Shown here: positions 1 to 64,000 of the stretch, in pieces | How positions within the stretch are numbered: the stretch's first letter is position 1 | How the letters are laid out: each line of letters begins with the position of its first letter | Assembly: GCA_000004985.1 (NCBI GenBank) | Contig: GG738931.1 | Source: Naegleria gruberi | Taxonomy: Eukaryota | DNA: 64,000 nt | Reading direction: 5' to 3' (one strand) | Made by a program: the position numbers and the translations under genes | Notes under the pieces: generated by a model | What the model saw: the letters and a program-made list of their open reading frames with translations, nothing else | Told to the model about the DNA's origin: nothing | Databases searched by the model: none

Positions 1-1003
1 ATCATGAGGCTGAGAGAGTATTGAATTCTTATTGTTGAATAAGTTATTGTAGGATGAAGATAATTTAGAATACATTGATGACTGTTGAAGATATGATACA
101 AATCTAGATGATGGTGATGGAGAGGATGAACACTCGACCATAAAGTAGCTACTCGATGAATTAATTGTTGTTAATAGTAATATTAATATTGATGAAAGAA
201 GTAATAATACAAGTTTTGATGATGATGAAGAAGACTGTGATTTTCGCAAAGAAGGCAATAAGATAGTACTACTACACAATGATGATACACCAAACATCAT
301 GATGACCTTTCCTATCAAATTGGCCATATATTCAGCATCATCATGATGTCTATTCCCAAATTGTTCACGGATCACATCATTCTTTACTTCATCTTTATAA
401 AAACACAATCTTCTCCCCACACGATCAGCATCCTCATCTACATCTTCCATTCTACTACTACTACTTGTTCTTCTTATTGTATGATCAGTGCAATGATCGA
501 CATTCATTCCAATCTTCAATTTTTTTGATTATTCGCTTTGCTTTTTTCATCCATCAGCAACAAGCTGGGTTCTTCAAAGTGGATTCTTGTTGTGTGTGCT
601 AATTCTGATGTCATTGTTATTGTCTTGATCTATTGGAGAAGTGCAATGAGCAGTTCGTTTGTTTGGTACAATTATTTATTGTTTAGCGCTTGTGGTGAAA
701 TGATGCGCATTGTAATGGCTGGCTCTGTTTATTGATAGTGAACAGATAATGTGTTCTCTAAAGATCAATTAATTTACATGGTAGTCACGATAGAGAGATC
801 AGATTGTGAAATAACCATCTACAACTGTTTCCTTTATCCAGGTTTATCCAGGGTAACAGGTTGGTTGGATCCATTGGAGAAGACGTTTTCCTCAGGGTTA
901 CCCTTCTCCTTTAAGCTCTTAATGACCGTTTCTCACTTCTTCATCTTGTTTTATTTTTTTTGAAATTGTTTAACGGTTACTTTCGGAGCGAATTGAAGGA
1001 CCA

Positions 1004-2616
1004 TTATTGTTGAAGTGAAAATTGCTTGTTTTGCAAGGATTGGATATTAATCAAAATGACACTCAACTTGAAAAGTGAATAATCTGGAAAATATTCATCA
1101 TTGTGAACTCCATCTCCCTTCCAGAAATGTTCATGTTGAGCTCTGGATTTTAGCAAATCAGTTGAAAGAAATATTCCACAACCTACACAATGATCCTCTA
1201 GCTCTTGTGCAGTTTTGAAATTTTGGGAGTTTCTCCAAACTATTCCATTAATATCTGAATGAATATCGCCATACTTGGTGCCAGGTGTAATGTTGGTTGA
1301 GCATGCTTTCTTTTCTGAACTTTCGTGATCCACAATGAAATTCAAGTGTGATAGAGAAACCTATCTGATCCAATAAGGAAATAGTTATTATCATAGAGTT
1401 TAGCCAATGGAACGCATTCAAATTTGTGCATGAGATTTACAGAGACTTTGCCAATAGTTTCAACTTTTTCTTTTTGAGAAAGAGATTCGAATGGTTTGTT
1501 GTGAGGGTGGGTAAAGTCGTGAAGAATCTTTTTCTGAATATTTCCAAACGCGTTCATAACTGAGATTTTTGCTTCAATTATTTTCTTTTCATTTTCTAAC
1601 TGGGAATATAATGCATTCGAAATGAGAGAAAGTTCTGTACTTTTGAATGGAAACCTCTTGTTTGAGAACTGATTATCTTTTGATAATGATTCGCTTTCAT
1701 AGGGAGAGAGAAATCCCCAAAATTTGAATTCATTACTAATTTCTAACTGTAAAGAGTGTTTCAATCCTATTGGTATATCTAAATAGGAATATTCCAAAAT
1801 AATTGGTAAAATAAATCGTTCAAAAATCACAACATTTTGATTTGGAAATGGAAATACTCTTTGTAATTTTTCATTCAATATCACATCCTCGGCCATTGGA
1901 CTATCAATTAGAATATTCAATATCGAGTGAGGGAATTTTCTAATTTGAATTATTGGTATCTCAAATTCCTTTCCAGAAATATTCAAAATTATAGATTTTT
2001 CACTACTAGACTCATAGCTCATTAAATTACTTTGAGCATTACAATACTTTGCAGCAAGCTTGTTTTCATATTGTTGATTCTTTTCGAAAATTACATATCC
2101 AATTAGAAATATGTTATCTTTCATTGTTTGTTTGTTGATGATGCTATACTGATTTGGTTCAAATGTAATGAAGGCATCTCCTCTTTTAATCTTACCAACA
2201 TCCACTGTTCCATATCTGCTTTCCATACAAACCGAATCTGAATCCGAACTCTTACTCAACTGAATAAATATTCTCATCTGACCTTTCGATTCATTTGACA
2301 AGTTTTCATGTGTGCAACGTTTTGAGCAAGAAAAAGACCAAGAAATATTATCTTTTATCACGGCCCATAAAGAATCAATTCCAACAGGAAGGAATTTCGA
2401 GTCATCTTCATCTGAATCATTAATTCCAATTAATTGTCTAATTGAGTTTTTACATTTTTCGAATATTTTATCGGAAAGTTGTTGATCGTTAAAAATCTCA
2501 ATATTATAAAAAGATTTAATTTTTTTACTATTTTCTGCAATAATTTGTTTACATCCTTCCGATGACAAACAACGAGGCAGAAATATCAAACCTTCACCAA
2601 GTTTGAGTGTAGCCAT
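1004..2616 (-). CDS. Hypothetical protein. Two ORF segments (1342..2616 and 1004..1345) in different frames, joined either by a short non-consensus intron or by a frameshift.
   Basis: A 424-aa minus-strand ORF is followed directly by a 113-aa ORF of coding-like composition in another frame. No recognisable domain. Confidence 0.4.
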
Positions 2617-2929
2617 TTTTTTTGAGTTTACCGTCTCAAAAAAAAATGTCGTACCACCCAGTAACTACACTGTTGACCCTGAGACCACAGTGTGTTGCCG
2701 CAATACTTACACCGTACCCTATACTACCCGGGGTTCCAGCATAGGGTGTTCAAGCCAAGTATTTGTGTCCACAGAGTTACAAGAAATGAACAAAGCAATC
2801 CCAACAAGAAAGAATTTATTATTTAATATTCGTAATATCATCAAGACGAACCCGTCGGGTTCATACGATTAATAAACGTTTAAATTTTTTTTGAGTTTAC
2901 AATTTCCACTTTTTTCCACTTTTAAAAAA

Positions 2930-3946
2930 ATGCAACAAGAACATGCGCTGAACCTATCAAATCCAGTCCAGCACATGATGAGTAGCGACTCTTTGCTGCT
3001 CTTGGAGGGAAGAGCCAATGAAGGAGATCAACAAGCACTCGATGAATTATTAAATTATTATCAATTCGGAGGAAATAATAAATCGCCAATTGATGAGGAA
3101 AAGGCTTTGGAATTAATGATTAAATTTGAGGAAAATAATTCGACAATACAAAGACAAATAGGTTCTTTTCATTATTTTGGAAAGGCTAATTTACCAATCG
3201 ATTTTGAAAAGGCTTTGTTTTGGTATAGAAAATCGGCAAATAATGGAAATTCAATTGCCATGTTTAATGTTGGATTGCTGTATGATAGAGGGCAAGGATG
3301 CAATAAGAATGTGAAGGAAGCATTTAATTGGTTTTTTAGAGCTGCTGTTGCTGGGCATGGAGTCAGTCAATTTTATGTTGGAATGATGTTTGACAGAGGG
3401 GAGGGAACTGAAAAAGATATTCAACAGGCAATTTATTGGTTGAATCAATCTGTTGTGAATAATTGTATTGAGGGACTTACTTATTTAGCATCCATGTATG
3501 AGAAAGGAGAAAATATTGAACAGGATTATTCGAAAGCATTTCCATTATTTTTACAAGGTGCCAATATGGGACATGTTGAATGTATTTATCATGTTGGAGT
3601 TATGTATTTATCAGGTAGAGGAGTTGAAGTGAACTATCCATTGGCTTTGAAATACTTTTTAATGGCAGCTACACGAAATCATGCAGAAGCTCAATACAAT
3701 GCAGGAACAATGTACGATAGGGGAATGGGCTGTCTTCAAGATTACACTGAATCTTTTAAATTATTTATGAGTGGAGCAATGAATGGTCATGCAATTTGTC
3801 AATATTATGTTGGAAACATGTTATTGAAAGGCGAGGGCACTTTGGTGGATGTTAAACATGCAATTTTCTGGATGAAAAAAGCAGCTCTACAAGGAATTCC
3901 AAATGCAATTCATTACATTAAAAGTATGGAACAGGAATCAAAATAA
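2930..3946 (+). CDS. Sel1-like repeat (SLR/TPR-like) protein
   Basis: Repeated ~36-aa units with the Sel1 signature (e.g. AMFNVGLLYDRGQGCNKNVKEAFNWFFRAAVAGH, YVGMMFDRGEGTEKDIQQAIYWL). First true ATG at 2930, preceded by an A-run. Confidence 0.75.
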   Translation: MQQEHALNLSNPVQHMMSSDSLLLLEGRANEGDQQALDELLNYYQFGGNNKSPIDEEKALELMIKFEENNSTIQRQIGSFHYFGKANLPIDFEKALFWYRKSANNGNSIAMFNVGLLYDRGQGCNKNVKEAFNWFFRAAVAGHGVSQFYVGMMFDRGEGTEKDIQQAIYWLNQSVVNNCIEGLTYLASMYEKGENIEQDYSKAFPLFLQGANMGHVECIYHVGVMYLSGRGVEVNYPLALKYFLMAATRNHAEAQYNAGTMYDRGMGCLQDYTESFKLFMSGAMNGHAICQYYVGNMLLKGEGTLVDVKHAIFWMKKAALQGIPNAIHYIKSMEQESK

Positions 3947-3977
3947 TTGACAAAATTACTTGAATTAAAGTAAAAAT

Positions 3978-4013
3978 TGGAGTCATAGGGAATCGAACCC
4001 TAGACCTTCTGCA

Positions 4014-4044
<31 letters not shown>

Positions 4045-4050
4045 AACCCC
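3978..4050 (-). tRNA. tRNA-Ala (anticodon UGC)
   Basis: The reverse complement folds as a canonical cloverleaf with a G3:U70 pair, anticodon loop TTTGCAT, T-loop TTCGATT and discriminator A. An oligo-T Pol III terminator follows. Confidence 0.9.
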
Positions 4051-4621
4051 TTCTGTTATATTCCTTAATTTATTCATTAAGACATAAATATCGGCAATAT
4101 TAAATAAAAAAAATGTATCAGAAATGCCCAATTTGGAAAGAATAGTTATTTTAATGACAAGTATTTAAGAATTGACTTTCCCAAATCGATTGGAAAGATT
4201 ATTTTAAAAGAAATACAGAAATAACTCTCATCTTTCAAACAACAAATTTTAGAAAACATGTTTTTCAATGTTTATGAGCTGGATTCTTTAATCTTTTTGA
4301 AAGTTGGCAGGTCCACAAATATCAATAAAAATCGAATAAAGATTTTGTGAAATTGTATGAAAATTTGAAAGATTCTTTTCAAGATTTTCAACCTTGGAGA
4401 CGGCTATTATGGTTAATTGTGGATTATTATCGCAAAATTCTGGCAAAAAATATTTTTTTTTAATTACGGATTTGAATTATGGAAGTATTACATTAGGTAT
4501 TATGACGTGAAGAATTTTAATAAAATTATGTGAATTATTACAAATAAAAATTACAGTTTTTATTAGATTATTTATTATTGTTTTATTTTGAAATTAATTA
4601 ACTGAAAATTATTGCCAGTAT

Positions 4622-7309
4622 TTATTGGTAATAATTCATACAGAATGAAAATTGATTGAGAGCAATAAGACCTGGAAATCTGATTACACTGCACACGCTA
4701 TTAATCTTTGAAAGAGGAATTACTGAAGTGGCAACTGAGTGAATGAATAGTTTGTACATTAATGATACATAACACAACTCTCCAAGCGTAAAAATTTCAT
4801 CACAACAAACAACATTATCCCCTAATTGAGATATCTTCCCAATAAATCTATCGAATTGAATATACATTCCAACCTTAAGTGATGATTTTCTAGCAACATC
4901 AAGTGTTTTACCAACTAATCGTCTTGTAAATGGATAATCTGCAAATAATGTATTCATTCCAACTTCATGTTGCAACCCTCTAACTTCAAGTAATTTGTTA
5001 TTACTTCTATCATTAAATTGTTTGAATTCAGAATGTTTCAATTCAAAAATCAACGCCCAAAACCATGTAACATCCCCAAAAAGTACACAATCTTCAAAAA
5101 TGTGCGTTGCCCAATGATAATTCGGAAATTGGCAATTATCTTTGCCAAAACAATATGTAAAAATGGATTGAAATTTTGTAAATACTTTTTCACAATACAC
5201 AATATCATCATGAGTATAATTCCCCCTTAATAACCTTATAAAATATTGTAAGTGAAGAATCCATCCTTGATAGAGTAATCCTTTTTTAGAAGAATCTATT
5301 TTCAACTTTTGATTATTATTGTAAATTAATTCACAAATAATAGGAGCACTCATAATAATAAAATCTAACATTGAAATACCTGAAAGAGTGTCAATATCCA
5401 TTCTTAATTCAAGCTTTTTTCCATTTGGAAGAGTATACTTTGTTGATATTTCAATTAAATCATCCATAGCAGTCGCATATTCTAATGCTTGTACAAGTAA
5501 TTTGAGATGTTTTCGAAATAATCCTTGAATTTCTAAATGAAAGAAATCAACTACAGATCTACGATACGGATCTATCATTATTTGAGTAACAAATCTTGAT
5601 TTGATGAATGTTTTGACAATTAATTGATTCATCAATTGTTTTCTTTTGTTTGTTGACATTTGCTTACTTTTGAATCTCTCCTCTTCCCAAGTTTGTTCTT
5701 TTACACCTTTCCTTGCAATTCTATTTTGTTTAGAATCTGCAATTTTAGGTAATTCTGATAATTTCTCAACAATATCTTTCATTTCTGAATGTTCTCTCCT
5801 TTTAAATGTGTGTACACATGTTGGATTAAACGCGGATGCACCCATTAAATCTGTTGGTGTTTTGTCAAGGTTGTCTGACGCATCTAAACATCTGGAACAT
5901 TCATTTTTCATAAGTGCTAAACATTTCAATCTTTCAGGTGTATCTAATAAAAATCCCATACAGCAAATGAATAGCTTAATATCTTCTCCTGTAGTTGGAT
6001 GTTTCACTGTAATGATTTTACCATCATGATTTTCAAAATCTTGAATAATTGAATCAGTCATTTTCCAAAATCCTTCATTACTCCATGAAAAACCGTTTAC
6101 ACGAATTGCGCTTAAACTTGACATGAAATCTGAATCAAAATTGTAACTTGTGAAATAGGAGGCGCATGTTGACTTGGTTTTTGTTCTGAATTTAGCAAAA
6201 TCATCAAAATATTCTAAAACTAGAAATGGAAATGCATCTTCAGGGCATTTAGCAAGGTATTCACCAAATATTTTTGAAAAGTAAGGTTGATTTTCTTTCT
6301 TTTGTATATTCTTTTTTTCAAAATATTCTTTTCGTGTTAAGCACATGTGTTTTGTGATTGCTTGATCTTTCAACAACAATTTCAAATTATTCTCAAATGA
6401 AATTGCTGCAAATCCATCCTCTTGTTTGTATTCAAAATTGATCATTGCTTTTTTCCTTTCGAGTAATGTATCGTAACAAGGAATTTCGTTAAAAGTTGAT
6501 TCAGGGACCATGTATTTGAACATATCTCTAAGGAAATCGTACCCACTTTTACACAATTTGAAATGATTAACCAAAATATAACAGTATATTTCTTCTTTTG
6601 ATTGAAATACACCCTTTCCATTCACATCTTTTAAAATTTCACACCCCAAATCATATGGTAGCTCTTTAAAAACAAAATTTCCAATTTTTTCACATTTTAC
6701 ATCCGATTCTTTGTGAAATATTTCTGAAACTGGAAAATAAAGAGTGTCAATTATTGAAAAGGGAGTTTCAATTGTATTAGCAAATCCGAAAATACTACCT
6801 TCAGCTAAAACTTGTTGTGAGTGAATTCCGTTTTGTTTTAGCTTCTTCTGTTGCGATTCGTATTCAGTCAGCTTTGGTAATCTACTGTCTTTAGATTTTA
6901 GCAAATGTGTACAATGTGAATTAATAATGTGAGTGTAACAATTTTCACTGTTCATGATAAAATTACAACAATTAAATCTTGATACAGTATCTATCTTTGC
7001 AAGAGAACAATTTCCCTTAGAACATCTATTAAGATGCTTTTTTAATAAATCTCCCTTTGTAAATGTTTGACAACAAAAAGGACAGACCCAGCGTTTTGTT
7101 TGACAATCACGACATGAAGAACATAAACTTAAATCAAATGAAGATTTTGCACATTCATACACATAGTACTCTTCCTCTTTTTGACATTTATCGCATTTTG
7201 TTGCTTTTGTGAGAAAATCAAGGGATACATTGTTACCAGGTTTTTGTGTAATCATTTTTTTAGCATTGTAAACCATATGAAATTCTACCAAATAGTGGTT
7301 ATTTTTCAA
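4622..7309 (-). CDS. Large transposase-like protein (TnpD/Tnp2 or KDZ-like candidate) with an N-terminal Cys/His zinc-finger region
   Basis: Intact 895-aa ORF. The N-terminus carries multiple CxxC/C2H2-like motifs (CPFCCQTFTKGDLLKKHLNRC). An internal block GFLLDTPERLKCLALMKNECSRC resembles the DFPAYG...CPxC block of CACTA/En-Spm TnpD, and EDGFAAISF resembles its DGFNPF motif. Recognised from memory only, not by HMM. Confidence 0.45.
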   Translation of the reverse strand: MKNNHYLVEFHMVYNAKKMITQKPGNNVSLDFLTKATKCDKCQKEEEYYVYECAKSSFDLSLCSSCRDCQTKRWVCPFCCQTFTKGDLLKKHLNRCSKGNCSLAKIDTVSRFNCCNFIMNSENCYTHIINSHCTHLLKSKDSRLPKLTEYESQQKKLKQNGIHSQQVLAEGSIFGFANTIETPFSIIDTLYFPVSEIFHKESDVKCEKIGNFVFKELPYDLGCEILKDVNGKGVFQSKEEIYCYILVNHFKLCKSGYDFLRDMFKYMVPESTFNEIPCYDTLLERKKAMINFEYKQEDGFAAISFENNLKLLLKDQAITKHMCLTRKEYFEKKNIQKKENQPYFSKIFGEYLAKCPEDAFPFLVLEYFDDFAKFRTKTKSTCASYFTSYNFDSDFMSSLSAIRVNGFSWSNEGFWKMTDSIIQDFENHDGKIITVKHPTTGEDIKLFICCMGFLLDTPERLKCLALMKNECSRCLDASDNLDKTPTDLMGASAFNPTCVHTFKRREHSEMKDIVEKLSELPKIADSKQNRIARKGVKEQTWEEERFKSKQMSTNKRKQLMNQLIVKTFIKSRFVTQIMIDPYRRSVVDFFHLEIQGLFRKHLKLLVQALEYATAMDDLIEISTKYTLPNGKKLELRMDIDTLSGISMLDFIIMSAPIICELIYNNNQKLKIDSSKKGLLYQGWILHLQYFIRLLRGNYTHDDIVYCEKVFTKFQSIFTYCFGKDNCQFPNYHWATHIFEDCVLFGDVTWFWALIFELKHSEFKQFNDRSNNKLLEVRGLQHEVGMNTLFADYPFTRRLVGKTLDVARKSSLKVGMYIQFDRFIGKISQLGDNVVCCDEIFTLGELCYVSLMYKLFIHSVATSVIPLSKINSVCSVIRFPGLIALNQFSFCMNYYQ

Positions 7310-7369
7310 TGTATTCCACCAAACACAAAATCATTACGTAATAATTTCGTATGAAATATAAAAAATCAT

Positions 7370-7419
7370 NNNNNNNNNNNNNNNNNNNNNNNNNNNNNNN
7401 NNNNNNNNNNNNNNNNNNN
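7370..7419. other. Assembly gap (50 N)
   Basis: Run of N. Confidence 1.
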
Positions 7420-7472
7420 TTGCATTGTTTCCTTCCACATCAATCACTTGTCCTTTTCCTGTTGGTTTTTGA

Positions 7473-9500
7473 ATGACTGGTGGTGGTTGTGTTATTTGGG
7501 ATTTGGAAGGAATTTGTAATTCTGCATCTGCTGGTTTTATTTCTTCTTTGGTTGTGGGGGTTGAGATTTCTTTTCAACAAAAAATTGGAATTGGCAGCTT
7601 GTCAACTATGACAGGTCTTGCTGATTATTACAAAACTCTTCTTGGAATTGATTTGAATCAATTTGTGGGTTATGAAATTGTAGAAATTGATGATTCCCCA
7701 GCTACCTCTTACATGATTGATTGGAGTGATAAGAATTGTGGTGGATACAAGGATTTAGGAGCTAGATTTAATATGGGACTAGGTCTGTTTGTCTCACGAG
7801 CTGCCAATAGAGTTGCAGTTCCAGACAACTCAACCATCAAGTATAAATTGGAAAAGGATGGTGATGTCAAAGTATTGGAAATTCCATTTGTTGGCACATC
7901 GAGTGTGAAATATTTGAATGACAGCAAATTTTATGAAAGTTGTTTGAGAGTTGATTCTGCAGCTGATGTGTTGAAATCTCAAGGAATTCCAACAAGAAAG
8001 ACGCATCTCTATAATGTAGATCCACATTTTGAAAAGAGAGAACTTCCACTCAAGTCAACCGTGCAAGGAACTTTTTCAGTGAACAATATTTTGAATGGCG
8101 ACATGATCAAATATTACGAATTGACATCCAATCAAGACAGCTCCATATTAATTGGTGTAATTGTCATTGAAATCTTTTCTCCAAAATCCATTCAACAATT
8201 TTCCAGAGATTTCCAAACCAGTTTATATTTGGCCAAGCTCCATAAGGCAAAGAAGATTATTCTCGATGTTACCAATAATGGAGGAGGATATATTTGCTTG
8301 GGATATGCCTTCTCAAGATATTTCTTCCCAAAGCAATTCTCCAATCAGTACGAGAGCTTATTTGCAAGAACTGACATGATAGCTAGTGAATTGGGTAAAG
8401 AGCTAGCTCAAAAAGGAAGTGAATCTCCACAACTTGACACCATTTGGATGCCACATTTTTGGAGAGATGATTCAGGAAAGGTCTATAATGATGACTCCTG
8501 GTTCACAAATCAACATACCTTCTCTAGAGGAGGTGTCGATCATGCCTACACTTCAATTATCAAAGATAATGGATGCAGTGAAATGTTTGATGATTTCATT
8601 TTCACTGGTGACGATTTATTGGACTATAGTTCAGATGATTTGATTATTCTTTCGAATGGTAGATGTGCTAGTACATGTGCCATGTTCACATTCCAACTTC
8701 AACAATTTAAAAAAGCTAAAACAGTCGTTGTTGGTGGTGTTCACAATACTCAACAACAAATTGGTCAACTGCCAGGAGGTCAAGTTTGTGAACAACCAAA
8801 TTTGGTATTGAATATTGAGGAGTATAACATGACTCAAAGTGAACATGCTCCTAAACTCTTACCAACAACTTCTAGATTGAGATTTGCCATCAGAGAAGCA
8901 TATGCTTGGGCAGATTCTCAACTAAACTCGTTGGAATTTTCATTTCTCCCAAGTGATTTCAGATTAGATTATTCGAAAGAAAGTGCAATGGATCCAACCA
9001 AAGTATGGATTGATACTTTACAATTCTTTGACAAGTGTGCTCCATGGCAAACTCAAACATGTCAAATTACAAATGGAATTGGAATGAAGAGTTGCAATTC
9101 TGGAACTTACTCATCAGAATGTAAATTAATTTCTTGTAATGATGGATTTGGAATTGCAAATGGAAATGATTTCTGTACTCCTTGTCCATTAGGAACCTTT
9201 ACAAAAGGAACTGTTTGTGAGCAATGCACAAACAAACCAGTCAACTCACATTATCTCAATAATACTCAACAAATCTGTGAATATCAATGCGATTTAGGAT
9301 TTGAGATTGATAATACTGGAACTAAATGTGTGGAAAGTGAATACGAATCCGTTCAAAAACCAATTCTTTCATTCTTGGTTGCCTTGTGTGTAATTGCCAT
9401 AATTGTTGCATTCCTTTCCATTGTTGCAAATTCAGTTCTTGGATTCAAACTCTATCAAACACGTAAAGAAAATCAACAAGAAACCATGCAATTAATGTAA
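7473..9500 (+). CDS. Peptidase S41 (C-terminal processing protease-like) family protein with a Cys-rich EGF/TNFR-like stalk and a C-terminal TM anchor. The 5' end is probably missing in the gap.
   Basis: KKIILDVTNNGGGYI matches the S41 IIDLRxNGGG motif. LILSNGRCASTCAMF matches the catalytic-Ser region (vLvNxxSaSAsE). The C-terminus has CxxC-rich repeats, then a hydrophobic segment ILSFLVALCVIAIIVAFLSIV. Confidence 0.7.
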   Translation: MTGGGCVIWDLEGICNSASAGFISSLVVGVEISFQQKIGIGSLSTMTGLADYYKTLLGIDLNQFVGYEIVEIDDSPATSYMIDWSDKNCGGYKDLGARFNMGLGLFVSRAANRVAVPDNSTIKYKLEKDGDVKVLEIPFVGTSSVKYLNDSKFYESCLRVDSAADVLKSQGIPTRKTHLYNVDPHFEKRELPLKSTVQGTFSVNNILNGDMIKYYELTSNQDSSILIGVIVIEIFSPKSIQQFSRDFQTSLYLAKLHKAKKIILDVTNNGGGYICLGYAFSRYFFPKQFSNQYESLFARTDMIASELGKELAQKGSESPQLDTIWMPHFWRDDSGKVYNDDSWFTNQHTFSRGGVDHAYTSIIKDNGCSEMFDDFIFTGDDLLDYSSDDLIILSNGRCASTCAMFTFQLQQFKKAKTVVVGGVHNTQQQIGQLPGGQVCEQPNLVLNIEEYNMTQSEHAPKLLPTTSRLRFAIREAYAWADSQLNSLEFSFLPSDFRLDYSKESAMDPTKVWIDTLQFFDKCAPWQTQTCQITNGIGMKSCNSGTYSSECKLISCNDGFGIANGNDFCTPCPLGTFTKGTVCEQCTNKPVNSHYLNNTQQICEYQCDLGFEIDNTGTKCVESEYESVQKPILSFLVALCVIAIIVAFLSIVANSVLGFKLYQTRKENQQETMQLM

Positions 9501-9731
9501 AAATCTAATTTCCTCACTTTACAAAATTGTTTAATAATTAAACTTTTTAAATATTTCCAAAAAAGGGCTTTTTCAAAATCAAAAAAAAATATCCAACAAG
9601 TATCTATTGATTTTTCATCATCCATTGATTATTTCAACCCTCACTAAATCCGTGAGAGAAATCCCATTGTAAATATTTAAATACAACAAACCCGAGAAGC
9701 GAATTTTAATTTATTGGAAAAATTGCGGAAA

Positions 9732-10592
9732 ATGATCAAGTCGTTAAATTCTGCATTAATTTATTACCTGATGATTGGTTGTTTGTTGGTTTTAATGTTA
9801 GGAACAATTCAAGATCAGCAGCAGCAACAGGGTTTTGTTTTTGGATTTTCTGTAAATATTCAAAAAGTTTCATCACAAGCAATTAATAAGAAAACATTCG
9901 TCGGATTGCATGCAAGCAATAATGGGAATGAAAGAGCTGTTAGTAATAGTGGATCTGCTGGATTGCTTGGAGGATTGTATCCATCAAACTTTTATCAACA
10001 TCCAATGATTGGATATGATTGTTTTTATGGATATACCTTTCCGAATTGTACATGCACACAGCATAGTCCACAAAAAACAGCAACAAATAAGAGGAATGAT
10101 GATTGCTATGGACCTAAATGTATGTTAGTGAAGAGTGATTCGAGGGCCACAACAGGAAATTTCACATGTGGTGTCAAGGAGAGTGATTCGGGAAATAATG
10201 CAGCCATTGTGGATTGTAGTCATAATGCAAATCCAAATACTGATAATGCTTTCTACTTTTCTGAATGCAATCCATACATTCCAAAACCTCACCACAACAG
10301 GTTCCTCAATACAACCTCAATTTTGAATTTGTTCGATCATGAATTCAGATTTGAGAGTATTGATGAAAGCAAATCCAAGACAATTGTTAAATGTCCTTTG
10401 AAGAGAACTCCAGGTTCGTTCCTTAAAGGTTATGCTGTTCAAGTGGATGTGCATGTTCATGAAGTGAGAGATGGATTCAATGATTTTGTTTGGGTTACTC
10501 ATGTTTTTTCGTGTAATAGCACTGCTATTGAACAACAAGCACCTTTGGGTGATTCAGGCTTTTTACAACTTGTTCTTGTGAAAAATAAATAG
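9732..10592 (+). CDS. Secreted cysteine-rich protein (unknown family)
   Basis: N-terminal signal peptide (MIKSLNSALIYYLMIGCLLVLMLG), a poly-Q stretch, and many Cys. The ORF is continuous. Confidence 0.5.
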   Translation: MIKSLNSALIYYLMIGCLLVLMLGTIQDQQQQQGFVFGFSVNIQKVSSQAINKKTFVGLHASNNGNERAVSNSGSAGLLGGLYPSNFYQHPMIGYDCFYGYTFPNCTCTQHSPQKTATNKRNDDCYGPKCMLVKSDSRATTGNFTCGVKESDSGNNAAIVDCSHNANPNTDNAFYFSECNPYIPKPHHNRFLNTTSILNLFDHEFRFESIDESKSKTIVKCPLKRTPGSFLKGYAVQVDVHVHEVRDGFNDFVWVTHVFSCNSTAIEQQAPLGDSGFLQLVLVKNK

Positions 10593-10607
10593 TGAGATAG
10601 ATTTTAT

Positions 10608-12953
10608 TTACATCTTTGCCAATTCATCCAACAAGTCCTTAACCAAAACAACCTTTTCAGTGGCATTGGTTTCAGTTTGCAAAGCAATCTTGAAAGCATA
10701 GAGTTGATATTCAGAGTCAGCATCGAACAACATATAGACATGTCTGTTGTCAGACTTTCCATCCTCAAGTTCAATTTCCTTCTTTCCTTCCTTCTTAGCC
10801 TTTTCCATAAACTTTTGGAATTCATCATAAACATATGAGTATGTGTATCCATTTGATGACTTGAGTTGTAATTGACGATTTTCACGATCCAAATAAACAG
10901 CTAAATGGCTTCTTTCCAAAGTATCAACATTATCACAAGTAACAAATCTCAATTTGGTGGCATCAAACTTGTTATAACTGGCATAATAGTCGTGAGTGTA
11001 TAAATCTAATGGTTTGTTGGAATGTTCTACGAGAATATCCTTCTTCTTTCCAGTAGAGTCAGTAATTGTAACTCTAATAACCAATGGTTGTGGAAGAGAT
11101 TGATGAGCACGAGCTCTAGAATTGAAATCTCTACCTGGTTGGCCAGTAACAACAATAGCACCACTGAAAACTAAGTTATCAGCTTGACCTGGTTCAAAGT
11201 TAGCAACTTGACCTTCAAAGAATTGGTATTGAGCACCATTCCATCCGTTATATTTAACACCCAATTTGATATTTTGCATTTCAACCCATTCATCGGCTTG
11301 ATTCTTGTGAGCCATTTCAATCTTGACAAAGGACAAATTAGCATCTGACTTGTTAACAACAGTCAATGGAACATTGAAGAAATTGTTGAACTTTCCATCA
11401 GTTGCATAAGAGCTTTGAGAAGCTTCAATAAGTGAATTCAATGCAGCTTGTTCATCAGTGGCAACAAGCAAATTGAATTGAGAATCACCATGATCTTCAT
11501 ACTTCTTACAGTTAGGTCTTGGAACAATGGCCAAATCTTCACCCTTTTGTGGATTGGTTGTTTGCTTTTCAGTGAGATCCTTATAATATTCGAGTGGCTT
11601 TCCAGCAACTTGTGCAATTGGTTCAGTGCTTGGATTACCCAAAATCTTCCATGTACCAATAGAAAGAAAACCATCACCATCCTTTCTAATTCTCCAATAT
11701 GGAGCAGAAATGCTTGGAACAACAAAGGTTGTTAATCCATCAGTCAATCCATTCAATTGCAAAACATTCTTCCAGTTAATTTCATCTTGAGAGTAGGCCA
11801 AATAAGAACCAGCCAAATAAGTTGAACCCCAACCAGATACCAACAATGGCTTGACAACAATACCAGTAACGGTATGTGGATGTTCAAATGTAGCTTGAAC
11901 AAAAGGTCTAGAATTAGAATTAGTAGCAGCACCACTATTACCACTTTCATCTTGGAGTGATTCATAACTTTGTCCAATAGAATCAGAAGCGTATTGTGAA
12001 CTCATTCTAACCTTGTATGACAAGGTAACAGAATCTTCAGAAACAGTGGTTGGAACAGGTGACAAGGTTGGAATATCTTCCAATGAAGCCAATTCAACAG
12101 CTGGACCATTTCTGGAAACCTTAACATCATCCCACTTCAATGGAACCATAAACATGGTTGGCTTTTCACTGTTTGAAAGTTTGATAGAGGCCAAAACATG
12201 CAAAGTATTCTTTTGAGCATTCTTGGTCAATACGAATGAAGTTGACATTAACCATTCAACACCTGAGAAAGTCTTGGTGGAAGTAACCTTAACATCATAA
12301 TTAGCAGCAAAATCATCAGCAGAGTTTTGAGATCCCAAATCCAATGTAGCATATTCTCCAAAGTTATCATAGATATCCTTCTTTAAGGTTTCAGCAACAT
12401 TAGTTAATTGATCTGGTGTGAAAAAGTATAACTTGGAAACAGTAACACCATTCATTAATCTAACATAGAGTTTACCATGTTGATGCAAACCAACAGTGAT
12501 AGTCTTCTTATACTTGTCACCTTCATCAACGAGTTCCATAACGTGCAATGGTTCACTAGTATCCATCAATGGAAGTTGCTTTCTATTCAAAAGCTTTGGA
12601 CTCATCAAGACAATAATATCATCCAAACGTTGATCCAAAGTATTAGATTGCAATACTTGACTCAAAAAGGCTGAATCATCAGTTGATTCAATTTCAAATT
12701 CTTGATCATTGTAAATAAAGGAAACAACAGAATCAAGTGTACTGACACTCTTTCCCAAATGCTTGGCCAATTGAACTTGAAGATCGGAACGGAAATTCTT
12801 CCATGTCAATTCATGAGGAGCATATTTCAAGTTAGTATAAACAAACTTTAATTGCACTTCTTCTTGTGGATCTTGATTTCTAGAAGGTGGATTAGAAAGT
12901 GATTTGTAATAAACTCTAATCTTGGTCACTGGAGCTTGTCTTGAGGTTGTCAT
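10608..12953 (-). CDS. Large hypothetical protein with a discoidin/F5-8 type C-like domain
   Basis: Uninterrupted 781-aa ORF with an ATG start. The segment FEHPHTVTGIVVKPLL...YLAYSQDEINWKNV resembles the discoidin-domain core (VTGVxTQG...YSxDGxNW). Confidence 0.55.
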   Translation of the reverse strand: MTTSRQAPVTKIRVYYKSLSNPPSRNQDPQEEVQLKFVYTNLKYAPHELTWKNFRSDLQVQLAKHLGKSVSTLDSVVSFIYNDQEFEIESTDDSAFLSQVLQSNTLDQRLDDIIVLMSPKLLNRKQLPLMDTSEPLHVMELVDEGDKYKKTITVGLHQHGKLYVRLMNGVTVSKLYFFTPDQLTNVAETLKKDIYDNFGEYATLDLGSQNSADDFAANYDVKVTSTKTFSGVEWLMSTSFVLTKNAQKNTLHVLASIKLSNSEKPTMFMVPLKWDDVKVSRNGPAVELASLEDIPTLSPVPTTVSEDSVTLSYKVRMSSQYASDSIGQSYESLQDESGNSGAATNSNSRPFVQATFEHPHTVTGIVVKPLLVSGWGSTYLAGSYLAYSQDEINWKNVLQLNGLTDGLTTFVVPSISAPYWRIRKDGDGFLSIGTWKILGNPSTEPIAQVAGKPLEYYKDLTEKQTTNPQKGEDLAIVPRPNCKKYEDHGDSQFNLLVATDEQAALNSLIEASQSSYATDGKFNNFFNVPLTVVNKSDANLSFVKIEMAHKNQADEWVEMQNIKLGVKYNGWNGAQYQFFEGQVANFEPGQADNLVFSGAIVVTGQPGRDFNSRARAHQSLPQPLVIRVTITDSTGKKKDILVEHSNKPLDLYTHDYYASYNKFDATKLRFVTCDNVDTLERSHLAVYLDRENRQLQLKSSNGYTYSYVYDEFQKFMEKAKKEGKKEIELEDGKSDNRHVYMLFDADSEYQLYAFKIALQTETNATEKVVLVKDLLDELAKM

Positions 12954-13505
12954 CTTTTTTCGGGAGTGTGAGGAGGAAATTAGTGTGTAGTTTTTGTTTT
13001 GATCAAAAAAAGTTTATGCACGAGCAAGGCTTTCTAAACTTTTGTGATTTTTTTTTTAAGTTGTAAAAATTCAAATCGTTGGCGCAAATCTTTTTAAATC
13101 AGCGCCGTAATCAAGAGCTTAAAAAACAAGTTTGTTGTGCAGAAGAAAATTCGAGTTGAAAAATTTCTTGAATGTGAAAGAGATCAATTTTGAAAGTCTT
13201 TCCGAGGTAATTGATTGAATGTGGTGGAACGAGAATGAGATGACGGATTACAATGAGTGATGGCAATGTTCAGTGGAAGTTCGAAGCTGGTTGTTCGAAT
13301 TTCTGCTCGGAATGGAAATTTTGATTGGAAGTTGTTTCGATTTGATTGCTTTGAATATTTGAAGCTGGTGGTTTGAATATTGAGGTGTTATTGTATTATT
13401 TGTGAATGTTCTTTATTTAACAGTTTACAATTAACAAACCGTAGTCTTTGATTTATTGTAAAGTATTTCAAAAAACTAACTGATTTTTGAGATCTTTGAA
13501 AAAAA

Positions 13506-14491
13506 ATGTTTTCTGAACTTTCAGCAGTTGGCAAAATCATTCAGCAAGATCTTGTTGATGTTCAACAACATCATCACAAGCATAAACTTCTATTAGAAAC
13601 CTTACGAAAACCAATTCATGACACAAAGAGTGAACAAGGAAAATTGCAATTCAACAGTTTACTGAGTGAGAAGAATTTATATTTGAAATTTATGGAACGA
13701 TCCGAGAGAATTGATGAAATTAAAATCATCATCGGAACATCGGAACATGATGAAAAAAGTAAAATTAATCATCATCACATTCATCATCATCATCATGATG
13801 AGGAAAATAATGATCATCACTTCTTCCGAATGGCAAATATTGAAAAAGTTTCAGTTTTGGAGGATAAAATTCCAAAAACAAGTGATTATGAACCGTTATC
13901 TTGGGCTTGTTTTGGGAAATGCAAAAAATCAAGAATTGACTTTTTGAGTAGGATTACAAATCAAGAGGTTTTTCAAGCTATGAGATTGGAACAGGAATTT
14001 ATGGGTGAAAATGTGTTTATTGGATTTTCGTAAGTAGATATTTGAGAAAATTGAGGAAATTAATTGAAAATGAAAGTGATTTTGGAGTTGATGATTCACA
14101 AGAGTTGGAACAGAGCAAGAATTTGTTGCATATTTGTTACAAGTCACATGTTCATCATGGCTTTTTATTGGTTATTGATACAGTGGACGTTTCAGAAAAT
14201 TATTTATTGAATGAATTACCTTTGTGGGTGAAGGATTTAAGAAGTGTCATATCAGATTCCGTTCCAATCGTTCTGATTGGCAATAATGCTGATAAGAGAG
14301 ACGCCTTATTATCAACTCAACATAAATTGGAAGATAGACTTCCTTTGAGTACAGAACAGGGAGAGAAACTAGCTGAAAAGTTGGGCTGTTTCACATATAT
14401 AGAAATGGAAAAGGAATTGTCAATGGATAGTTTGAGACAATTACTTGTAAAAATTCATATCATTCATCAAGATTTGACAGTTCACAAATAA
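13506..14491 (+). CDS. Ras-superfamily-like protein with degenerate nucleotide-binding motifs (candidate pseudoGTPase), 2 exons, His-rich insert
   Basis: The second ORF segment HHGFLLVIDTVDVSENYLL...VPIVLIGNNADKRD aligns to the Ras switch II to G4 region, but NKxD is NNAD. No P-loop (GxxxxGKS/T) is present in exon 1. The segments are in different frames and are joined by a short GTAAGT intron. Confidence 0.5.
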
Positions 14492-14534
14492 ATAACTAGT
14501 TCAATAATTAATTATTCAAAAAAGAATTGCTTTA

Positions 14535-15590
14535 TTAAACAGTATCCATTCCTTCTTCGACTGGAGATTTTGGAGTTTTAACACTTGATGCTCTTCTTTT
14601 AGTGGCTACATTCAAATCAACAGCTCGATCTAATTGAGCATTAGAACCAGCTTCTGCACCAACTTCAATGGTTCTTTCCTTTGTGGCCTCATCAATCTTT
14701 GACATTTGAGGTCTATGAATGGTGCTTGGTTTTCTTTGTCTAGCTTGTTTGGCTCTATTCAAATTCAAGTGAACAACAACCTTATTTTCTTCTGTTGTGA
14801 CAGGATCTGAGGAGGAGGTATTTTCTGATTGAGCAGTAGTGGTGGTATCTGTTACAATAATTGGAGGAGTTGCTACAGAGAGAGGAGTGGTATTTTTGGA
14901 GTTGTCAATTGGTGTTTTTGGAGAGCTGAGAATAATGGTTGGTGTTGAAGTGACATTTTGTGCTTGTGGAGTAGTGACACTATCTGCTTGAACTCTTGGT
15001 GGAATAATGAGTGGAGTAGAAGAGGACCCTCCCATATCATCACTCTTTCTCTTAGCAATTGGTGTATTTGGTGTATGTTCAGGAAGTTTGTACGAAGCAG
15101 GTGGTGTGAAAGTTCCTGAAGAAACTGGCTTTGTAAATACAGATCTTGATCTCAAATGAGCTTTTGATGAAGATTCTTCACTATTATCAACTGGAAGCTT
15201 TTTTGATGAAGTAACAAATAATCCAGGTTGATTCTTTCCAATATCATCAACATTCTTGTCTTCCTCTGCAACTGGCGAAACCATAGACGAAACTTTTTTG
15301 TGTGGCATTCCTCCAGGTGGTTTCAATCCCATAATTGGTGGACCACCAGAATTTTCAGTAGATGCCAATACAGTAACATCATTACACCAGCCACCTTTGA
15401 TTTTACTTGTTCTACAGTTTGGTGAGAATGAAATTTCCAAATTTGGATACTTCTTTTTGAGTGTTTGAGTAAATGAAATATATTCCCTCACTAGTAATGT
15501 AAGAGATTTGATTTTTGGATTATTAAACTTGATCTGGATATGATACGGAGTGCTGAGAATGTTAAATTCAGTAATTTCTGTAAATTTCAA
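14535..15590 (-). CDS. Ser/Thr/Pro-rich hypothetical protein. The ORF lacks an in-frame ATG at its 5' end, so the start is unresolved.
   Basis: Long ORF with a structured N-terminal ~100 aa, then a low-complexity S/T/P-rich tail. The first codon in the track is an alternative TTG. Confidence 0.45.
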   Translation of the reverse strand: MKFTEITEFNILSTPYHIQIKFNNPKIKSLTLLVREYISFTQTLKKKYPNLEISFSPNCRTSKIKGGWCNDVTVLASTENSGGPPIMGLKPPGGMPHKKVSSMVSPVAEEDKNVDDIGKNQPGLFVTSSKKLPVDNSEESSSKAHLRSRSVFTKPVSSGTFTPPASYKLPEHTPNTPIAKRKSDDMGGSSSTPLIIPPRVQADSVTTPQAQNVTSTPTIILSSPKTPIDNSKNTTPLSVATPPIIVTDTTTTAQSENTSSSDPVTTEENKVVVHLNLNRAKQARQRKPSTIHRPQMSKIDEATKERTIEVGAEAGSNAQLDRAVDLNVATKRRASSVKTPKSPVEEGMDTV

Positions 15591-15710
15591 CTCGTGAGTC
15601 GAGTATTGAATAGTTTGTTTTTGTAAAGATATTTTACAATCGAAATCTAATCATTCCAAATCATTTTTGTATAAATATTGTATAATATTGTATAAATTCT
15701 TTACAAAGAA

Positions 15711-16277
15711 TTACTTACAATCTTGACTTTCTACAATCAACACATTAAAATCAACAATTGATTTGCCCAACATTTGAGAAACTATTCCTTTTGGTGTAGA
15801 AGAACCAGTTCCTGCACTGTTTTGTTTCTCCTCGGTTGGTGTTGCAGATTCGTCAAGTTTCGGCATCTTTCCTTCCAAATATTTCTTATTCTTTTCATCT
15901 AGAGAAACCTTTTCCAATGGTTTAGATTGATGAATTAAATACAACTCCTTAATTAAATTATAAACCGAGGAAGCATATTCCATACTTTTACATTTCAAAT
16001 CATGTTCAGTTTTAGAATCGTCTAATTTAATCGAAACTTTCTTCTTTACACAATTTAAACTTTGAATTTGTTTGTATTCTAAAGCAACTTTAGGTTTCTT
16101 ACAAAGAATCCTATCTTTACAAATGTAAAGTGTTCCTTTAGAAAGAATTGATCCTTTAACATCATATTCGGCAATGATGATATCATCTACGGAGAATGAC
16201 TTTCGAATAACAGAGTCGAAAGCATCGGGTTCTAAATGGTCGGCAGCAGAAACGTTCGATTGACGAAACTTTCTCAT
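15711..16277 (-). CDS. Small PH/GRAM-like domain protein (hypothetical)
   Basis: 188-aa ORF with an ATG start. KGTLYICKDRILCKKPK...IQSLNCVKKKVSIKL has a PH-like beta-sandwich pattern. The family call is weak. Confidence 0.45.
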   Translation of the reverse strand: MRKFRQSNVSAADHLEPDAFDSVIRKSFSVDDIIIAEYDVKGSILSKGTLYICKDRILCKKPKVALEYKQIQSLNCVKKKVSIKLDDSKTEHDLKCKSMEYASSVYNLIKELYLIHQSKPLEKVSLDEKNKKYLEGKMPKLDESATPTEEKQNSAGTGSSTPKGIVSQMLGKSIVDFNVLIVESQDCK

Positions 16278-16592
16278 TTCTTCTTTGATTTTTTTTTAAT
16301 AATTGATGACATGCGAATTTAATTACAGTTGCAAAGATATTCAAGAGCTGTCAACCATCATCTATTGACAAGCGAATCATAACAAGTAGGATCTAACTTT
16401 CAGCTTTAGTATTTCATTATCCACAACCACAAATAACATGTTCCAAATAATAATAAAAATCATAATTTTGCAAATAATTTCAAAAACTTGATCGTTGCTT
16501 TTCCCGCTCAAAAAAACAATTAAAAATTAAAATCAAAATTTTTTATATAAAAAAAATACAGAAAATGGTGTAGAGGCTTTTTTTCTCTGCAA

Positions 16593-17870
16593 TTATTGGT
16601 CGGAGGCTGTGCTTGTTGGTTGAACATTGGCAGCAGCTTGTTGACCAGAGTTTGGATAGGACCCTTGTTGTGGATAGTAGTTATATGGATAGGTTGAGGC
16701 GCCACCTTGAGGATAACCTTGTTGTGAAGGATAGCCATAACCTTGTTGTTGTGGGTATCCGTATCCTTGTTGTGAAGGATAACCTTGTTGTGGGTATTGT
16801 TGTTGTTGAGGATAGCTACCACCTTGGGAAGGATATTGCTGACCATAGTTATATGGATAGGTAGAACCTTGTTGTGGATATTGTTGTTGTTGGTTATAGT
16901 ATGGATAAGAACCTCCTTGTTGAGTTGGATATTGTTGTTGTTGTGCAGGATAGGTAGAACCTTGAGGATAACCTTGTTGAGTTGGATATTGTTGTTGTTG
17001 GGTTGGATACTGTTGTTGTGCAGGATAGTTTGAACCTTGTGGGTATCCTTGTTGCTGAGTGGCTGGATATTGAGTTGGATATTGTTGTTGTGAAGGGTAA
17101 CTTGAACTTGGATAGTATTGTTGTTGTGGATATTGTTGTTGATTTGGATACTGTTGTTGTTGTTGACCATATTGAGGAGCAGACAAGAATTGTTGTTGAC
17201 TTGGTTGACCTGGTTGACCTGGTTGTTGACCTTGTTGTGGCTGTTGACCTGGTTGACCTGGTTGTCCTCCTTGTTGTTGTTGGCCATTGTTATTATTGTT
17301 ATTTGATTCTTGGTAATTTCCTCTAAAGCTAGCAAGGGCTGCTTCAATTTGTGAGGATGTGGATTGATACTTCTTCCAATCCTTAGCTTGCAAATCAGTG
17401 ATAAGTTCAGTGGAAAGTGGAACAAGTTTCTCCTTAACAATCTTGAAATCTTCTGGTTGACCTTCAAAACCACCCTTTTCTTCATTTTGCAATTGCATAA
17501 TATTGGATTGAATGGTTCTGGAGGCGCTGTCAATCAAACTACAATCTTTGAATCCATTATCACCCCAACAAAAGCTTCCAAAACTATTAACCATATTCAA
17601 TTGCATTTTAATGTTACTGACTGCACTGGATACTCTTGATTTTGGAGTATTTTGTTGTTGTTGTTGTTGTTGGCCTTGACCTTGACCTTGACCTTGTTGT
17701 GGTTGTTGCCCTGGCATTTGTTGTTGAGGATAGCCAGCTCCTGGATATTGACCAGGTTGCTGTTGTTGGAGTGGATTTGTTTGGAATGGTCTTCCATTTA
17801 CGACTTGGTATTGTGCCACTACTAGTAATGAAATATTTAGTAGCAAAACTGTTAGAACTATTAGTTTCAT
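16593..17870 (-). CDS. Secreted Q/P/Y/G-rich low-complexity (prion-like) repeat protein
   Basis: Signal peptide [20 protein letters not shown], a non-repetitive ~110-aa central domain, and extensive [13 protein letters not shown]-type repeats encoded by CAA/CAG/CCA runs. Confidence 0.6.
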
Positions 17871-17998
17871 TTTCTTTTTGATGATTCAATAGGATGATCA
17901 GGAGAATCCACTATTAAGATCGCAACTTTCTTTAACCACTTTTGGAAAGACAATTGATAAAAAACTTTTTTATTTTTGATATATTGTACATTTGGAGA

Positions 17999-20900
17999 CT
18001 AATGGCATGTCTTGCTATTTACTAAAAAAGTTGCTTGTTTTGCTAGATAGCTTTGGTCAAGGTTCTTGAAAGGAATTAGTGCTTTACATTCACTATCTTC
18101 TAATTTGGAAAGAGCCTGAATAACCTTATGTACATGGGAATTTGTGAGTCTGTCACCACTTCCTGGGAATTCATAATCTGATTTGAAGAGAGTTGCCAAT
18201 CTCAATAACATTTCATTTTCCTCTTTCGTATTTCTCTCGTTCAGTATTTGCTTCCATTTCTGATAAGTTACATTTTGCATTGGCTCCTTTTTCAATAATT
18301 TAGCTTCTGTTGTTGCTGCTATGGAGAGTAAATCGTCAATGTGAATGACGAATTTATCTAGATTTGCCAACTCGAATATGAAATAGTTTGGATTTTCGTG
18401 AAGATCTGTTACGAATGCATTCTCATTCTGTGTCAACTGTACAATGACTCTTGAAATAATATCTACTGGGACAATGTTTAGAGTTCTGTTCGTCTTTGGG
18501 AAGCAATTCATTTCAAAACATCCCATGACTAATCTATTGACCCAATCTATTAAATTAGAAACTCCATTGACAGTATCACTTCCAATCATACCAGGTCTGA
18601 AAATGGCTCCTGGATATCCCAATAATCTTGCTTGTTGAATATATTGTTCGGCAACAAACTTGGTGCTACTGTATCCATTAGCTCTTTCAATAATTGGTTT
18701 GAGTTGCCTCATGACTTGATCCATGTGATTGTTAATTAAATCCGTAATATCTTTCTTATTGCTAATTCCAGATGTACTGGTTGGTATTCCAAAGAGTGAT
18801 AATCCAGATTGCAATACTCCAACTGTAGAGACGAAAACTATTGGGGCTAAAGTGGAATCTCCACTTTGAATATTCAATTTAGATGATAAGCAAGCCAATT
18901 TCAATAATGAAAGAGTAGATCCAGTATTTGAGGAAAATAATTGAGGATATGACATGACAGAGTTGACATACGCTCCGTTGTGATAAATAATATCAATATT
19001 TTCTGCCAGTTTCTTGAATTCTTCCTCAGTGAGTCCTAAATTATCATCTCCTAAATTACCCTTGACAACTGAAATTCTCTTTTCATACTTGTCATTCCAA
19101 AGTTTGAATTCCACAAGGTTTTCTTTCACTCTCATGAAAACGTCATCTTGATGATTCTTTTCTCTGACTATACAATAGACTTTGACATTTTCTTCAGCTT
19201 TCTCTAATGCTTCCAATAAATCTCTCAATATAAATGCTCCTAGGAATCCTGTTGAACCTGTCAATAGAATACCCTTCTTCAAATCGGCTATCTTTTTAAA
19301 TTGCGTATTTCCTCTTGATGTGAGGTCTATAATGTCATTCAACACATCTTCAGGAAGGAGAATATCCTTCTTCCAATCATGGGATGAATTGACTGTGGCA
19401 ACATCATCATGTTGGTTTTTGGTGACAAAATCTGAAACTCTACTCACTACGCTATCCACATTTCTGTCAGTTTGAGAAAATATCAGCGAGAGTGGAACAT
19501 CAATGTTATACTTTTGCTTCATAATACCAGAAAATTTAACAGCGTGAAGACTGTCAATAATTTTCATATTTCCATCAGATTCAGCTGAACCTGTTTGAGA
19601 ATTTAACAATAATTCACGAATCAAATCTTCATCCAATTTCCTCTTGTTAATAGACTCTAGGTGCTCATAAAGAGCTTCCAACTCTTCCTTATACTTCATT
19701 TCGCATCCAAATCTCTTAACTTTCATTGAAGAGGTAAGGAGATCGTTCTTCTCACTAAATGACTCAAATTCAATAATAAAGTCCTTTGGCACTTCGTATG
19801 GAAGAAGAGAGCAGTTCACAGATACTTTCTCAATTTCCTCACACAAAACCTTTTTAACCTTTTCATTGGTTTTCAGCAAGTCCTTCTCTGAATCACTCAA
19901 GAGCTCTTCACTTGATGAGTTGATGAGCCCTTCCTTGATTGCAAATTGTTTCAAAACCGTTTGATTAGGTACAATTACACCTACAAGGTAGCTTTTCGAC
20001 ACATTTCCATAAATGAAAGCTTGGAAGATGAATTTTGAGGTAGTCAGAGCATCTTCAATCTTTGCAGGTGCAATAAATTCTCCTTGACTCAATTTGAAAA
20101 TATTCTTGAGTCTGTCAATAATTCTAATGTGTCTTGGACCTAGCTCCTCAACAATATCATTAGTATGCAACCATCCTTCCTCATCCAAAGCGTTTTTCGT
20201 AAGTTCTTCATTCTTGTAATATCCAATGAACATGGTTTTTGTTTTAACACAAAGTTCTCCTCTTGGATAAGGTTTGTCATTTGTGAAATAGTTCATGTCA
20301 GGTACGTCAACCAACTTGTACTCAACAGAGCTATGAAGTCTGTTATCATTCATGATACCTCCTGCTTCTGACATTCCAAAACCATCTGAAACGAAGCAAT
20401 TAAAACATTTTCCAAGAAATTCTCTAACTTGTGGGCTTGAAGAGGCTCCTCCAATAATTATTGATTGTAAGCGACCACCCAACATGTTTCTAAAATCTTT
20501 CATTACTCTTTCTTCAAGTTCTCTCTCCGTTTTAGGTCTATCCTCATTTTGATTCGAAATACCTGAAAGCCAACTTGTCTTTTCCAATTCGTACACTTTT
20601 TTATACTCATCATAGAGTACATTATAAAGTCTTGGTGTTGAGGCAATGACAGTAGGTTTGACCTTTTGAATATCCTCAAAGATGTGAACAAAATCTCTGG
20701 TAAATATTCCCACTCTAGCACCATCACACATGGCCAAAAGGGTGTGTTTTCTGTCACTCATGTGAGCAAGAGGACAGAATGAAAATTGTACTTTTGGATT
20801 TTCAGCTCTGAAACCATGCATTTCTCTTCTCAGAGATTTGTCACTAACCATTATGCCCTTCGGCTGACCTGTCGATCCACTCGTGAAAACTAACGATAGA

Positions 20901-21973
20901 AGATCCTCATCTTTTTCTAGTCTATTCAAAATAAAGTCCTGGTGTTCCACATCAATCCACATCTTATTTGGATTATACTTGTTTTTTGGAGTGACGAGGA
21001 TAGTCTCGTGATTTTCAAAGTGTTTTGGATATCTTTTTTTCTTAGGTTTGTTCTTTTCGTTCAAGTATTCACATAAGATTGATTTTCCCTTGTCAATAAT
21101 CTCGTTCATTGGCAGAATTTCAATTTCTTGTTTACCACTGTTTGTTGTGAATTTACTCTTGGATTTTCCTTCATTATCATCCATTACTACAATATATTTT
21201 ACAAAGTCCAATTGTTTTGTAATGCTGATGAAAAAATCGAGCATTTCTAAAGTACAAACGACAACCTGACTATCGGTCAGTTCAACAATATGTTTCGTCT
21301 CATCAAAAGTTTGGGCAAAGTGAATAGGAGCAGCCACAAATCCCTTGAAGAAACAAGCATAATCACACAAGTACCAATATAAATTATTCTTTCCACAAAT
21401 GGATACAAATTGTCTCTTATTTTCCTCCCTCAAAGGTTTTAAAATTTCATCCAGTCCAACAGCAATACAACAAACCAAGTGGAATACTTGTTCATATCGA
21501 AGCCAATGATAAGGTCCGTCATCCTCTTTCAATATTCCAAAGCAAGGATTCATTGAATTTTCAATAAAACTCCGAAACAGTGTACTATTGACACGATCGG
21601 CCTCTGATCTTTGTTTGATTTCATGATAGTGATATTTTGTTGGTACAAAATATTCAAGATCCTCACAAAATGTTTCCAACCAGAGTTCTCTTTCCTTTTC
21701 TTCTGGTGTTTTTTCCTCATTGTCAACTTGTTGATGATTAGGAGATGCATTCTTCCTTCTCTTCTTACATTTATCCCAACACCAATCGTAACACTTCTCG
21801 CACAAATCAGTTCCCTTGTCATTGGTATTGGTATATCGGATTGTGTTTTCAATAACACCCAAACACATATTACAAATCCATCGATATGAAACCGATGTGA
21901 CGGTGAAGTTGGTTGGTTTTTCCTCCACTTGCAGTTTTCCACGAGAGAATAGGGAGGTGATCTTGTTGAGCAT
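17999..21973 (-). CDS. NRPS-like adenylation-carrier-reductase enzyme (carboxylic acid reductase / Lys2-like; AMP-binding + PP-binding + NAD_binding_4), with an N-terminal Cys-rich zinc-finger-like segment
   Basis: AMP-binding core LVFTSGSTGQPKG and GFGMSEAGG. Carrier-protein Ser in IDSLHAVKFSG. Reductase Rossmann motif ILLTGSTGFLGAFIL. N-terminal CNMCLG...CEKCYDWCWDKC. Confidence 0.8.
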   Translation of the reverse strand: MLNKITSLFSRGKLQVEEKPTNFTVTSVSYRWICNMCLGVIENTIRYTNTNDKGTDLCEKCYDWCWDKCKKRRKNASPNHQQVDNEEKTPEEKERELWLETFCEDLEYFVPTKYHYHEIKQRSEADRVNSTLFRSFIENSMNPCFGILKEDDGPYHWLRYEQVFHLVCCIAVGLDEILKPLREENKRQFVSICGKNNLYWYLCDYACFFKGFVAAPIHFAQTFDETKHIVELTDSQVVVCTLEMLDFFISITKQLDFVKYIVVMDDNEGKSKSKFTTNSGKQEIEILPMNEIIDKGKSILCEYLNEKNKPKKKRYPKHFENHETILVTPKNKYNPNKMWIDVEHQDFILNRLEKDEDLLSLVFTSGSTGQPKGIMVSDKSLRREMHGFRAENPKVQFSFCPLAHMSDRKHTLLAMCDGARVGIFTRDFVHIFEDIQKVKPTVIASTPRLYNVLYDEYKKVYELEKTSWLSGISNQNEDRPKTERELEERVMKDFRNMLGGRLQSIIIGGASSSPQVREFLGKCFNCFVSDGFGMSEAGGIMNDNRLHSSVEYKLVDVPDMNYFTNDKPYPRGELCVKTKTMFIGYYKNEELTKNALDEEGWLHTNDIVEELGPRHIRIIDRLKNIFKLSQGEFIAPAKIEDALTTSKFIFQAFIYGNVSKSYLVGVIVPNQTVLKQFAIKEGLINSSSEELLSDSEKDLLKTNEKVKKVLCEEIEKVSVNCSLLPYEVPKDFIIEFESFSEKNDLLTSSMKVKRFGCEMKYKEELEALYEHLESINKRKLDEDLIRELLLNSQTGSAESDGNMKIIDSLHAVKFSGIMKQKYNIDVPLSLIFSQTDRNVDSVVSRVSDFVTKNQHDDVATVNSSHDWKKDILLPEDVLNDIIDLTSRGNTQFKKIADLKKGILLTGSTGFLGAFILRDLLEALEKAEENVKVYCIVREKNHQDDVFMRVKENLVEFKLWNDKYEKRISVVKGNLGDDNLGLTEEEFKKLAENIDIIYHNGAYVNSVMSYPQLFSSNTGSTLSLLKLACLSSKLNIQSGDSTLAPIVFVSTVGVLQSGLSLFGIPTSTSGISNKKDITDLINNHMDQVMRQLKPIIERANGYSSTKFVAEQYIQQARLLGYPGAIFRPGMIGSDTVNGVSNLIDWVNRLVMGCFEMNCFPKTNRTLNIVPVDIISRVIVQLTQNENAFVTDLHENPNYFIFELANLDKFVIHIDDLLSIAATTEAKLLKKEPMQNVTYQKWKQILNERNTKEENEMLLRLATLFKSDYEFPGSGDRLTNSHVHKVIQALSKLEDSECKALIPFKNLDQSYLAKQATFLVNSKTCH

Positions 21974-22110
21974 TTTTTTATGAAGATGAAAGTTTGTGAT
22001 TGTTGATGGCTCAAGGATGAACCAGATAATGTGTTATTGTGTTAATTTTGTGATTAGTATTGCCATCATGTAATACTAATATTATTGAGTTTAAATTTGA
22101 GTTGAATAAA

Positions 22111-23616
22111 TTAAAGAATCCACATGAAGAGAATCAAACAAGTGGAGACAACAAGTGTTGTCCAAAAGATACTCGACAATGAGTACAGATACTTCTTAAA
22201 GGTGTGATTCAATCCATATACTTCCTGAATGAATGTGCTTACGGTTGTGAGGGAGCCACAAAATCCAACCGAGAATGCATCAATCCAATAAACAGCAACA
22301 CCAGAGGTGAAACCTGAAACGTAGGCAGTACCTTGTAAAATAACCAAGATTAGAGAGCCAATGATATTGACAGCAAGTGTGAAAATTGGCATTTGGAATC
22401 TTTCAACAGCTTTAAATGTAATATTTAGCTTGCAAATTAAATATCTCAATAAACAGCCAAGAGGAGCAACGAGGAGAGTGAGGCAAAGACTTTGATCCAA
22501 TGATTTTGAAACGTTCATAGCACCAAGCAGAACAATAAAAACTGAAATGACAGCCATCAAAACTACAAACAAATCAACAGCCATTTTGATTGCTGTTCTT
22601 GATTTCCATTTGGCATTTCTAATTTGTTGATACTCTTCCAGTAATTTTCTTTTGAATAATTCTCCATTACTCTCGGCAATATATTTAATTTCACCTTCTT
22701 CCAAGAGAATCTTTCTCTGATCCTCATTTGGAATTGGTTCTACAATATCTACATCTTCAGCCAATCCAGAAGCAACACTCGAAGATGCAATTGAATTAAC
22801 ACTATTTTGACTTGTCATTGTGACCTGTTGTGGCGCCTTTGCATTTCCAAATTTCTTCCTCAAAACAGGAATCACAAAACTCAAAATTGCATTTGTAATA
22901 TCCTTCGCAATTACAAATGCAAAATAACAAGTTGTAAAACCAACTACTTGCTTACTCACAAACGACAAGACATCTCCCTTCATTAAACTAATTGCAGCAT
23001 TCACTTGCCAACTTGAAAATGTTGTAATGCATCCACACATCCCAGTCGATAGTCCAGTATATATCCTCTTCTCAAACGACAATGTTCCATGAAAAACTCT
23101 ATGCAGAAACAACTTGACCATTCTCTTCTTTGATTCCTCCATTCCTTCCAAAGATATTGCTGATGAATTATTACTCTTCACCATAATAGGAGTATTACTT
23201 TCACTACTACTACCATTATTATTATTATTAGTAACCTTATTCTTTTCCAATTCAACTAACAAGGCCTTCTCCTTCTCCTTCAACTCTTCCAAAGGCTTTT
23301 TAATAAAGTGCAAATGAATGACCATTAAAACTCCCATGATGAAGCAACCCACAATATTTGCATACAAATCGGAGAAGAATAAATCATCAATGGATTGAAC
23401 GATATTACCATTGGATGATGTCGATGGATTCATAATATTGTTATTATTGCTATTATTATTGGAGGAGGAGAGGGAAGGCTTGTAGAGAGTGTCGGAGAGA
23501 AGAATTCGAATTAAAACACCAATCATGCAGAATACGATGAGGTAGGCAATGTAGAGTAAATGTTTGGATAAATTGATGGCAAATTTGAAATTTTCTTTGA
23601 GTAGTTGCATTGTCAT
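22111..23616 (-). CDS. Fluoride export protein (eukaryotic two-domain CrcB/FEX family)
   Basis: Two CrcB-type motifs: GMCGCITTFSSW and GFCGSLTTVSTF (compare bacterial GFCGGLTTFSTF). Multiple TM segments. A poly-N/S insert lies between the domains. Confidence 0.8.
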   Translation of the reverse strand: MTMQLLKENFKFAINLSKHLLYIAYLIVFCMIGVLIRILLSDTLYKPSLSSSNNNSNNNNIMNPSTSSNGNIVQSIDDLFFSDLYANIVGCFIMGVLMVIHLHFIKKPLEELKEKEKALLVELEKNKVTNNNNNGSSSESNTPIMVKSNNSSAISLEGMEESKKRMVKLFLHRVFHGTLSFEKRIYTGLSTGMCGCITTFSSWQVNAAISLMKGDVLSFVSKQVVGFTTCYFAFVIAKDITNAILSFVIPVLRKKFGNAKAPQQVTMTSQNSVNSIASSSVASGLAEDVDIVEPIPNEDQRKILLEEGEIKYIAESNGELFKRKLLEEYQQIRNAKWKSRTAIKMAVDLFVVLMAVISVFIVLLGAMNVSKSLDQSLCLTLLVAPLGCLLRYLICKLNITFKAVERFQMPIFTLAVNIIGSLILVILQGTAYVSGFTSGVAVYWIDAFSVGFCGSLTTVSTFIQEVYGLNHTFKKYLYSLSSIFWTTLVVSTCLILFMWIL

Positions 23617-23879
23617 TTTTTTTAAATTTTGTGTTAATTAATTAACTTAAATATTAAATACACAATATTATTAAATATTGTAAACAGTCAAGTCATGAAA
23701 TCTGCATTTATTTTTCCTTAATAAACTTTGTAATCAAACATTAACATCTCTCTTTGCTCTTCCAAGTTCAACACGAACATCACCGAACCAAGTTCTTAAT
23801 TGACCAAAAAAACAACTTTCAATACTTACTGTATCGAGAACTTCCTCAAACACATCAAACATAACACACAAGAAAAAAA

Positions 23880-25007
23880 ATGGCTCCAAAACGCATCACA
23901 CAATTCTCATCACTTCCCTACGAAATTTATCAACACATTTTATCGTTCGGAGTGAGTGATTCCGAATTATTGCTGAAAAAGAATTTTTCGAGTGGGAGTA
24001 GTGAAATTCAATCCTGTGTACGATATGTGGCTAATTTTCAATCATTGAATAGGAAGATTGCTAGTATGCCAGAGATGGAACGATATTTTGATAGATTTTG
24101 GTGGAATGTTTGGGAGATTTGGTTTGGAATTAATCCATCTTTGGAGAAGGAGTTTAGTTTATTGAGGGAGGAAATGATTCTAAAGAGAGAATTGAAGAGG
24201 AAAGTGCTGATGGCTGCATTTATAAAGTTTCACATTTGGAGAAGAATTAAAAATTTGAATGGAATTGATGAAACTAAAGTGGTAATGATTGGAAAGGGAG
24301 GAGTAGGTAAGAATTTAATAATTTTCTGTTAATAGGTTAATTATTTTGAAATAGGAAAGTCTGCAATGACAGTGAAATATATACAAGATTTCTTTATTGA
24401 ACAATATGATCCAACAATAGAGGGTGTTTATAGAAAACAATTGTTGGTTGATGGTTTTCCTACATTATTTGAAGTTTTGGACTCGGCTGAACATGAATAC
24501 AGTGTAAGTTCTTTAGAATAATGCCATTCTAAACTAATTAAATTTATCAAGTCCGCGAGAGATCATCATATGAGATATGGAGAGTGTTTCGTTCTTGTTT
24601 GTGATTTGGCAGATATTAATTCAGTGGAAGAAGCCGAACCACTTGTAGAACAATTAGTAAGAGTTAAGGACTTTGAGGAAAATAGCTTTCCAGTAGTATT
24701 TGCCTTAAATAAGGTCGATTTACTGAATGAAACAGATCGACCAATCACCATTGAGAAATTTACTAACCAAATTGCTACCCTCATTAAACAAACTCAATTG
24801 ACCAATACTTTCATTATTGAAACAAGTGCCAAGACGGGAGAAAACATTACTCGAGTATATGAAGAATGTGCAAGACTAAAGAGATATGGATCAGTTGATA
24901 ATCTAACACTCCTGAAAGAGGTTATTCAACACGATTCTGCATTCATTGAAACTTGTAAAAAGCAGAGAAAGTTGATGAAACAATCGAAAAATTGTTCTGT
25001 AATGTAA
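23880..25007 (+). CDS. Divergent Ras-like GTPase with an N-terminal F-box-like extension; 3 exons (introns ~24307..24353 and ~24506..24553)
   Basis: Exon 1 ends with the P-loop VVMIGKGGVGK. Exon 2 (KSAMTVKYIQDFFIEQYDPTIEGVYRKQLLVDGFPTLFEVLDSAEHEYS) aligns to Ras switch I/II, but the DTAGQ motif is DSAEH. Exon 3 (FVLVCD...VVFALNKVDL) carries the NKxD motif. Both introns start GTAAG. Confidence 0.6.
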
Positions 25008-25053
25008 AAATGTTGCTTAATAAAATTGTAGATATATATTTGTTTCGAATAAT

Positions 25054-26412
25054 TTATGAGATTTCAATCATGAATAGGTATTGCAAAGAAGAAATGGTAC
25101 GCTCCTCACTTACTATTTCCCTTTCAACTAGGGTGGGATTTTGAGATTTTGTTCCAATTGACCTAATCACAAAATCATACCATTTAAACGGTTTGAAATT
25201 GGATTTCTTTTGAGATGTTTGTTTGACATTCAGCTCATTGAAAATATCAAAATCTTTTACCATTTTCACGAAAGAAAATTCTCCTTTTTGCAATCTTCTA
25301 AACATTCTTTCATCAACATGGCTCAATAAAGTACCAATTCGATTCTTATACTCCACAACTATGGAATTTTTCTCAAAAATCTCCAATTGATTCGTATAAT
25401 TAACTTGATGCCATGTTGCATCAGCAAGTCCAAATCTTTTTGCAATTTTCAAAATATTCCAAAATATAAATTGTAAAATATTCATCTTTTTCTTTTCATT
25501 TCCAATAAGAGTTAAAACATTTGATGGAATTTGCAATTTTTCATTCATTGGAATGAAATAATTTCCAAATAATAATTCGATTCTTTCCCAATTTGGAAAA
25601 TTGTTATTCTTAGGATCGAATATTGCATAATGGAATAGATCTCCTCTTTTAATCCAAGATAAATCAACTCCCAATGTTAGTGAGCAGTTCATTAAATAAT
25701 TATTGGCCTTTCTAATAGAATTAATCTTTCTCTTTTTCGGATACAACAATCCACACATAGAATCATACGTATAACTAAAGCAATTATCTGTTCTCTTTAC
25801 CAAAACTTGATTATTGTAAATGGAATTCAAAACTAAATGATACGGAACTTGAATTTGAAGATTTTTCGAACAAAACAAGAGATGAATTTGTGAGATTCCA
25901 ATAGATTTCAAATTTTCTGCATAATTATTCAAAGGTTCTTGTAATCTGTGCAATCCAATCAGAGACAGAGTGATGCAGTATTTCTGAGTCAATTTTGAAA
26001 TTGTTAATTTTCGAATATAATTATCCGAAATTATTTCTGCTTTAGTATTCAACTTTGCATGATTAGTTTCAATGACTAACCATTCCAAATTATCAAGATA
26101 ATAAAATCTTTTCAACATTTCAATAGCAGATTTCGAATTTTCCAAATACGAATTTGTTCGAAACTTGATCCAATCCTCCTTTTCCACAAGTTTAAAGTCA
26201 TCAAATTCTACCTCCTTTTTAACTAAATCAGTTCCGAAATAACCATATACTGTTGGTATTTTCGAATTACGAAACCTTTCCACTAACACTTGTTTCTGCA
26301 TTCTTTCAATCTTTTCGAAACAAACCGAATTTATTCTCTTAAATTTCCGCTGATAGAAATAGGGAAGAAATGACACAATCTCACACAATAAATCCTCATT
26401 GATTTGACGCAT
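25054..26412 (-). CDS. Hypothetical protein with an F-box-like N-terminus (an alternative upstream ATG at 26466 is possible)
   Basis: Continuous ORF. The second ATG has an A-run context. INEDLLCEIVSFLPYFYQRKFKRINSVCFEKI resembles an F-box. Confidence 0.45.
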   Translation of the reverse strand: MRQINEDLLCEIVSFLPYFYQRKFKRINSVCFEKIERMQKQVLVERFRNSKIPTVYGYFGTDLVKKEVEFDDFKLVEKEDWIKFRTNSYLENSKSAIEMLKRFYYLDNLEWLVIETNHAKLNTKAEIISDNYIRKLTISKLTQKYCITLSLIGLHRLQEPLNNYAENLKSIGISQIHLLFCSKNLQIQVPYHLVLNSIYNNQVLVKRTDNCFSYTYDSMCGLLYPKKRKINSIRKANNYLMNCSLTLGVDLSWIKRGDLFHYAIFDPKNNNFPNWERIELLFGNYFIPMNEKLQIPSNVLTLIGNEKKKMNILQFIFWNILKIAKRFGLADATWHQVNYTNQLEIFEKNSIVVEYKNRIGTLLSHVDERMFRRLQKGEFSFVKMVKDFDIFNELNVKQTSQKKSNFKPFKWYDFVIRSIGTKSQNPTLVEREIVSEERTISSLQYLFMIEIS

Positions 26413-26645
26413 TTTTTTTTTATTTATTGTTAAATTTTGATCAATTCTGAAATGCTTGAATTTCATTGTAAAACAATTACAAAAGATTTTTTCACTGTAT
26501 TCTTGATCATGATTGGATAATCAAGTTCAGTGAATTTCCGAATACAATTACTAGGGAATAAATAATTCGATCTTTCATTAAGCTTCACTAAATTTCCTTA
26601 TTTACAAGTAGAGGAAATATAGTTAATAAGGAAAGTAATTTTTAT

Positions 26646-28090
26646 TTAAACCTTAATAAGAGAAGCAGATACAGTAGAAGCTTGATTGAGTCCACTGATA
26701 GCATACAATGTATGCCAACAATTGCTAGCTGGCCAAGTGAATACGAAACTTTGTCCATTATTAAGAGCTCCACTATTGATTACCTTTGTAGAATTATTAC
26801 AATCCAAATTGAATGAAAGACGCAATTGACCACCTCCTGTTGTAATAGCAGTGAGATTGTACGATTGACCAGCAATTGGCTTGGCCCATTTCAACTTGGC
26901 AAAACCAGTTCCATTACTATTGGTTTGAGTAACACGAGCACTCTTAGATGGGAAAACTACAGCTTGTTTGTAAGTATCAAAAACTCCCAAAGCATCACCA
27001 GATTGCAATGTCCATGGTCCTCTCATTGACAACAAGTTTTGATTTTGTGTAAAAGTAACTGGTTGACCATCACCATTCAACCAACTGGAGGCACTAACAA
27101 GAGGACGTAAAGCAGCTCTAATAGTTTGCAATTCACTGGCTGCGGTGTTACTCCAACCACCAGGAGGATGCAATGAGTAATTGGCTCCAATTTCAACATA
27201 GATTGCATATGGAGTTCCATAATTTCTATCCACAACTCTGGCTCCATAAGTTTTCAAAGTTTCGGCAACTTTTCTAAGCTTTTGAGTGGTCAACTTGGAA
27301 ACATTGAATGAGGAAGGGAGCATTAACAAACTACCTTCTGGAATTGCTCCAGAATTGGTTGTGGCAGCATCACTATCTGCAGAGGTGGCTGGGAAAACAT
27401 AAGTATTACTTCCATTAGCAAGAGCATTGTAAGTTAGGGATAAAGCCAATGCATGTCTGTACATGATATCACCATCATCAACTTCGTGCTTTCTAATAAT
27501 TCCTGCAGAGCTGACGATACCAACGGCACGAGCACCCTGATAGTAATGAGCTGGATCACCCCAACCAGTTCCATCCAAAGCAGCCCATCCATAGAGAGTA
27601 GCTCTCCAAACACCTGTTACATTCTTGAGTTGCCAGAATGAGTGAATAACCTTTGCAATTGGATCCTACAAAAAAAAATATTCGAAAGTTCAATATGTTA
27701 AATATGACAAGAAAAACTTACAAAAATTTCACAATGTCCATCAGATCCAGTTGCTGGAACTGTATTAGCTGGCCAACGTGGAATTACCATACTAGTAACA
27801 GATCCACCAATATCAACATTCTGAATACCAACAGTTGCTGAAGGTCCGTAAATGGTCATTGGTTGATCAGTTGCTGAGGCAATAAAGACACCAGTTGAGT
27901 AAGCACCTGCTTGGATAGCTGGGAAATAAATTGAAGTTGGAACTGTGACACCTGAAAGAATTGGGTTGACTGGACGACTATTCCACAATGAGTTGACTGA
28001 GAATGGTTTGTTGACCGTTCCCCATTGTGCTGCTACATAACTTGCAGCAGCGAGATAGCAAAGAGTAATAGCTAGGATTACTTTAAACAT
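26646..28090 (-). CDS. Secreted protein, 2 exons (exon 1 27722..28090, intron 27666..27721, exon 2 26646..27665); unknown family, possibly carbohydrate-active
   Basis: Signal peptide MFKVILAITLCYLAAASYVAAQ. A GTAAGT...TGTAG 56-nt intron joins the two ORFs in frame. Confidence 0.6.
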
Positions 28091-28769
28091 TTTGATTTTT
28101 TTTTGTTTCGAATAAGGTTTAGTTTGTTTAACAATGATCTTTTTAAAGGGTTTGGTTTGTTACAGGTTCGAATAGATTACGAGACATAACAAAGCACGTT
28201 CTAGTGTGGAATGTCAACTTGAATTAAAAAGTTTAGTGTATTCACAAATCATTATTCGAATTAGTATGTTGTCAATCATTGAAGAGCTCATGATATCTCG
28301 AACGGTGAATAAAAAGCGAAAACCATACATGAATTTCGCAATGTTAAATAATCCACGGTTGTGTTGGATTCGGCAATTTGTATAAAAAAGTTGTAAACTT
28401 TGCAATTCTCTTGAAAAAGCATTTGTAAATTTATCAAACCTTATCAAAGGTTTTTCAATGAACTGGAATGTACGTAGTATGAAAAGTTGTAGTCTCCCAG
28501 TTTATAATATCACGACTACGGTAGAATATTGTAATGGTTGAATTGAATTTATTAAAATTTTAATATTCAGTAATCGGATGGTGATTTCCAAGTAAAGTAG
28601 GTTGTAACAAGATGTTTCAACGATTGTAAACTTGAATTGACTTTTGAAGAAGGTATCAAGAATTTACAAAATGATCCAAATATCAAGTTCACGAATTTAA
28701 AGAAACAACTTTCAATACTTTACAATAAATTAATTGTATTATTAATATAAATTAAAGTTCAAAAAAAAA

Positions 28770-29729
28770 ATGACACAACACCAAACCAAAGGACTTTTTC
28801 GAGTTCATCATCATTCAAATGTCATTTCTGTCTTGACACAAGTATTGTTACATTTAGATCCAATCATGAATAGATACAATAATTATAACATTAATTCACA
28901 TTCGTCTAAAATAGAAAGTGAAATGTTGCAAGCTTTTGATTCAATTGGAAGAAAAGTGTGGAATAATCAAGAATTGGAAATTGATATTTCGGAATTTTAT
29001 TCTTTTTTCTCATTGGAAACTTGGGACAAATTTATTGATCTTGAAGAAATGTTTCAATTTACAATAACAAATTGTAAACTATTGAATCAATACTTTAATA
29101 CAACTGAGAAACGAACAACCACTTTTGAAATTTGTCCTACCTGCCAAATAGATTATGGAAAGAAGGAGAATATTTCAAATTATTGTACATTTATCTATTC
29201 GAAAGATAAATGGAAACAATTTAGAGAAACTAATGAGATTTATCAAGATCCAATTCCATTCATAAAGGGATACCACTGTACAAGTTGTTATTCATTCCTT
29301 GAGATTATGCTGAAATCGACTATAATTGAAGCTCCTGAAATATTGCTCTTGAAATTACACTCTTCAATTGAGAATAACTATTTTTTATACGAATTTAATG
29401 TCCATGAACATGTTAAATTATTAGTAGACGAATCGATTGACAATTCACATCATCAGGAATATGAGCTAGTTGCCGTAGTTGACTATTATAGAGAAAGAGG
29501 AATTTATGGAGGATTTTTCAAAAATCCAATGAATAGAAGGTGGTATCAAATGAATGCTCATTCCATTGATGACTTCCCCAAACTGGTTGAAGATTTGAGT
29601 TGTATCAATTCAACCTCAAATTTTATTCTATTCTTCCAGAAAACAGTGGAAAGGAAACCAATTTATTGGAAATCTGTGTTATCCAATCGATTTGTATACT
29701 GGGACGTTTCATTTAGCTTCACTGAATAG
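28770..29729 (+). CDS. Ubiquitin C-terminal hydrolase (USP)-like protein lacking catalytic residues (pseudoprotease)
   Basis: GLFRVHHHSNVISVLTQVL aligns to the USP Cys box GLxNxGNTCYMNSVLQ with Cys replaced. YELVAVVDYYRERGIYGGFF...WYQMNAHSI aligns to the His box with His replaced. The internal CPTC...CTSC zinc ribbon is retained. Confidence 0.55.
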   Translation: MTQHQTKGLFRVHHHSNVISVLTQVLLHLDPIMNRYNNYNINSHSSKIESEMLQAFDSIGRKVWNNQELEIDISEFYSFFSLETWDKFIDLEEMFQFTITNCKLLNQYFNTTEKRTTTFEICPTCQIDYGKKENISNYCTFIYSKDKWKQFRETNEIYQDPIPFIKGYHCTSCYSFLEIMLKSTIIEAPEILLLKLHSSIENNYFLYEFNVHEHVKLLVDESIDNSHHQEYELVAVVDYYRERGIYGGFFKNPMNRRWYQMNAHSIDDFPKLVEDLSCINSTSNFILFFQKTVERKPIYWKSVLSNRFVYWDVSFSFTE

Positions 29730-29930
29730 TGTGATATTTAAAGATTAATTCCAAATTTAACTATTCATGTTTTTGTGCCGTTTCCATTTAGGAAGTAACC
29801 AAAAAGTAAATTAACCAAACATTTTCACATCTATTTAAATGTTACCATATTATCACTCCTCTGTACAAATCAATTTCAAAAAATCAAATCCATTTCGAAT
29901 CCACACAAACGAAACTATTTATTCACAAAA

Positions 29931-30263
29931 ATGCAAACCAGAAGTCATGATAAGAACCTCAATCAAGATGAGGAAAATCTCGAAGTTCGTGACATGAAGC
30001 ATGGCTATGTTGCTGGCGATTCATCAGAGACCCTACCAGGTGGTAGAGAGAAGGGACCTCGTGAACACTTTGAAGAAATCTGCCGAGATGAAAACTATGA
30101 AATTGAAAAGCATCATACCAATGTCAGAGGTGACTATACTGTCGTCTTTAAGCACAAGTATGGTGGTAAGGATCAAACTTTCCCTAATATTTCAAGAGAG
30201 AGAATTGAGAATATGCCATCAAGAGTTAAGGATGTCATCTTGAAGAAGAAGTCAATCTATTAA
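29931..30263 (+). CDS. Small charged hypothetical protein (110 aa)
   Basis: ORF with an A-rich start context and a codon composition GC-richer than the flanks. No recognisable domain. Confidence 0.35.
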   Translation: MQTRSHDKNLNQDEENLEVRDMKHGYVAGDSSETLPGGREKGPREHFEEICRDENYEIEKHHTNVRGDYTVVFKHKYGGKDQTFPNISRERIENMPSRVKDVILKKKSIY

Positions 30264-30475
30264 GGATGTGTATGACAAATCTATCATATGATTAGTTAGA
30301 ATAATATTAAAATCTTTGTATATATAAATTGTAAATAAATAATTCAAATAATTGTGAGAATTTTTTATTCTATAATTTCAAATTTGGAAAGCCAATTTGT
30401 TTTTCAAAATGTTTGATCCATTCCAAACACTGTTAATATCCATATGTCAATTCCTTGAATAATTGGCCTCCTATC

Positions 30476-31162
30476 TTATTCCTTATAAACAGCAATTGCT
30501 TCAATTTCAACTTTGGCCTTCTTTGGTAATCCAGAAGCTGCATAACAAACTCTTGCAGGCTTATTGTCACCAGAGAAATCTGAATCAATGAGAGAGTCAA
30601 TTGATCAATCAAATAGACAATGACAACAACTTACATTCACTGTAAACTTCATTCACAGCTTGGAAATCATTAATATCAGTCAATAAAACAGTTGTTTTCA
30701 CAACATCTTTCAAAGTACAACAAGACAATATATTAAATTTCACACAATTCCAATTCACATATAAAATGTTAATCATTACAAAAAGGTCAACAAAATATTA
30801 CTCACCTCACCATCAATTCCCAAACATCCACTAATATAAAAGTTACCATTTGCCTTCACACCTTGTGAATAAGGTCCAATAGCTCTCGGTGCCTTCTTTG
30901 CACTATTCACATAGACAATGGATGAATCATCAACACCTGAAGTGGAGGAAGAACTCGAAGCAGATGCCAAATTCATCTGACAACTCATGGAAAAGTAACA
31001 CTTCACCTCAGCAGAAGTACTCGTTACCATTGAATTTCCAATCATCATCTCTCCTGGGGCACTACTTGGCAAAACCTTATATGAATGAGGATTCGACCGA
31101 GTGGTGATATTCTTATATTTAGCCAATCGATTGACTTGTTTAGTAGGAACCTTTCTAAACAT
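30476..31162 (-). CDS. RidA/YjgF/L-PSP family reactive-intermediate deaminase with a presequence-like N-terminus; 3 exons
   Basis: Exon 1 ends ...ANGNFYISGCLGIDGE. The middle exon is DVVKTTVLLTDINDFQAVNEVYSE. The last exon is DSDFSGDNKPARVCYAASGLPKKAKVEIEAIAVYKE. All match RidA conserved blocks. Confidence 0.75.
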
Positions 31163-31785
31163 TTTCGTTAGTGTGTGTAATTGTTATTGTTTGTTAAAGT
31201 TAGTAAAATTCTTCTCCTCCGAAAGTAGTATGAAAAAATTGCTCAAATTGATTGAATCCCAAATGCAAAAGTTTGATTAGAGAGAGAAGAGGTTGTTGCT
31301 TTCTTTTTTTGTGTTGTTTTGTGAGTGAGCAAATTGATTTGGTTTGCATGGAGGTAAAATTTATCATGTCGGTGAATTTGATTGAATCAAGCAAGGCGCC
31401 AAAACCAATCAAATTGAACACAAATGTGAGGAATTGAGGTTCAAGTGGAGAGACGAATTGCAAGTGGAATCATTGAAGAATTGCACAATGCTTGAATACA
31501 TTCATAGGTATTAATAATATATCTTTCTTAATATCTTTAAAAGTGAATAAGTGAATGGTTCGTTATTGGAAAAAAGTGGTTTCACAAGATCTTGTGAAAA
31601 ATTCCATTTGGAAAGAGTTGTTTATGGTGCGAAAATGTGTGTTGATTCTCAATCTCAAAAAGGAGAAAAATAGATGATCACCACATTGTTTTTGCACATA
31701 GGTATTTGATATAAATTAATAATTTTCTTGATGCTCTCTGCTTCATTACTGAGTGAGGAGGAATTTTTTGTGAAGTGAAATATAA

Positions 31786-33447
31786 TTAGTAAGGATATTT
31801 ACATGGTCTCGTGGTTGGTGTAATGTAAGCACTGGTGGTTAAACGGAGAGGTGGCAATTGGAAGCTAATTGAAAATTCCATTTCCATCATAAAGGCAGTA
31901 TATCCCAAAGGTGGATTCTTGACAACGACACGATAGTTCATTCCTGAGGCATCTAATGGTGTGACTGGGGTGAATGTGAAGGCCTTTCCAATAGTGGTAA
32001 TTCTGAAATCTCTTGCATTTGGATTGGTGGCTTGCCACAATTTAACAACAGTTGGTCTAGTTCCATTGGTAATTCTCAAATCGAGTTGGAGTCCAACGGA
32101 GTGAACATCTTGACTGGAGAATTCATAGTTTGGAAGATTAATACCATAGAGATGGGCATAATAATCGACTAAAACAGCATCCATCATATCACTGCCTTCC
32201 ATATTGTGTCCAGTATTTGGCAGGTATTTCAATCTCTTTTCACCAACAAGATGAGGATAACCATTTGGAGACAAGTCTGGCCAGAAGAATTCATCTCCCA
32301 TACTATAGATCAAGAACTTGTTAATGTTGGCATATCTTTCAGTGTAGACGAGTGGATCCAAAATTCCAGCCAATGCATCAAATTCCTTAGTATTCAACCG
32401 GGTGACAATTCCTTGATCCATGTAAGAATCCATTGCTTCAGGGAATTTACACAAACTATCATAAGTTTCCATCAAATTTTTCTTCAAATCCAAAACAGCA
32501 ATAACCATAGGAATGATATTTTTCACTCTCTTATCAACAGCAGCAAGAAGCCAAGTGGTCCAACCCTTCTTACTAGTTCCTTGAACTGTGAATTGTTCAA
32601 TGGTGTGTCCTAATTCTTTCTTTGCAAAGTCTTGAATAGTATCCAATCCCTTTTGTCCAGCTCTTGTCATTGGCAAGTGAGCAATCCAATAAGGTTTACT
32701 AGTGTCATTCATGAAATGTCTCCAAGTAAATGCAACAATTCCGTCCTCAGCTCTTTCCTCTCTTTTTGGATCAGCTTCAAATACAATTGCTTGATTAGGA
32801 ACTTGCATCATTTCAGTAACAATTGTACCAGTAGCAACAGCAATCTTGGTCAAATCAGCAAGATCATCCAAATTTGGAGTCTTGTCAGTATTTCTCTTTC
32901 CAATCATCCACAACAGTCCTTCCTTCTTATCTCTATTCAAATTATGTGGTACAATTACCAACATGAAATGCCACCAAACATATCGTCCATTCAAAATATC
33001 TTTTGGTGAAAGCCACACTTGACTTGTCATGTTCAACACATAGGTAGTAGCAGCAAGCCCATGCATGGTATTGATCAATCGATATGAATAATTATTATCC
33101 GGATAAGATTCCATAAATTCATCCAAGGCTGTTTTTTTAAAAGATTGATCAGCCTTTGAAGATGAAACCTTCCCAACACGAGAATTTACTTTTTCTCCTC
33201 TGATCAATTTCATAGAAGGAACAAGACTTCCCTCCACTACTGATGATGACGATGTATTAATCAACAGCAATACAATACTGTACATCAGCACAACACTACC
33301 CAACAACAACAAGACTCGCATCATTTTTGAAGATTCATTTCCAGTACTCGATAACGAACGCGAAAATTCCCTCCTCTCAAATTGTGGCATTTTTTTAAGG
33401 TCGAAAAAGCAAGTGAAAATAAGATGTGAATTTCTTGGAAGGTTCAT
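31786..33447 (-). CDS. PhoPQ-activated pathogenicity-related (PqaA-family) protein homologue, with an N-terminal TM/signal anchor
   Basis: 553-aa ORF with a hydrophobic N-terminus (MMRVLLLLGSVVLMYSIVLLLIN). Blocks such as GTSKKGWTTWLLAAVD are recognised from memory as the PqaA family (PF10142), found in dictyostelids and bacteria. Confidence 0.5.
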   Translation of the reverse strand: MNLPRNSHLIFTCFFDLKKMPQFERREFSRSLSSTGNESSKMMRVLLLLGSVVLMYSIVLLLINTSSSSVVEGSLVPSMKLIRGEKVNSRVGKVSSSKADQSFKKTALDEFMESYPDNNYSYRLINTMHGLAATTYVLNMTSQVWLSPKDILNGRYVWWHFMLVIVPHNLNRDKKEGLLWMIGKRNTDKTPNLDDLADLTKIAVATGTIVTEMMQVPNQAIVFEADPKREERAEDGIVAFTWRHFMNDTSKPYWIAHLPMTRAGQKGLDTIQDFAKKELGHTIEQFTVQGTSKKGWTTWLLAAVDKRVKNIIPMVIAVLDLKKNLMETYDSLCKFPEAMDSYMDQGIVTRLNTKEFDALAGILDPLVYTERYANINKFLIYSMGDEFFWPDLSPNGYPHLVGEKRLKYLPNTGHNMEGSDMMDAVLVDYYAHLYGINLPNYEFSSQDVHSVGLQLDLRITNGTRPTVVKLWQATNPNARDFRITTIGKAFTFTPVTPLDASGMNYRVVVKNPPLGYTAFMMEMEFSISFQLPPLRLTTSAYITPTTRPCKYPY

Positions 33448-33892
33448 TGAAAAAAATCAAACTGCCTATTTGAAGCAACTGTTAAATGGGTCAGAGAGTT
33501 TTTGAAAGTTACACAGACTGTGTGAAAAAAAGCAACATTTTGATGTGAATGAAGTGAATTTAGAGAGAGAATGAAATCCTTACATGTGTGCAACATCTTG
33601 AATACTTGACACTTGTTTCTTGGAATAGATCGAATTTCAAGAAGTGAACTAACAGAAAGTGACCTAAATGATTCACAAATAATATTTTCAAGATTTTGTT
33701 TGGGGAGACCAAATCGTTTAAATATCCAATGGTGTGAAATCTTTCAAAAATTCACTACCGAATTCTCTAACAGATTCCAAATCCTCCAAGTCCAACTTCA
33801 TCACAACCAATTTACCAACAGTATTTCCAAGATGATGGTTTGCTATTGAGCATTTTGCTGAATCGGACGGACCATCCATCATATCTGATTGT

Positions 33893-34275
33893 TCATGATG
33901 AAAGATCTAAGGTAACATAATTATTTCCTATTTCCCTGGTAGTAAGAAGAAAGAGTAGGGGTTATCTGATGAATTTGTATATGAAAGTAGTAACAAGCTT
34001 GATATTCATTACTACTGATGTCTATCAACAAAATTTCACATTGCTGATGATGTTTACATATCANNNNNNNNNNNNNNNNNNNNNNNNNNNNNNNNNNNNN
34101 NNNNNNNNNNNNNCTATCTGAAGTTCATGATGAAAGATCTAAGGTAACATAATTATTTCCTAGGTTATCTGATGAATTTGTATATGAAAGTAGTAACAAG
34201 CTTGATGATATTCATTACTACTGATGTCTATCAACAAAATTTCACAATTGATGATGTTTACATATCAATTAAACG
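33893..34275. repeat. Direct tandem duplication (~170-230 bp per copy) flanking an assembly gap: copy A 33893..34063, copy B 34114..34275, ~90% identical with a 30-bp indel
   Basis: The strings catgatgaaagatctaaggtaacataattatttcct and ggttatctgatgaatttgtatatgaaagtagtaacaagcttgat...gatgtttacatatca occur on both sides of the N-run. Confidence 0.7.
34064..34113. other. Assembly gap (50 N)
   Basis: Run of N. Confidence 1.
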
Positions 34276-34971
34276 AAAAGTGAAATAATTGTTAAAATTC
34301 TCATAATTTCCTACAGAATTTGAAACAAATAAATGATAAAAAGCAAAGCAATTCACTAATTGATGAGCCATTATAACAGTAGTAAGTGAATTAGTTTTCC
34401 TCACCACATAAATCCACAACAATCCCATAATTAGTGGACCACCCACCAAGTTGACTGCGCCTCCTTCATATTGCAAATCAAACCATAAAAACCAAACATG
34501 GTTCAATGCAAACAGCACTGTACTAAGTATCAATTTAGTAGTTGACCTATCATGAATGATGTCATCAATCCAAACTCCTCTCCAATAAATTTCCTCGATA
34601 AATCCATTCACAAGTCCAATACAAAGAGCAAGAATAAACAAACTAATAGAAAATTCAAATTCTCTACATGATGGAATGAATGCAGCAAAGAAAACAAGTA
34701 AAGTTGGAATAAAAGCACTCAAATAAATCATGAAATTTCCTTCACTGCATTTTCCCAATATTTTCATAGAAATATTATTGTATATTGATGATGAATTAAA
34801 CATTAACATCATGATCATCATTAATAGAAACCAATAAACGATCATTCCGAGTGTAAAACTAGAAAGTTTGCTGGTGAGCAAGCTGATGAGGTAAAATAAT
34901 AATCCCACCAATAAAAATGTAAAAATTTGATGAGAAAGATGATGAATTGATTGGTTTTTTAATGGTGTCAT
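34258..34971 (-). CDS. CPBP-family intramembrane metalloprotease (CAAX protease / Abi-like)
   Basis: Multiple TM helices plus the family motifs EEIYWR (EExxxR), FALNH (FxxxH) and HQLVN (HxxxN). Confidence 0.7.
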   Translation of the reverse strand: MTPLKNQSIHHLSHQIFTFLLVGLLFYLISLLTSKLSSFTLGMIVYWFLLMMIMMLMFNSSSIYNNISMKILGKCSEGNFMIYLSAFIPTLLVFFAAFIPSCREFEFSISLFILALCIGLVNGFIEEIYWRGVWIDDIIHDRSTTKLILSTVLFALNHVWFLWFDLQYEGGAVNLVGGPLIMGLLWIYVVRKTNSLTTVIMAHQLVNCFAFYHLFVSNSVGNYENFNNYFTFRLIDM

Positions 34972-35082
34972 TGTAAATATTGCTGAGATGTGATCTTATT
35001 TTTTTTAAATTTTAATTTTGCAATAGTGTTTACAATGCAAGTTGACTATTTAAGTTTAAATTTGTGTTTTTTATTAAAAAAA

Positions 35083-36791
35083 ATGAAAAGAAGTCTCGAT
35101 GAATTTTCTGGCACACACTGCTCAGCTAAGAGTAACAAGATTCAGAAAGTATCATCAGAAAGTGTCATACAAATAGGTAATATATTCAAAACTTTTTTAA
35201 TTCAAAACAAAATTCAGCCGATTTTCCTGATGATATTTGCTATGAAATATTAGAGTATTTGAATTATAAAGATTTATTGTTGGGTGCCTTTCTTGTCTGT
35301 CGACAATGGAATCAAGTTATCAAACAACGGATCGGAGTAAAAATTGTGATTCAAGATGAGCATGTTTTAGAAGAATGGTTTCAAAGTATGGAAAATCAAG
35401 TGGAACCTAGTTATCATATCAAATCTTGGCAAATTAAAAGACTTGTTCGTGGCACAAGATTAGACAAGGAGAAGATGGAAAGAATATGTAAAATTTTGAA
35501 GAAACAAGACAGGTTGGAGAGCCTAATTGATAAGAAAGGTTTATGTTGTCACCATACCAAATTGGTAAGCTCGCTAACTCAGTTGAAATCAATAGTCTTG
35601 AAATTCAATAATATTAACGAATACGAAATGGAGTCAATTGCCTCAATGAATAAGTTAATATCACTGGATATAGGCTGTGCTCGTACTAATCTAGAAGGGA
35701 TTAAGATCCTCAGCTCTAAGGATAACTTTACAGAGCTCAATATTGAATTTTCTTTTTTTGATCAAGTTCCTTATATGGAATACGTTAGTAAGATGACCGA
35801 CCTGCGAAAATTGGACATTTCTAATAATCCTATAAGTTTAAATCGGGCTAAATCTGCTAATTATTTAAAATCACTTGAAAAACTTACCGATTTGACTGTT
35901 ACGTATCTTGATATGGATCTTGAATTTTTGAAATCTATTTCCAATTTGAAATTTCTAACAAGTCTATCTATTTATGGTAATTTGGTGGGGATTGAAGGTG
36001 TTAAAATCATATGTTCAATGTTTCAGTTGAAAAAACTAGATATAACCCTAAATGCCATTGGAGAAGAAGGTGCAAAACTAATTAGCAATTCTCTCAAACA
36101 ATTAAATACCCTCCGTATTGGAGACAATCAAATTGGAGACAAAGGAGCAGAGAGTATTAGCTCAATGAAGACGTTAACAGCCCTTGATTTAGAGGAATCA
36201 AATATTGGACCTCAAGGATTGGAATTTATTTGCCAAATGGATCAATTGAAAAGCTTAATGTTAAATTTTAATACTATAGGTGGTAGTAGGTTACCAATTA
36301 ATGCGCTCACAAATTTAACTGAAATCAGTCTAGTTTTAACAAATATAGGAATAGAAATAGTGAAATCCATAAGCTTGATTACCAAGTTGAGAAATGTTAA
36401 TATTAGTGACAACAGATTGGGAGATGAATGTTTAGAAATTATAGGCAATTCTCTTTTCAATTTAACAGAACTTGATATTTCTGAGAATAATATGACTGAA
36501 AACGGAACCAAATATTTGAGCTCACTAAAAAATTTAACACATTTGAATGCCGAAGATAATAGACTTAATGATGAATCTATTCAACATTTATGTTCATTGA
36601 AGAAGTTGAAGTCTCTGTATATTAATAATAATCAAGTTGGAGACGAAGGCTTTGCACTAATTGCCAATTCCATGAAACAATTACGGTTAGTACACGCCCA
36701 TAATAATAAGGAAACTGAAATTGGAAGAACACTTCTCAAGTCAAGGAAACATTTATTAACATCAGTTTGGCAAGATAATGATGGTGAGTGA
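35083..36791 (+). CDS. F-box / leucine-rich-repeat (RNI-like) protein; 2 exons (35083..35176 and 35218..36791, 41-nt intron)
   Basis: F-box FPDDICYEILEYLNYKDLLLGAFLVCRQWNQVI, followed by ~14 RNI-type LRRs (LxxLxLxxNxIGxxG). Confidence 0.7.
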
Positions 36792-37585
36792 ACCATATTG
36801 GATTACAATTGGAAAGAATTGAATTTTGAAAAAGAAAAACTTACATCAAGTTCATATATGAATTTACAATTTGATGTTAAATACTAAGAATCCATGTGAA
36901 TATTGGTAATTGTAATGAATAATAGACAATATTATATTATTCCATCCATTCTTGGATTTTTCAACATCTTAATCAACTTCATTCGGTGGACCAGCGGGAT
37001 ATTTCCTACTCAGGATTTGTTAATGGTTGTAAAATTCAATGTCCAATGTTGGTTTTCATGCAATTGTTTCGAAAGACTTAAAAGGAGAATTATTTAAGAA
37101 ATGTTTCTGATTGGAAATGATTCAAGGAAAATGTATTATTTACAATCGAATAGTTAAAGAATTCAGTGGAACATTTTCAAACTGAAAACGAAGAATTGGA
37201 GCAATTTTATTATTTATCAATCATTGCAAAATAGAAAGATTAATGAGATTGAAATTTCTGACATGGTCGAACAAAGTCGAGAAATTCTGAAATGAACAAG
37301 ATTCCTCGAACTATTCGAAATACCATTTCCAAACAATTTCGACGTTGGAATTATTTCCTTAATAATATTAGAAAATCCCTCATGTATAACCTATCCATGT
37401 AGTTGTGGCACTATTAACTTTCTACTATTTTCTAATAGTGAAAGAGGACAACAAAACATGTCATCATTCTCAATTCAAAACTTTAGCTTGTACTAGAAAC
37501 TATTAAGATGCCCACTTGTAAATAGCAATTCAAGCAAAAAAGGTGTAACCTCAAGTCATGTAACACTGAGTGTTTATCTGCATGA

Positions 37586-38194
37586 TCTACCAGCATTCAA
37601 GAAGGTGGATATTCCACTATCATTCATAATGTTCCTACCTACAGTAATAGGGGTTACAGTGTTCCTTCTCAACAAGGTTATGGTCAACCTCAAATGGGTG
37701 TTAGCATGAATATGCCAGGTTTTGGAATGACTCAACCACAAACTCAAGTTTCCTACACTCAAACCACAACCACTAATTACATGCCAACCCAACAATATCC
37801 AACCTACAATAATTCTCTTGCTAGACAAATTATTCAAGCTTGTGAAAATGCATCATTTGATAACGATAAGGTTAAGGCAGTTCAAACTTATTCATCTGCT
37901 CAATGTTGTCCAATTAATGGCGCTGATTTGGTTACCATTTTGGATCTCTTTGGTTTTGACAATGACAAGATTACAGTTTTATCTCAATTGAGAAATACTA
38001 ATAACATTTTCCAAATGAATTGTAATGAAGCTGCTCAAGTTTTGGAATCATTTGGATTTGACAATGATAAGTTGAAGGCATTGGAATTACTTTTAATTAG
38101 TATTTATGATAGAAAGCAACATGCTGAAACAATTGTTGGTGGTTTTGGATTTGATAATGATCAATCAAAGGCAAGAACTATTTTATTGAAATAA
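37586..38194 (+). CDS. DUF4476-like protein with four FGFDNDK repeats and a Q/Y/G-rich N-terminus; upstream exon and start not resolved
   Basis: Repeats SFDNDKVKAV, FGFDNDKITVL, FGFDNDKLKAL and FGFDNDQSKAR. The frame stays open upstream of the first ATG back to a stop at 37583. Confidence 0.5.
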   Translation, partial: STSIQEGGYSTIIHNVPTYSNRGYSVPSQQGYGQPQMGVSMNMPGFGMTQPQTQVSYTQTTTTNYMPTQQYPTYNNSLARQIIQACENASFDNDKVKAVQTYSSAQCCPINGADLVTILDLFGFDNDKITVLSQLRNTNNIFQMNCNEAAQVLESFGFDNDKLKALELLLISIYDRKQHAETIVGGFGFDNDQSKARTILLK

Positions 38195-38385
38195 TTTATT
38201 AATATAGATATTGAATTTACAATAAAAATTTAAAAAATTATAGAAAGTTTTTCTGAATAGTCAATCGGATTATGTGATATACTTAAGAAAAGATTGGTAG
38301 ATTTTCACAAAATGATGAGGATGGAAATAGTTGTGCATCTTCATCACGTGTAACATCTTATTCCAAATACTTTTATTCGAAAGGG

Positions 38386-38586
38386 AGAAATTGGAAGAAC
38401 ACTGAAGTCAGGGAAACATCAGCAGCTCGTCAAGTTAATGATGAGTGAATATTTTAATATTTGATTACAATTGGAAGGAATCGAATTTTGAAAATGAAAT
38501 AGTGACCTCAATTTCACATATGAATTTGAACCAATTTACAAATTGAAGTTACCTACTAAGAATAGAAACCGATGCATGTGAATATT
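38386..38586 (+). pseudogene. Duplicated fragment of the 3' end (last ~25 codons plus 3' UTR) of the F-box/LRR gene; source segment 36716..36906
   Basis: About 80% identity over ~200 bp, from gaaattggaagaacac... to ...catgtgaatatt. It contains a stop in the homologous frame and has no upstream exon homology. Confidence 0.6.
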
Positions 38587-38806
38587 CACATAACACGAAA
38601 TTTTCAAAGATAAAACTACAAAAGTCATGGTTTTGATTGAGGATGTTACATTCCAGCCACTCATTTCAACTTTTTGTCTTAACAAAATTGATTTCCTCAT
38701 TTTCTCGGAAGTACGAAAAATCAATAAAAGGCGCGAAATTTTTTAGCTTTTTAAAATAACGTTAAAAAAAAACAAACAAATCAAAATACTCACAAACCCT
38801 CACAAA

Positions 38807-39130
38807 ATGGTCGCTTCAAGAAACGTGTGCAATAAGCAAAATTCCGAAAATTCCGCCACTACAAGTAGCAGTGGTATGATGATCAATAAATCCCACAAGT
38901 TGAAAGCTATCAAGGGTAACACAAGTAGACCAATGCTTACACCTCTCGTTATTGAAAAGAAGTACAAGCAGAAGGCTGTACCAGTTTATCAACCTATTGT
39001 GGAATTAACAGTAGGTGCAGAAGACTTGAATGTCCTTAAGGACGAAACTACATGTTCCTTCTTCTTTGTTGAAGATAAGATTCAAACTGTTGATGATTCT
39101 TGTCATGATGATTTCATTATTGTAATGTAA
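38807..39130 (+). CDS. Small hypothetical protein (107 aa)
   Basis: ORF with an A-rich start context (cacaaaATGg). No recognisable domain. Confidence 0.35.
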   Translation: MVASRNVCNKQNSENSATTSSSGMMINKSHKLKAIKGNTSRPMLTPLVIEKKYKQKAVPVYQPIVELTVGAEDLNVLKDETTCSFFFVEDKIQTVDDSCHDDFIIVM

Positions 39131-39720
39131 ATAACAAGTTGAGCTGAGTTGCCTAAACTCACACGAAATACCATCAAGCCTTTTTGCTCTTCCTTCAACA
39201 CCAACTATTTCCTACCATGCATGCCGTGCGGAACGAACAATTAGTTTTTACTGAAGATATATTACATTAGCAATAATTAATTTGAACATGATTAGTTAAG
39301 TCATCAATCTATTCAACAATACAAAATAATAAACTTGAAAGCCTTTCGGAATTAAAAAAATTAAAATTAAAAAAATATTATTCCGTGATGACACAAGAGA
39401 TCACCAAATTTTAAGTTATTGATCAAAGATAGAATCTATGTTAAATTTTCACCAAAGTTGCTTGAAGCCATAGAAAAATTCAAGATTCTTATCAGTGAAC
39501 TGAAACAATTAACATCACTGTCCTCCTTTGAACTATATCAGTGAAATGAAACAATTAGCATCACTAAGAAAATAAGCGTATGTTTGGGTATTGTTCTTTT
39601 AAACACCGTTGATAAACAAATAGATACACTCCAAATATTCCTTTAAGCCTTTCTTGTTGAAATTATCATCAGGTATTGAAGAGAATAAACTTTAATTTCC
39701 ATTAAATATATTGAAATTCA

Positions 39721-40833
39721 TTACAAATGCTTTCTATGAACGATACTTTCACCAATTTCTTCAAATTCTGATTTCTTAATTGAGATATTATCCACATGAT
39801 GTAGACACGACAATATAGAACCTCCAATCCATGAGGAATATTCTCTCTCTGGTGGACTAATCACTCTAAACTTATATTTGTAATCTGAACTCTGAGAGGA
39901 ATTCAACTCTTGGACAAGTCGTTCAGAGAAATTTGGAATGAGAGTATTACCTCCTGAAAGAATCATATTATCTAGACAATCTCTTTTGAAAATGGGTTCC
40001 AGATTATTGACAGATTTGAGAATTAGTTCGTGAATGGAAGGTTGTTCTGGTTTGTTGATTAGTGAAGGACGAAAGAGAATTTCTGGACATTTGAATTGTT
40101 CAAGACCAAGTGTAATTGTTTGATCTCCAACTTGATAAACCTTCTTACAAATATCAATTCTCTGATTTTCCAATGGATAATCCATGGAAATTTCACACAA
40201 TTTTTCCTTAATTTCTTTAAAGTGGTGTTCAATTCCACTTGCCTTATCAATTGTGAATCCCAAATCATCATGAATTAATTTTCCCATATATTCAGTTAAA
40301 TCCCTTCCACCAAATTCCAACTTATAACAGTATTGAGATATTAACTGTCCATCACAAAATGGTGCTGATTGAGTGAGTCCATCTCCACTTTTCAACACCA
40401 AACCAGTTGTCCTTCCAATTGCTAAAAGTGATGAAAGAGATCGATCGACCAAACAAATTATTGGACTCTGCAATTTTTCAAATAACATTTCAGCAATTTT
40501 CACTCGATTCCTTTTCACAGTCGTTACAGAATTATAAACAATCATTATTGGGCTAGTCAACTCAACGAGATAATCTTTCAATTCGTTTGAAATAATAAAC
40601 TGCAACATTGCCTCCAGATCATTGAAATTAGATATCTGTCCTCCTCTCTCTATCGGAAACTTTAGATCACCATCAATATCTTCAAGATTCAATGATAAAA
40701 ACTTGCTCCGAATTCTTTGAATTTTTGTTGATTTTTTGGCAATAATTGAAGCGGGTAAATCATCACCTCCAATTCCACTTTTAATTGATGAGGAACCAAA
40801 ATCAATAACTGCTGTGCTTGGGTGTTGAAACAT
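39721..40833 (-). CDS. Actin-related protein (divergent actin-fold, Arp-like)
   Basis: VIDFGSSSIKSGIGGDDLP, FPIERGGQISNFNDLE, LSGGNTLIPNFSERLVQEL and ISPPEREYSSWIGGSILS align to the actin phosphate-1, connect and phosphate-2 motifs. Confidence 0.8.
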   Translation of the reverse strand: MFQHPSTAVIDFGSSSIKSGIGGDDLPASIIAKKSTKIQRIRSKFLSLNLEDIDGDLKFPIERGGQISNFNDLEAMLQFIISNELKDYLVELTSPIMIVYNSVTTVKRNRVKIAEMLFEKLQSPIICLVDRSLSSLLAIGRTTGLVLKSGDGLTQSAPFCDGQLISQYCYKLEFGGRDLTEYMGKLIHDDLGFTIDKASGIEHHFKEIKEKLCEISMDYPLENQRIDICKKVYQVGDQTITLGLEQFKCPEILFRPSLINKPEQPSIHELILKSVNNLEPIFKRDCLDNMILSGGNTLIPNFSERLVQELNSSQSSDYKYKFRVISPPEREYSSWIGGSILSCLHHVDNISIKKSEFEEIGESIVHRKHL

Positions 40834-40924
40834 TTTTTTTGTAAAATATTTTTCAAATAGTTTACAATGAATTTAGAAAGTTTAAATTGAATTTACAAAT
40901 ATTTACAGTTTATTTGATGGTAAA

Positions 40925-42232
40925 TTACACAAACATTTGTTCAAATTCCTTTGAAACCTTAAATCTCATATAAATATCAGGAATTACAGTTGACATGACT
41001 TCATTCAAAACTTCATCAAATATAGACGAAATATTTTCAGAATTTGGATTCGATTCGAGTGCCTTCTTAATCTCCACTCTCTTAGCATCATTTGTATTGA
41101 TGAAATTTGGATTGTCAATGTTAGAGAGATAGTCAGCAAATACTTTTTTGGCAAATTGAAATTTGACATCTAGAGAATCTTTGGATTGTTTGAATTGATG
41201 CACTGTTTCATAGAAGGTAATGTTTTCTGCGTTCAGTTCTTTAAAGGCATAGACCTTGAAATACTTTCTCTTAGTTTCGTCTTGTAGGACGTCGTGTACA
41301 CTGAGTGAAAAATCCAATTTAGAATTTCGTTCAGAATCGGTTGTGGTTTTCTGAATGAAACAGATAAATGTCAATGTGGTCTTTGGTTTCATCATTTTTT
41401 CAACTTGCTTTTTAGCTTTACGAGTATTCTGAGCTTCCAGACGTTTGTACATTTCATTCGAAAGCATTTCAAAACTTGCCTTCTTTTTCTTTTTGGTCAA
41501 CTTGCACATTTGTGGACTTTTTCCAGCATTTCCCAAATCATCCAATAAATTACTTGATGAAGAACTACTAGAACTATCACTTTCCACAGTTAACAAATCC
41601 GAAAAGTCAAAAATCATTGAAGAAATGACATCTGGAGCATCACCAAATAAACCATGATTAAAACTCTGAATAACAGTTGAATCTCTAATGAGGAACATCT
41701 TTGGGACCACTAGGAAACTCTCCCCTTCAAACTGTTCCAATGGCAATCCCAACACTTGCCCAAATCCTTCATCCTTCTCAATCACTGCCAATTTTGGTAA
41801 AACTTGCGGAACATCCGGATGTTTAAACTCCACTCCGAAATGCTTTGCCAACAAGTGCTCCTTATCACACAACCTTATCATTTCCTTCAAGATTGGATTC
41901 GAATTATGATGCTCCTCCAAAATCTCCTTCACTTCTTCATCACTCTCCACATGAATCACCACCGGAATGATATTCAATTGTAAAAGTGATTTGTAAATTT
42001 TTGCAATTTGATAAAGTCGTCGATTACAAAAGGCACATCCACCAAATCGTAAGAATCTGCGGAAGATTAGTAAGCAATTGTGGTGTTGGGATAGTTGGGC
42101 AAGTGTTTTTCCATTGGAAGTTTTGAATTGTGTGAAAATTTGTTTCTCCACGAAAATGTCCGCTTTCGAATGGGAGTTTAGGTAGTTATCTGTTTTTGCA
42201 GAATCTGAATGGGTTGAAATCATGGGATCCAT
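40925..42232 (-). CDS. Fusion protein: N-terminal PRXL2/FAM213-like thioredoxin-fold domain (CxxC) plus C-terminal RGS domain
   Basis: N-terminus LIFRRFLRFGGCAFCNRRLYQIAKIYKSLLQLNIIPVVIHVES, compared with PRXL2 AVRRPGCFLCREEAADL...LGVPLYAVVKE. C-terminal ~120 aa shows the RGS pattern (ENITFYETVHQFKQ...FQFAKKVFADYLS...IYMRFKVSKEF). A Ser-run linker lies between them. Confidence 0.65.
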   Translation of the reverse strand: MDPMISTHSDSAKTDNYLNSHSKADIFVEKQIFTQFKTSNGKTLAQLSQHHNCLLIFRRFLRFGGCAFCNRRLYQIAKIYKSLLQLNIIPVVIHVESDEEVKEILEEHHNSNPILKEMIRLCDKEHLLAKHFGVEFKHPDVPQVLPKLAVIEKDEGFGQVLGLPLEQFEGESFLVVPKMFLIRDSTVIQSFNHGLFGDAPDVISSMIFDFSDLLTVESDSSSSSSSSNLLDDLGNAGKSPQMCKLTKKKKKASFEMLSNEMYKRLEAQNTRKAKKQVEKMMKPKTTLTFICFIQKTTTDSERNSKLDFSLSVHDVLQDETKRKYFKVYAFKELNAENITFYETVHQFKQSKDSLDVKFQFAKKVFADYLSNIDNPNFINTNDAKRVEIKKALESNPNSENISSIFDEVLNEVMSTVIPDIYMRFKVSKEFEQMFV

Positions 42233-42560
42233 TATTGTTAGAATGATGATGTTTAGGTTTTTTTTTGATAAGTATTTTTGGAACGGCTGCCAAAGTCATA
42301 CTTGAAGACAGCTAGTGGTGAATATTCTTAGATGAGGACCATTTGTTCGCATGCAACAGATTGGAGAATCCCTTATTTCCTATTGCTTCATGTGCCTGTG
42401 TCCGTTCATTCGTTTTTATGGAGATAAGTTGCCTGCCAACTGTCAAACTAAAAATTCTAGAATTGTCCTTGGCATTTATTTGATATTATTGATTGAATGT
42501 TCTGTAGTGATGATTATATTTTGTAAATAACAACACGTATTTTGATCAAAGTAAAAAAAA

Positions 42561-43996
42561 ATGTCAAAATTGGCTGGAGACGAAATTTATCAAATTTTAA
42601 CATTTTTCATATCGGAAGGAATATCAATTGTTAACATCTATTCGTTGGTTAGCAAACAATGGAGGGAAGAATGCATGAAAATTCCTATCAAAGTGAAAGT
42701 TTATTCTCATTCGAATATTTCCAAAAATGTAGAAAAGTTTCGAATAACAGATTTGACTTGGTCCAGCCAACGGGATCAATTCTTTCACACCGAAACACTT
42801 TCTCAATTAAATTTGCCCTACCTGACCACTCTGAATGCCTCATATGAGTTTAGAGTCGATGAAAAATCATTGAAATTGTCTCTCCTCATGCAAGGCAATT
42901 TTATTCGAAATTTGAAAGAATTAAAACTTGATTCGTGGCCGTTGGGATTGAATGGAGCCAGAATTTTATGTAAGAGCAGTGTAGATTTAGTCAATCTGAA
43001 AGTTTTGGACCTTTCGTTTACAAATTTGGGAGATGAGGCAGCGTGTGAAATTTTAAATTCGAATTTCAAGTTACAGACCTTGATTTTGAAATGTTGTAAT
43101 ATCGCAAGAATTACATGAATTGCGAGATGGAAAGTTTGGAAAGTTTGAATTTGCTTGGGAACAAATTACTTGAGGTGCAAGTTGGAGAAAATTTGCCAAA
43201 TATTTCACATTTAAACATTTCGAATAATTTTAATTTGAGTGATACTTCCTTTTTGAAATCCTTTCCAAAATTGACAAATTTGGAAGCGAATAGAAATTTA
43301 GGATTTGAGAATTTGAATGAAACTCTAAATTCCATGACCTGTTTGAAATCTCTCAGTATAACTCAGTGTTTAAAATGGAGAGGTTCACTTGGTCAACCAA
43401 TTTTAAAGAATCTTGAATTTTTGGATATTACAGATTGTGGATTTTCAATCAAGGTTATGTTTAATAATGGAATTGATACCTTTTCAAATATTACTCGCTT
43501 GAATATGGATAATTATTTGTGTATCACTGATTGTGAATTTATTGGAAATGGACTAGCTCTGAGAAATTTGAAACATTTATCAATTAATAGATGCAAATCG
43601 TGGTGGGATTTTGAAAAGATGCTACTTGGTCCTAATATGTCAAATTTGGAAACTCTCTCACTCGAATCATGCCATATTGGAATTCAAGGATGTAAATTAA
43701 TTGCTCAAAGTTCAACTCTGACTCGATTGACCAAACTCAATCTTTCCAATAATTTAATTAAGGATGAAGGATGTGCAATTCTATGCCAATCTTCAAATCT
43801 TCAACATTTAATTTCCTTGGATATTAGTTGGAATGAATTGACCACTTGTTCACATTTGGCAAATAATCAATATTTTGTAAATTTAATTGAATTGAAATTT
43901 GAAAATCGAGTGAGTGGAGATAATGATCCAATGAATGATAAACATCTTCTTGAAACATCACCCCATCTTTCTAAATTGAAAAATTACAAACAATAA
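42561..43996 (+). CDS. F-box / LRR (RNI-like) protein, interrupted by an apparent +1 frameshift near 43100..43117 (possible pseudogene or sequence error)
   Basis: F-box-like DEIYQILTFFISEGISIVNIYSLVSKQWREE. LRRs occur in both ORF segments (42561..43118 and 43115..43996). The frame switch is confined to ~18 nt with no room for an intron. Confidence 0.55.
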
Positions 43997-44116
43997 AAAA
44001 ATGGGCTATCAAACTTAAAAACCAAACAACATTAAGGATAGCACCATACTAAATAGATTTAATAGGATATTGGTATTCGTAACCATGTAAACAAATGTAT
44101 ATTTCTCTATTGACAA

Positions 44117-45106
44117 TTACATAAATTGCTCAAAATCAGAATAGTGAACTACAGTATCTGAAACACCTGCAGACAATGCAGGACTAATTGTCAAAATAAC
44201 AAACAACTGGATCAATTCAGAACTTTTCAATTTTCCCATTTCTAGCTTTCTAACAATTTCCTTAAACTTTTTAATATCTAGCTTGAAACGCTTTCCACGA
44301 CCCTTTTCCATTTCGAATAAAAATTCATCAGAAGATTGGTCAGAATCTCTATAATTAATAAAAATTTTACCAGAATGATCATCCAGTCTAATAACTCCCT
44401 CAAATTTAACACTATATTCATTTCCTTTAAAATTGTAAGCAATTATTGTGAATATGGTTTTAAATAAATCGCCCACTGTTTGAGATTCGAGTTTGACAAT
44501 ATGTACAAAAGAATTGTACTTTTCAAAAATCTCTGAAAATCCTTCCCACTCTGAAAAACCACATTCAGATTCTTCCCAATAATAAACCGAATCCACCAAA
44601 TCAAAGTTTAGAGCTTTTGTTCTCTGGAATTGAATATAAATCTTAAAGTAATTTTCATCATTGTTGTCGCCATTTTCAATTCCCAAACATGATAAATACT
44701 CAGCTTTCCATGCTCCATTCAATTCTTCAAGAATAATTTGTTTCCATCTCTTGCAAATAATCAACATTTCACAAATATCATCCACTTCAAGAAATTGTAA
44801 AACATTCCACATGATATCCGAAAGATCCATCAATTTCTTCCATTCTGATTCGCAAGATGCATCTTCATAGAGTGGTACAATCTTTTTCGATGGTTTTTCA
44901 ATTATTTCCCGATCGTGGTCATGACGATTCTTTCTCTTCTTTTTAGATTTTTCTTGAATTTGTTCTAATTGTTCAATTTGTTGATGAATTTTCCTTGTTT
45001 TCCAATCAATAGCAGTGTTTAGTTTGTATTTAATTCCCTTGATGAGAAAGAAATGTTCGGATTGCTCTTGATCCATTGAAGGAGTTGCATCTTCATGTTT
45101 CTCCAT
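44117..45106 (-). CDS. F-box protein (unknown C-terminal domain); an alternative upstream ATG at 45148 is possible
   Basis: F-box LSDIMWNVLQFLEVDDICEMLIICKRWKQIILEEL. Continuous ORF. Confidence 0.5.
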   Translation of the reverse strand: MEKHEDATPSMDQEQSEHFFLIKGIKYKLNTAIDWKTRKIHQQIEQLEQIQEKSKKKRKNRHDHDREIIEKPSKKIVPLYEDASCESEWKKLMDLSDIMWNVLQFLEVDDICEMLIICKRWKQIILEELNGAWKAEYLSCLGIENGDNNDENYFKIYIQFQRTKALNFDLVDSVYYWEESECGFSEWEGFSEIFEKYNSFVHIVKLESQTVGDLFKTIFTIIAYNFKGNEYSVKFEGVIRLDDHSGKIFINYRDSDQSSDEFLFEMEKGRGKRFKLDIKKFKEIVRKLEMGKLKSSELIQLFVILTISPALSAGVSDTVVHYSDFEQFM

Positions 45107-45229
45107 TTTTTTTTGTGTGAAATGTAAAAGATTTTTCACACTTTGCATTTATGATGATTGAAAGAAGGTTACAAATTTCAAAAGTCTGGACAACTCAAGA
45201 TTCTTCAAATAATTGATTCTTTGTTTTTT

Positions 45230-46308
45230 TTAATACAAATATGGAATCATACACTTGTCAACAAGGGATGGATTGTAAAGCCAATCGACATGATAAACAT
45301 TTGGTACAACAATTCTTACCAATCTATTTTCCTCATTGAGGGTTTTCAATCCAAAGACATCATTTTGATAGATTCGTTGTTGTTCCATTGGAATCATATC
45401 CAAACCTCCGGTTGAGTTGACTTGATAAAATTCAAATAATGCAGATTGATAAGGAACGATAATGTCATCTTGTGGACTACCTGTCAAAACCATCTTGTCA
45501 ATTCTCAACATGTTTTCTCTATAATTCAATGTTCTTGCATAATCAACATCTGTGTCATTATTTACAATAGCAAGAAATTGGATTGGCAAATGACATTGAA
45601 GATTGACCTTTGGCAGTATAGAAAATTTTGTAAACATCTTCAAGGGCTGTGTTAAACAAGAATGGGAACATTTGTTTCAAAAAACCTTCAAATTGAAATC
45701 CGACAGGAACTCCATATTCACCATTTTGAACTATTTTCATTAACATTTCCACACAAAAATTCAAAAACTAACCTCCACTCAATGAAATAAACACCTTCAC
45801 ATTATGATCAGGAGTTGTTTGAAGATAGGAACGACAAATCAATCCACCCTGTGAATGACAAATCAAATGATGATCAGTAATTCCAAAATTCTTCTTTACA
45901 ATATTAATTTGTTTTCTGAAATCTTCCAATTGTGCAGATACTGGTGTCAGAACTGATGAAACCATTCCCTCCGAAGGAATAGAATAAACAATCGTACCAG
46001 GAGGAACACGTTCTTTAATCATGTCCCTTAAAGCCTTCAATGTATTATTTCCACATAAAATTCCGTGCATTAACAAGATTGGAAGAAATGGTTTGTTTCC
46101 AGCTCCTCCCTTCTTAATTGTTGTAATATATTTGTTATTTGTATTAGTATTACTACTACTATCAGTATTAGTTGCTCCAATAATAATTGGTTTAATAGAT
46201 AAACCTTCCGAATAATTTAAAAGTGCCAGAAAGGATAACACCAACACTAACTGTGAGAATGCGTAATGATGATGGTGATGTGAATTTCACTGTTTCTCGT
46301 GAGCGCAT
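45230..46308 (-). CDS. Palmitoyl-protein thioesterase (PPT2-like lysosomal thioesterase); at least 4 exons with very short introns
   Basis: Signal peptide after splicing the 40-nt first intron (MRSRET|LVLVLSFLALL). GxSxG lipase motif ICHSQGGLI. Blocks ISLSG / QNGEYGVP and MVLTGSPQDDIIVPYQSALFEFYQVN...FGLKTL align to PPT2 ISLSSPQMGQYG and [26 protein letters not shown]...FGLKTL. Confidence 0.65.
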
Positions 46309-46421
46309 TTTTTTCTGGTGTTGGATATCAAGCTGTTGTAAACCGGAGTTCAGTGTCCGGAAATAAGGATTTAGTGTTGGTGGTTGATGTTTATTAAGTG
46401 GTTTTTAAATTTAAAAATGAT

Positions 46422-48300
46422 TTAGTCATCGAGAAGGGATGAGTTTTCGTCCTTTTCTTGAATGAGATTGGCCAAATAGGCCTGACTCTTTTCTCTGTGG
46501 AGTTTTTCATTGGCCATTCTCTTGTATTTTCCTCTAAAGATGGAGGTGAGAATAAAACTGAGACAGAGGAGGGATAAGTCAATCCAGAGAATGATTTGAA
46601 TGGATCCATTGTTGGATACCTTTGCATTTGGTGTAGTTTGCAAATGTACTTGTTGAATAATATCCAAAATTACTAAAATAATACCTGCAGTGACTGTACC
46701 AGCTCCATAAATAATTGAAGTAGAAGTACTGGCTGGAACTGGATAAGTAACTTCACAACCCATTTCCAAACAAAGTGGAACTGTTGGTACTGAAAACATA
46801 CCCAATATAGCAAGGCAAAGGCAAGCCATGTAGAATAATAAAGTAGTCTTCTTCCATAACATGACAACTGCAAATCCAGCAAAACCTAAAGTTGCCAAAA
46901 ATCCACATGATGCAGCCAATAATTTGTACTTTTTGGTTCTATCAGCAACGACACCAACCACGGTAGCTCCAATAATACCAAAGAAAATTACAGTGATGCC
47001 AAAAATGGAACCATCATATGGTGTGTAACCCTTTGGAACAATAATTTGGTCAATCAGTGCAACAAATGATTGCAAGACTGAATAACCAACAGAGTAAGCA
47101 GCTGCTAGAATGAGGAAATTACAATTTGTGAGTACCTGTTTAAGATCTTGGAAGAATGAATGTTGAACTACTGGAATGATAGCTTCAGATGTTTCTCCTT
47201 CAATTGGATTTTCATTGATGGAAGTTGGTTCTCTGAGAGCTTCTTCAGGAGCTTGAAAATATGGTGGTGTTGGTGGTTTATCCTTGAAGAATGCAACACT
47301 GCATGTCATTAAAATTGTTGCCAAGGCAGCTTGACCTCCCAACATGATAAGCATACCATACTCTGAGCCAGTCCAATATTCACCAGATTGTGAATCTTCT
47401 GTCAATCCAAGTAAAAATGGTCCAAATCCAAAAGCTGCACCACTTCCTAAAATACCCATAAGAGTACCAATGGTGGTAGCAATTGTTCTTTCCTTTTCTC
47501 CAAACCAATTACTATTATTTTCAAAAATTTTCATTATGTGAAATATTTCGGAATGTGTGAAATTTCAATATTTCAAAATAATATTCAAAATTGAAACAAA
47601 CCTTGCAAGTAATGTTGGAGCATTGGAAATTAAAGGCTGTGCAATAGCACACAGTGCTTGACCCAGGAAGGCAACCCAAAAGAACAATTCTTCTCCTTTC
47701 TATATATTAAACTTGTCACCAATTTCAAACCGAATATTAAAACAACGTACCTTATAACCTAAACAACGAACCCAACCTCCCACAAAGTTGAGTATCGAAG
47801 CAATTAAAATTGAAGTTCTCAAACCATGTTTCTTCATCACATATGAACTAATTGAAGTCATTGGCACATAGAAAATTAAATAAATTAAAGTCATCATGTT
47901 AATCTTCCAGGTAGCATCTGGCATATTCCAATATAAAAGAGCAATTGTACTATATTTCCGATTAAAATTGTTAATTGATATGTTCATCAATGATGTGAAG
48001 AAATATTTACCTGATGGAAGAAAATGTTGTCTGAAAGAGTGAACACAAAAAGTTAGAGAAGGAGAAGAGTAACAACACTAGCCAACGTTTCTTATAGAGT
48101 GTTGGTTCGGGCAGTGCCAATTCATTCTTTGTTTGTACTTGCTTCTTATTTCTGAAAAAGAAGGATCTCAACTTGCCACTGAATGTTTGTAATTCCTCAC
48201 CAGATGGAACCACTGTTGGTTGATGATCCTCCACTCCACAACAGGAACCCTTCATCTTTTTGTCCACACCTCCATTCTTCTTCTTTTCTGATTGCAACAT
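46422..48300 (-). CDS. MFS transporter, FLVCR/DIRC2-like; 3 or more exons
   Basis: KRWLVLLLFSFSNF... and multiple TM segments across three ORF blocks. A GTAAAT donor follows ...TTFSSI. The family call rests on resemblance to the FLVCR N-terminal consensus. Confidence 0.55.
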
Positions 48301-48927
48301 GATTTTGTTTCTTCTTGTTCGGGTGAAGTTGTTGTAGTTGCTGTCATTGTTTATATAATATATCAACAGACACAAAAGTATTCTAATAAATGTTCTCTCC
48401 AATTGAGAACCAATCTCTCGGTGTGATCAAAATTTCAAAATCAAACACAAAAAGCCTTCTTCGCGTTTGCAATCTAAACCTTTAACTTGATTTTTTTCAA
48501 GTTAAAAAGACCGTTAGGGAAAATGCAGGGAAAAATTATTCTCTCGAGCAAGCGAAAAATATTCAGGCTTTGAAAAAAGGAGGCACCACCGTAGTAAGGA
48601 GTCTTTTTTTCGATATTTATTATCATTGAAAGCTTATCAGAGAGTGGTGAGGATGGAGAAGTGATTCATTGAAGGTCATGCTGTTTTATGAAATGTTTCA
48701 TTGTTTGTTGTAGATCATGATGATTGAGGTTTGATGAGGAGGAGTTATCGGATCAGTTCTCTTCGGAGTGAGGGTAAAGGAAAATTGCAGATAATCAAAT
48801 TATTGTAATTAATATTCATGAGAATTTTAATTTATTATTCAATGTTTTGTATTTTCATTTGAAAATAATATTGTAATATTTAAAATTATTAATATTTAAC
48901 AATTATAATATTAAATTAATCTAAATA

Positions 48928-50882
48928 TTGAATTTTAAAAAAAATAATCATCACCAACTTGTTTCCATCACCATGCGAGTGACCGTTCCTGTGGTCCATC
49001 AAGAATCAGAAATCCCTCCCGAATTCAAACATGAAGACAATGATGAATATTGGTGTTTCCTAACAAACTTTGAATTTAGGGATTCAAGAACAACTTCATT
49101 GAAGAGTCCCGAATTTATTACTGAGAAGGGAGTTTCTCTCATGTTGACTGGTTATTTACTAACACCCGAAGAATATAAATCATCTCCTGATGAGAAGGGT
49201 GAATATTTTGTCAAGATTGTTAATTTAAGACAATGGGCTTTTGACCATGAGGATGAAACGAGAGGAATTTGGGTCGAATCTAAGAGACATTGGTTTAAAT
49301 TGATAAAGCCAACAAGGGAATTTAAAGTAATTTATGAATCGTTTGAGAAGAAGAGTAATATTTGGTTGGATTTACGACCTGTATTGACGAGATGGATTAA
49401 AAAGTTTGATAAATGTTCGGATGAAGATGTGAAAGCAGTGATAAATGATTTAACAATGGAATATGTGATGAAATCCATGAAAGTGAAAGGACATAGTGAG
49501 GAGGAGCTTATTGAAAATGCATTCTTTATTCATGATAAGGCAGTTCAAGATTTTGATACCTTTTCATTTGAGGACTCGTCAGAAAATCAACTTCTTAGAA
49601 CACCTTTTATGAAGGATTTGTTGGAATTGTCTTCTGAAAAGTCTAAAATTCCCATTATTGCTAAATCTCACTCAGTTGATAAAAAGGGGAAAGAAAAACA
49701 GGTTGTGACTGAAGAGGATTTTTCCTCTGATGATGAGGATATGGATGTAAAGATTGTTATAGACGATTGTTCCTCTTCAGAGGATGATGATGATGAGGAG
49801 TACTTTGTCACAGTTAAAGCTGGCCTTGAGGATGAACATAGTAAGGATGAACATGATGATGATGATGACGACTATGAGGAAACGTTAAAGAAAAAGAGAA
49901 CGAGTTCACAAGCAGCTAAAAGAAATACACCAGAAAAGAAGAGGCCATATGCTCGTAGAACCTCTAAAAAGAGAACACCAACAAAGAATGTTGACAACTC
50001 TGAGAATCAAAAAGAGATTGAAAAAGTCACACCTAAAAAGAGAAAAGAATCGACAATTAGTAGAGAAACTAATGATGACGATGAGGATTTCAATGAAAGT
50101 GAGGAAGAATACAGTTCTGAAAATGGAAAAACCAAACAAAAACGAAGGAAATTCGAAAAACCAAGAAAGGCTACTGTTTGTTATTTCCGTGAATATACTT
50201 CACAACCTGGTGTTCCAACTATGGAGGAGCTATTGAATCAAGAATTCACACCTCGTCTTATTACACAACTCAGTACTAAATATGAACCAGGTCTTGCGAT
50301 TCCAGGTTGCTTCAATTGTCACAGAAAGAGAATTATGTGTCTTAAGGAAAGACCAATTTGTTCTCATTGTCTTGAGGATGGGCTCTATTGTGAATACCCA
50401 TCAGCGTTGAAAGTTTGTCGTAAGTATTATTTAAATTCTTCTTGTTGTTCTCACTCTAATTAGCATGCATACCGTGTTCTTTGAAATCGCAAAAGGTTTG
50501 CAATAGAGAACTTCCTTGCAATCATTGTGAGAATGGTGAATGTTATTACTTTACATCAGATAATGGATTGCTGATTGGAGAAATGAAAATTGCAGCTCTA
50601 AAAGAATTATATGCTAAGATTGATGAAGAAAAAGCTGCAAAGGAACAATCCAGTAGTGATATTCTTGATAATTTGATAAAGGAAACAGCTCAAACAGCTG
50701 AACCTGAAGAGGTTGAGATAGTTGAGGAACATAATGAAGAACTAGAAAGAAATAGAGAACGAGCAGCTGCTCTTAGAGAAGAAATCAAGAAATTGAAAAA
50801 GATTGCCCAACAAGAGACAGCTTTAAATGAAAGGAAAAAGAAAGAATTGAAAGAGATATTTAATTCTTTGAGCTCAAAGTAG
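48928..50882 (+). CDS. Nuclear protein with an acidic/basic low-complexity region, tandem Zn(2)-C6 fungal-type binuclear cluster domains and a C-terminal coiled coil; 2 exons (intron ~50424..50467)
   Basis: CFNCHRKRIMCLKERPICSHCLEDGLYC = C-x2-C-x6-C-x6-C-x2-C-x6-C. Second cluster CIPCSLKSQKVCNRELPCNHCENGEC follows a GTAAGT...TAG intron. K/R-rich NLS-like runs are present. Confidence 0.6.
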
Positions 50883-52902
50883 AGGCCAATTTCTCTCGCA
50901 TTGATTTGAGATAATTAAGGCATTGTAAAGCAGTCCATCTCTTTTGAGGTTCTACAAGCATATTCATGAGTAGCTCCACAAATGATTCGGCAACATTAGC
51001 ATCAACCTTTCCGTAAAAAATCCTCACTTCCTTTGAAATTTCATCGATATAGTTCTGATATCCTAGCTGAACTTTGAGAGCATGAGGGAATCGAATATTG
51101 AGGGTAATCATTTCATAAAATACAACACCTAATGACCAAATATCAACTTCATATGAATATCCAACATCGTAATTATTCTCAATTTCTGGGGCTGTATAAT
51201 TTGTCGAACCGCAAATGGTGTGAGCTTTTTCACCCTCATGAATACTTCTCGAAAAACCAAAATCTCCAATCCTTTTTACGTTTGTTAGGCATGATTGATT
51301 CGAAACTAATCAAACTTACTTGATTCGAAAATTCTCATCAAAGAATAAATTTCTCAATTTCATATCTCTGTGAACGACATGATTTAAATGCAAACAGTGC
51401 AACCCTTTACATGTTTCGTAAAACTTTTCTACCAACATGGCTGGAGAAATATACTTTCTTGGTTGCGCCTTGAATCTGTTTTCCACTGTTTGGTATAAAT
51501 CTCCTTTAGGATAGAGAGGCATTACTAAACAAATCTGGAACTGTTGCTTGGAAGAGTCTGCTGCATCATTATGATCCAGTTTACACATGAAAATATCCAA
51601 ATATTCCACTAAATTTTCGTGTTTGATGAGTTTGGTGGTTGTTGCTTCTCTATATGCTTGGTTGGATTTATCTAAACCTGTACTCTCGATGATTTTCATA
51701 GCTTTAGTAGTTCCGTCCTGTAAATCTTTAACCTAGTAATTGAAATAATTGTAAGATCTAGAACTGTGGCACAAAATAATACATACTTTCAAGACAGTAC
51801 CAAAGCTTCCTTTACCTATTCTACCACCCACTTGATATCTGGAATTGTAAACTCCTCCTACTGGTTTTTCAGCTATTGGTATTTCTTCCAAAGTTTGTGC
51901 ATTAAAATTGAATGCTGTCAGCACAAGTTTCAGATTAGAAACTCCTAATGTATGAGCTAATTCAATTGTTTTTTCAAGGGTAGATTGTGTTGAAAAGTCC
52001 AACGACTCGATTTTTATGGTAAATTGGCTCAATATTTCTAAGAAAATATTAAATATTTAAATTTCACACAAATACCTACCACTATGTTCAATTGAATCAT
52101 CACTTGTTCGTAAATTGACAGTTATTGATTCTTGGGCTGTCACTGAAATGAATAATTCTTCATTCCAAATTATATTATCATATTCTACACTCGTTTCCGA
52201 TAATGAACTATAGACCTTTCTATTAGAATCCAACCCAGATGCCACCTCCACAAATACAAATTTTTTACACAATCCACTTGCGACTTTCTCTCCATTCATT
52301 AACATTACTTTGATTATTGATTCTCCTCCTTCAACAGCCTTCTCCACAGTTTCGTATTTCTTGGAGAGACTTACTTTGGTTTTAATTTGTTCAATTGGCA
52401 TTGTTATTCTCGATTCAATTCCACTACTTGTTGATAATTTAGGACTAGTTGATAATAACTTATTCGGAAATGGTGAAGTGGCTGTCAATGGTGATTTTGG
52501 AGATGGAGAACTCACTGTAATGAGCACTTCATTTGGTTGTGCTACACTTTCATGTTGTTGTTGTTCCAAGCATTCGTTGTTTAAATCACCACCCGATGAA
52601 TTTCTTCCCATTCTCATCAATAGAGCACTCGATGAAGAGGGTACATCTCCCTCATTACTATTTTGCAAACTCGTACTAGTATTAGCAGCAGCAGCAGCAG
52701 TACCACTACTATTGTGTACAATGATTTGATTATCGGAACCAACTAATTTAATTTTAAATTCATCATCACCATTGGAGGATGAAGGTGCCTTCCATGATCG
52801 ACGTTTCTTATCATTACTACTGGTTGTTGCTGTTGTCGTGTTGGGATTTGATGATGGTGATGGCATGGGCGAACCACCAAACGAAAACGAAGATGAAAAC
52901 AT
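50860..52902 (-). CDS. Ser/Thr protein kinase with a Ser-rich N-terminal region; 4 or more exons
   Basis: Glycine loop GRIGKGSFGTV. Catalytic loop VHRDMKLRNLFFDE. DFG-like IGDFGFSRSI. APE-region TAPE...DIWSLGV. The motifs are spread over ORFs 52057..52902, 51733..52032, 51316..51699 and 50860..51111. Confidence 0.8.
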
Positions 52903-53078
52903 TTTGTGATTTTTTTAAAATACAAAAAAAAAATAAGAGCGCTTGATGATTTGGCGTTTCTCAGAGTTTCAGGATGTTACACAACATGAAGATTTTAACA
53001 ATGTTGTTGATAATTTGTTAGTTTGTTACTTGTTCTAGAACAATGTTGGTGTGAATAAATGATCATGGTGTGATGAAT

Positions 53079-55499
53079 TTATTGACCTAACCAAGTGGCT
53101 AACCAATCCAAAACGGTATCATACCATAACATGCTGTTTTGAGGCTTCAAAACCCAATGGTTTTCTTCAGGGAAGACAATCATCTTGCTTGGAACACCTT
53201 GTCTTTGCAAAGCAGTGAAAACAGTCAAACCTTGAGCAATTGGGAGACTTTTGATAGGTCAGTAAAAAAATAAAGATTTTGAAATACTTACCGGAAGTCC
53301 TTACCACCATGAATAACCAAAGTTGGAGTCTTCCACTTGGTAACATGGTTGATTGGATTGAACTTTTGATAGTGTTCACTATTTGTGAATGGAGTGCCTT
53401 GGTATTCAGCTTCTGGGAACCAGAGCTCATCAGTTGAATAATAAGAACTAACCAATTCACTCAAGCCATCATGAGTGACAAAACATTTGAATCTGTTGTT
53501 TTCATTGTGACCAAGGAGCCAATTGACAGAAAAACCTCCAAAACTGGCACCAAGAGCACACATTGAATTACCATCCATAAAGCTATTAGTACTAATAAGG
53601 AAATCAGTACCCTCTATTTTGTACAAGTAATTAAAGTAGAAATTACAAGTTCAGTAAAAATAATTGAAAAAAATAACATACTTGTAATATCTTCATATGG
53701 ATAGCTTCCCCAGTTACCCAAAATAGATTCCTTGAACTTCAAGCCAAAACCATCACTGCCGTGGAAGTTAATCATAATAACAGCATAACCTTGACTGGCA
53801 AAGAGTTGTGGATTCCATCTGTAGGACCAAGAATCAGTGAAAGAACTTTCAGGTCCACCATGAATCAAGTTGGCGACCTTATACTTCTTGCCTGAATTGA
53901 AATTAGTTGGTTTGAAAACCCAAGCTTGAACACGTTCACCCAAAGCACCAATAAAGTATTGCTTTTCTGGTTTGGCCAAATTGAAAACAGCCAAGTGAGG
54001 ATTGTGATCAGTCAAATAAGCCATTCCAAAGTGATTGCTTCCACTTCTCTTAAGGAGGCAGAGTTCAGATGGCTTGATATAACTATCAAATGAGAAAATA
54101 GCACTAACACCAGGAGAAACAACAACAACTGAACCTGAATGACCTTCATTGGTGATTGGAGTAACAGTACCATTGAAACCAGTAGAAATATCGAGAAGGG
54201 ACAAAACATTGGCACCATCATTACTGTATCCAATAATCAAATGACTGGCATCGAACCAAACAATGTCACCAATGGATCTATCAAGACTTTGAGATTGAAT
54301 TGATTGATTAGTTCTATCAGTCAAAATATTGTACATGTTGACGTGAAGATTATCACTTTCATGGCCTGGCTTGGTCATTGCCAAATAGGCCAAAACTTCG
54401 TCTTGGAATGGAGAGAAGGTTGGATTTTGAGTTCTAGCTTCGGTGAAACCAGTAATCTTCTTCAATTCAGAGGTGGAAATAGGTCCAGATTGAGTATTGT
54501 AACCATAGACATCAGCAACATAAATCTTCCAACCAGTGGTCCAAGCAACTCTATGACTATTAATTTCCAAATTAATAGCAACATATCTACCAGTCTTGGA
54601 GATGTCATATTGTTCTTCACCTCCAAATGGTGGAATTGGAGAGTCAGAATCCATACCAAACATGGTATCCCAAGGTTGATCAATCAAGCTCAATGAAGAA
54701 CCAACTTTAACCTTTTGTAAAAGGACATGTGAAACCTTTCCTTCAGTGATATAATAATCCCAGTGTCTAACAAACAATTTAGTATAGACATAACCAGTGT
54801 TAGAACCCTTATTTTCCCATTCATCATTCAATTGCTTAGAGCATGATAACAATTCATTTCTATTCTTACAACTAGTGTAAACCTTAGCACTGAATGCAAT
54901 ATAAAAGACACCATTATTAACAGACTTGCTAATCTTGTATGATTCAATTGGAACATCATAATCAGTCAATCTGGCAATTTGGCTTTCATCTCCATTAACT
55001 GGAACAGAGTAAAGTTGTGGACTGTTAGCACTTCCTCTACTAGTACTCAAAAACAAGATGAATTGACCATCTGGAGTAAACTTTGGAGAGAAATCATTAC
55101 TTCCTTCCTTGAAACGAATAATCTTTCCACTTTGAATTTCCAACAATTCAAGAACAGATGTTGATTTTCCAGTCTTTGAGCTCTATTGATCAGTATGATC
55201 ATTAATAATTAAATTCCGATCAATTAATCCAATATTATTATTATCAAACAATAAATTATCATCTCTCCAAATTACTACTTTAATAAACCTACCCATTGCT
55301 TTACAGAATAAACAGCATAACGTCCATCCACTGAAACAGAAGCACCAGAAACCTTTTGCAATTCCTGAACATCTCTAATAGTAAGAACTGGAGCATCGGT
55401 TGATGATGCAGAGTACTTGGTTGAATTTACGGGAATGTTACCACCCAACACAAGCACAGCCGATAAAAGTACAACCAAGAGGGCGAATAAAACCTTCAT
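53079..55499 (-). CDS. Secreted S9 family serine peptidase (acylaminoacyl-peptidase / DPP-like, prolyl oligopeptidase fold); multi-exon
   Basis: Signal peptide MKVLFALLVVLLSAVLVLG. Beta-propeller region. Nucleophile motif GASFGG. Catalytic-His region ENHWV in the last exon (LPIAQGLTVFTALQRQGVPSKMIVFPEENHWVLKPQNSM). GTAAGT/GTAGGT introns. Confidence 0.75.
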
Positions 55500-55755
55500 A
55501 GTTGTTGAGTGTTGTTTAATTTTTTTTTAAGAGTAAGAGAGAATGGACTTGTTACAGTTCAGTGTGAGGGATCAATTTAGTTGTTTGGCTTTCAATGGGA
55601 TGAGGTTTAAGTTTAACATGTTGTAACTGGTGGTCGTGTGGAAATATTTAGTTGGATATTATGAGGAAGTTGGCATAAATATCTGTTAAAAATCTTTATT
55701 ACTGACAACTTAGTTTTTGATTGAGCAAAACAAGAAAAACCAAAATAAAAAGGAA

Positions 55756-55830
55756 GGGTGGTACGTGGATCGAACACGTGACCATCGGATGTCTGCTGCA
55801 AATAGCTTTGCAATCCGGAGCTAACCGCCC
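55756..55830 (-). pseudogene. Aberrant 75-nt tRNA-like element (tRNA pseudogene or tRNA-derived sequence)
   Basis: The reverse complement has a good 7-bp acceptor stem (one C:A mismatch), U8/A9 and a canonical T-arm (ACGTG-TTCGATC-CACGT). The anticodon arm does not pair; a nested hairpin TGCAAA-GCTA-TTTGCA lies in its place. Confidence 0.4.
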
Positions 55831-56023
55831 TGACATTAACTTGTTAAAAATTAACCTCATTTTCCAATAATTCAATCTAACAATAATTGGTATGTTCAAT
55901 ACTGTTTGTAATTTTGCCGACATTAGATATTTTTCACTTGATCTTCTATTGCCTTATTCACTTGTTAACAATCACAAATCCTTCCATCCAGATTTCAAAT
56001 TAAAAAAAAATCAACACACCAAA

Positions 56024-57885
56024 ATGTCCAAACTCGATCTCGACTCCAAGGCCAAACAAGCCTTCGATGATGTGAGCAATTCCAAACTCACCTATGCCTT
56101 GTTGAAACACGAAGGTACCTCCAACAAGGTTATTGTTGCCTCCACCGGTGATGATATTTTGGATTTAATTGACGACTTGAATGATGGTACAATCATGTAT
56201 GCCTTGATTCGTTTCGTCATTAACGATGCTACCAAATTTGTCTATGTGGTAGGTTTTTAATTTACATCATCATGTTTATATATCACATTGCGATTAATAA
56301 TTGTTCTTATTTAAATTTAATTTTTGTGATGATCACATCGCACTCAACTGTGATGATTTTAATGAAAATATTAAAAATTTAATGATGATAATGATTGTGT
56401 GTGGAATTTAAATTTGACAACAAACACAGGGTTGGTGTCCTGAAGGTATTGCTAATCAAATCTTCAAAGGAAAGTTCCAAAACTGGAACAAGGATATGGA
56501 ATTCTATTTGTATGTTGTGTTTTCGAATAGTTGCAATTATTAACAGTTTTTACTTTCAACTTGTCAACTTATATGACATATAATTACACATCATCAAAAT
56601 GTCCAATGTGGAAAATTAATCAAATTCAACAACAAAATTTAAATTTCACAGGAAGGGAAGATACCACTTGTCAGTTTATGCTCGTAACGAAGAAGATATT
56701 GATCAAGCTTCTTGGATTAAGAAACTCAAAGTTGGTGCTGGTTCTTCCTACACACAAAGTTCAAATGCCAAGGATTTGACAATTTCACAAGCCAAGCAAA
56801 ATATTGCATCATCAAAGACCGATGTTAAAAAGACTGAAGTTGCGATTGATGACAGTGAAAGAAACAAATTCTGGGAAAAACAACAAGAAGAACTCAAGAA
56901 ACAAGAAGAAAAGAAGAAGCTCCCACCACCAAGATCTGACTATAAAAAGACAGATGAAAGAAATCAATTCTGGCAAGGTCAAAGTACCTCCACAACTAGT
57001 GGATCCACTGTTGTGAAGAGTAGTGATCGTATTAGTGAAATTCAACAAATCAAGAATAATAGTAATCAATTTTGGCAAAAGCAACAAGAACAACCAGTTC
57101 CAGAATCTGACAACAAACCAAAGGAAGTTGTTCGTGGAAACAAGGATTTGTTCAAAAAGTTCGAAAGCATGAGTGTTAAAACTGAAGAATCAAAACCTGT
57201 TGCCAGACAACCAATTTCAACTGGTGCTGCCAAGAAGCCAGTTTTCCAACCAAAGCACGAAGAACCAGTTTATGAGGAACCACAACATCATTATGAAGAA
57301 CCAGTTCAAGAAGAATCTCACTATGAACACTATGAAGAACCACAACAAGAAGAATCTCACTATGAGGAGCCACCACAACAAACTTATCATCAACCAAGAG
57401 TTCCACCTCCATTCCATCAACCACGTTATGATTCCGAAGAAGAAGAAGAGCCAGAACAAGAACCAGAACCTGTTCAAGAACCAGTTAACAATAAGCCATC
57501 TAAACCAAAAGGGTATGTTTTATTCAATAATTGATTACTGACATTTTAATAGATATTTGGAAAGACAAGTTGAACAAGGAAATATTTCTCCATCTCAAGC
57601 TGAAGAAATTATTGCAAAGCCAACCAAACTTCCACCTCCTCCAGTTCCAACCAAACCAAAGTATCCTGAATTGGTTGCTGTTTTTGATTTTGAGTAAGTA
57701 TTTTAAATATTTTGAAATTTGATTTTTTAACACATTACAACAGAGGTCAAGATGGTGAAGAACTTTCATTCGCTGAAGGTGATACCCTCTATCTCGTTCA
57801 AGATGAAGGTGAATGGTGGTTAGCTGAAGATACCAATGGTCAACAAGGTTACATTCCTTCAAACTATGTTGAATATAAAGAATAG
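56024..57885 (+). CDS. Abp1/drebrin-like actin-binding protein (N-terminal ADF-H domain, central charged/Pro-rich region, C-terminal SH3); 5 exons
   Basis: N-terminal ADF-H-like exon [17 protein letters not shown]...[18 protein letters not shown]. Central repeats of EEPQ/HYEEP. C-terminal SH3 after two short introns: [10 protein letters not shown]|[46 protein letters not shown]. Confidence 0.65.
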
Positions 57886-57914
57886 TAATTGTAATAATAA
57901 AAAACTCTTGTAAA

Positions 57915-59327
57915 TTATTTATTTTTAACTGCCAAATCATATCTATTTCTGTAATAAACCTTAACATCACCTCTTATGATGATGTGATATTCATTAATCT
58001 CATTCTCATTTCCAAAAATTGTAACTCTATCATCAACTTCCTCAGTTAAACTCTTTGTACAAAGATCAATACCTTCCCATGAATCATACAAAACAAGTGC
58101 CTTGTAATTGGATGCATCTTCTTCCTCATCGCTTTCCATTAAAAATCTACCAATCTCATCATCACTCAAATCGTCCAAGAGAGGAAGATTGACCTTCTTT
58201 GATTTCTTCTTTTCTGAAACAGGTGAAGCTCTCTTTGGTTTCTCACTCTCTGGAACCAGGTAAACGCTTCCCAATCCCTTACACTCAACAAATTCAATGC
58301 ACTCTGTTGGTTTCAAAACTAGAGAACATGTCTTTGAAAGCACCTTCTTTAAACTGTAGAAAAATATGGAATTATGATCAACCTTTTCCTTCTTACTCAC
58401 ATGTACATCATTGTAAAAGTTGTCAGTTTTAGTTCTTTCAGAGGAGAATTTCTCTCTCATGTTTTGATTTACAACTGGAGAAGGCAAAACATCTCTCCTT
58501 ACCTCTTCTGTCGAAATATCAATGACAAAATCAATATTTGCTCTACTCGATCTTGTACTCATTGAGAGAGGTTCCAATCTTGGTGTACCTTCTGTGGTAT
58601 CTAATGAAGGTGCTTCATCAAACTTTAGAGCTTCTGTGATATTGAGTGAACTTCTACTCTTTGAGATTTTCAGTTTTGGCAGTTCAACACTTTGCTCTGT
58701 TGTATGAACATGTAAAGGTGATATCCATGGATTGGCATCTTCTCCAGTGGGTGAAAGACTCATTGGTGTGTTTCTGAATGAGGAATATTGACGATGTTGA
58801 GGAATGAATAAATTTGAGGGAATCTGAACCGAAACATCAGCTGAGGATCTAGTTTTGAGTGGTTGTGGAATGGATGCAAGTGAAGTATGAGGTCGGTCAT
58901 CAAATTTAACTTCTTCAAAGTCGACATGTGTTGGTGTATGTATATCGTGCACTCTCTTTCTCCGAACCTTGCTATTATTTGAATTAGCTCTCCTCATAGA
59001 ACCTTCCTTAGTGGCCAAAACTTTATGCTGTTGAGCACAATTGGAAGGTGTTAATGATGCTTCTGTTCGATTATATAGGATTGCCTCTGAAAGACCCAAA
59101 TCTTCCAAGGAAAATTCACCATTCTTAGGGGATATATTTGTTGTTTTATGATGACTAGGTGTGCTGAGGGAGGAAGAGCTTCGTATGGTGCTTAATTTAT
59201 CTTGTTGTTGCTGTTGATGATGAGAGAATATTCCCAACTCAAAGTCATTATCTGAATTTTCTGTTATTGTCGATGAAGATGAATCACCCGAAGATAAAAC
59301 AGAAGTACTATAGGGCCTCTTATACAT
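57915..59327 (-). CDS. Ser-rich hypothetical protein (470 aa)
   Basis: Continuous ORF with an ATG start. Low-complexity S/T-rich N-terminal two thirds and a structured C-terminal ~120 aa. No family recognised. Confidence 0.45.
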   Translation of the reverse strand: MYKRPYSTSVLSSGDSSSSTITENSDNDFELGIFSHHQQQQQDKLSTIRSSSSLSTPSHHKTTNISPKNGEFSLEDLGLSEAILYNRTEASLTPSNCAQQHKVLATKEGSMRRANSNNSKVRRKRVHDIHTPTHVDFEEVKFDDRPHTSLASIPQPLKTRSSADVSVQIPSNLFIPQHRQYSSFRNTPMSLSPTGEDANPWISPLHVHTTEQSVELPKLKISKSRSSLNITEALKFDEAPSLDTTEGTPRLEPLSMSTRSSRANIDFVIDISTEEVRRDVLPSPVVNQNMREKFSSERTKTDNFYNDVHVSKKEKVDHNSIFFYSLKKVLSKTCSLVLKPTECIEFVECKGLGSVYLVPESEKPKRASPVSEKKKSKKVNLPLLDDLSDDEIGRFLMESDEEEDASNYKALVLYDSWEGIDLCTKSLTEEVDDRVTIFGNENEINEYHIIIRGDVKVYYRNRYDLAVKNK

Positions 59328-59931
59328 TTCGATGAATTCTGCTTAACTACCTTAATACACTTTGCGATTGAAAATAAAGAGAATCTTCTGTTTTAAATAA
59401 TGACGCCACTGCTGCTAATAGTGAATGTCTTGTTTTCTCACTTTTTTTTCTTCGTTTAATACTTATTAAAGCTCTATCATTTACAGATATAGATTCGCAT
59501 TATTAATTGTGCACAGAATCGTTCCATGTTTGGTGCTATGATAAACGACTATTGTACATCTGACGCAGCAAAAGCAATGTATGCTGTGGTAGAATATATT
59601 TTCCGTTTTATATTAAGGTTACAGAAACCCGATAATGATTGAAAGGAGGTTATTATAACTTTTGTTGATAGAAGCAAAATTTTGACAGAAAAATCAACAA
59701 ATCGTTGATGCAAGTATGAAAATTCTTTATTTCCAAACATGAAACAGTGTTGAATGATTCTTGTCTTTATGCGTATTGTCAGCATCTAAATTGTCAACTT
59801 ATTACAGACCTCAATAAAGGAAATGAGCTTTGACAAAAAACCTGAGAAATTGCTCAGTTACTTTTTTGAATGTAGGATTTTTAATTATTAAAATTCACAA
59901 AGCAATCGCTTGCAAGCTTTGTAGTTTTTTT

Positions 59932-60186
59932 ATAGTAGTGATGTGGTTTTGTTGAAAAGATGAATACCGATGATAGCTCAGCTGGTAGAGCATGGGACTG
60001 TAGCAAGAAAAACTGTCATCCTGTGGTCGGCGGTTCGATTCCGTCTCATCGGATACTTTTACCACACAAAGCAATTAATCAATTTTAATTATGACACTTG
60101 TTCAATCGAATTTTTAAGACACTTCTGCTTATTGTACAGTTTTGAATTCTATAAGATCCACATAACTCAAATTTTCTAAGCGAATA
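59932..60186 (+). repeat. Inverted-repeat copy 1: tRNA-Tyr plus ~35 bp upstream and ~135 bp downstream flank
   Basis: Homologous in inverted orientation to 62442..62675. The tRNA part is identical; the flanks are ~85-90% identical, with a 27-bp indel. Confidence 0.8.
59967..60053 (+). tRNA. tRNA-Tyr (anticodon GUA) with a 14-nt intron (60004..60017)
   Basis: CCGATGA acceptor, D-arm GCTC-AGCTGGTA-GAGC, anticodon loop CTGTAG|intron|A, variable loop TGGTC, T-loop TTCGATT, discriminator A. A TTTT terminator lies downstream. Confidence 0.85.
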
Positions 60187-60252
60187 TAAATAATTTTGTT
60201 TTAAGAAAAATGTATTATCTTCAGTACAGTTTACGTTTTACTTTTAAAAAAA

Positions 60253-61083
60253 ATGCTATGGGTAGAAATGGAGGTGGACATCCCACCAAAACAACAAGCA
60301 AAAAGAACACTCAAAGCCTTCGCTAAAATAATTCAGGTAAGGTGCCAAATAAGAAGACAATTTGACACAAGGCCAAAACAAATTGTTGGAGACAATATAG
60401 TGTCAGCAGCTAGATCAACGATCCTTGTTTATGTTGAGACAAACTCTAGAACAAAACTGGAAAATTTTTTGTTGGCTACTTACCACGCCTTCAAAAGATA
60501 TTCCCTGTTGTTTATTGCTGATACTCAAAACCAACATATAAGACAATCTGTTATACAGGCTCCTAGAAACCCTCCCACTAGTGGTAACGAAGACAGCAGT
60601 GACGATACCACATCTATCAAGAGCATTTCACTACCTGTACAAACAAATAATTCGCCCAGTAACAGTACTGATACTAAATGGGCTTTATTAGAAGCCTATT
60701 TAATTGAGTTGAAAAGAGTTCCTTCTGGCTCGGAATCAGGCAATATTTCTTCAAGTTACAACTTAAATCCAACAGAAGAAATTATTCATGATACCCATAA
60801 AAACAAACCAAAAGTTACATCACCACCAAAACCAATCAAACATTCTCCAACCCTACAAAGAGCTGTGATACATTTCAAATGGANNNNNNNNNNNNNNNNN
60901 NNNNNNNNNNNNNNNNNNNNNNNNNNNNNNNNNTTGGAGAATGTTTTGGATGCATTGATTAGATTTAATGGAGATGATGAAGCCAAGATTGGATATGCTT
61001 TTGAAAAACTAAGACTAAAAGATGACAGAACCGCAAAATCCATTACAAGATGGTTGTTTTCAACCTTATTGACTAAAGATTAG
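60253..61083 (+). CDS. Hypothetical protein; the CDS is interrupted by an assembly gap
   Basis: ORF with an A-rich start context. Contains a run of X from the N-gap. Confidence 0.4.
   Translation: MLWVEMEVDIPPKQQAKRTLKAFAKIIQVRCQIRRQFDTRPKQIVGDNIVSAARSTILVYVETNSRTKLENFLLATYHAFKRYSLLFIADTQNQHIRQSVIQAPRNPPTSGNEDSSDDTTSIKSISLPVQTNNSPSNSTDTKWALLEAYLIELKRVPSGSESGNISSSYNLNPTEEIIHDTHKNKPKVTSPPKPIKHSPTLQRAVIHFKWXXXXXXXXXXXXXXXXXLENVLDALIRFNGDDEAKIGYAFEKLRLKDDRTAKSITRWLFSTLLTKD
60884..60933. other. Assembly gap (50 N)
   Basis: Run of N. Confidence 1.
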
Positions 61084-61315
61084 ATTCGTTATGAATATTT
61101 CGATATACTTAAGTTGTATAAGCAACCTCAATTCCGAGTTTTAAAAACAATACTGGGAAAAGAGAGGTTCTGTTTAGTTTGGGTATTTCATCGTACCATC
61201 AATCACTGGAGAATCAATTAATGACGAATTAAGAATCAATTAATCAATTAAGATTTAAGATGTCTTTAAGTTTATATTATACACAATGTAAGGCTGACCT
61301 TCTCAATGAATATAA

Positions 61316-61364
61316 GCCGTCATAGCTCAGTTGGATAGAGAACAGGACTTCTAATCCTGGGGTC
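61316..61364 (+). pseudogene. Truncated tRNA-Arg(UCU): 5' acceptor strand, D-arm, anticodon arm and variable loop intact; T-arm and 3' acceptor strand absent
   Basis: GCCGTCA-TA-GCTC-AGTTGGATA-GAGA-A-CAGGA-CTTCTAA-TCCTG-GGGTC, then a non-tRNA sequence closing a GGGTC...GACCC stem (61360..61396). Confidence 0.55.
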
Positions 61365-61770
61365 ATTTTATCTATATTGGAAATAACATCAGACCCTTAG
61401 CTTGAATTTATTTTATTATTGTTGTTTTTTTGATCCTCATCATTAGCTCTGTAATCTGTTTCACATATAATTGTATCCATTATTGTTGGCCACCCTTAAC
61501 ATTGAACATTTTGATTTCAATGATTTGTTGTAATCATGAGCTCATGTTGTCAATCAAGGAGATGGGTTCGATCAATATCATTACAATCTCAATTTTCAAT
61601 AACTGGACCAAGGAAATTCATTTATAATTCAGATTTTATGATTATGAATGGCAACAATTTGTCAATTATTACTCTTTTTCCTTTGCAATTTTAGTAAAAT
61701 TAGTAATCGAAGAGTAAAAGATCTTATCGACGATGTTTGCCTTTTGTTCACTTTATTAAGGTAATTGAAT

Positions 61771-61889
61771 GGCTACGGCCATATCACGATGAATGCACCT
61801 CATCCCGTCCTATTTGAGAAGTTAAGCATCGTCGAGCCACATCAGTACTGAGGTTGGAGACAACTTGGGAACCTGTGGTGCTGTAGTCT
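61771..61889 (+). rRNA. 5S ribosomal RNA gene
   Basis: GGCTACGGCCATA...CATCCCGTCC...GAGAAGTTAAGC...GTACTGAGGTTGGAGACAAC...GGGAAC...GGTGCTGTAGTC matches the universal 5S consensus blocks. Helix I termini are complementary. A T5 terminator follows. Confidence 0.85.
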
Positions 61890-62148
61890 TTTTGGCTTTT
61901 GAAAACTGATAACTTTATTGAAATAATCCTTTTTTTATTTTCCTATAAACAACATGCTCATTCATCATTACAAAACATGAACCAAGTTTGTGTCTAGAAA
62001 CAAAAATTAGTTCATGACAGAATTTGTTTTGCAAGTCTGATCAGAACAGAACTACTTTCTTAAAATATAAATTTCTTTTCATGAGAATAAAAAACAATGA
62101 AGGTGGTTTGAAATCAAACAATAAGAAAAAAACAAAACGAACAACATA

Positions 62149-62379
62149 ATGCAATTATTTGTCAAAACACTCACTGGAAGAACTATCACTTTGGAAGTTG
62201 AATCTAATGATTCAATTGAAAATGTGAAAAGAAAAGTACAAGATAAGGAAGGAATTTCACCAGATCAACAAAGACTCATCTTTGGTGGAAAACAATTGGA
62301 AGATGGAAGAACTATTGGTGATTACAATCTTCAAAAGGATTCAACTCTTCATTTAGTATTGAGATTGAGAGGTGGTTGA
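62149..62379 (+). CDS. Monomeric ubiquitin variant (76 aa, ~83% identical to canonical ubiquitin; free C-terminal GG followed by a stop)
   Basis: [76 protein letters not shown] differs from canonical ubiquitin at 13 positions, including K11R. K48 and K63 are retained. Confidence 0.75.
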
Positions 62380-62441
62380 ATAATCAAAGTCAAAGATTCT
62401 CAATTATTGTATATAAATTGATATTAGTACAATTTCTTTTT

Positions 62442-62675
62442 GGAATGTTCGCTTAGAAAATTTGAGTTAGGTGGATCTAATAGAATTCAAAACTGTAAAA
62501 TAAGCAGAAGTGTCATAAAAATTCGATTAATTGCTTTGTGTGGTAAAAGTATCCGATGAGACGGAATCGAACCGCCGACCACAGGATGACAGTTTTTCTT
62601 GCTACAGTCCCATGCTCTACCAGCTGAGCTATCATCGGTATTCATCTGTTCTAAAAAACCACACAACTACTATCA
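62442..62675 (-). repeat. Inverted-repeat copy 2 of the tRNA-Tyr locus (lacks a 27-bp segment present in copy 1)
   Basis: Reverse complement of 59932..60186. Confidence 0.8.
62552..62638 (-). tRNA. tRNA-Tyr (GUA) with a 14-nt intron, identical to the copy at 59967..60053
   Basis: The reverse complement is base-for-base identical to the plus-strand tRNA-Tyr, including the intron caagaaaaactgtc. Confidence 0.85.
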
Positions 62676-62869
62676 AAAATTTCTCTGTAATTTGTTTAAT
62701 GGCTTCTCAATGAAGAAACCTAACCGGCACAGTATTTGGCCCAATCAAATTATTATAATTCTCCAGTTAAATAATCAACATCCATTACTTTAGAACTCAG
62801 CTTGCTGTTGGGGCCCAAATTATTTTGTTTCTCAAACGAAAAAAATACCAACAAATACGAATCCACAAG

Positions 62870-63964
62870 ATGAAACTATTCGCCAAATCTTCCACACTTG
62901 ATCAAGCACCACTTGAAAGACTTTGTGATGATGAATTCCATAATATTTTTGAATATACAAACATCAAGGAGGATAGAGAAGCAAATTTTAACATTTCATT
63001 GGTGAACAAACGATTAAACAAATTGGCTTCCTCCGATTTGTATTGGAAATTCATTCTTCATCATTATCCTAATCAAGAGGAAATTAAGCAACTTTCTTCT
63101 CCTTTGAAATCCAATCTAATAGAAACAAGAAAGAAGAAATTCTTGAAATTCGATACTTCACTAATTCAATATTTATCAGCGCCTCCTTTTCTTTTATTTC
63201 TTTTACTGATTGCATTCTTATTTGTCATGTCAATAATTTTCATTCCAGTGGCATATTTCACTTTCAAAGATTTTGTCTGTTATAGAAAGTTAATTTCCAA
63301 ACAAACTATTCAATTATTTAACACTTCACCATTGAATGGAACTTGTGTTTATTGTAATGTTTCTAATAATGATCATTTGAATGAGAAATTGGATATTGTT
63401 GAGTGTAATTTCACAATGAGTGGAGATCCCCTTTCATATCCATGTTGCATGAAAGAGAAGAATTGCATCTATGACAAGTATCCACTCAACATGTCTTCTT
63501 TTCGATATGAAATACAGAGCTATGGAATTCAAAAAGGTAAAACCATGTTCAATTCCACCTATTTCTATGATTGCCTCGATATGGAATGTCAACCCAGCAA
63601 ATACCAAGATTATTACACATATTGCCTCTCTCAAAAAAAACCAGGTGAATTCGAAATAGATACAATATCATTACCTATCTTGTCATTCATAATGATTGGT
63701 TGTACTGTTGTCATTGTATTGATTCCATTTCTCGCTATTATTGCTCATTATTGTTTATTGCCATTTTCAAAGAGTTTGTTTTTTTGTTTGTATTGGAGAA
63801 GTTGTTTTTCAGAGGAAATTGACAAGACACATGTGAAATTGGACACAAGAAAACGAAATGGATGTTCATCTTTCTGGTTGAGTTTGTTTTTGTGGCATTT
63901 GAATATGGCAAATGTTTACATACGTATTGAAAAGGAAGAACAAACTTCAAAAGAAGAGATTTAG
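62870..63964 (+). CDS. Membrane protein with an F-box-like N-terminus, two hydrophobic segments and a Cys-rich ectodomain-like region (hypothetical)
   Basis: First true ATG at 62870, after an A-run. LERLCDDEFHNIFEYT...LVNKRLNKLASSDLYWKFIL is F-box-like. Hydrophobic segments LLFLLLIAFLFVMSIIFIPVAYF and ILSFIMIGCTVVIVLIPFLAIIAHYCLL. Confidence 0.45.
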   Translation: MKLFAKSSTLDQAPLERLCDDEFHNIFEYTNIKEDREANFNISLVNKRLNKLASSDLYWKFILHHYPNQEEIKQLSSPLKSNLIETRKKKFLKFDTSLIQYLSAPPFLLFLLLIAFLFVMSIIFIPVAYFTFKDFVCYRKLISKQTIQLFNTSPLNGTCVYCNVSNNDHLNEKLDIVECNFTMSGDPLSYPCCMKEKNCIYDKYPLNMSSFRYEIQSYGIQKGKTMFNSTYFYDCLDMECQPSKYQDYYTYCLSQKKPGEFEIDTISLPILSFIMIGCTVVIVLIPFLAIIAHYCLLPFSKSLFFCLYWRSCFSEEIDKTHVKLDTRKRNGCSSFWLSLFLWHLNMANVYIRIEKEEQTSKEEI

Positions 63965-64000
63965 AACAATTTCTTCACCAAGATTTCATATTTAAACTCA

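Follow-up and report, generated by a model that had tools for sequence, protein, structure and literature searches.

What is the long, uninterrupted reading frame that lies between a tRNA gene and an assembly gap in the genome of Naegleria gruberi, and does it belong to a mobile element or to the host? A preliminary description had read it as a transposase gene of the Transposase_21 (PF02992) or KDZ type. Here we analyse the stretch of 64,000 nucleotides that contains it (hereafter the window), and we conclude that the ORF is very probably the DDE transposase gene of a multi-copy family of cut-and-paste transposons that has recently been active in N. gruberi.

The ORF itself and its setting are as first described: 895 uninterrupted codons, a tRNA-Ala gene on the same strand about 570 bp away, an assembly gap on the other side, and AT-rich DNA around it (Table 1). 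The count of 895 starts at a TTG codon with two in-frame stops directly 5' of it; the true start is probably M12 (7276; 884 aa) or M19 (7255; 877 aa), the latter being the start in the 877-aa NCBI model NAEGRDRAFT_65505. An uninterrupted frame of 2.7 kb in DNA of 30.0% GC (spacer on its 3' side, 23.1%; 64-kb window, 33.6%) is far beyond chance. The product aligns end to end with relatives of 865–870 aa, with full-length alignments to the relative P0002 (E 1e-153) and to the 870-aa ORF of an element in Naegleria lovaniensis. No second copy of the transposase was found in the 64-kb window.

Table 1. Features of the transposase locus; positions are those of the window, residues those of the 895-codon frame.
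Feature	Position	Strand	Remarks
tRNA-Ala(TGC)	3978..4050	minus	Sole tRNA within 64 kb; 571 bp past the transposase stop codon
Non-coding spacer, stop codon to tRNA	4051..4621	minus	571 bp, 23% GC; expected to hold the element's 3' end
Cluster of five TTGRAAAGAT (at most 1 mismatch)	4133..4382		Both orientations; candidate subterminal repeats
CCTTGGAGACGG, weak candidate 3' terminus	4393..4404	plus	8/12 vs CCTAGGAGCAGA
Transposase ORF, intact	4622..7309	minus	895 codons from TTG; stop codon 4622..4624
C-terminal all-beta domain, residues ~816–885	4655..4864	minus	Possibly BAH-like
RAG1/Transib-like transposase core, residues 230–800	4910..6622	minus	
E756, proposed catalytic glutamate	codon 5042..5044	minus	20 residues past H736; 95% conserved
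H732-x3-H736, H(3)H zinc motif	5102..5116	minus	98% conserved
C471-x2-C474, C(2)C zinc motif	5888..5899	minus	15 residues past D456; 100% conserved, 44 rows
D456, proposed second catalytic aspartate, in LLDTPER	codon 5942..5944	minus	95% conserved
D369, proposed first catalytic aspartate, in LEYFDDFAKF	codon 6203..6205	minus	97% conserved, 40 occupied rows of alignment A3
N-terminal Cys/His-rich, zinc-finger-like region, residues 39–135	6905..7195	minus	Motif reading
Stretch 5' of the ORF, up to the gap	7310..7369	minus	60 bp; does not resemble the upstream part of the N. lovaniensis element
Assembly gap, 50 N	7370..7419		60 bp from the ORF, on its 5' side

The clustered CxxC/C2H2-like motifs noticed earlier at the N-terminus are real and conserved in relatives. 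They comprise C39-x2-C42, C63-x2-C66, C76-P-F-C79...H92...C96 and CC114/115...H132-C-x-H135, and the patterns C-x2-C...C-x2-C...CPFC...F...H...C and CC...Y.HII..HC.HL are shared by the ORFs of the window and of the N. lovaniensis element and by the relatives P0002 and P0003. Residues 71–101 give a weak match to the C2H2 finger of ADR1 (E 0.7) in a sequence/profile search of the PDB. We presume that the N-terminal region binds DNA at the transposon ends.

Further along the protein, the conservation of D369, D456 and E756 leads us to propose these residues as the DDE triad on an RNase H-like fold. Both zinc motifs, C471/C474 and H732/H736, fall between D456 and E756. In RAG1 the zinc pattern is C727/C730 plus H937/H942, with 20 residues from H942 to E962 (PMC4914335), and by pattern C471/C474 resemble RAG1 C727/C730 while H732/H736 resemble H937/H942. 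Two blocks had been singled out in the preliminary description as resembling signatures of CACTA-type transposases, and they fared differently. The block GFLLDTPERLKCLALMKNECSRC is present and contains the conserved D456, C471 and C474, so that this D...C-x2-C block corresponds to the putative second catalytic aspartate and the zinc motif of the CACTA-related assemblage. EDGFAAISF, taken then as the equivalent of DGFNPF, is present in the ORF but unconserved across the family and was the wrong block; as its first aspartate the family conserves D369, in LEYFDDFAKF. Every residue conserved in the family is present in the window copy, the ORF of which is intact.

The predicted structure agrees with this reading of the motifs. 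The Foldseek hits of an AF2 model (pLDDT 92.6) were to RAG1 or Transib only; behind these two, the model also resembles further DDE transposases and integrases. The core matches RAG1/Transib over ~450–650 residues at a sequence identity of 12–14%, and the predicted structure contains a RAG1-type core, i.e. an RNase H domain with an inserted split zinc-binding domain. A single-sequence AlphaFold model was uninformative (pLDDT 34), and a search of a viral structure library with the transposase model gave no match. RAG1 was not among the matches when PDB sequences were searched by sequence and by profile; the RAG1 relationship therefore rests on predicted structure and motifs, and AlphaFold training on RAG1 structures may inflate the likeness to RAG1 relative to Transib. 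That the gene encodes a transposase, as first proposed, is borne out by the conserved motifs and the predicted fold.

Profile searches place the family less directly. A Pfam scan of the window ORF at E ≤ 10 returned no family, nor did any Pfam family match the Naegleria-clade consensus or the ORF from N. lovaniensis. The Plavaka profile (PF18759), against which a check had been advised, thus does not match the window ORF, but it does match the relative P0022 (E 9e-14 to the ORF) with 40.1 bits (gathering cutoff 26.3) and the consensus of all 78 sequences with 32.6 bits; these matches cover the D2 / C-x2-C / D..H.E..G part. Weak DUF4218 matches (E 6e-4 to 0.02) lie over the H-x3-H...E block in four scanned relatives. 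Because the predicted fold matches RAG1/Transib, we regard the gene as ordinary mobile DNA, albeit of a lineage that goes unnoticed by Pfam when the protein itself is scanned.

Within N. gruberi, at least four loci, on at least four scaffolds, encode products that are 99.7–100% identical to that of the window. NAEGRDRAFT_65505 (782-kb scaffold) is 100% identical over 877 aa, NAEGRDRAFT_75925 (a 629-aa model on a 138-kb scaffold) and NAEGRDRAFT_76847 (a further contig) are also 100% identical, and NAEGRDRAFT_52500 and EFC39176 (309-kb scaffold) are 99.7% identical. These copies were compared as proteins, and we infer that they were transposed rather than duplicated segmentally. An ENA metagenome contig carries 423 bp at 99.3% identity with a nonsense change and a frameshift, followed by unrelated DNA; this fragment is a decaying copy. 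We found 75 relatives at E ≤ 1e-3; apart from the near-identical metagenome fragment, none in the representative library exceeded 45% identity, and the named family members come from Naegleria only. Whether queried with the protein or with a 37-sequence alignment, a word-indexed protein search returned nothing but the protein itself, and metagenome scans for the family were empty. Two single metagenome contigs, L008 and L009, were also examined for TIRs; the only candidate (18 nt, 78% complementary, in L009) was dropped, having no matching TSD. In the current annotation of three Naegleria genomes these proteins appear only as 'predicted protein' or 'hypothetical protein', and several of the gene models are truncated. 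A literature search, with Repbase outside its coverage, turned up no description of such elements in Naegleria.

The ends of the element can be seen in N. lovaniensis, where six copies of a 4,391-bp unit, 99.6–99.9% identical, lie in six unrelated genomic contexts. The unit encodes a protein ~40% identical to that of the window, with 489 bp 3' of the ORF and a 5' arm of 1,290 bp. All six copies have perfect 12-bp TIRs (CCTAGGAGCAGA), giving termini of the form 5'-CCTAGG...CCTAGG-3', and all six are flanked by 2-bp TSDs (AT, AA, TT, TT, AA, TT). Short repeated motifs occur near both ends, and the related elements carry a small divergent ORF and no TnpA homologue. This N. lovaniensis relative is a proven transposon and the nearest characterised relative of the window gene. 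Outside the coding region, the window and the N. lovaniensis element show no similarity at the DNA level.

The mechanism that we envisage is modelled on RAG1/Transib and CACTA-type transposases. The core would consist of an RNase H-like domain bearing the putative catalytic residues D369, D456 and E756, with a large insertion between D456 and E756 that holds the predicted split zinc site (C471/C474 and H732/H736). Binding of the terminal inverted repeats would fall to the core together with the N-terminal zinc-finger region, and the paired ends, by the same analogy, may be nicked and then excised via hairpin chemistry. Insertion by a 2-bp staggered cut would then leave 2-bp target-site duplications.

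At the window copy itself, the ends are harder to place. A search for inverted and direct repeats in positions 1..14000 of the window yielded neither a credible TIR nor a credible TSD near the ORF, and the N. lovaniensis TIR was absent from the relevant part of the window with up to 2 mismatches allowed. The termini escape us because the 5' side of the element runs into the assembly gap. On the 3' side there are two leads. The TTGRAAAGAT cluster places five copies in 250 bp, compared with 66 in the whole 64 kb, an enrichment that is only suggestive because the motif was picked after looking. The sequence CCTTGGAGACGG agrees with CCTAGGAGCAGA at 7 of the first 8 positions and has the expected orientation; we keep it only as a weak lead because the chance expectation of such matches in 570 bp (~0.2–1.6 by a rough estimate) is not negligible. 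The two leads clash, the one as terminus with the other as subterminal repeats.

Either the 5' part of the element lies concealed in the gap, or the element was truncated there. In the second case the window copy could be an immobile relic, its ORF intact but its 5' arm and TIR lost by truncation or rearrangement at the gap, so that it supplies transposase only in trans. The crowding on this side points that way: 60 bp separate the ORF from the gap, an S41-peptidase-like ORF starts 53 bp beyond it, and neither the upstream arm nor the small divergent ORF of the related elements has any counterpart past the gap. If the gap were really ~50 bp long, the peptidase gene would start ~160 bp from the transposase ORF, which is too short for a 5' arm like that of the N. 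lovaniensis element. However, each of the three gaps in the window consists of exactly 50 N, a uniformity that makes a placeholder length probable, and an assembly of the Sanger era can be expected to break next to near-identical repeats. Since the product is 100% identical to that of another copy, any truncation would have to be very recent. We consider a relic possible but the less probable state of this copy. It would bear on the window copy alone and is compatible with a recently active transposon at the level of the family.

The tRNA-Ala gene beside the ORF had suggested tRNA genes as landing sites, by reference to dictyostelid-type genomes; the genome is that of Naegleria gruberi, which is not of this type. 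Directed integration at a distance of 571 bp draws on the fact that the ORF adjoins the only tRNA gene in 64 kb, the chance of such closeness being a few percent by a rough estimate. Against it, none of the six N. lovaniensis insertions has a credible tRNA gene within ~8–10 kb, and we saw no domain or mechanism pointing to Pol III factors. Targeting of tRNA genes is therefore improbable, and the neighbourhood is most likely a coincidence.

Whether the gene is autonomous or domesticated had been posed as an alternative. A host gene retained for a cellular function, consistent with the intact ORF, the absence of TIRs at the locus and the single copy in the 64-kb window, is very improbable: one genome holds at least four loci with 99.7–100% identical products, a decayed copy with a stop and a frameshift exists, relatives above 45% identity in the representative library are confined to a near-identical fragment and named members to Naegleria, and the closest relative to have been characterised is a genuine transposon. 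The near-identical N. gruberi loci, together with the TIRs and TSDs in N. lovaniensis, thus identify a transposon transposase rather than a domesticated host gene. The picture set out beforehand for a host protein, a single-copy gene with a syntenic orthologue and no TIRs, does not fit at the level of the family; TIRs of the window copy itself were not found. Least credible of all is membership of CACTA TnpD (Transposase_21) proper or of KDZ (Kyakuja-Dileera-Zisupton), as first suggested: D2 followed by C-x2-C and the H-x3-H...E block with its weak DUF4218 matches in four relatives are reminiscent of CACTA TnpD, but no PF02992 or KDZ model matches the ORF, 36 relatives or three consensus sequences even at E ≤ 10, the N. 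lovaniensis termini are CCTAGG and not CACTA, and its TSDs are 2 bp long as against 8 bp in the Zisupton and Dileera families (PMC12730594).

Once these proteins are recognized as the transposases of a defined TIR element, the annotation of Naegleria becomes cleaner and the assembly gap is explained. The CACTA/Plavaka/Transib/RAG1 assemblage gains a heterolobosean branch, which bears on the age and spread of the RAG1-type core; existing ideas are not overturned. The near-identical copies present in both N. gruberi and N. lovaniensis hint at present-day activity, which could be turned to use as a genetic tool for Naegleria. A bolder proposal, which we rate as rather unlikely, is that the Naegleria elements and their metagenomic relatives form a separate RAG1-fold lineage in Discoba deserving its own named rank, marked by non-canonical CCTAGG termini, 2-bp TSDs, a conserved, small, divergently transcribed accessory gene and a transposase to which a BAH-like chromatin-reader domain is fused. 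In view of the identical copies in two species, such a lineage may be active to this day. If this were true, it would offer a culturable protist system in which to study RAG1-type transposition and would widen the range of the RAG1-type core to eukaryotes far removed from both animals and fungi.

How does the Naegleria transposase compare with known systems? KDZ transposases are likewise large eukaryotic DDE enzymes with Cys-rich N-terminal regions, but no KDZ Pfam model matched in any scan, and the 2-bp TSD of the N. lovaniensis relative contrasts with the 8-bp duplications of the Zisupton and Dileera families. Mirage elements make 2-bp TSDs. With CACTA/En-Spm TnpD (Transposase_21 plus DUF4218), Mirage and Chapaev, the Naegleria protein shares the motif architecture that defines the group, and CACTA/En-Spm elements have repeats near both ends, as does the N. 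lovaniensis element. Unlike CACTA/En-Spm, the Naegleria elements lack a PF02992 match, CAC(TA) termini and a TnpA homologue, and they have a single, intron-less transposase ORF, with a small divergent ORF in the related elements in place of TnpA.

Plavaka is the only Pfam family linked by score, through P0022 and the family consensus, and it has the C(2)C and H(3-4)H motifs in common with the Naegleria family; its profile matches neither the window protein nor the ORF from N. lovaniensis nor the Naegleria-clade consensus. In fungi, PlavakaA has 2-bp TSDs and TGT..ACA termini, and PlavakaB has CATCA..TGATG termini (PMC12730594). The TSD length of PlavakaA is thus that of the N. lovaniensis relative, but the CCTAGG..CCTAGG termini of the latter differ, and the hosts are fungal in the one case and heterolobosean in the other. 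[quoted passage not shown] The Naegleria protein has the DDE triad and C(2)C/H(3)H zinc motifs of this assemblage. The N. lovaniensis element is bounded by TIRs, as elements of the assemblage are, and its 2-bp TSDs (six of six copies) fall within the 2–5 bp range of the group; around the window copy neither TIRs nor TSDs were found. The 5'-CA..TG-3' termini, frequent but not obligatory, are absent from the N. lovaniensis element, which ends in CCTAGG.

Transib and RAG transposons produce 5-bp TSDs and have heptamer-like CAC termini, in place of which the N. lovaniensis relative has 2-bp TSDs and CCTAGG. The Naegleria protein further differs from RAG1 in its N-terminus, in an extra C-terminal beta domain and in a histidine motif of H-x3-H rather than H-x4-H, and no RAG2-like partner was seen. 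What it shares with RAG1, RAG1-like (ProtoRAG) and Transib proteins is the predicted core fold, the DDE triad and the split Cys2/His2 zinc site, with the same spacing of 20 residues from histidine to glutamate as in RAG1 (H942–E962).

The uninterrupted ORF reported in the preliminary description is present in the window (895 codons, counted from TTG), with two in-frame stops directly upstream of the TTG, and translation likely starts at M12 (7276) or M19 (7255). Because its product is 100% identical to annotated Naegleria gruberi NEG-M proteins, the premise of a 'dictyostelid-type genome' was mistaken. A Pfam scan of the protein returned no match even at E ≤ 10, and searches against PDB sequences gave a marginal C2H2 finger match only. 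Searching 1.84 billion representative sequences exhaustively with HMMER, we recovered 75 relatives, 10 of them with E ≤ 1e-30. The top relative is a full-length metagenomic protein of 865 aa; named members come from N. gruberi, N. lovaniensis and N. fowleri only, the remainder being metagenomic.

In the resulting 78-sequence alignment, eleven residues are 95–100% conserved (D369, D456, C471, C474, H591, G596, H732, H736, G745, W751 and E756), and we checked their codons in the window DNA. The proposed catalytic triad (D369, D456, E756) and split zinc site (C471/C474 with H732/H736) share the layout of RAG1, where D600, D708 and E962 occur with C727/C730 and H937/H942 (PMC4914335); H736 and E756 lie 20 residues apart, as do H942 and E962 of RAG1. 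The signature block GFLLDTPERLKCLALMKNECSRC, rightly proposed earlier, is the D456/C471/C474 block, while EDGFAAISF, also proposed as a signature, is unconserved in the family; the first-aspartate block is instead LEYFDDFAKF. The N-terminal cluster of CxxC/C2H2-like motifs holds up (C39-x2-C42, C63-x2-C66 and C76-P-F-C79...H92...C96, then CC...H-C-x-H) and is kept in relatives. This zinc-finger N-terminus is missing from some database entries because public models are truncated, as for the window ORF and for its N. lovaniensis relative (742 versus 870 aa); one N. gruberi model of 629 aa begins at ORF residue 267, and the model of another copy has 877 aa.

A single-sequence AlphaFold model of the protein was useless (pLDDT 34), but with the 78-sequence alignment residues 230–895 were modelled with a mean pLDDT of 92.6 and a pTM of 0.91. 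All 36 significant Foldseek matches in the PDB were to the RAG1 core or the Helicoverpa Transib transposase, the top one at E 6e-12 over ~650 alignment columns; the next unrelated match had E 0.2, and other DDE transposases and integrases ranked beneath RAG1/Transib. Since RAG1 structures were within the AlphaFold training set, the closer match to RAG1 than to Transib calls for caution.

Whether this gene is an autonomous transposon or a domesticated transposase had been left undecided. In N. gruberi, four or more separate scaffolds or contigs bear gene models that fall in the 90%-identity cluster of the product: two 100% identical models (877 and 629 aa), either of which could be the window's own locus, a 320-aa model with one substitution that adjoins a 111-aa model, and a second 111-aa model on a further scaffold or contig. 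On an environmental contig, ENA L007 (1–669; ERZ929261/ERR1078381), a 423-bp segment matches window 5772..6194 with 99.3% identity but has a TGG-to-TGA nonsense mutation, the loss of 1 bp and a single missense change, the other 242 bp being unrelated AT-rich DNA; it is a decayed or truncated family copy. Metagenome scans returned no matches. Multiple near-identical loci and decaying copies favour a recently active transposon and disfavour a domesticated single-copy gene.

The relative in N. lovaniensis, annotated at 742 aa, has a true ORF of 870 aa that is ~40% identical to the window ORF and is encoded identically on six contigs amid unrelated flanking genes. These copies share a block of ~4.39 kb at 99.6–99.9% identity, resolving to an element of 4,391 bp bounded by perfect 12-bp inverted repeats, 5'-CCTAGGAGCAGA...TCTGCTCCTAGG-3', with 2-bp duplications at all six copies (AT, AA, TT, TT, AA, TT) and arms of 1,290 bp ahead of the ORF and 489 bp behind. 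It is a textbook cut-and-paste element. Short C(A/T)GTATTTTA motifs, repeated near both ends and internal to the 12-bp terminal repeats, probably serve as subterminal binding sites. Many fragmentary N. lovaniensis models (186–483 aa) occur beyond the six intact copies, and the 186-aa N. fowleri protein FDP41_013229 falls, with N. lovaniensis element fragments, in the 90%-identity cluster of protein P0005; this points to relic copies in the pathogenic N. fowleri and to many broken ones in N. lovaniensis.

In elements related to that of the window, the transposase is preceded by a small, divergently transcribed gene. Over a basic/acidic stretch of 54 aa, its products in the N. lovaniensis element and in a metagenomic relative share 41% identity (tblastx E 4e-10), and divergent small gene models likewise precede the transposase in metagenome contig L009 and in the contig of the 865-aa protein. 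In the window, whose gap falls in this region, no counterpart can be seen.

Coordinates of features in the window, in N. lovaniensis contig L001 and in metagenome contig L008
Feature	Sequence	Position	Strand	Remarks
Sel1-repeat protein gene	window	2891..3946	+	Pfam E 3e-54
tRNA-Ala(TGC)	window	3978..4050	-	ARAGORN
TTGRAAAGAT, five copies	window	4133..4382		≤1 mismatch, both orientations
CCTTGGAGACGG	window	4393		
Transposase ORF	window	4622..7309	-	
Assembly gap	window	7370..7419		50 N
Peptidase_S41-domain gene	window	7473..9500	+	Pfam E 3e-8
Assembly gap	window	34064..34113		50 N
Assembly gap	window	60884..60933		50 N
C(A/T)GTATTTTA motifs	L001	8328..8400, 12450..12632		
Small divergent gene	L001	8778..9480	-	conserved core 8859..9020
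Transposase ORF	L001	9617..12229		
Small divergent gene	L008	1618..1905	-	core 1708..1869

Around the window ORF, a search for terminal inverted repeats and target-site duplications found none, and nothing there resembles the arms of the N. lovaniensis element; the 5' arm is either within the gap or missing. The TTGRAAAGAT cluster in the 571-bp 3' spacer, with five copies in 250 bp compared with 66 across the 64 kb, might represent subterminal repeats bound by the transposase, or else sequence that lies upstream of the tRNA and is unrelated to the element. CCTTGGAGACGG matches seven of the first eight bases of the N. lovaniensis repeat in the right orientation, a resemblance within chance expectation, and the two features point to conflicting positions of the element end.

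The surroundings are as first described: the gap lies 60 bp upstream of the ORF, and the DNA is AT-rich (GC 30.0% in the ORF, 23.1% in the 3' spacer, 33.6% in the window). Gaps are expected beside identical repeats. All three in the window measure exactly 50 N, so this figure is probably a placeholder and not an estimate of length. The immediate neighbours, including the Peptidase_S41 gene that starts only 53 bp past the gap, are ordinary host genes. The tRNA-Ala, 571 bp beyond the stop codon, is the single tRNA in the window. The idea that tRNA genes serve as landing sites finds no support in N. lovaniensis, whose six insertions all lack a credible tRNA gene in their 8–10 kb flanks. Targeting of tRNA genes is not characteristic of the family, and the closeness seen in the window is best treated provisionally as coincidence, pending the positions of other N. 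gruberi copies.

The earlier assignment to Transposase_21 or KDZ finds no support, as those models were absent from every Pfam scan of the window ORF, relatives and consensus sequences. One relative, P0022 (E 9e-14 to the window ORF; BLASTP 2e-20 across residues 345–776), matches Plavaka (PF18759) at 40.1 bits against a cutoff of 26.3 bits, and the consensus emitted from the 78-sequence profile does so above cutoff (32.6 bits), whereas a Naegleria-clade-only consensus and the N. lovaniensis ORF fail to match. This lineage is therefore related to Plavaka, yet distinct from what the PF18759 model captures. Weak DUF4218 matches span the H-x3-H...E block in four scanned relatives. We found no description of such elements in Naegleria in the literature searched.

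By its motifs and predicted fold, and by the terminal repeats and duplication length of its N. lovaniensis relative, the window element belongs among the DDE transposons of the known CACTA/Plavaka/Transib/RAG1 assemblage. Distinguishing features are its heterolobosean host, Naegleria proteins that match no Pfam model, an additional C-terminal beta domain of the transposase, the small conserved divergent ORF of related elements, and the CCTAGG termini of the N. lovaniensis element, compared with CA..TG in most of the assemblage, TGT..ACA in PlavakaA and CATCA..TGATG in PlavakaB (PMC12730594).

What the first reader, a model, noticed from the sequence alone, without database searches (positions are those of the whole stretch)
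13506..25007. Two Ras-like genes 10 kb apart with degenerate nucleotide-binding motifs (candidate pseudoGTPases), one with an F-box-like N-terminus
Seen in sequence: gene 13506..14491 has the Ras fold signature from switch II to G4 but no P-loop, NKxD changed to NNAD, and a His-rich insert. Gene 23880..25007 keeps the P-loop GKGGVGK and NKVD, but its DxxGQ motif is DSAEH: the Gly and the catalytic Gln are both lost. It is preceded by an F-box-like segment, LPYEIYQHILSF. Established knowledge: Gly60 and Gln61 (Ras numbering) are required for GTP hydrolysis and the conformational switch; the NKxD Lys/Asp confer guanine specificity. Inference: these are non-hydrolysing or non-binding Ras-like scaffolds, possibly substrate adaptors of SCF complexes, from a lineage-specific expansion.
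Basis: partly seen in the sequence, partly recalled or inferred. Interest (0 to 1): 0.5.

Follow-up and report, generated by a model that had tools for sequence, protein, structure and literature searches.

The report
Two degenerate small GTPases in Naegleria
The window is Naegleria gruberi DNA, and the two flagged genes are already catalogued members of its >350-gene small-GTPase repertoire: a lipid-anchored Ras with a broken switch II and an F-box remnant, and an unrelated Rho-derived protein that has lost nearly all its GTP-binding motifs. They are curious, but ordinary for this organism.

Summary
The sequence observations hold. Gene 2 (23880-25007, two 48-nt GTAAG..AG introns) translates to 343 aa, identical to RefSeq XP_002669123.1 of Naegleria gruberi NEG-M. 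It has an intact P-loop, switch I Thr, NKVD and SAK, plus a polybasic-CSVM (CAAX) tail. Its switch II reads DSAEH: Gly60 is deleted and Gln61 is absent. Gene 1 (13506-14491, one 47-nt intron, 312 aa) has no P-loop, NNAD for NKxD, MEK for SAK, a His-rich insert and no CAAX.

- Gene 1 is Rho-derived, not Ras: its PDB sequence and fold hits are overwhelmingly Rho family and it has a Rho-insert-length segment. Herman et al. 2021 list it under 'Rac'. The two genes are therefore not one local expansion.
- Gene 2 should still bind GTP, so it is a candidate class ii/iii pseudoGTPase. Gene 1 is a candidate class i.
- The F-box claim is weak. Only helix 1 (LPxEIxxHIL) is detectable and there is no Pfam hit. 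A Willaertia homologue carries a near-threshold F-box-like region.

F-box-GTPase fusions and birth-and-death evolution are already published for Naegleria, though not for Ras-family members. A ~300-bp hyperdivergent, mosaic 'switch cassette' (DSAEH versus DTAGP copies) is the most interesting by-product. Interest is low to moderate.

The parts
13506..14029 (+). Gene 1 exon 1 (aa 1-175): orphan, His-rich N-terminal half with only G1-G3 remnants
   Evidence: Open frame from ATG 13506. GTAAGT donor at 14030. The ORF is 97% identical in metagenome contig L002. An exhaustive profile search of 1.84 billion proteins found no relatives outside N. gruberi.
14030..14076 (+). Gene 1 intron (47 nt, GTAAGT..AG)
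   Evidence: Removing it joins the frames. JGI model XP_002668440.1 uses the same join.
14077..14491 (+). Gene 1 exon 2 (aa 175-312 plus stop): Rho-type beta4-alpha5 half of a G domain, with a Rho-insert-length segment, NNAD and MEK, and no CAAX
   Evidence: Pfam Ras 29.1 bits. PDB phmmer top hits are TC10, Rho1 and RhoA. Foldseek top hits are RhoA, RhoD, Rnd3 and Rac1. Rac1 blastp covers aa 236-284 with one gap.
13767..13820 (+). Gene 1 His-rich insert NHHHIHHHHHDEENNDHH (aa 88-105)
   Evidence: It carries an in-frame 3-nt indel relative to L002.
13719..13763 (+). Gene 1 candidate beta1/P-loop remnant IKIIIGTSEHDEKSK (one of three competing mappings)
   Evidence: The L-INS-i alignment with Rho and Ras sequences places it opposite KCVVVGDGAVGKT. 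Other aligners choose SAVGKII (13521-13541) or FGKCKKSR instead.
14282..14293 (+). Gene 1 G4 remnant NNAD (NKxD with Lys changed to Asn)
23880..24306 (+). Gene 2 exon 1 (aa 1-143): helical N-terminal extension, then beta1 and the first part of the P-loop
   Evidence: AF2 predicts an all-helical region at pLDDT 55.
23913..23948 (+). F-box helix-1-like motif LPYEIYQHILSF (aa 12-23)
   Evidence: Columns are invariant across the Naegleria and Willaertia homologues. hhalign gives 75.7% over 15 columns against a classical F-box profile and 91.5% over 20 columns against Naegleria F-boxes. There is no Pfam hit.
24307..24354 (+). Gene 2 intron 1 (48 nt), splitting the P-loop codons GKGGVG|KS
24355..24503 (+). 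Gene 2 exon 2 (aa 143-192): alpha1, switch I (YDPTIEGVYRK), beta2-beta3 and degenerate switch II
24480..24494 (+). Degenerate G3 motif DSAEH (Gly60 codon deleted, no Gln61)
   Evidence: Codon alignment with the DTAGP copy on L001 shows a 3-nt deletion. The same motif occurs in XP_002669149.1.
24504..24551 (+). Gene 2 intron 2 (48 nt, GTAAGT..AG)
24552..25007 (+). Gene 2 exon 3 (aa 193-343 plus stop): alpha2 to alpha5, NKVD, ETSAK, polybasic KKQRKLMKQSK and CAAX CSVM
24307..24611 (+). Hyperdivergent 'switch cassette' block: 83-92% DNA identity to L001, against 96-99% in the flanks
   Evidence: The site patterns are mosaic.

Best explanation
The window is Naegleria gruberi NEG-M. The finding covers two unrelated members of its greatly expanded Ras superfamily.

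Gene 2 (XP_002669123.1) is a Ras-family protein with three parts.
- Residues 1-130 form a helical extension whose first helix is an F-box remnant.
- The G domain keeps G1, Thr35, Asp57, G4 and G5. It has lost Gly60 by a one-codon deletion and carries Glu/His where Gly60/Gln61 should be.
- The C-terminus is a polybasic stretch followed by CSVM.

The most likely mechanism for gene 2 is inferred, not shown. The protein is farnesylated and membrane-anchored like K-Ras4B. It binds GTP-Mg. It cannot make the Gly60-gamma-phosphate contact or position a catalytic Gln. It would therefore be a slow or non-hydrolysing Ras with a non-canonical switch II, in the Rnd-like or RGK-like pseudoGTPase class. It would present a largely intact effector loop at the membrane. 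Any link to Skp1/SCF through the N-terminal remnant is possible but unproven; I put it at about 0.3.

Gene 1 is a Rho/Rac-derived protein. Its C-terminal half, including the Rho insert, is recognisable. G1, G2, G3 and G5 are gone, G4 is NNAD, and the CAAX box is lost. It is most likely a soluble, nucleotide-free class i pseudoGTPase, or a young gene on its way to decay.
For: Identity. The gene 2 model is identical to XP_002669123.1. Gene 1 is 99% identical to XP_002668440.1.

Family assignment.
- Gene 2: Pfam Ras 94.2 bits; best PDB matches Rap2A and KRas at 2e-30.
- Gene 1: the best PDB sequence hits are almost all Rho family, and the best one (TC10) aligns across the insert region.
- Gene 1: Foldseek hits of the AF2 model are almost all RhoA, RhoD, Rnd3 and Rac1, even though the alignment supplied to AF2 contained only Ras-family sequences.
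- Gene 1: Rac1 and a curated N. gruberi Rac align at 5e-6 and 6e-8.
- Gene 1: it is listed as 'Rac' in Herman et al. Table S8.

Ongoing constraint.
- Gene 2 has an intact ORF and canonical introns in four or five copies or strains.
- The last 40 residues, including the CAAX box, are identical between the window copy and L001 and nearly so in the other close copies.
- dN/dS is 0.33 for aa 216-343.
- Gene 1 exon 1 against L002 shows 3 synonymous and 3 non-synonymous changes and only in-frame indels.

F-box ancestry. The LPxEIxxHIL columns are invariant from Naegleria to Willaertia. The Willaertia homologue scores 21.7 bits against Pfam F-box-like (cut-off 24.3) and aligns over 35 columns at 86% probability by hhalign.

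Precedents. RGK proteins have DXWE in place of DXXG (PMC4081519). The pseudoGTPase classes are defined in PMC5593906.
Against: - No expression, prenylation, nucleotide-binding or hydrolysis data could be obtained.
- dN/dS across G1-switch II of gene 2 is 0.87, which is compatible with relaxed constraint.
- The window copy also carries D38G in the effector loop.
- The AF2 model of gene 1 is poor overall (mean pLDDT 56.6) and poor in the N-terminal half. It was made on the 257-aa XP_002668440.1 variant that lacks 55 residues.
- The F-box similarity of the window protein on its own is only 38.5% probability over 16 columns.
- A loose version of the helix-1 motif occurs five times in the six-frame translation of the window.
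Confidence: 0.6

Rival explanations
1. SCF adaptor. The N-terminus of gene 2 is a working F-box that binds Skp1. The protein would then be a membrane-anchored F-box protein whose Ras domain recruits RBD/RA-type partners for ubiquitination. With switch II broken, that recruitment would be constitutive.
For: - The helix-1 motif is invariant across the family.
- The Willaertia homologue is F-box-like through helix 3.
- The F-box is the commonest extra domain on Naegleria GTPases, and the authors proposed GTPase-dependent ubiquitination.
- Euglenozoan TbFRP also combines an F-box with a GTPase.
Against: - The window protein has no Pfam F-box hit at E<=10.
- Only 15-20 columns align, against 43 for genuine Naegleria F-boxes.
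- A family profile finds no F-box protein in the PDB.
- The AF2 model has pLDDT 55 and gives no fold hits.
- Herman et al. list no extra domain for this gene.
- Gene 1 has no F-box-like segment at all.
Confidence: 0.3
2. Decaying duplicates. Both genes are by-products of birth-and-death evolution with little or no function. Gene 2 would be a recently disabled copy whose DTAGP-type sister does the work. Gene 1 would be an eroding Rac duplicate.
For: - dN/dS is 0.87 in the switch block and 0.62 overall for gene 2.
- The window copy has an effector-loop D38G singleton.
- Gene 1 has lost almost all G motifs and its CAAX box, and its exon 1 has no relatives outside N. gruberi.
- The other gene 1 copy differs by a 165-nt in-frame deletion between ATTCAT repeats.
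- Herman et al. describe birth-and-death evolution and pseudogenes in these families.
Against: - No frameshift, stop codon or splice-site lesion occurs in any copy.
- Two DSAEH copies that differ at 7% of residues both keep intact ORFs.
- The CAAX tail is conserved and dN/dS is 0.33 in the C-terminal half.
- All indels are in frame.
- Neither gene is flagged as a pseudogene in the curated Table S8.
Confidence: 0.25
3. Gene 2 is still a cycling switch that uses non-canonical catalysis. The catalytic residue would come from a dedicated GAP, as with Rap/RapGAP. Alternatively, low intrinsic activity would suffice, as in RGK proteins.
For: - All nucleotide-binding motifs are intact.
- Gln61 is already absent (Pro or Ile) in every Naegleria paralogue while the rest stays conserved.
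- The RGK family hydrolyses GTP despite a DXWE G3 motif.
- That Rap proteins lack Gln61 is established knowledge, not tested here.
Against: Deleting Gly60 shortens switch II by one residue. It also removes the backbone amide that senses the gamma-phosphate. No known cycling Ras-family member lacks that residue (established knowledge, not tested here).
Confidence: 0.25

Closest known systems
Naegleria F-box-GTPase fusions and divergent lineage-specific GTPase paralogues (Herman et al. 2021, BMC Biol, PMC8296547, Suppl. Material 4 and Table S8)
   Same: Same organism and the same phenomenon. The superfamily is expanded and evolves by birth and death. Members carry N-terminal extensions that are 'in at least some' cases identifiable as F-box, and one subgroup has a CaaX motif. 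Both genes are listed in Table S8, as 'Ras' and 'Rac'.
   Different: [quoted passage not shown] It lists no extra domain for XP_002669123.1. It does not comment on the degenerate G motifs of either gene.
RGK family (Rad, Gem/Kir, Rem): G3 motif DXWE
   Same: A Ras-related G domain whose G3 motif has Glu where Gly60 should be (D-x-x-E) and whose switch behaviour is non-canonical. It is classed as a pseudoGTPase that retains nucleotide binding.
   Different: Gene 2 has no Trp in the motif. Its switch I is Ras-like and conserved, whereas RGK switch I is not. Gene 2 has a CAAX box instead of the RGK calmodulin/14-3-3 tail. There is no phylogenetic relationship, since RGK proteins are metazoan.
Rnd/RhoE and other class ii pseudoGTPases
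   Same: They bind GTP but do not hydrolyse it because of substitutions around switch II, and they are farnesylated (plus established knowledge).
   Different: Rnd proteins keep Gly60 and belong to the Rho family. Gene 2 belongs to the Ras family and has lost Gly60.
Class i pseudoGTPases (p190RhoGAP pG1/pG2, CENP-M, dynein LIC)
   Same: Like these, gene 1 has a G-domain-like fold with nearly all G motifs degraded, so no nucleotide binding is expected.
   Different: Those are ancient, conserved domains with known partners. Gene 1 is a young orphan restricted to N. gruberi, and only its C-terminal half is modelled with any confidence.
RhoBTB and TbFRP (FYVE-F-box-GTPase of Euglenozoa, PMC3593210)
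   Same: Both fuse a small-GTPase domain to a cullin-RING adaptor module: BTB for Cul3, F-box for SCF. TbFRP comes from the sister lineage within Discoba.
   Different: Gene 2 has no BTB or FYVE domain. Its GTPase is Ras-type, whereas TbFRP's is Rab18-like. Its F-box is only a remnant. The TbFRP authors found no N. gruberi orthologue.

Membership tests
Ras family (Pfam PF00071), gene 2 | Profile score above the gathering threshold over the whole G domain | tested here: met
   94.2 bits against a cut-off of 21.6, covering aa 133-300 and profile positions 1-158 of 162. Best PDB matches are Rap2A and KRas at 2e-30.
Canonical switching GTPase, gene 2 | G1 GxxxxGK[ST], G2 Thr35, G4 NKxD, G5 SAK | tested here: met
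   GKGGVGKS, YDPTIEG, NKVD and ETSAK are all present.
Canonical switching GTPase, gene 2 | G3 DxxGQ (Gly60 and Gln61) | tested here: not met
   The motif reads DSAEH. There is a 3-nt deletion relative to DTAGPEE in the sister copy.
Prenylated Ras-like proteins, gene 2 | C-terminal CAAX box with an upstream polybasic region | tested here: met
   The C-terminus reads KKQRKLMKQSKNCSVM. It is conserved in all copies and as CIVM in Willaertia. Actual prenylation cannot be tested here.
F-box (Pfam PF00646 / PF12937), gene 2 | Profile match over the ~45-residue three-helix F-box above threshold | tested here: not met
   No hit at E<=10. hhalign aligns only 15-20 columns, against 43 columns in the positive control. 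The Willaertia homologue scores 21.7 bits, below the 24.3 cut-off.
F-box, gene 2 | Binding to Skp1 | not testable with these tools
   No complex prediction or experiment was available.
Rho family, gene 1 | Rho insert (~13 residues between G4 and G5) and best similarity to Rho/Rac/Cdc42 | tested here: met
   The NNAD-to-YIE spacing matches Rac1 (one gap) and is 13 residues longer than in HRas. TC10 aligns across the insert region with a 1-residue and a 2-residue gap. The Foldseek top hits are almost all Rho family.
Rho family, gene 1 | Functional G1-G5 motifs and a C-terminal CAAX box | tested here: not met
   There is no GxxxxGK[ST]. Thr35 is replaced by Leu in the YEPL mapping. G3 is ambiguous or degenerate. 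G4 is NNAD and G5 is MEK. The protein ends DLTVHK.
[quoted passage not shown] | GTPase fold | tested here: inconclusive
For gene 1 the C-terminal half has pLDDT 75-89 with Rho-like fold hits, but the N-terminal half is below 50.
PseudoGTPase | Loss of nucleotide binding or of hydrolysis | not testable with these tools
   This needs biochemistry. Only motif loss is shown here.
RGK family | DXWE G3 motif, divergent switch I, C-terminal calmodulin-binding extension without CAAX | tested here: not met
   Gene 2 has DSAE but no Trp, a conserved Ras-type switch I, and a CAAX box.
TbFRP / RhoBTB | FYVE domain (TbFRP) or tandem BTB domains (RhoBTB) | tested here: not met
   Pfam finds no such domain in either protein.

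The most novel reading that the evidence does not exclude
The ~300-bp block that encodes alpha1, switch I, beta2-beta3 and switch II of gene 2 exists in two deeply diverged forms: DSAEH-type and DTAGP-type. These forms have been shuffled among copies or haplotypes by recombination or gene conversion, and may even be allelic in NEG-M. Under this reading, membrane-anchored GTPases carrying an F-box remnant are rapidly diversifying 'interface' proteins. They could, for example, be decoys or sensors for bacterial effectors that target GTPase switch regions, coupled to ubiquitination.
Probability: 0.1. Interest if true: 0.7.

Novelty: new member of a known kind. Interest (0 to 1): 0.3.

Why it matters
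If confirmed biochemically, gene 2 would be a Ras-family protein in the strict sense that has lost Gly60 yet stays under constraint. That would make it a natural experiment on what a membrane-bound Ras can do without a canonical switch II. It would also extend Naegleria's published F-box-GTPase theme to the Ras family. Gene 1 would add a very young, Rho-derived class i pseudoGTPase. Neither result changes current understanding. Naegleria is already known for more than 350 Ras-superfamily genes, many of them divergent, fused to F-box or BTB domains, or pseudogenised.

Tried and rejected
- Upstream exon for gene 1. I looked for an exon that could restore a P-loop, using a three-frame translation and donor scan of 12954-13545 and a six-frame GxxxxGK[ST] scan of the whole window. 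The only hit, at 26883, is unrelated. A short upstream ORF (13260-13376, MAMFSGSSKLVVRISARNG...) vaguely recalls beta1 but has no usable donor site, so I treated it as chance.
- Homologue searches. The N-terminal family profile against the 5.8-billion-protein index returned only the L001 exon-1 ORF. Against PDB sequences it returned no F-box protein.
- Exhaustive representative search for gene 1. The profile kept only the 174 exon-1 columns, so exon 2 was not searched. The one new hit, P0124, is a tandem-repeat ORF and probably spurious.
I substituted gene 2 exon 1 (pLDDT 55, no fold hits) and the 257-aa XP_002668440.1 for gene 1.
- DNA for the NEG-M paralogues could not be retrieved. The dN/dS values therefore rest on metagenome contigs L001 and L002 only.
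- Neighbouring ORF 25054-26466(-), which contains 'LLCEIVSFLPYFY', as another F-box protein: hhalign gives 6% probability. It is also unrelated to the equally long ORF at 57915-59327.
- Weak tblastn GTPase hits at 42573-43074 and 60313-60456: the first lies in LRR proteins and the second has no Pfam domain.


Full report
ORGANISM AND GENE MODELS

The window is AT-rich (31-36% GC) and carries short GTAAG..AG introns. Gene 2 is assembled from exons 23880-24306, 24355-24503 and 24552-25007. This is the only GT..AG combination that keeps the frame open. It encodes 343 aa that are identical to XP_002669123.1, 'ras family small GTPase', of Naegleria gruberi NEG-M on a 138-kb scaffold.

Gene 1 is assembled from exons 13506-14029 and 14077-14491, with a 47-nt GTAAGT..AG intron, and gives 312 aa. 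Its exon 1/exon 2 join is the same as in the independent JGI model XP_002668440.1, which is 99% identical and sits on an 8.5-kb scaffold. That model lacks 55 residues. The gap corresponds exactly to a 165-nt deletion between ATTCAT direct repeats at 13614 and 13779, and the borders are not GT-AG. The continuous ORF is present at 98% DNA identity in metagenome contig L002.

GENE 2: WHAT THE SEQUENCE SHOWS

Pfam Ras scores 94.2 bits over aa 133-300. The best solved relatives are Rap2A, KRas and HRas at about 2e-30. The motifs, with coordinates and the alignment, are:
- G1: GKGGVGKS, intact and split by intron 1.
- Switch I: YDPTIEGVYRK. Thr35 is present, and D38G is specific to this copy.
- G3: DSAEH.
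- G4: NKVD.
- G5: ETSAK.
- C-terminus: KKQRKLMKQSKNCSVM, a polybasic stretch plus a CAAX box ending in Met.

DSAEH lies inside exon 2, and XP_002669149.1, a 93% paralogue on the same scaffold, shares it. A corrected gene model therefore cannot restore DxxGQ.

Codon alignment with the closest DTAGP-type copy shows 'gat act gct gga cct gaa gaa' against 'gac tcg gct --- gaa cat gaa'. The Gly60 codon is deleted, in a lineage where Gln61 had already been replaced. The residue at that position is Pro in L001 and in the 'unassembled reads' copy of Table S8. It is Ile in XP_002671236.1. The Willaertia magna homologues still have DTAGQ or DTPGQ.

All residues that contact the nucleotide and Mg2+ are retained. 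I therefore infer that GTP binding is kept, while gamma-phosphate sensing by switch II and intrinsic or GAP-assisted hydrolysis are impaired. In the published scheme this is a class ii/iii pseudoGTPase candidate. The closest motif-level precedent is the RGK G3 motif DXWE, which also has Glu in place of Gly60.

GENE 2: THE F-BOX QUESTION

The N-terminal 130 residues give no Pfam hit, even at E<=10.

As a test I built a classical F-box profile from sequences recalled from memory. I validated it against the PDB, where its 46 significant hits are nearly all F-box proteins, many of them not in the seed. As a positive control, the F-boxes of Naegleria Rab-like proteins printed in Herman et al. Table S8 match it at 97.3% probability over 43 columns.

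Results for gene 2 and its relatives:
- The gene 2 family profile (the window protein, the L001 copy, XP_002671236.1 and one Willaertia homologue) matches the classical profile at 75.7% over only 15 columns.
- It matches the Naegleria F-boxes at 91.5% over 20 columns, always FSSLPYEIYQHILSF, which is helix 1.
- The window protein alone gives 38.5% over 16 columns.
- The Willaertia homologue alone gives 86.4% over 35 columns through VNKQFNEL, and 21.7 bits against Pfam F-box-like, below the 24.3 cut-off.
- AF2 on exon 1 is all-helical but low confidence (pLDDT 55) and finds no fold match.
- A loose helix-1 regex occurs five times in the six-frame translation of the window, against 0.5 expected. 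The motif by itself is therefore weak evidence.

The LP-E-I-x-x-H-I-L columns are invariant from Naegleria to Willaertia. My conclusion is that the extension probably descends from an F-box. In the window protein only helix 1 is recognisable, and family membership is not met. Skp1 binding is an open question.

GENE 2: EVOLUTION

Contig L001 is syntenic, with the CrcB gene upstream, and 94.6% identical overall. Identity to the window varies by segment:

| Segment | DNA identity |
|---|---|
| CrcB coding sequence | 98.8% |
| Exon 1 | 95.8% |
| Intron 1 | 91.7% |
| Exon 2 | 84.6% |
| Intron 2 | 82.9% |
| First 60 nt of exon 3 | 88.3% |
| Rest of exon 3 | 96.0% |

The introns in the block are as diverged as the exons. 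The ~300-bp 'switch cassette' (24307-24611) is therefore of older ancestry, not simply fast-evolving protein.

Across four close copies, 27 sites group {window, XP_002669149} against {unassembled-reads copy, L001}. Twenty of these lie in aa 147-201. Five sites in aa 76-127 instead group {window, unassembled} against {XP_002669149, L001}, and no site shows the third pattern. This mosaic indicates recombination or gene conversion near intron 1.

dN/dS against L001 is 0.62 overall, 0.87 for aa 132-215 and 0.33 for aa 216-343. There are no non-synonymous changes in codons 301-330, and the last 40 residues are identical. The gene is constrained at its C-terminal half and membrane anchor. It is relaxed or diversifying on the switch face.

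GENE 1: WHAT THE SEQUENCE SHOWS

Pfam Ras matches only aa 201-285, corresponding to profile positions 72-141. Several independent tests place the protein in the Rho family:
- phmmer against the PDB returns almost only Rho-family chains. TC10 scores 6e-5, followed by Rho1, RhoA and plant Rac proteins. They align over roughly aa 204-296, and the best hit (TC10) runs across the Rho-insert region.
- Rac1 aligns over aa 236-284 with one gap. The NNAD-to-YIE spacing is 13 residues longer than in HRas.
- A curated divergent N. gruberi Rac (ACER01000717) aligns at 6e-8.
- The AF2 model of XP_002668440.1 was built with an alignment containing only Ras-family sequences, yet it retrieves RhoA, RhoD, Rnd3, Rac1 and N. 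fowleri Rac1 by Foldseek at about 4e-4.
- Herman et al. list XP_002668440.1 under 'Rac', next to XP_002669122.1. The latter is probably the window copy, which I infer only from the adjacent accession number.

The N-terminal half cannot be mapped with confidence. Different aligners place the P-loop remnant at SAVGKII (aa 6-12), at IKIIIGTSEHDEKSK (aa 72-86) or at FGKCKKSR (aa ~135). They place switch II either at ITNQEVFQAMR or at DFGVDDSQE. None of these mappings contains GxxxxGK[ST]. The residue corresponding to Thr35 is Leu in the YEPL mapping. G4 is NNAD and G5 is MEK. The protein ends DLTVHK, without a CAAX box.

AF2 confidence is 75-89 for beta4 to alpha5 and below 50 for most of the N-terminal half. 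Exon 1 has no relatives outside N. gruberi among 1.84 billion representative proteins. Against L002 there are 3 synonymous changes, 3 non-synonymous changes and two in-frame indels. These counts are too few to decide on selection, but the ORF is maintained.

Gene 1 is therefore a candidate class i pseudoGTPase, with no nucleotide binding and no lipid anchor. It could equally be a young gene drifting towards loss.

COMPARISON WITH WHAT IS KNOWN

Herman et al. 2021 (PMC8296547; Suppl. [quoted passage not shown] They described birth-and-death evolution with pseudogenes. [quoted passage not shown] They also described one F-box-bearing subgroup with a CaaX motif, and they proposed GTPase-dependent ubiquitination.

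Both genes of this finding are in their table, as 'Ras' and 'Rac'. Neither carries a pseudogene flag, an extra domain, or a listed N. fowleri orthologue. TbFRP of Euglenozoa is another F-box-GTPase in Discoba, but its authors found no N. gruberi orthologue.

What may be new here is modest:
- an F-box-derived N-terminus on a Ras-family clade shared with Willaertia;
- the stepwise loss of Gln61 and then Gly60;
- the mosaic switch cassette;
- the explicit reading of the 'Rac' XP_002668440.1/XP_002669122.1 as a motif-less pseudoGTPase.

VERDICT

- Observation: confirmed.
- Interpretation: partly supported.
- Novelty: new members of a known kind.
- Interest: 0.3.

Noticed in passing
window 24307-24611, compared with L001 2339-2640: A ~300-bp block covering intron 1, exon 2, intron 2 and the start of exon 3 of gene 2 is only 83-92% identical to an otherwise 96-99% identical syntenic contig. 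Amino-acid site patterns among four close copies are mosaic (27 AABB, 5 ABAB, 0 ABBA), which points to gene conversion or recombination of a 'switch cassette'.
   Followed up: partly
window 13614-13784: ATTCAT direct repeats lie at 13614 and 13779. Deleting the 165 nt between them reproduces exactly the shorter N. gruberi model XP_002668440.1. The borders are not GT-AG, so this is either a real in-frame haplotype deletion or a gene-prediction artefact.
   Followed up: partly
window 13260-13376 (+): A short ORF upstream of gene 1 (MAMFSGSSKLVVRISARNGNFDW...) begins like gene 1 (MFS...) and contains a KLVV string that recalls the beta1 strand of Ras/Rho. It has no usable splice donor. It is probably chance, or possibly a relic.
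   Followed up: partly
window 34258-34971 (-): This ORF has a Pfam Rce1-like type II CAAX prenyl endopeptidase domain (5.4e-13). It lies about 10 kb from the CAAX-bearing Ras gene, which is most likely coincidence.
   Followed up: no
window 22111-23616 (-): A 501-aa protein with two CrcB-like (fluoride exporter) stretches sits immediately upstream of gene 2. It is 98.8% identical at the DNA level in L001, which gives the neutral baseline for the comparison.
   Followed up: partly
window 17999-21973 (-): A 1324-aa intronless ORF carries AMP-binding and NAD_binding_4 (male-sterility-type reductase) domains. This is a carboxylic-acid-reductase or fatty-acyl-reductase-like architecture.
   Followed up: no
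window 16593-17870 (-): A 425-aa protein with a signal-peptide-like start is extremely rich in Gln, Pro, Tyr and Gly repeats (QQYP/QQGYP). It has no Pfam match.
   Followed up: no
P0124, compared with gene 1 aa 125-172: The only non-Naegleria hit to gene 1 exon 1 is a 163-aa ORF made of three tandem repeats (…SISWDLFGTCKASQIQSLKRIRHK…) that resembles LSWACFGKCKKSRIDFLSRI. It is probably repeat-inflated chance and remains unexplained.
   Followed up: no
window 42561-43996 (+): Two adjacent ORFs carry leucine-rich repeats (LRR_4 at 8.9e-9). They account for the weak tblastn 'GTPase' hits in that region.
   Followed up: partly
window 6661 (-), inside ORF 4622-7309: A second N-terminal-type motif, KELPYDLGCEILKD, fits the loose F-box helix-1 pattern, so this could be another F-box-like protein. 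It was not examined.
   Followed up: no

Follow-up and report, generated by a model that had tools for sequence, protein, structure and literature searches.

Introduction

RGS proteins are largely defined by the accessory domains that set when and where Galpha is switched off. Among the described systems that come closest to the protein considered here, the R4/R12-type RGS proteins (RGS4, RGS10, RGS14) have in common with it the helical RGS box and the equivalents of the key contact residues, but only ~20-25% identity. The accessory domain of our protein is a CxxC thioredoxin fold, which has not been reported for any RGS protein in the literature searched. Cysteine chemistry is known to link oxidative state to RGS abundance and activity in RGS4, RGS5 and RGS16, which are oxygen- and NO-sensitive through the Cys2 N-degron pathway; in these proteins a single N-terminal cysteine is the degradation signal, whereas the protein described below carries a dedicated folded domain of redox type. 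A thioredoxin-fold module within a regulator of heterotrimeric G-protein signalling is likewise familiar from phosducin and the phosducin-like proteins. In phosducin, unlike in the protein studied here, the thioredoxin-like domain has no CxxC, stands apart from any RGS domain and has Gbeta-gamma as its binding partner; we saw no sequence relationship between phosducin and our protein.

On the redox side, the nearest described groups are the SelL-related redox proteins (NF040769), which are stand-alone CxxC proteins of ~175 aa to which the N-terminal domain of our protein is homologous over the full length, and the PRXL2 family, with PRXL2B/FAM213B as a solved member (PDB 9us9, 9usa), in comparison with which ordinary peroxiredoxins match the fold of our protein equally well or better. 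The peroxiredoxins themselves (PF00578; Prx6, PrxQ/BCP) share with our protein the peroxiredoxin-like thioredoxin fold, as judged by fold matches, and carry the peroxidatic motif P-x3-T-x2-C, in place of which our protein has R-F-G-G-C-A-F-C. The CxxC motif is characteristic of thiol-disulfide oxidoreductases and not of peroxidases.

In the Naegleria lineage the sets of RGS and Galpha proteins are greatly enlarged. Galpha proteins have diversified in a lineage-specific manner and distant lineages have evolved RGS architectures of their own (PMC3971589), and 79 non-7TM RGS proteins are recorded for Naegleria fowleri (PMC9283941). Here we analyse a gene from a 64,000-nucleotide stretch of Naegleria gruberi DNA (hereafter the window), in which a sequence-only reading had noticed a PRXL2/FAM213-like CxxC domain joined to an RGS domain. 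We describe the domains of its product and the family to which it belongs, and consider how the two modules might work together.

Results

The gene lies at 40925-42232 on the minus strand of the window and is a complete single-exon CDS of 435 aa plus stop (ORF listing and exact-sequence look-up), that is, 1308 nt with no internal stop in AT-rich eukaryotic DNA (GC ~0.27-0.41). An exact-sequence match in the protein collection identified its translation with N. gruberi XP_002669166.1 / EFC36422.1 / UniProt D2W3H3 (NAEGRDRAFT_82234), and therefore the deposited gene model is the same uninterrupted ORF; the database name of D2W3H3 is only "predicted protein". A 99%-identical copy of the gene is found on an independent metagenome contig (L003). 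Our analysis confirmed that this one ORF encodes, as had been read from the letters, a thioredoxin-fold domain with a CxxC, followed by a low-complexity linker and then by an RGS domain, and the sequence strings quoted in that reading, the poly-Ser run and the C-terminal helical region are all present in the translation. We regard the identity and the two-domain architecture of the gene product as very nearly certain. Neither a signal peptide nor a hydrophobic segment is visible in the 435-aa sequence, which points to a cytosolic protein, and no second copy of the N-terminal domain or of the RGS domain was found elsewhere in the window. The implication that relatives should be sought among amoebozoa has to be corrected: N. 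gruberi is a heterolobosean (Discoba), and an assignment to Amoebozoa was rejected.

The surroundings of the gene hold several ORFs worth recording in their own right. A divergent actin or actin-related ORF at 39721-40833 (-) (PF00022, 221 bits) lies 91 bp downstream of the gene, and this adjacency is repeated on contig L003. Two leucine-rich-repeat ORFs, 42561-43118 (+) and 43115-43996 (+), which lie in different frames and share 4 bp, are probably a single gene split by an intron or by a frameshift. A 511-aa ORF at 48928-50463 (+) has both a DNMT1-RFD (replication foci) domain (36 bits) and a Zn2Cys6 binuclear cluster of fungal type (26 bits), which makes an unusual combination in a heterolobosean, and a 553-aa ORF at 31786-33447 (-) matches PF10142, the bacterial-type PhoPQ-activated pathogenicity-related protein, at 318.7 bits and may be of bacterial origin.

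The fusion was at first sight a singular oddity, and this impression did not survive the database search. An exhaustive HMMER search with a profile of the N-terminal domain of the window protein and that of its 47%-identical homologue (P0002), run against 1.84 billion representatives, recovered 129 N-domain relatives at E<=1e-3. A word-indexed search returned nothing with the N-domain profile and three proteins only with a 45-member family profile, and therefore the discovery of the family rests on the exhaustive search. An RGS domain is present in 56 of 130 N-domain relatives by Pfam and in 58 by a family-specific RGS HMM, and in all 58 fused proteins the order is the same: N-terminal domain, linker, RGS domain. 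With ~58 clusters, each at 50% identity, sharing the architecture, the idea of a unique fusion was rejected. The family divides into several subfamilies, and the 45 fused members compared are divergent, with a mean identity of ~24% in the N-terminal domain and ~30% in the RGS domain. Pairwise distances of the two domains among 48 members are correlated (Spearman 0.357, a value reached in 0 of 2000 permutations) and the nearest neighbour is identical in both domains for 21 of the 48; this co-variation argues for inheritance as a unit and is what an old fusion should show. A test of synteny for orthology with P0002 was negative, its downstream neighbour not being actin-like. The ORF directly downstream of P0002, at 5628-5795 (+) of its contig L001, starts MINKSKQFDPSKYMLVFEEAMKSVEFVQFFKTFLQKCKNEEPLIFLERAIQ and resembles the beginning of a further RGS domain.

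Every named cluster is heterolobosean (order Acrasida): at least four N. lovaniensis paralogues, a 1050-aa protein of N. fowleri, and proteins of Acrasis kona and Willaertia magna, which together with N. gruberi gives three Naegleria species, Willaertia and Acrasis. Taxonomy was looked up for 20 of the ~58 clusters and organism names were available for 8 of these 20, the rest coming from metagenome or SRA assemblies; the restriction of the fused family to Heterolobosea is therefore provisional. The fused proteins carry the source labels "RGS domain-containing protein" or "hypothetical". Because their N-terminal domains fall below every curated threshold, they are labelled for the RGS domain only, and the architecture has been effectively invisible. 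Some members are considerably larger and have extra N-terminal regions (P0098, 1007 aa; P0057, 1205 aa; P0006 and P0007, about 1000 aa), and Pfam finds ankyrin repeats in two family members, one source naming P0098 'ankyrin repeat protein'. One further sequence, P0021 (2307 aa), lacks both the CxxC and an RGS domain and shows ten repeated partial matches to the N-domain profile, at positions 67-132; it may consist of repeats, or the matches may be an artefact of low complexity.

The N-terminal domain (aa ~25-218; 41579-42160, minus strand) is a peroxiredoxin-like thioredoxin-fold domain of SelL-related, AhpC-TSA_2-like character. The first reading had named PF00615 and PF13911 as the models that hmmscan should find; the former was found at 41.8 bits, but the latter (AhpC-TSA_2, PRXL2; gathering cutoff 27 bits) gave no match to the window protein at E<=10, and among ten fused representatives only P0029 matched it, at 16.7 bits. 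PF00578 (AhpC/TSA) remained sub-threshold for the window protein at 22.5 bits (E 1.2e-4, cutoff 26) and for all ten representatives, at 14-23 bits. NF040769 (SelL_rel_redox) scored 31.6 bits (E 1.2e-7) against a cutoff of 120 and was aligned only from position 11 to position 85 of its 173; at E<=1e-3 this model is matched by 42 of 45 fused members. By curated thresholds, then, the window protein belongs to none of the PRXL2, SelL-related or peroxiredoxin families. Stand-alone relatives of the domain, in contrast, pass both NF040769 and PF13911, with 130-150 bits for the former in P0038, P0047, P0048 and P0053, all of which lie within the stand-alone comparison set.

Profile-profile comparison places the domain more closely. 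Fused-only N-terminal domains (58 sequences) aligned with 24 stand-alone SelL-related sequences by hhalign at a probability of 100% (E 1.2e-42, 175 columns), so that homology to the SelL-related proteins can be stated firmly. The same fused-only profile reached PRXL2B at a probability of 73% (P 3e-5), compared with 97% for the stand-alone SelL-related set, and a fused-only HMM scored PRXL2B at 13.7 bits (E about 0.4). With a mixed profile (A5), the best solved sequence relative was human PRXL2B (prostamide/PGF synthase, 9us9_A; E 3.9e-8, whole domain). The PRXL2-like character first ascribed to the domain thus holds at the clan level, by way of the SelL-related proteins, but not, by the curated threshold, at the level of the family itself. 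The SelL-related and the fused N-terminal domains have in common a T-x-x-G...LS start and the motifs (F/L)-x-R-x-x-G-C-x-F-C, P-V-x-V-H-x-E and H...D-x-P-D; the window subfamily differs in a 3-residue insertion (FRR-FLR-FGGC) before the CxxC, in a C-x-F-C-N-R-R signature and in the RGS fusion itself. On these comparisons we take the domain to be a divergent member of the SelL-related/AhpC-TSA_2 branch with a peroxiredoxin-like thioredoxin fold. A canonical peroxiredoxin was considered and rejected on the sub-threshold HMM score and on the absence of P-x3-T/S-x2-C from the corresponding segment, L-R-F-G-G-C66-A-F-C69, in which the Pro expected four residues ahead of C66 is missing and Cys replaces Thr.

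The putative redox centre is the CxxC motif C66-A-F-C69 (TGT GCC TTT TGT; 42026-42037, minus strand). Both cysteines are at least 90% conserved over 130 N-domain relatives, and in the fused members C66 is kept in 44 of 45, C69 and P90 each in 43, and H94 and E96 each in 40, the two cysteines being present together in 42 of 45. Such retention suggests that the CxxC is under selection. One of the two cysteines is lost in the fused members P0016, P0037 and P0063 (C-x-x-Q, C-x-x-V and N-x-x-C, respectively), which could serve as natural controls for the sufficiency of one cysteine. An AF2 model of aa 25-218, made with a 28-sequence alignment (pLDDT 85.2, pTM 0.84), has thioredoxin-type beta/alpha topology; in it the first long helix after strand 1 (model helix 43-54) begins with the CxxC, which thereby occupies the canonical catalytic position. 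The full-length model, made with a 3-sequence alignment, has a pLDDT of 31.8, and for this reason interdomain contacts are not read from it.

The two domains are joined by a variable linker (aa 219-310; 41303-41578, minus strand), made up of a poly-Ser run, a Lys-rich predicted helix and a basic/hydrophobic stretch. It is poorly conserved in P0002, where both domains are retained in one ORF, and across the fused family its length ranges from 25 to 471 aa with no conservation of sequence; the 471-aa linker, that of the N. fowleri member P0006, is Gln-rich. One feature of it may deserve attention. A cysteine, C291 (in TFICF; 41360-41362, minus strand), lies ~20 aa before the RGS box, is invariant between the window protein and P0002 and recurs in the closest subfamilies. 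Family-wide, a Cys 5-45 aa upstream of the RGS domain is found in 32 of 58 members, where about 34% would be expected, a modest enrichment. In the Naegleria and Acrasis subfamilies this pre-RGS Cys has a basic/hydrophobic context, [K/R]-x-x-[F/S]-[S/I]-C-[F/V] (alignment A4). C291 might be palmitoylated or might serve as a third redox cysteine, a suggestion that we offer as a lead rather than as a finding.

The RGS signature that had been seen near the C-terminus was borne out by PF00615, which matches aa 311-432 (40937-41302, minus strand) at 41.8 bits (gathering cutoff 23.9) and is covered over profile positions 1-116 of 117; PDB sequence matches of the protein are to RGS10, RGS14, RGS4 and RGS8. 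For comparison with RGS4 we used an HMM-guided alignment, in which the RGS4 sequence is one that we take to be correct, as it agrees with the literature numbering of S85, N128 and D163 and with the 205-aa chain 1agr_E. The residues compared are RGS4 contacts to the Galpha switch regions. Among these, E83, E87, N88, N128, D163 and R167 are kept, as E332, E336, N337, N379, D419 and R423, E83 and R167 forming a structural pair, and the peripheral contacts S85, Y84, L159 and S164 are substituted by N, L, T and I, respectively. Asn379 (41096-41098, minus strand), identified in the RGS4 and RGS10 alignments alike, corresponds to RGS4 Asn128, the key contact to Galpha switch II. Conservation among the fused members is strong: E336 and F405 are found in 45 of 45, N379 and F424 in 43, and R423 and F340 in 42. 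Because the RGS4 Galpha-contact residues are kept, we infer that the RGS domain is GAP-competent.

Discussion

We propose one scenario for how the two modules might work together. The gene product would be a cytosolic protein of two modules that regulates signalling by heterotrimeric G proteins; its RGS domain, with the RGS4-equivalent residues kept, would bind activated Galpha and accelerate GTP hydrolysis, the GAP target perhaps being one or more of the many Galpha paralogues of Naegleria. Let us assume, further, that the CxxC domain passes between a dithiol and a disulfide state and is redox-active in this way. Then the thiol redox environment, perhaps in the form of peroxide or thioredoxin status, would set the amount of GAP activity that reaches Galpha, and it might do so either by occlusion and release of the RGS face or by redox-dependent binding of a partner or of the membrane. 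The conservation of the CxxC together with that of the RGS contacts is consistent with a redox-sensing RGS protein, which is what the sequence-only reading had suggested. The redox activity itself is an extrapolation, since the window protein stays below the score cutoff of every curated redox family. Gating of GAP activity by redox state is, considered as a separate step, a tentative proposal that we place somewhat on the doubtful side, and the range of linker lengths, more easily reconciled with a loose tether than with an exact allosteric switch, counts against it. As a whole, with architecture and redox gating taken together, we lean towards this scenario as the best explanation of the observations.

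The strongest competing explanation makes more of the loose tether. The RGS domain might be mainly an address label that places the protein on active Galpha at the membrane, leaving the tethered CxxC domain to act as an oxidoreductase on a nearby substrate, such as an oxidised cysteine on Galpha or on a receptor, or, by analogy with PRXL2B, a lipid (endo)peroxide. Flexible linkers that vary from 25 to 471 aa would suit tether-and-reach, the best solved sequence relative, PRXL2B, is a CxxC enzyme that acts on a lipid endoperoxide, and a strongly conserved CxxC co-inherited with the RGS domain would be in keeping with an enzyme targeted in this way. However, the retention of the GAP-type residues N379, E336, N337, D419 and R423 suggests more than docking, and the similarity to PRXL2B is remote (73% for the fused-only profile), and therefore substrate specificity is not transferable from it. 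We consider a targeted oxidoreductase rather unlikely, if worth keeping in mind.

Alternatively, the thioredoxin fold might be redox-inert and act as a protein-binding scaffold, its cysteines being structural or metal-binding. Phosducin, whose thioredoxin-like domain binds Gbeta-gamma, is a precedent for this, and none of the curated redox family models reaches its cutoff on the N-terminal domain. On the other hand, redox-inert thioredoxin-fold modules typically lose the CxxC, whereas 42 of the 45 divergent members compared here keep both cysteines, placed where the catalytic pair canonically lies, and this makes a purely structural role improbable. A similar doubt can be raised about the other module. 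It is conceivable that the RGS domain has no GAP function and is a Galpha effector or adaptor of the type seen in GRK2, axin and sorting nexins, in which case a redox enzyme would be recruited to Galpha without termination of the signal. The substitutions S85N, Y84L, L159T and S164I at contact positions and the modest Pfam score of 41.8 bits lend something to such a view; set against them are the equivalents of RGS4 N128, E87, N88 and D163, present in the window protein and conserved family-wide, and we hold it to be quite improbable. That the ORF is an artefact, either a pseudogene or two adjacent genes reading through in frame across a low-complexity linker, can be dismissed for practical purposes in view of 1308 nt without a stop in an AT-rich genome, the same domain order in ~58 clusters and at least five named species, two conserved domains that co-diverge, and the 99%-identical copy on an independent metagenome contig.

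The redox-gated RGS protein, as the explanation we favour, has to be set in the context of what is already on record. The gene is in public databases, and accessory domains peculiar to one lineage are a familiar theme among RGS proteins; what is new is the recognition of a conserved, multi-copy, unlabelled family. The earlier impression that the architecture is uncharacterised agrees with our full-text literature searches, in which no combination of AhpC-TSA, thioredoxin-like or peroxiredoxin domains with RGS was described, with the reservation that an earlier mention in domain surveys is possible. The fusion gives a signalling context to the poorly understood SelL-related/PRXL2 clade, and a conserved CxxC domain of redox type would add thiol redox state as a new input to RGS proteins. 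The hypothesis of a route from redox state to G-protein signalling is directly testable with recombinant protein. If it is true, redox state would be wired directly into signalling by heterotrimeric G proteins, an input undescribed in any organism. For the heteroloboseans, including the pathogen N. fowleri, it would mean, as a possibility that we put forward with some hesitation, that they possess a family of thiol-redox-gated RGS proteins in which oxidation of the CxxC sets the speed at which Galpha is switched off.

Follow-up and report, generated by a model that had tools for sequence, protein, structure and literature searches.

The genome of Naegleria gruberi contains 924 tRNA genes (tDNAs) in 41 Mb, and 84% of them are not clustered (PMC2888827). 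In the same survey (Bermudez-Santana et al. 2010), four pairs of same-isoacceptor genes in plus/minus orientation were observed within 1 kb, versus 0.51 expected (PMC2888827, supplementary file 2), so opposite-orientation duplicates of one type of tRNA gene are a known pattern in this species. In the 64-kb window that we analyzed (the whole stretch of N. gruberi DNA), two tRNA-Tyr(GUA) genes have a similar arrangement: the same gene occurs twice, close together and on opposite strands. Unlike the surveyed pairs, these genes are 2.5 kb apart, which is beyond the survey's cluster cut-off of 1 kb, so they were not counted there. They also enclose other genes, and they share homologous flanks, a property that the survey left aside. 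We found no description of this inverted-repeat locus in the literature.

Removal of the intron by a splicing endonuclease and a ligase is general for eukaryotic nuclear tRNA-Tyr genes, and the tRNA-Tyr genes of Saccharomyces cerevisiae carry a 14-nt intron. Each of the two Naegleria copies is a complete and intact gene of this kind. Copy 1 (59967..60053, + strand; anticodon at 60000-60002 and intron at 60004-60017) and copy 2 (62552..62638, - strand; anticodon at 62603-62605 and intron at 62588-62601) each score 54.8 bits against Rfam RF00005, versus a gathering score of 29 for the family. In the Rfam match of each copy, the anticodon loop has an insert of 17 nt. By direct reading, the intron is 14 nt (CAAGAAAAACTGTC) and lies 3' of position 37: the loop runs C-T-GTA-G, then the intron, then A38, which is the canonical 37/38 intron site. 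The pre-tRNA intron would be removed by tRNA splicing endonuclease and ligase. Both copies also contain an exact B box, GGTTCGATTCC (60032-60042 on the + strand and 62563-62573 on the - strand; B box scan), and an A box, TAGCTCAGCTG, with two mismatches relative to a simple consensus. A T4 run that is a putative Pol III terminator lies 3 nt past each gene (60057..60060 on the + strand for copy 1 and 62545-62548 on the - strand for copy 2; sequence TACTTTTAC). Given the internal A and B boxes and this stop, both copies are probably transcribed as independent Pol III genes. With the GUA anticodon, the 14-nt intron after position 37, the A and B boxes, and the oligo-T run, there is nothing unusual about these genes as compared to other eukaryotic nuclear tRNA-Tyr(GUA) genes such as those of S. 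cerevisiae, except that the intron's sequence is specific to Naegleria. (ARAGORN in bacterial mode reported only a tRNA-Ala and missed both of these intron-containing genes.) The two copies are identical at 87 of 87 nt in a global alignment and both loci match Rfam, so the earlier note was correct in describing them as base-identical, including the intron.

The similarity continues past the genes. The repeat search, the alignments, and blastn identify an inverted repeat whose left arm is at 59926..60187 (+ strand; 262 nt, consisting of 41 nt of upstream flank, the tRNA-Tyr gene, and 134 nt of downstream flank) and whose right arm is at 62445..62679 (- strand; 235 nt). When 59800-62800 was compared to the whole window with blastn, the sole match was this pair of arms (E = 1.8e-89). 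The repeat search splits the arms into two segments (I1, 161 nt and 95% identity; I2, 84 nt and 94% identity) with an offset of 27 nt between them. In global alignments, the upstream flanks have 6 mismatches across 41 nt (85% identity; for example, at 59951, 59953, and 59957), the downstream flanks have 5 mismatches across 107 aligned nt (95% identity) plus a 27-nt indel, and the longest perfectly identical run between the arms is 119 nt. The flank duplication that the earlier note described is therefore real, but the upstream part is longer than the approximately 35 nt that it gave and the downstream part is more similar than its 85-90%. Loss of the flank similarity upon careful alignment had been named beforehand as a refuting observation; the similarity survives global alignment. 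Overall, the repeat search, Rfam, the alignment, and blastn agree that the inverted duplication extends past the tRNA-Tyr genes into both non-coding flanks and brackets the genes discussed below, as proposed.

At the outer edges of the arms, the similarity stops abruptly, and at the inner edges, it fades over about 30 nt; the sequences beyond are unrelated. In a permissive blastn alignment, weak similarity continues for about 28 nt further inward (to 60215 and 62413). A larger inverted duplication that has decayed was rejected, as these ~28 nt at the inner edge are all that sensitive blastn gains. Because the homology has sharp ends with unrelated sequence beyond them, the arms represent paralogous loci, rather than alleles or a collapsed assembly. 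And because the shared sequence takes in 41 nt of upstream flank and passes through the T4 run, copying at the DNA level is favored over an RNA-mediated process. We infer that one complete tRNA-Tyr(GUA) unit in the nuclear genome of N. gruberi was duplicated at the DNA level and in inverted orientation, most likely locally (we would put the probability at roughly 0.7). The duplicated unit would reach from roughly -41 to +134, counted from the tRNA-Tyr gene.

The arms might instead belong to a mobile element, either as the terminal inverted repeats (TIRs) of a foldback or TIR transposon 2.75 kb in length or, individually, as tRNA-derived SINEs. Terminal inverted repeats of 235-262 nt are indeed present, and the sequences just outside of the arms (CTTTGTAGTT and CTCTGTAATT) are alike at 8 of 10 positions, though with a 3-nt offset, so that any target-site duplication would be imperfect and its two copies would not be in register. 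A transposase, which an autonomous element would encode, is not recognizable among the ORFs, and the interior ORF has neither a Pfam match nor a homolog. In a SINE, the homology is expected to begin at the 5' end of the tRNA and to include a body transcribed by Pol III read-through that ends in a tail of A-rich sequence or simple repeats, and target-site duplications should be present. Here, the homology begins 41 nt upstream of the tRNA-Tyr gene, the T4 run follows just 3 nt after the gene, and the arms have no A-rich or simple-repeat tail. We rejected both types of element on these grounds, which largely refutes a mobile origin, and we consider it extremely unlikely.

The two tRNA-Tyr genes are convergent, with their 3' flanks pointing into an interior of 2.26 kb. 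Every feature that the earlier note placed there (a hypothetical coding sequence, a truncated tRNA-Arg(UCU), a 5S rRNA gene, and a ubiquitin variant) was recovered from Rfam, Pfam, or the list of ORFs, and all four are on one strand. The first is an orphan ORF of 276 codons (60253..61083, + strand). It has no match in Pfam and no homolog among 1.84 billion representative proteins, and it appears to be unannotated because the UniProt identifiers of the adjacent genes run consecutively. The second is a truncated tRNA-Arg(UCU) pseudogene (61316..61365, + strand; 21.4 bits, E = 0.57 in Rfam). The sub-threshold match spans 61316-61391 (21.4 bits, versus a cut-off of 29) and is tRNA-like in its 5' two-thirds only. 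This relic retains the 5' strand of the acceptor stem, the D arm, the anticodon arm (with CTTCTAA in the loop, or TCT for arginine), and the variable region, and then runs into TTTT; the T arm and the 3' acceptor strand are missing. It is not a split or permuted tRNA gene, as neither a 3' half nor a TGACGGC strand is found nearby. (A scan for bacterial-type promoters and terminators reported "terminators" here, but these are the anticodon stem of the tRNA-Arg relic, and such a scan is irrelevant for a eukaryote.) Next is a full-length 5S rRNA gene (61771..61889, + strand; Rfam RF00001, 97.6 bits), which is followed by TTTT. The last is a stand-alone gene for a ubiquitin-like protein of 76 amino acids (62149..62379, + strand), which is an exact match to NAEGRDRAFT_44880 (XP_002669132.1). 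The protein belongs to Pfam PF00240 (E = 7.3e-30), is identical to canonical ubiquitin at 63 of 76 positions (83%, by BLASTP), and ends in RGG. Polyubiquitins dominate the results of a homology search with this protein, and we did not find an orthologous locus among them. Another protein from the window exactly matches N. gruberi NAEGRDRAFT_75952, and these two exact matches identify the window as nuclear DNA of N. gruberi.

The orphan ORF is interrupted by a run of 50 N at 60884-60933. The genome is a draft, and these Ns separate the two arms, so an assembly error could have joined one tRNA-Tyr locus, or its two alleles, in inverted orientation across the run. If the run is a true scaffold gap, then how its two sides are oriented relative to each other depends on the mate pairs used by the assemblers. 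The window has three N runs, each exactly 50 nt long, so they may be masks instead of gaps, and the reading frame of the ORF continues across the run, which weakly supports the orientation as given. Furthermore, the arms differ from each other at 11 positions and by the 27-nt indel, and the sequence to the left and right of each arm is unique and unrelated, whereas alleles would remain homologous past the arms. An assembly artefact is thus highly improbable.

If the pair arose by duplication, then the differences between the arms give some indication of how each part has evolved. Summing both sides, there are 11 substitutions in 148 nt of flank (7.4%), and at this rate, the chance of seeing no differences in the 87 nt of the tRNA is about 0.001. 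Because the genes are free of differences while their flanks diverge, and because both score 54.8 bits and have an exact B box, both copies appear to be under constraint. The flanks would have drifted neutrally from their common ancestor, with 7.4% substitutions and one deletion of 27 nt, and purifying selection, possibly with help from gene conversion, would have kept the tRNA-Tyr genes identical. A second N. gruberi-like strain gives a sense of scale: its ENA contig L001 (ERZ929261 k127_5516) is 98.3% identical to 56272-59809 of the window and ends there, leaving 117 nt between it and the left arm. Intergenic divergence between the two strains is 2.1%. Since the divergence of the arm flanks is about 3.5 times as high, the arms were probably not duplicated very recently.

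The 27-nt segment that is present in the left arm only (60077..60103, + strand) has the microhomology AATC at its borders and is the first of two units in an imperfect tandem repeat; the second is at 60104-60130 (+ strand). The two units are identical at 21 of 30 alignment columns, and just 1 of 2,000 shuffles scored as well. The earlier note had viewed this as a 27-bp tandem duplication in copy 1 or, alternatively, as a deletion in copy 2. There is indeed an imperfect tandem repeat at the indel, but its units have diverged much more than the arms, which favors the deletion. Specifically, the units differ from each other by about 25-30% and the arms by about 5-7%, so the tandem repeat is probably older than the duplication of the arms. 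Most likely, copy 2 lost one unit between the AATC microhomologies.

In Dictyostelium discoideum, an "ex-B box" is located downstream of tRNA genes, and the arms of the Naegleria repeat also have conserved sequence 3' of the tRNA gene. The idea that this flank carries an extra B box or another shared regulatory element, which the earlier note had raised, did not hold up. With up to two mismatches allowed, there is no match to the B box consensus GGTTCGANNCC in 60054-60187 or 62445-62551, even though the window as a whole has 1.2 of them per kb. The conserved 3' flanks have no Rfam match at E ≤ 1, and they do not fold more stably than shuffled sequences (z = +1.45 and +0.34). A structured RNA or snoRNA was discarded as well, given the empty Rfam search and the positive z-scores. 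In contrast to the ex-B box, the conservation is uniform, as in a duplicate, instead of motif-like, and B-box-like sequence is absent. Our best reading is that the similarity of the flanks would be leftover ancestry and not regulation.

Low-copy inverted repeats are substrates for non-allelic homologous recombination, which yields inversions. Here too, inverted arms surround a unique segment. The tRNA-Tyr arms are short, with 235-262 nt and an identical core of 119 nt, and are known from one assembly. The enclosed segment might occasionally serve as a substrate for inversion by homologous recombination, and from the sequence, such an inversion is possible. It would be a bigger step to propose that the convergent pair is maintained for a function, either as a recombination switch for the segment with the 5S and ubiquitin-like genes or as a pair of chromatin boundaries that shield it. 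The inverted arms and their identical core permit this geometry, and tDNAs serve as barriers in yeasts, which might be taken as a precedent. However, the flanks are decaying (with 11 substitutions and the 27-nt indel) instead of being homogenized, no recombinase gene is found nearby, the ORFs close to the arms have no Pfam matches, and the four interior features share a strand, like ordinary genes. We regard a maintained function as very unlikely; the palindrome-like geometry probably has no dedicated role.

Local duplication should also be compared to a scenario in which the arms belong to a unit of about 260 bp that was dispersed among many or all of the tRNA-Tyr genes of N. gruberi after a burst of DNA-level tDNA amplification, so that the inverted geometry is incidental. 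The unit is sharply bounded and holds an entire transcription unit, and 924 tDNAs in 41 Mb, 84% of them unclustered, imply many recent dispersed duplications (PMC2888827). Within the 64-kb window, however, blastn finds the arm flank nowhere else, and neither the tRNA-Ala gene nor the tRNA-Arg fragment has flanks related to it. Also, from the total of 924, we estimate that tRNA-Tyr genes number a few dozen across the 41 Mb, so two of them are unlikely to be 2.5 kb apart by chance, which favors a local event. We consider the dispersed scenario to be unlikely.

Searches of sequence collections did not identify other copies. Exact scans with an intron-spanning 33-mer from tRNA-Tyr gave 0 matches in metagenome contigs, and a 31-mer from the 5' exon gave 0 matches in collections of metagenome, genome, and viral contigs. 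A composite protein query, which joined six-frame pieces of the arms with the interior ORF and an ORF from the right flank, was designed to catch spurious ORFs that had been called over tRNA-Tyr loci of other assemblies, and returned nothing at E ≤ 0.1. By exact look-up, none of three arm-spanning ORFs are in the protein cluster collection.

Taken alone, this tRNA-Tyr pair matters little: it is an unremarkable outcome of tRNA gene duplication, given that the genome has over 900 such genes. It is a clean example of the copying of a tRNA gene at the DNA level, with both flanks, in a protist with an inflated complement of tDNAs. For annotators, a short inverted repeat with a possible gap between its arms means that the orientation of the assembly is worth checking. 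A more ambitious proposal is that the ~260-bp cassette (-41 to +134) is a discrete unit of DNA-level duplication through which the tRNA genes reached ~900 copies, and that the convergent same-type pairs (4 versus 0.5 expected within 1 kb) are the footprint of an inverted-duplication mechanism linked to replication or repair at Pol III genes; in a weaker variant, the pair would serve the segment with the 5S and ubiquitin-like genes as a flip-flop or a boundary. This is speculative, and we think that it is quite improbable. The locus would matter more if the enclosed segment occurred in both orientations, or if a genome-wide survey showed that the tDNAs of Naegleria have generally expanded through such inverted cassettes.

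Two tRNA-Tyr(GUA) genes lie close together in the region that we read directly (59700-62900): copy 1 at 59967-60053 (+) and copy 2 at 62552-62638 (-). Each scores 54.8 bits in Rfam, for which the gathering score for tRNA is 29; ARAGORN in bacterial mode reported neither. The Rfam alignment places a 17-nt insertion in both anticodon loops. Read by eye and checked with a script, the loop is C-T-G-T-A-G, then CAAGAAAAACTGTC, then A, so the anticodon is GUA (Tyr) and the canonical 37/38 position carries a 14-nt intron (60004-60017 on the plus strand and, in mirror image, 62588-62601 on the minus strand). A motif scan found the exact B box GGTTCGATTCC in each gene, and TTTT begins 3 nt past each 3' end. 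The two genes converge, their 3' flanks turned towards the 2257-nt interior, and they are identical at 87/87 positions (MAFFT and global alignment).

The repeat search reported a 161-nt inverted pair (95% identity) and an 84-nt one (94%), with a 27-nt offset between them, which MAFFT and global alignment joined into a single pair of arms: left, 59926-60187 (+, 262 nt), and right, 62445-62679 (-, 235 nt). There are 6 mismatches in the 41 nt of upstream flank and 5 in 107 aligned nucleotides of downstream flank, plus a 27-nt indel; uninterrupted identity reaches 119 nt (59958-60076). When 59800-62800 was compared to the whole 64-kb window with blastn, the arm pair was the only match (E = 1.8e-89), a similarity far beyond chance. 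In a permissive search, the outer edge of the homology was sharp, and the inner edge gained only about 28 nt of weak similarity. The inverted tRNA-Tyr duplication with flanks that the earlier note had proposed is thus upheld, with small corrections from the alignments to its coordinates and identities.

The homology takes in 41 nt of sequence 5' of the mature tRNA and extends 134 nt beyond the T4 run, which implies copying at the DNA level and not via a Pol III transcript. A SINE-type origin is excluded on the same grounds (the upstream flank is included and the homology continues past the T4 run), and we consider any other transposon origin of the arms very improbable. Each arm has unrelated unique sequence on both sides, so these are paralogous loci and not alleles or a collapsed repeat; that the inverted arms are an artefact of assembly is similarly improbable. 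Substitutions between the arms affect 11/148 flank positions (7.4%) versus 0/87 in the gene, which has a probability of about 0.001 at the flank rate. This contrast indicates that both genes are constrained, and both copies are probably functional. The 32 flank nucleotides within the identical run (P about 0.08 from the flank rate) are not on their own enough to call for gene conversion.

The one related sequence retrieved, the ENA metagenome contig L001 (ERZ929261, k127_5516), bears on the age of the duplication. It represents a second N. gruberi-like strain in a metagenome assembly (underlying run ERR1078381). L001 is 98.3% identical to 56272-59809 over 3.5 kb, reaches to within 117 nt of the left arm, and encodes a homologue 99% identical to the left-flank protein. 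Substitutions amount to 2.1% in the 482-nt intergenic part, which also has 29 gap positions, and 0.9% in coding sequence. Divergence between the arm flanks is about 3.5-fold that of the intergenic part of L001, so the duplication is probably older than the split of the two strains, if neutral rates are similar.

The 27-nt indel (60077-60103, +) is present in the left arm only. Together with the next 27 nt, it makes up an imperfect tandem repeat (21/30 columns identical), whose score was equalled in 1 of 2000 shuffles. The single unit in the right arm matches the second left unit at 26/27 positions, and the two left units are far more diverged from each other than the arms are. From this we infer that the tandem repeat is older than the arm duplication and that one unit was lost from the right arm between AATC microhomologies. 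A deletion in copy 2, which the earlier note gave as its alternative, is thus favored over the tandem duplication in copy 1 that it preferred.

An extra B box or other shared regulatory element had also been suggested for the conserved 3' flank. Neither arm's flank has a B-box-like site with up to two mismatches (the window-wide density is 1.2 per kb) or an Rfam match at E ≤ 1, and predicted folding of the flanks is no more stable than that of their shuffled versions (z = +1.45 and +0.34). Conservation is uniform and not motif-like. The flank shows no sign of a functional element, which counts against the suggestion, and we conclude that its similarity is best read as residual ancestry.

Alternatively, the arm unit might be a cassette common to N. 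gruberi tRNA-Tyr genes generally. Within the window, blastn found no arm flank at the tRNA-Ala gene (3978-4050) or at the tRNA-Arg fragment. Exact tRNA-Tyr sequence patterns had no matches in three contig collections (metagenome, genome, and viral), nor did a composite six-frame query for spurious ORFs over tRNA-Tyr loci; the comparison of N. gruberi flanks thus covered the tRNA loci of the window. If the family has a few dozen members in 41 Mb (our estimate from the total of 924 tDNAs), two copies 2.5 kb apart are unlikely by chance, so we favor local duplication and consider the cassette unlikely.

The interior contents listed in the earlier note were recovered by Rfam, Pfam, and ORF listing. 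The full-length 5S rRNA gene (61771-61889, +; 97.6 bits) is followed by TTTT. The tRNA-Arg(UCU) fragment (61316-61365, +; sub-threshold at 21.4 bits, E = 0.57) is 405 nt upstream of it on the same strand. It aligns over the 5' acceptor strand, D arm, and anticodon arm (loop CTTCTAA, UCU = Arg), and we found no T arm or 3' acceptor strand nearby; it is a truncated pseudogene. Its A box TAGCTCAGTTG is near consensus (1 mismatch), and TTTT cuts it off exactly past the variable region, which looks like a clean 3' truncation and not gradual decay. The 76-codon ubiquitin-family ORF (62149-62379, +; PF00240, 7e-30) is NAEGRDRAFT_44880 by exact look-up. The protein of this stand-alone, single-unit gene is 83% (63/76) identical to canonical ubiquitin, with changes including K11R, P37S, and A46G but none at K48, K63, or the C-terminal RGG. 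Such divergence is unusual for ubiquitin. Further N. gruberi ubiquitin-like "predicted proteins" were among the homology-search matches (P0020 and P0064).

The hypothetical coding sequence is a 276-codon ORF (60253-61083, +) with no Pfam domain and no homologs among 1.84 billion representative proteins. It appears to be unannotated, because the flanking genes have consecutive UniProt identifiers (D2W3I2 and D2W3I3). With stop codons at an estimated 7% or so of codon positions at this composition, an ORF of this length is very unlikely by chance; either the annotation missed it, or it is an orphan gene. It spans 50 N, across which the frame is kept. This is the third of three runs of exactly 50 N (7370-7419, 34064-34113, and 60884-60933), about 26.7-26.8 kb apart; being of one length, they look like placeholder gaps or masked stretches, not gaps of measured size.

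The ORF in the left flank (57915-59327, -) matches a "predicted protein [Naegleria gruberi]" from end to end at 100% identity and is NAEGRDRAFT_75952 by exact look-up; it and NAEGRDRAFT_44880 are on one 138,333-bp contig. The window is about 33% G+C, with long, closely spaced ORFs. The ORF at 48928-50463 (+) matches both DNMT1-RFD (replication foci; 8e-9) and a fungal-type Zn2Cys6 cluster (9e-6), an unusual pairing in a heterolobosean protein.

Every tRNA-type gene in the window is preceded at short distance by ATGAATA on the sense strand: at -7 to -1 of copy 1 (59960-59966, +) and copy 2 (62639-62645, -), -10 to -4 of the tRNA-Arg fragment (61306-61312, +), and -27 to -21 of tRNA-Ala (4071-4077, -). 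Compare TTGAATG at -7 to -1 of the 5S gene (61764-61770, +). Across both strands there are 36 matches versus 27.5 expected from shuffles. Roughly 0.04 cases would be expected of three independent loci having the motif in upstream windows of about 40 nt, for a motif picked post hoc. One possibility is that ATGAATA serves Naegleria Pol III genes as an upstream or start-site element.

In a published survey, N. gruberi had 924 tDNAs (883 tRNA genes and 41 pseudogenes), just 16% of which had a neighboring tDNA within 1 kb (Bermudez-Santana et al. 2010, PMC2888827). Same-isoacceptor pairs within 1 kb numbered 8 (++), 4 (+-), and 0 (-+), versus random expectations of 1.02, 0.51, and 0.51 (PMC2888827). 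With 4 (+-) pairs against 0.51 expected, opposite-strand genes of the same type are a recognised, over-represented pattern in this genome. The spacing of our pair exceeds the survey's 1-kb cut-off. Our literature search turned up no account of this locus. We regard a functional role of the pair as flip-flop or boundary as very doubtful. The arms are real, well-defined, and ordinary: a convergent duplicated pair in a tDNA-rich protist genome, and a fresh instance of a known pattern. The finding would have wider import if a genome-wide survey showed that tDNAs generally expand by way of the cassette, or if the interior occurred in both orientations.

Follow-up and report, generated by a model that had tools for sequence, protein, structure and literature searches.

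A diverged, stand-alone ubiquitin monomer lacking lysine 11 in Naegleria gruberi, one member of an apparently species-restricted family of variant units

Introduction

Few proteins are as conserved as ubiquitin, which has about three differences between the yeast and human sequences and in its canonical form is encoded as a repeat array (UBI4, UBB, and UBC) or as a fusion to a ribosomal protein (Ub-eL40 and Ub-eS31). Because it is so conserved, natural variants that survive show which parts of its surface tolerate useful change. Residue 72, which is arginine in ubiquitin and alanine in NEDD8 (Rub1), is a determinant of E1 (Uba1) specificity. Stand-alone ubiquitin monomers are often carried by giant viruses.

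A ubiquitin variant encoded outside the canonical loci is UbKEKS, which derives from human UBBP4, carries four changes (Q2K, K33E, Q49K, and N60S), and has been shown experimentally to be expressed and conjugated (Dubois et al. 2020, PMC7066184). Deep mutational scanning of ubiquitin in yeast found only R42, I44, K48, G75, and G76 to be sensitive under control (DMSO) conditions, and K11R was of high fitness in that system (PMC4862753). Canonical ubiquitin is present in the genus Naegleria, where the polyubiquitin of N. fowleri (PDB 5VIX) is reported to be 96% identical to human ubiquitin (PMC7990177).

Here, we describe a ubiquitin-like open reading frame (ORF) in a 64,000-nucleotide (nt) stretch of the Naegleria gruberi contig GG738931.1 (this whole stretch is termed the window herein; its G+C content is 33%). 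A sequence-only reading of the window had proposed that the ORF is a free-standing ubiquitin monomer so diverged that it must be either a specialized modifier or a decaying copy. We compared the ORF with canonical ubiquitin, with NEDD8 and UbKEKS, and with ubiquitin-like units from Naegleria species, viruses, and metagenomes, and we lean toward the view that it is a functional nuclear gene of N. gruberi that is under selection and encodes a ready-made ubiquitin variant belonging to a small family with two types of unit, here called type A and type B.

Results and Discussion

The ORF comprises a single ubiquitin unit

The coding sequence is located at positions 62149 to 62379 on the plus strand and consists of 76 codons and a TGA stop codon, an assignment that draws on translation, a Pfam match, an exact sequence look-up, structure prediction and comparison with AlphaFold2 and Foldseek, and codon usage. 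Its translation starts with ATG-Gln and ends with LRLRGG-TGA, in agreement with the earlier description of a 76-codon ORF that ends in LRLRGG and is directly followed by a stop. The ORF is bounded by an in-frame TAA codon at positions 62122 to 62124 (plus strand), nine codons 5′ of the ATG in the translation of positions 62089 to 62160, so that, if there is no intron, it is exactly one ubiquitin unit. A tblastn search of the 64-kb window found no second ubiquitin-like stretch. In contrast to canonical ubiquitin, which is encoded as a repeat array or a ribosomal fusion, the variant is a free monomer with the stop codon right after the GG; neither a polyubiquitin array nor an eL40 or eS31 fusion is encoded by the ORF.

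The exact look-up showed that the protein equals N. gruberi NAEGRDRAFT_44880 (XP_002669132.1, EFC36388.1, and UniProt D2W3I3), which is annotated as "predicted protein." The gene model is thus already public, but it is uncharacterized and unnamed, and its accessions are not mentioned in the searchable literature. Among the covered rows of a published N. gruberi proteomics table (PMC9035749), the canonical polyubiquitin XP_002669208.1 is listed and the accession of NAEGRDRAFT_44880 is not. The practical value of recognizing this uncharacterized paralogue in the public annotation is modest: NAEGRDRAFT_44880 could receive the name "ubiquitin variant," and in Naegleria proteomics its unique tryptic peptides are to be separated from those of canonical ubiquitin.

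The protein has the hallmarks of ubiquitin and 13 replacements

The protein shares 63 of 76 residues (82.9%) with ubiquitin from human, yeast, or plant, with 13 differences against each of these references, compared with only about 3 between the canonical yeast and human proteins. The earlier count of 13 changed residues and 83% identity is therefore correct for every single reference. The accompanying list of substitutions, however, had mixed its references, as D24E is a difference from yeast and plant ubiquitin, A28R is a difference from human and plant ubiquitin, and the 13th difference from human ubiquitin is P19S. Twelve positions differ from both the human and the yeast sequences (L3, R11, N20, S22, R28, V30, S37, G46, I56, G57, L61, and D64). 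The near-invariance of ubiquitin, with about 96 to 100% identity across eukaryotes and all seven lysines present, does not extend to this protein: K11 is replaced by arginine, and K6, K27, K29, K33, K48, and K63 are retained. Translation thus bears out the earlier statement that K11 is lost and that K48 and K63 are kept.

Retained residues also include M1, F4, L8, I36, R42, I44, H68, V70, and the C-terminal L71-R72-L73-R74-G75-G76. The variant shares with canonical ubiquitin its length of 76 residues, the beta-grasp fold, the LRLRGG end, the L8/I44/V70 patch together with H68, and residues R42, R72, K48, and K63, and in these sequence features it agrees with ubiquitin in the strict sense. All five residues found to be sensitive in yeast (R42, I44, K48, G75, and G76) are unchanged. 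In terms of the known ubiquitin structure, the replacements are conservative swaps in the core (I3L, I30V, L56I, and I61L) or are located on loops or on the exposed side of the helix.

Membership in the ubiquitin family is evident from both the sequence profile and the predicted fold. The Pfam ubiquitin profile PF00240 matches residues 3 to 74 (E = 7.3e-30), and the top sequence matches in the PDB are ubiquitins. The AlphaFold2 model (pLDDT of 92.9) has the order beta-beta-alpha-beta-beta-3(10)-beta, and its top Foldseek matches are ubiquitin, with a TM score of 0.97 and a root mean square deviation of 0.8 Å.

NEDD8/Rub1 and the variant are alike in being 76-residue beta-grasp modifiers with an RGG end. 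We rejected an identity as NEDD8, as the variant is 53% identical to human NEDD8 versus 83% identical to ubiquitin, and its residue 72 is the arginine of ubiquitin (R72) instead of the A72 of NEDD8. UbKEKS and the variant have in common an intact, ubiquitin-derived ORF at a dispersed locus outside the canonical ones, the presence of substitutions, an intact GG end, and the question of whether the locus is a pseudogene or functional. They differ in that UbKEKS has 4 changes and experimentally shown expression and conjugation, whereas the variant has 13 different changes and its expression and conjugation are predicted.

Type A and type B units form a family in N. gruberi

A homologue search with the full 76-amino-acid (aa) sequence was dominated by two-domain fragments of polyubiquitin. 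In a second search, a 46-aa fragment was used as the query and matches were listed up to approximately 1.75 times the query length, so that this search covers single-unit proteins only; the closest among the matches listed was 85% identical over the fragment.

Closer relatives of the variant are encoded on other scaffolds of N. gruberi. In NAEGRDRAFT_60573 (XP_002677982.1, 115 aa), residues 1 to 43 are identical to the variant at 43 of 43 positions, and in NAEGRDRAFT_32234 (XP_002679408.1, 129 aa), residues 1 to 49 are identical at 46 of 49. Residues R11, N20, S22, R28, V30, and S37 are common to all three proteins and mark the type A unit. NAEGRDRAFT_60573 and NAEGRDRAFT_32234 are two-unit A-B models, in which the second unit (type B) is diverged in a different way: K11 is kept, L3, I56, L61, and D64 are held in common with the variant, and the motif [GN]DYNLQKD[AS] is present. 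One of the two models carries the tail NPWAAFSY after the GG. Each of them is without about 30 codons of one unit, and one is also without 7 codons; the omissions of about 30 codons may be due to modelling error or mis-modelled introns, or may mark damaged copies, and given these omissions, the family of diverged units may include decaying members.

Because type A recurs at two other N. gruberi loci, the variant is not unique and is one member of a lineage-specific family, and as part of a small family of variants it is a rather ordinary paralogue of ubiquitin. In the data searched, the type A/type B family appears to be confined to N. gruberi.

The recurrence of type A also bears on the earlier concern that the differences might be assembly errors. 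The scaffold is a draft, and three gaps of 50 N interrupt the window, the nearest of which lies 1.2 kb upstream of the ORF, as might be expected if errors of sequencing or assembly had turned a canonical ubiquitin gene into the variant. We consider such an artefact extremely improbable: the 13 amino acid differences are located within a clean reading frame, and two further scaffolds carry the same variant sequence, each in an independent gene model. Since residues 1 to 43 recur identically in NAEGRDRAFT_60573, assembly error is excluded as their source, and the concern was not borne out.

Stand-alone ubiquitin-like monomers of 78 aa are encoded in N. fowleri (FDP41_002523) and N. lovaniensis (C9374_012429), and the statement of the sequence-only reading that ubiquitin is normally encoded as polyubiquitin or as a ribosomal fusion was therefore too strong. 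These two monomers are one residue apart, and either of them has seven to eight differences from yeast ubiquitin. They are like the variant in being single-unit genes, in carrying N20, S22/T22, E24, and D64, and in having position 61 altered as well. They are identical to the variant at 64 of 76 residues and to canonical ubiquitin at 68 to 69 of 76. Unlike the variant, they keep K11, I3, I30, and P37 and carry A32, A38, and S60, and they end in GG-SL, a tail that requires processing, whereas the variant ends in GG-stop. FDP41_002523 is located on N. fowleri VFQX01000029.1 (positions 10001 to 10237 of the retrieved locus), adjoining a glycosyl hydrolase family 1 gene.

Viral and metagenomic ubiquitin units lack the variant residues

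Ubiquitin units occur on hundreds of IMG/VR contigs, many of them bearing a giant-virus bin label, and this could suggest that the gene was acquired from a giant virus or another foreign source. The best of these units are identical to the variant at 65 of 76 residues and are always nearer to canonical ubiquitin than to the variant; they carry no more than 3 of the 12 variant residues, never including R11, R28, or I56. A degenerate DNA pattern for the hallmark KRKVQ[DE]KEGIS was without a match in IMG/VR. The flanks of the ORF are host 5S rRNA and tRNA genes, its codon usage is of the host type, and its nearest relatives are the N. gruberi paralogues described above. A foreign acquisition is therefore very improbable in our estimate, and viral ubiquitin was rejected as an identity on the basis of the host flanks, the small number of variant residues in viral units, and the missing hallmark pattern. 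Degenerate DNA patterns for KRKVQ[DE]KEGIS and GRTI[GN]DYNLQKD had no match in the JGI metagenomes.

The gene shows signs of selective maintenance

A neutral point-mutation simulation was run up to 13 replacements, and 16 functionally critical residues were tracked. The reading frame survived in 29 to 30% of the runs, and approximately 1% of the runs additionally spared the 16 critical residues. The mean BLOSUM62 score of the observed replacements is +0.92 to +1.15 versus a simulated mean of −0.7, and only 0.015 to 0.085% of the neutral runs attained the observed mean.

A dN/dS comparison of the kind proposed earlier was run pairwise against the coding sequence of the N. fowleri monomer, which is a possible orthologue of the variant. 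Third positions differ in 40 of 76 codons, pS is 0.78 (saturated), and dN is 0.11. Since this pairwise comparison spans two lineages, it is compatible with a gene that was silenced recently in the N. gruberi lineage. The codons of the variant are those preferred by the host (AGA, 6 of 6; CAA, 6 of 6; and GAT, 6 of 6), and within positions 62149 to 62379, the coding score is highest in the annotated frame. The features of a pseudogene, either disabling mutations or a neutral pattern of change with radical replacements and a dN/dS of about 1, were not observed, and there is no stop or frameshift within the ORF.

Because paralogous units exist, the replacements are conservative, synonymous sites are saturated with a low dN, the codons are typical of the host, and the predicted fold is that of ubiquitin, a lone decaying copy appears unlikely, and the gene looks selectively maintained. 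A nonfunctional duplicate could still take the form of a diverged ubiquitin unit that was copied to a dispersed site, has fallen silent, and has not yet acquired a stop or a frameshift. Such a copy might well stand alone in a spacer between duplicated tRNA genes and next to an assembly gap, have no positional orthologue in related genera (at the loci compared in N. fowleri and Willaertia), be related to gene models that appear truncated or spliced around about 30 codons, and be seen neither in the literature search nor in the covered part of the proteomics table, all of which applies here. The exact ORF boundaries, with the ATG-Gln start and the GG-stop end, do not fit this explanation, nor do a substitution pattern that is incompatible with neutral drift from canonical ubiquitin, a codon usage that is optimal for the host, and the unchanged critical residues. 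Judged from the sequence comparisons combined, these points exclude long-standing neutral decay and are still compatible with very recent silencing, and we regard a nonfunctional duplicate as rather doubtful.

The two options offered by the sequence-only reading thus fared differently. A decaying copy is disfavored by the intact ORF, the conservative pattern of change, the low dN, the paralogues, and the host codons, and for a specialized modifier, no sign of separate enzymes or targets was seen, and R72 together with the unchanged hydrophobic patch predicts use of the ordinary ubiquitin E1.

Predicted use of the variant in ubiquitin conjugation

If the gene is functional and under selection, as we favor, its product would need no C-terminal processing by a deubiquitinase, since the stop codon directly follows Gly76. 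Ordinary E1 charging and conjugation are predicted because R72, R42, the L8/I44/V70/H68 patch, I36/L71/L73, and the GG end are all present. The usual E1 for ubiquitin would activate the variant, E2 and E3 enzymes would take it over and transfer it to substrates, and it would be expected to build or accept K48 and K63 chains. With arginine at position 11, it cannot accept K11 linkages, and a variant molecule within a chain would therefore allow no extension or branching via K11. The earlier suggestion that the loss of K11 would alter chain topology is correct in this sense, conditional on conjugation. The variant would then either top up the ubiquitin pool or mark distinct targets in the manner of UbKEKS. 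We infer its transcription, its use by E1 and E2, its conjugation, and its effect on chains, whereas the intact ORF, its identity, the predicted fold, the family, the conservative replacements, and the retained critical residues are observed.

It is possible, if unlikely, that the protein is a specialized modifier, that is, that it is expressed and conjugated and that its altered surface (R11, R28, S37, G46, and G57) causes it to be written, read, or erased differently and to mark distinct targets, as for UbKEKS. Given the known structure of ubiquitin, P37S and A46G border the recognition patches of I36 and I44, and the derived residues have been retained at three N. gruberi loci. With 13 differences, compared with the 96% identity to human ubiquitin reported for the polyubiquitin of N. 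fowleri (PMC7990177), the variant stands clearly apart from the housekeeping form, and a ubiquitin variant with its own targets has a precedent (PMC7066184). However, the neighbors of the gene are 5S rRNA, tRNA-Tyr, and unannotated ORFs, with no dedicated enzyme or partner linked to it; the determinants for ordinary E1 use and the hydrophobic patch are all unchanged; and the majority of the changes are on the mutation-tolerant face of ubiquitin.

A more speculative proposal, which we consider quite doubtful, is that the K11-less type A units and the type B units, present as a monomer and as A-B tandems at at least three loci, constitute a parallel ubiquitin code, in which a conjugatable modifier caps K11 linkages or keeps them out and is recognized in another way than the housekeeping form. 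If it is expressed and conjugated, the K11-less variant would provide a natural experiment, set in a deep-branching eukaryote, on the role that K11 chains play.

Genomic surroundings of the variant gene

Upstream of the ORF, a full-length 5S rRNA gene (positions 61771 to 61889, plus strand; Rfam RF00001, 97.6 bits) is followed by a run of five T residues. The A-rich spacer between the 5S gene and the ATG (positions 61890 to 62148, plus strand; approximately 259 to 260 nt) presumably contains the promoter and the 5′ untranslated region, as judged from reading the sequence. 5S genes are dispersed in the N. gruberi genome. Linkage of 5S and ubiquitin genes has been reported in Tetrahymena; a literature text search for this linkage found no paper.

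The ORF is flanked by the two arms of an inverted repeat, which were identified by a repeat search and an alignment of the arms. The left arm (positions 59926 to 60187) contains an intron-bearing tRNA gene at positions 59967 to 60053 (plus strand; Rfam tRNA, 54.8 bits), which was also folded, and the right arm (positions 62445 to 62679) contains a second copy at positions 62552 to 62638 (minus strand; Rfam tRNA, 54.8 bits). Both 87-nt genes are tRNA-Tyr(GUA) genes on direct reading, because they have the GUA anticodon and an intron; both were missed by ARAGORN in bacterial mode. The arms (about 250 nt) are 94 to 95% complementary with a 27-nt indel between them, similarity stops at the arm borders, and the duplication includes approximately 90 to 130 nt of flank on either side of the tRNA gene. 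The ORF had been described as lying inside the tRNA-Tyr inverted repeat, which holds only in the sense that it is located between the arms: it is in a unique spacer of 2.26 kb, its stop codon is 65 nt before the right arm, and the ORF itself is not part of the repeated sequence. We judge the gaps of 65 to 66 nt from each arm to the nearest ORF to be a coincidence, and the evidence suggests that the inverted repeat is context, with nothing pointing to a role in the ubiquitin gene.

Synteny was examined at the N. fowleri monomer locus and at loci orthologous to an S9 peptidase gene of the window (positions 53079 to 55391, minus strand). The S9 peptidase is 100% identical to an N. gruberi protein encoded on the 138,333-bp scaffold of NAEGRDRAFT_44880, and an orthologue with 59% identity is present in N. 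fowleri and one with 54% identity in Willaertia magna. Between the N. fowleri monomer locus and the window, the ubiquitin ORF alone matches, and no ubiquitin, tRNA, or 5S gene is present within 10 kb at the S9 peptidase loci of N. fowleri and W. magna. A syntenic orthologue of the variant was thus not found in N. fowleri or Willaertia at the monomer and S9 peptidase loci compared, and because the order of 5S gene, ubiquitin variant, and tRNA-Tyr is absent from them, this order is specific to N. gruberi at this position. A COMM-domain gene downstream of the S9 peptidase gene is common to N. fowleri and Willaertia, and conserved neighbors are absent in N. gruberi. Positions 30027 to 30206 of the window match a 90-aa gene near the Willaertia S9 orthologue with 63% amino acid identity and may represent a remnant of synteny.

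Several further features of the window were recorded. Its three scaffold gaps, of exactly 50 N each, are at positions 7370 to 7419, 34064 to 34113, and 60884 to 60933, and the last of these interrupts an unannotated ORF of 276 codons (positions 60253 to 61083) located between the repeat arms. The first ORF downstream of the ubiquitin variant (positions 62825 to 63964, plus strand) has a subthreshold F-box match (E = 0.0037; 17.6 bits versus a cutoff of 20.5 bits), and an ORF 17 kb upstream (positions 44117 to 45148, minus strand) has a borderline F-box match (E = 6e-4); the occurrence of such matches near the variant is probably a coincidence in an F-box-rich genome. In the ORF at positions 48928 to 50463 (plus strand), a DNMT1-RFD domain (E = 8e-9) occurs together with a fungal-type Zn(2)-Cys(6) binuclear cluster (E = 9e-6), a pairing that is unusual outside fungi. 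Degenerate repeats of approximately 36 to 39 nt that are rich in Y/H-E-E-P form an acidic low-complexity region in the ORF at positions 56668 to 57534 (plus strand), and an intronless tRNA-Ala(UGC) gene is located at positions 3978 to 4050 (minus strand).
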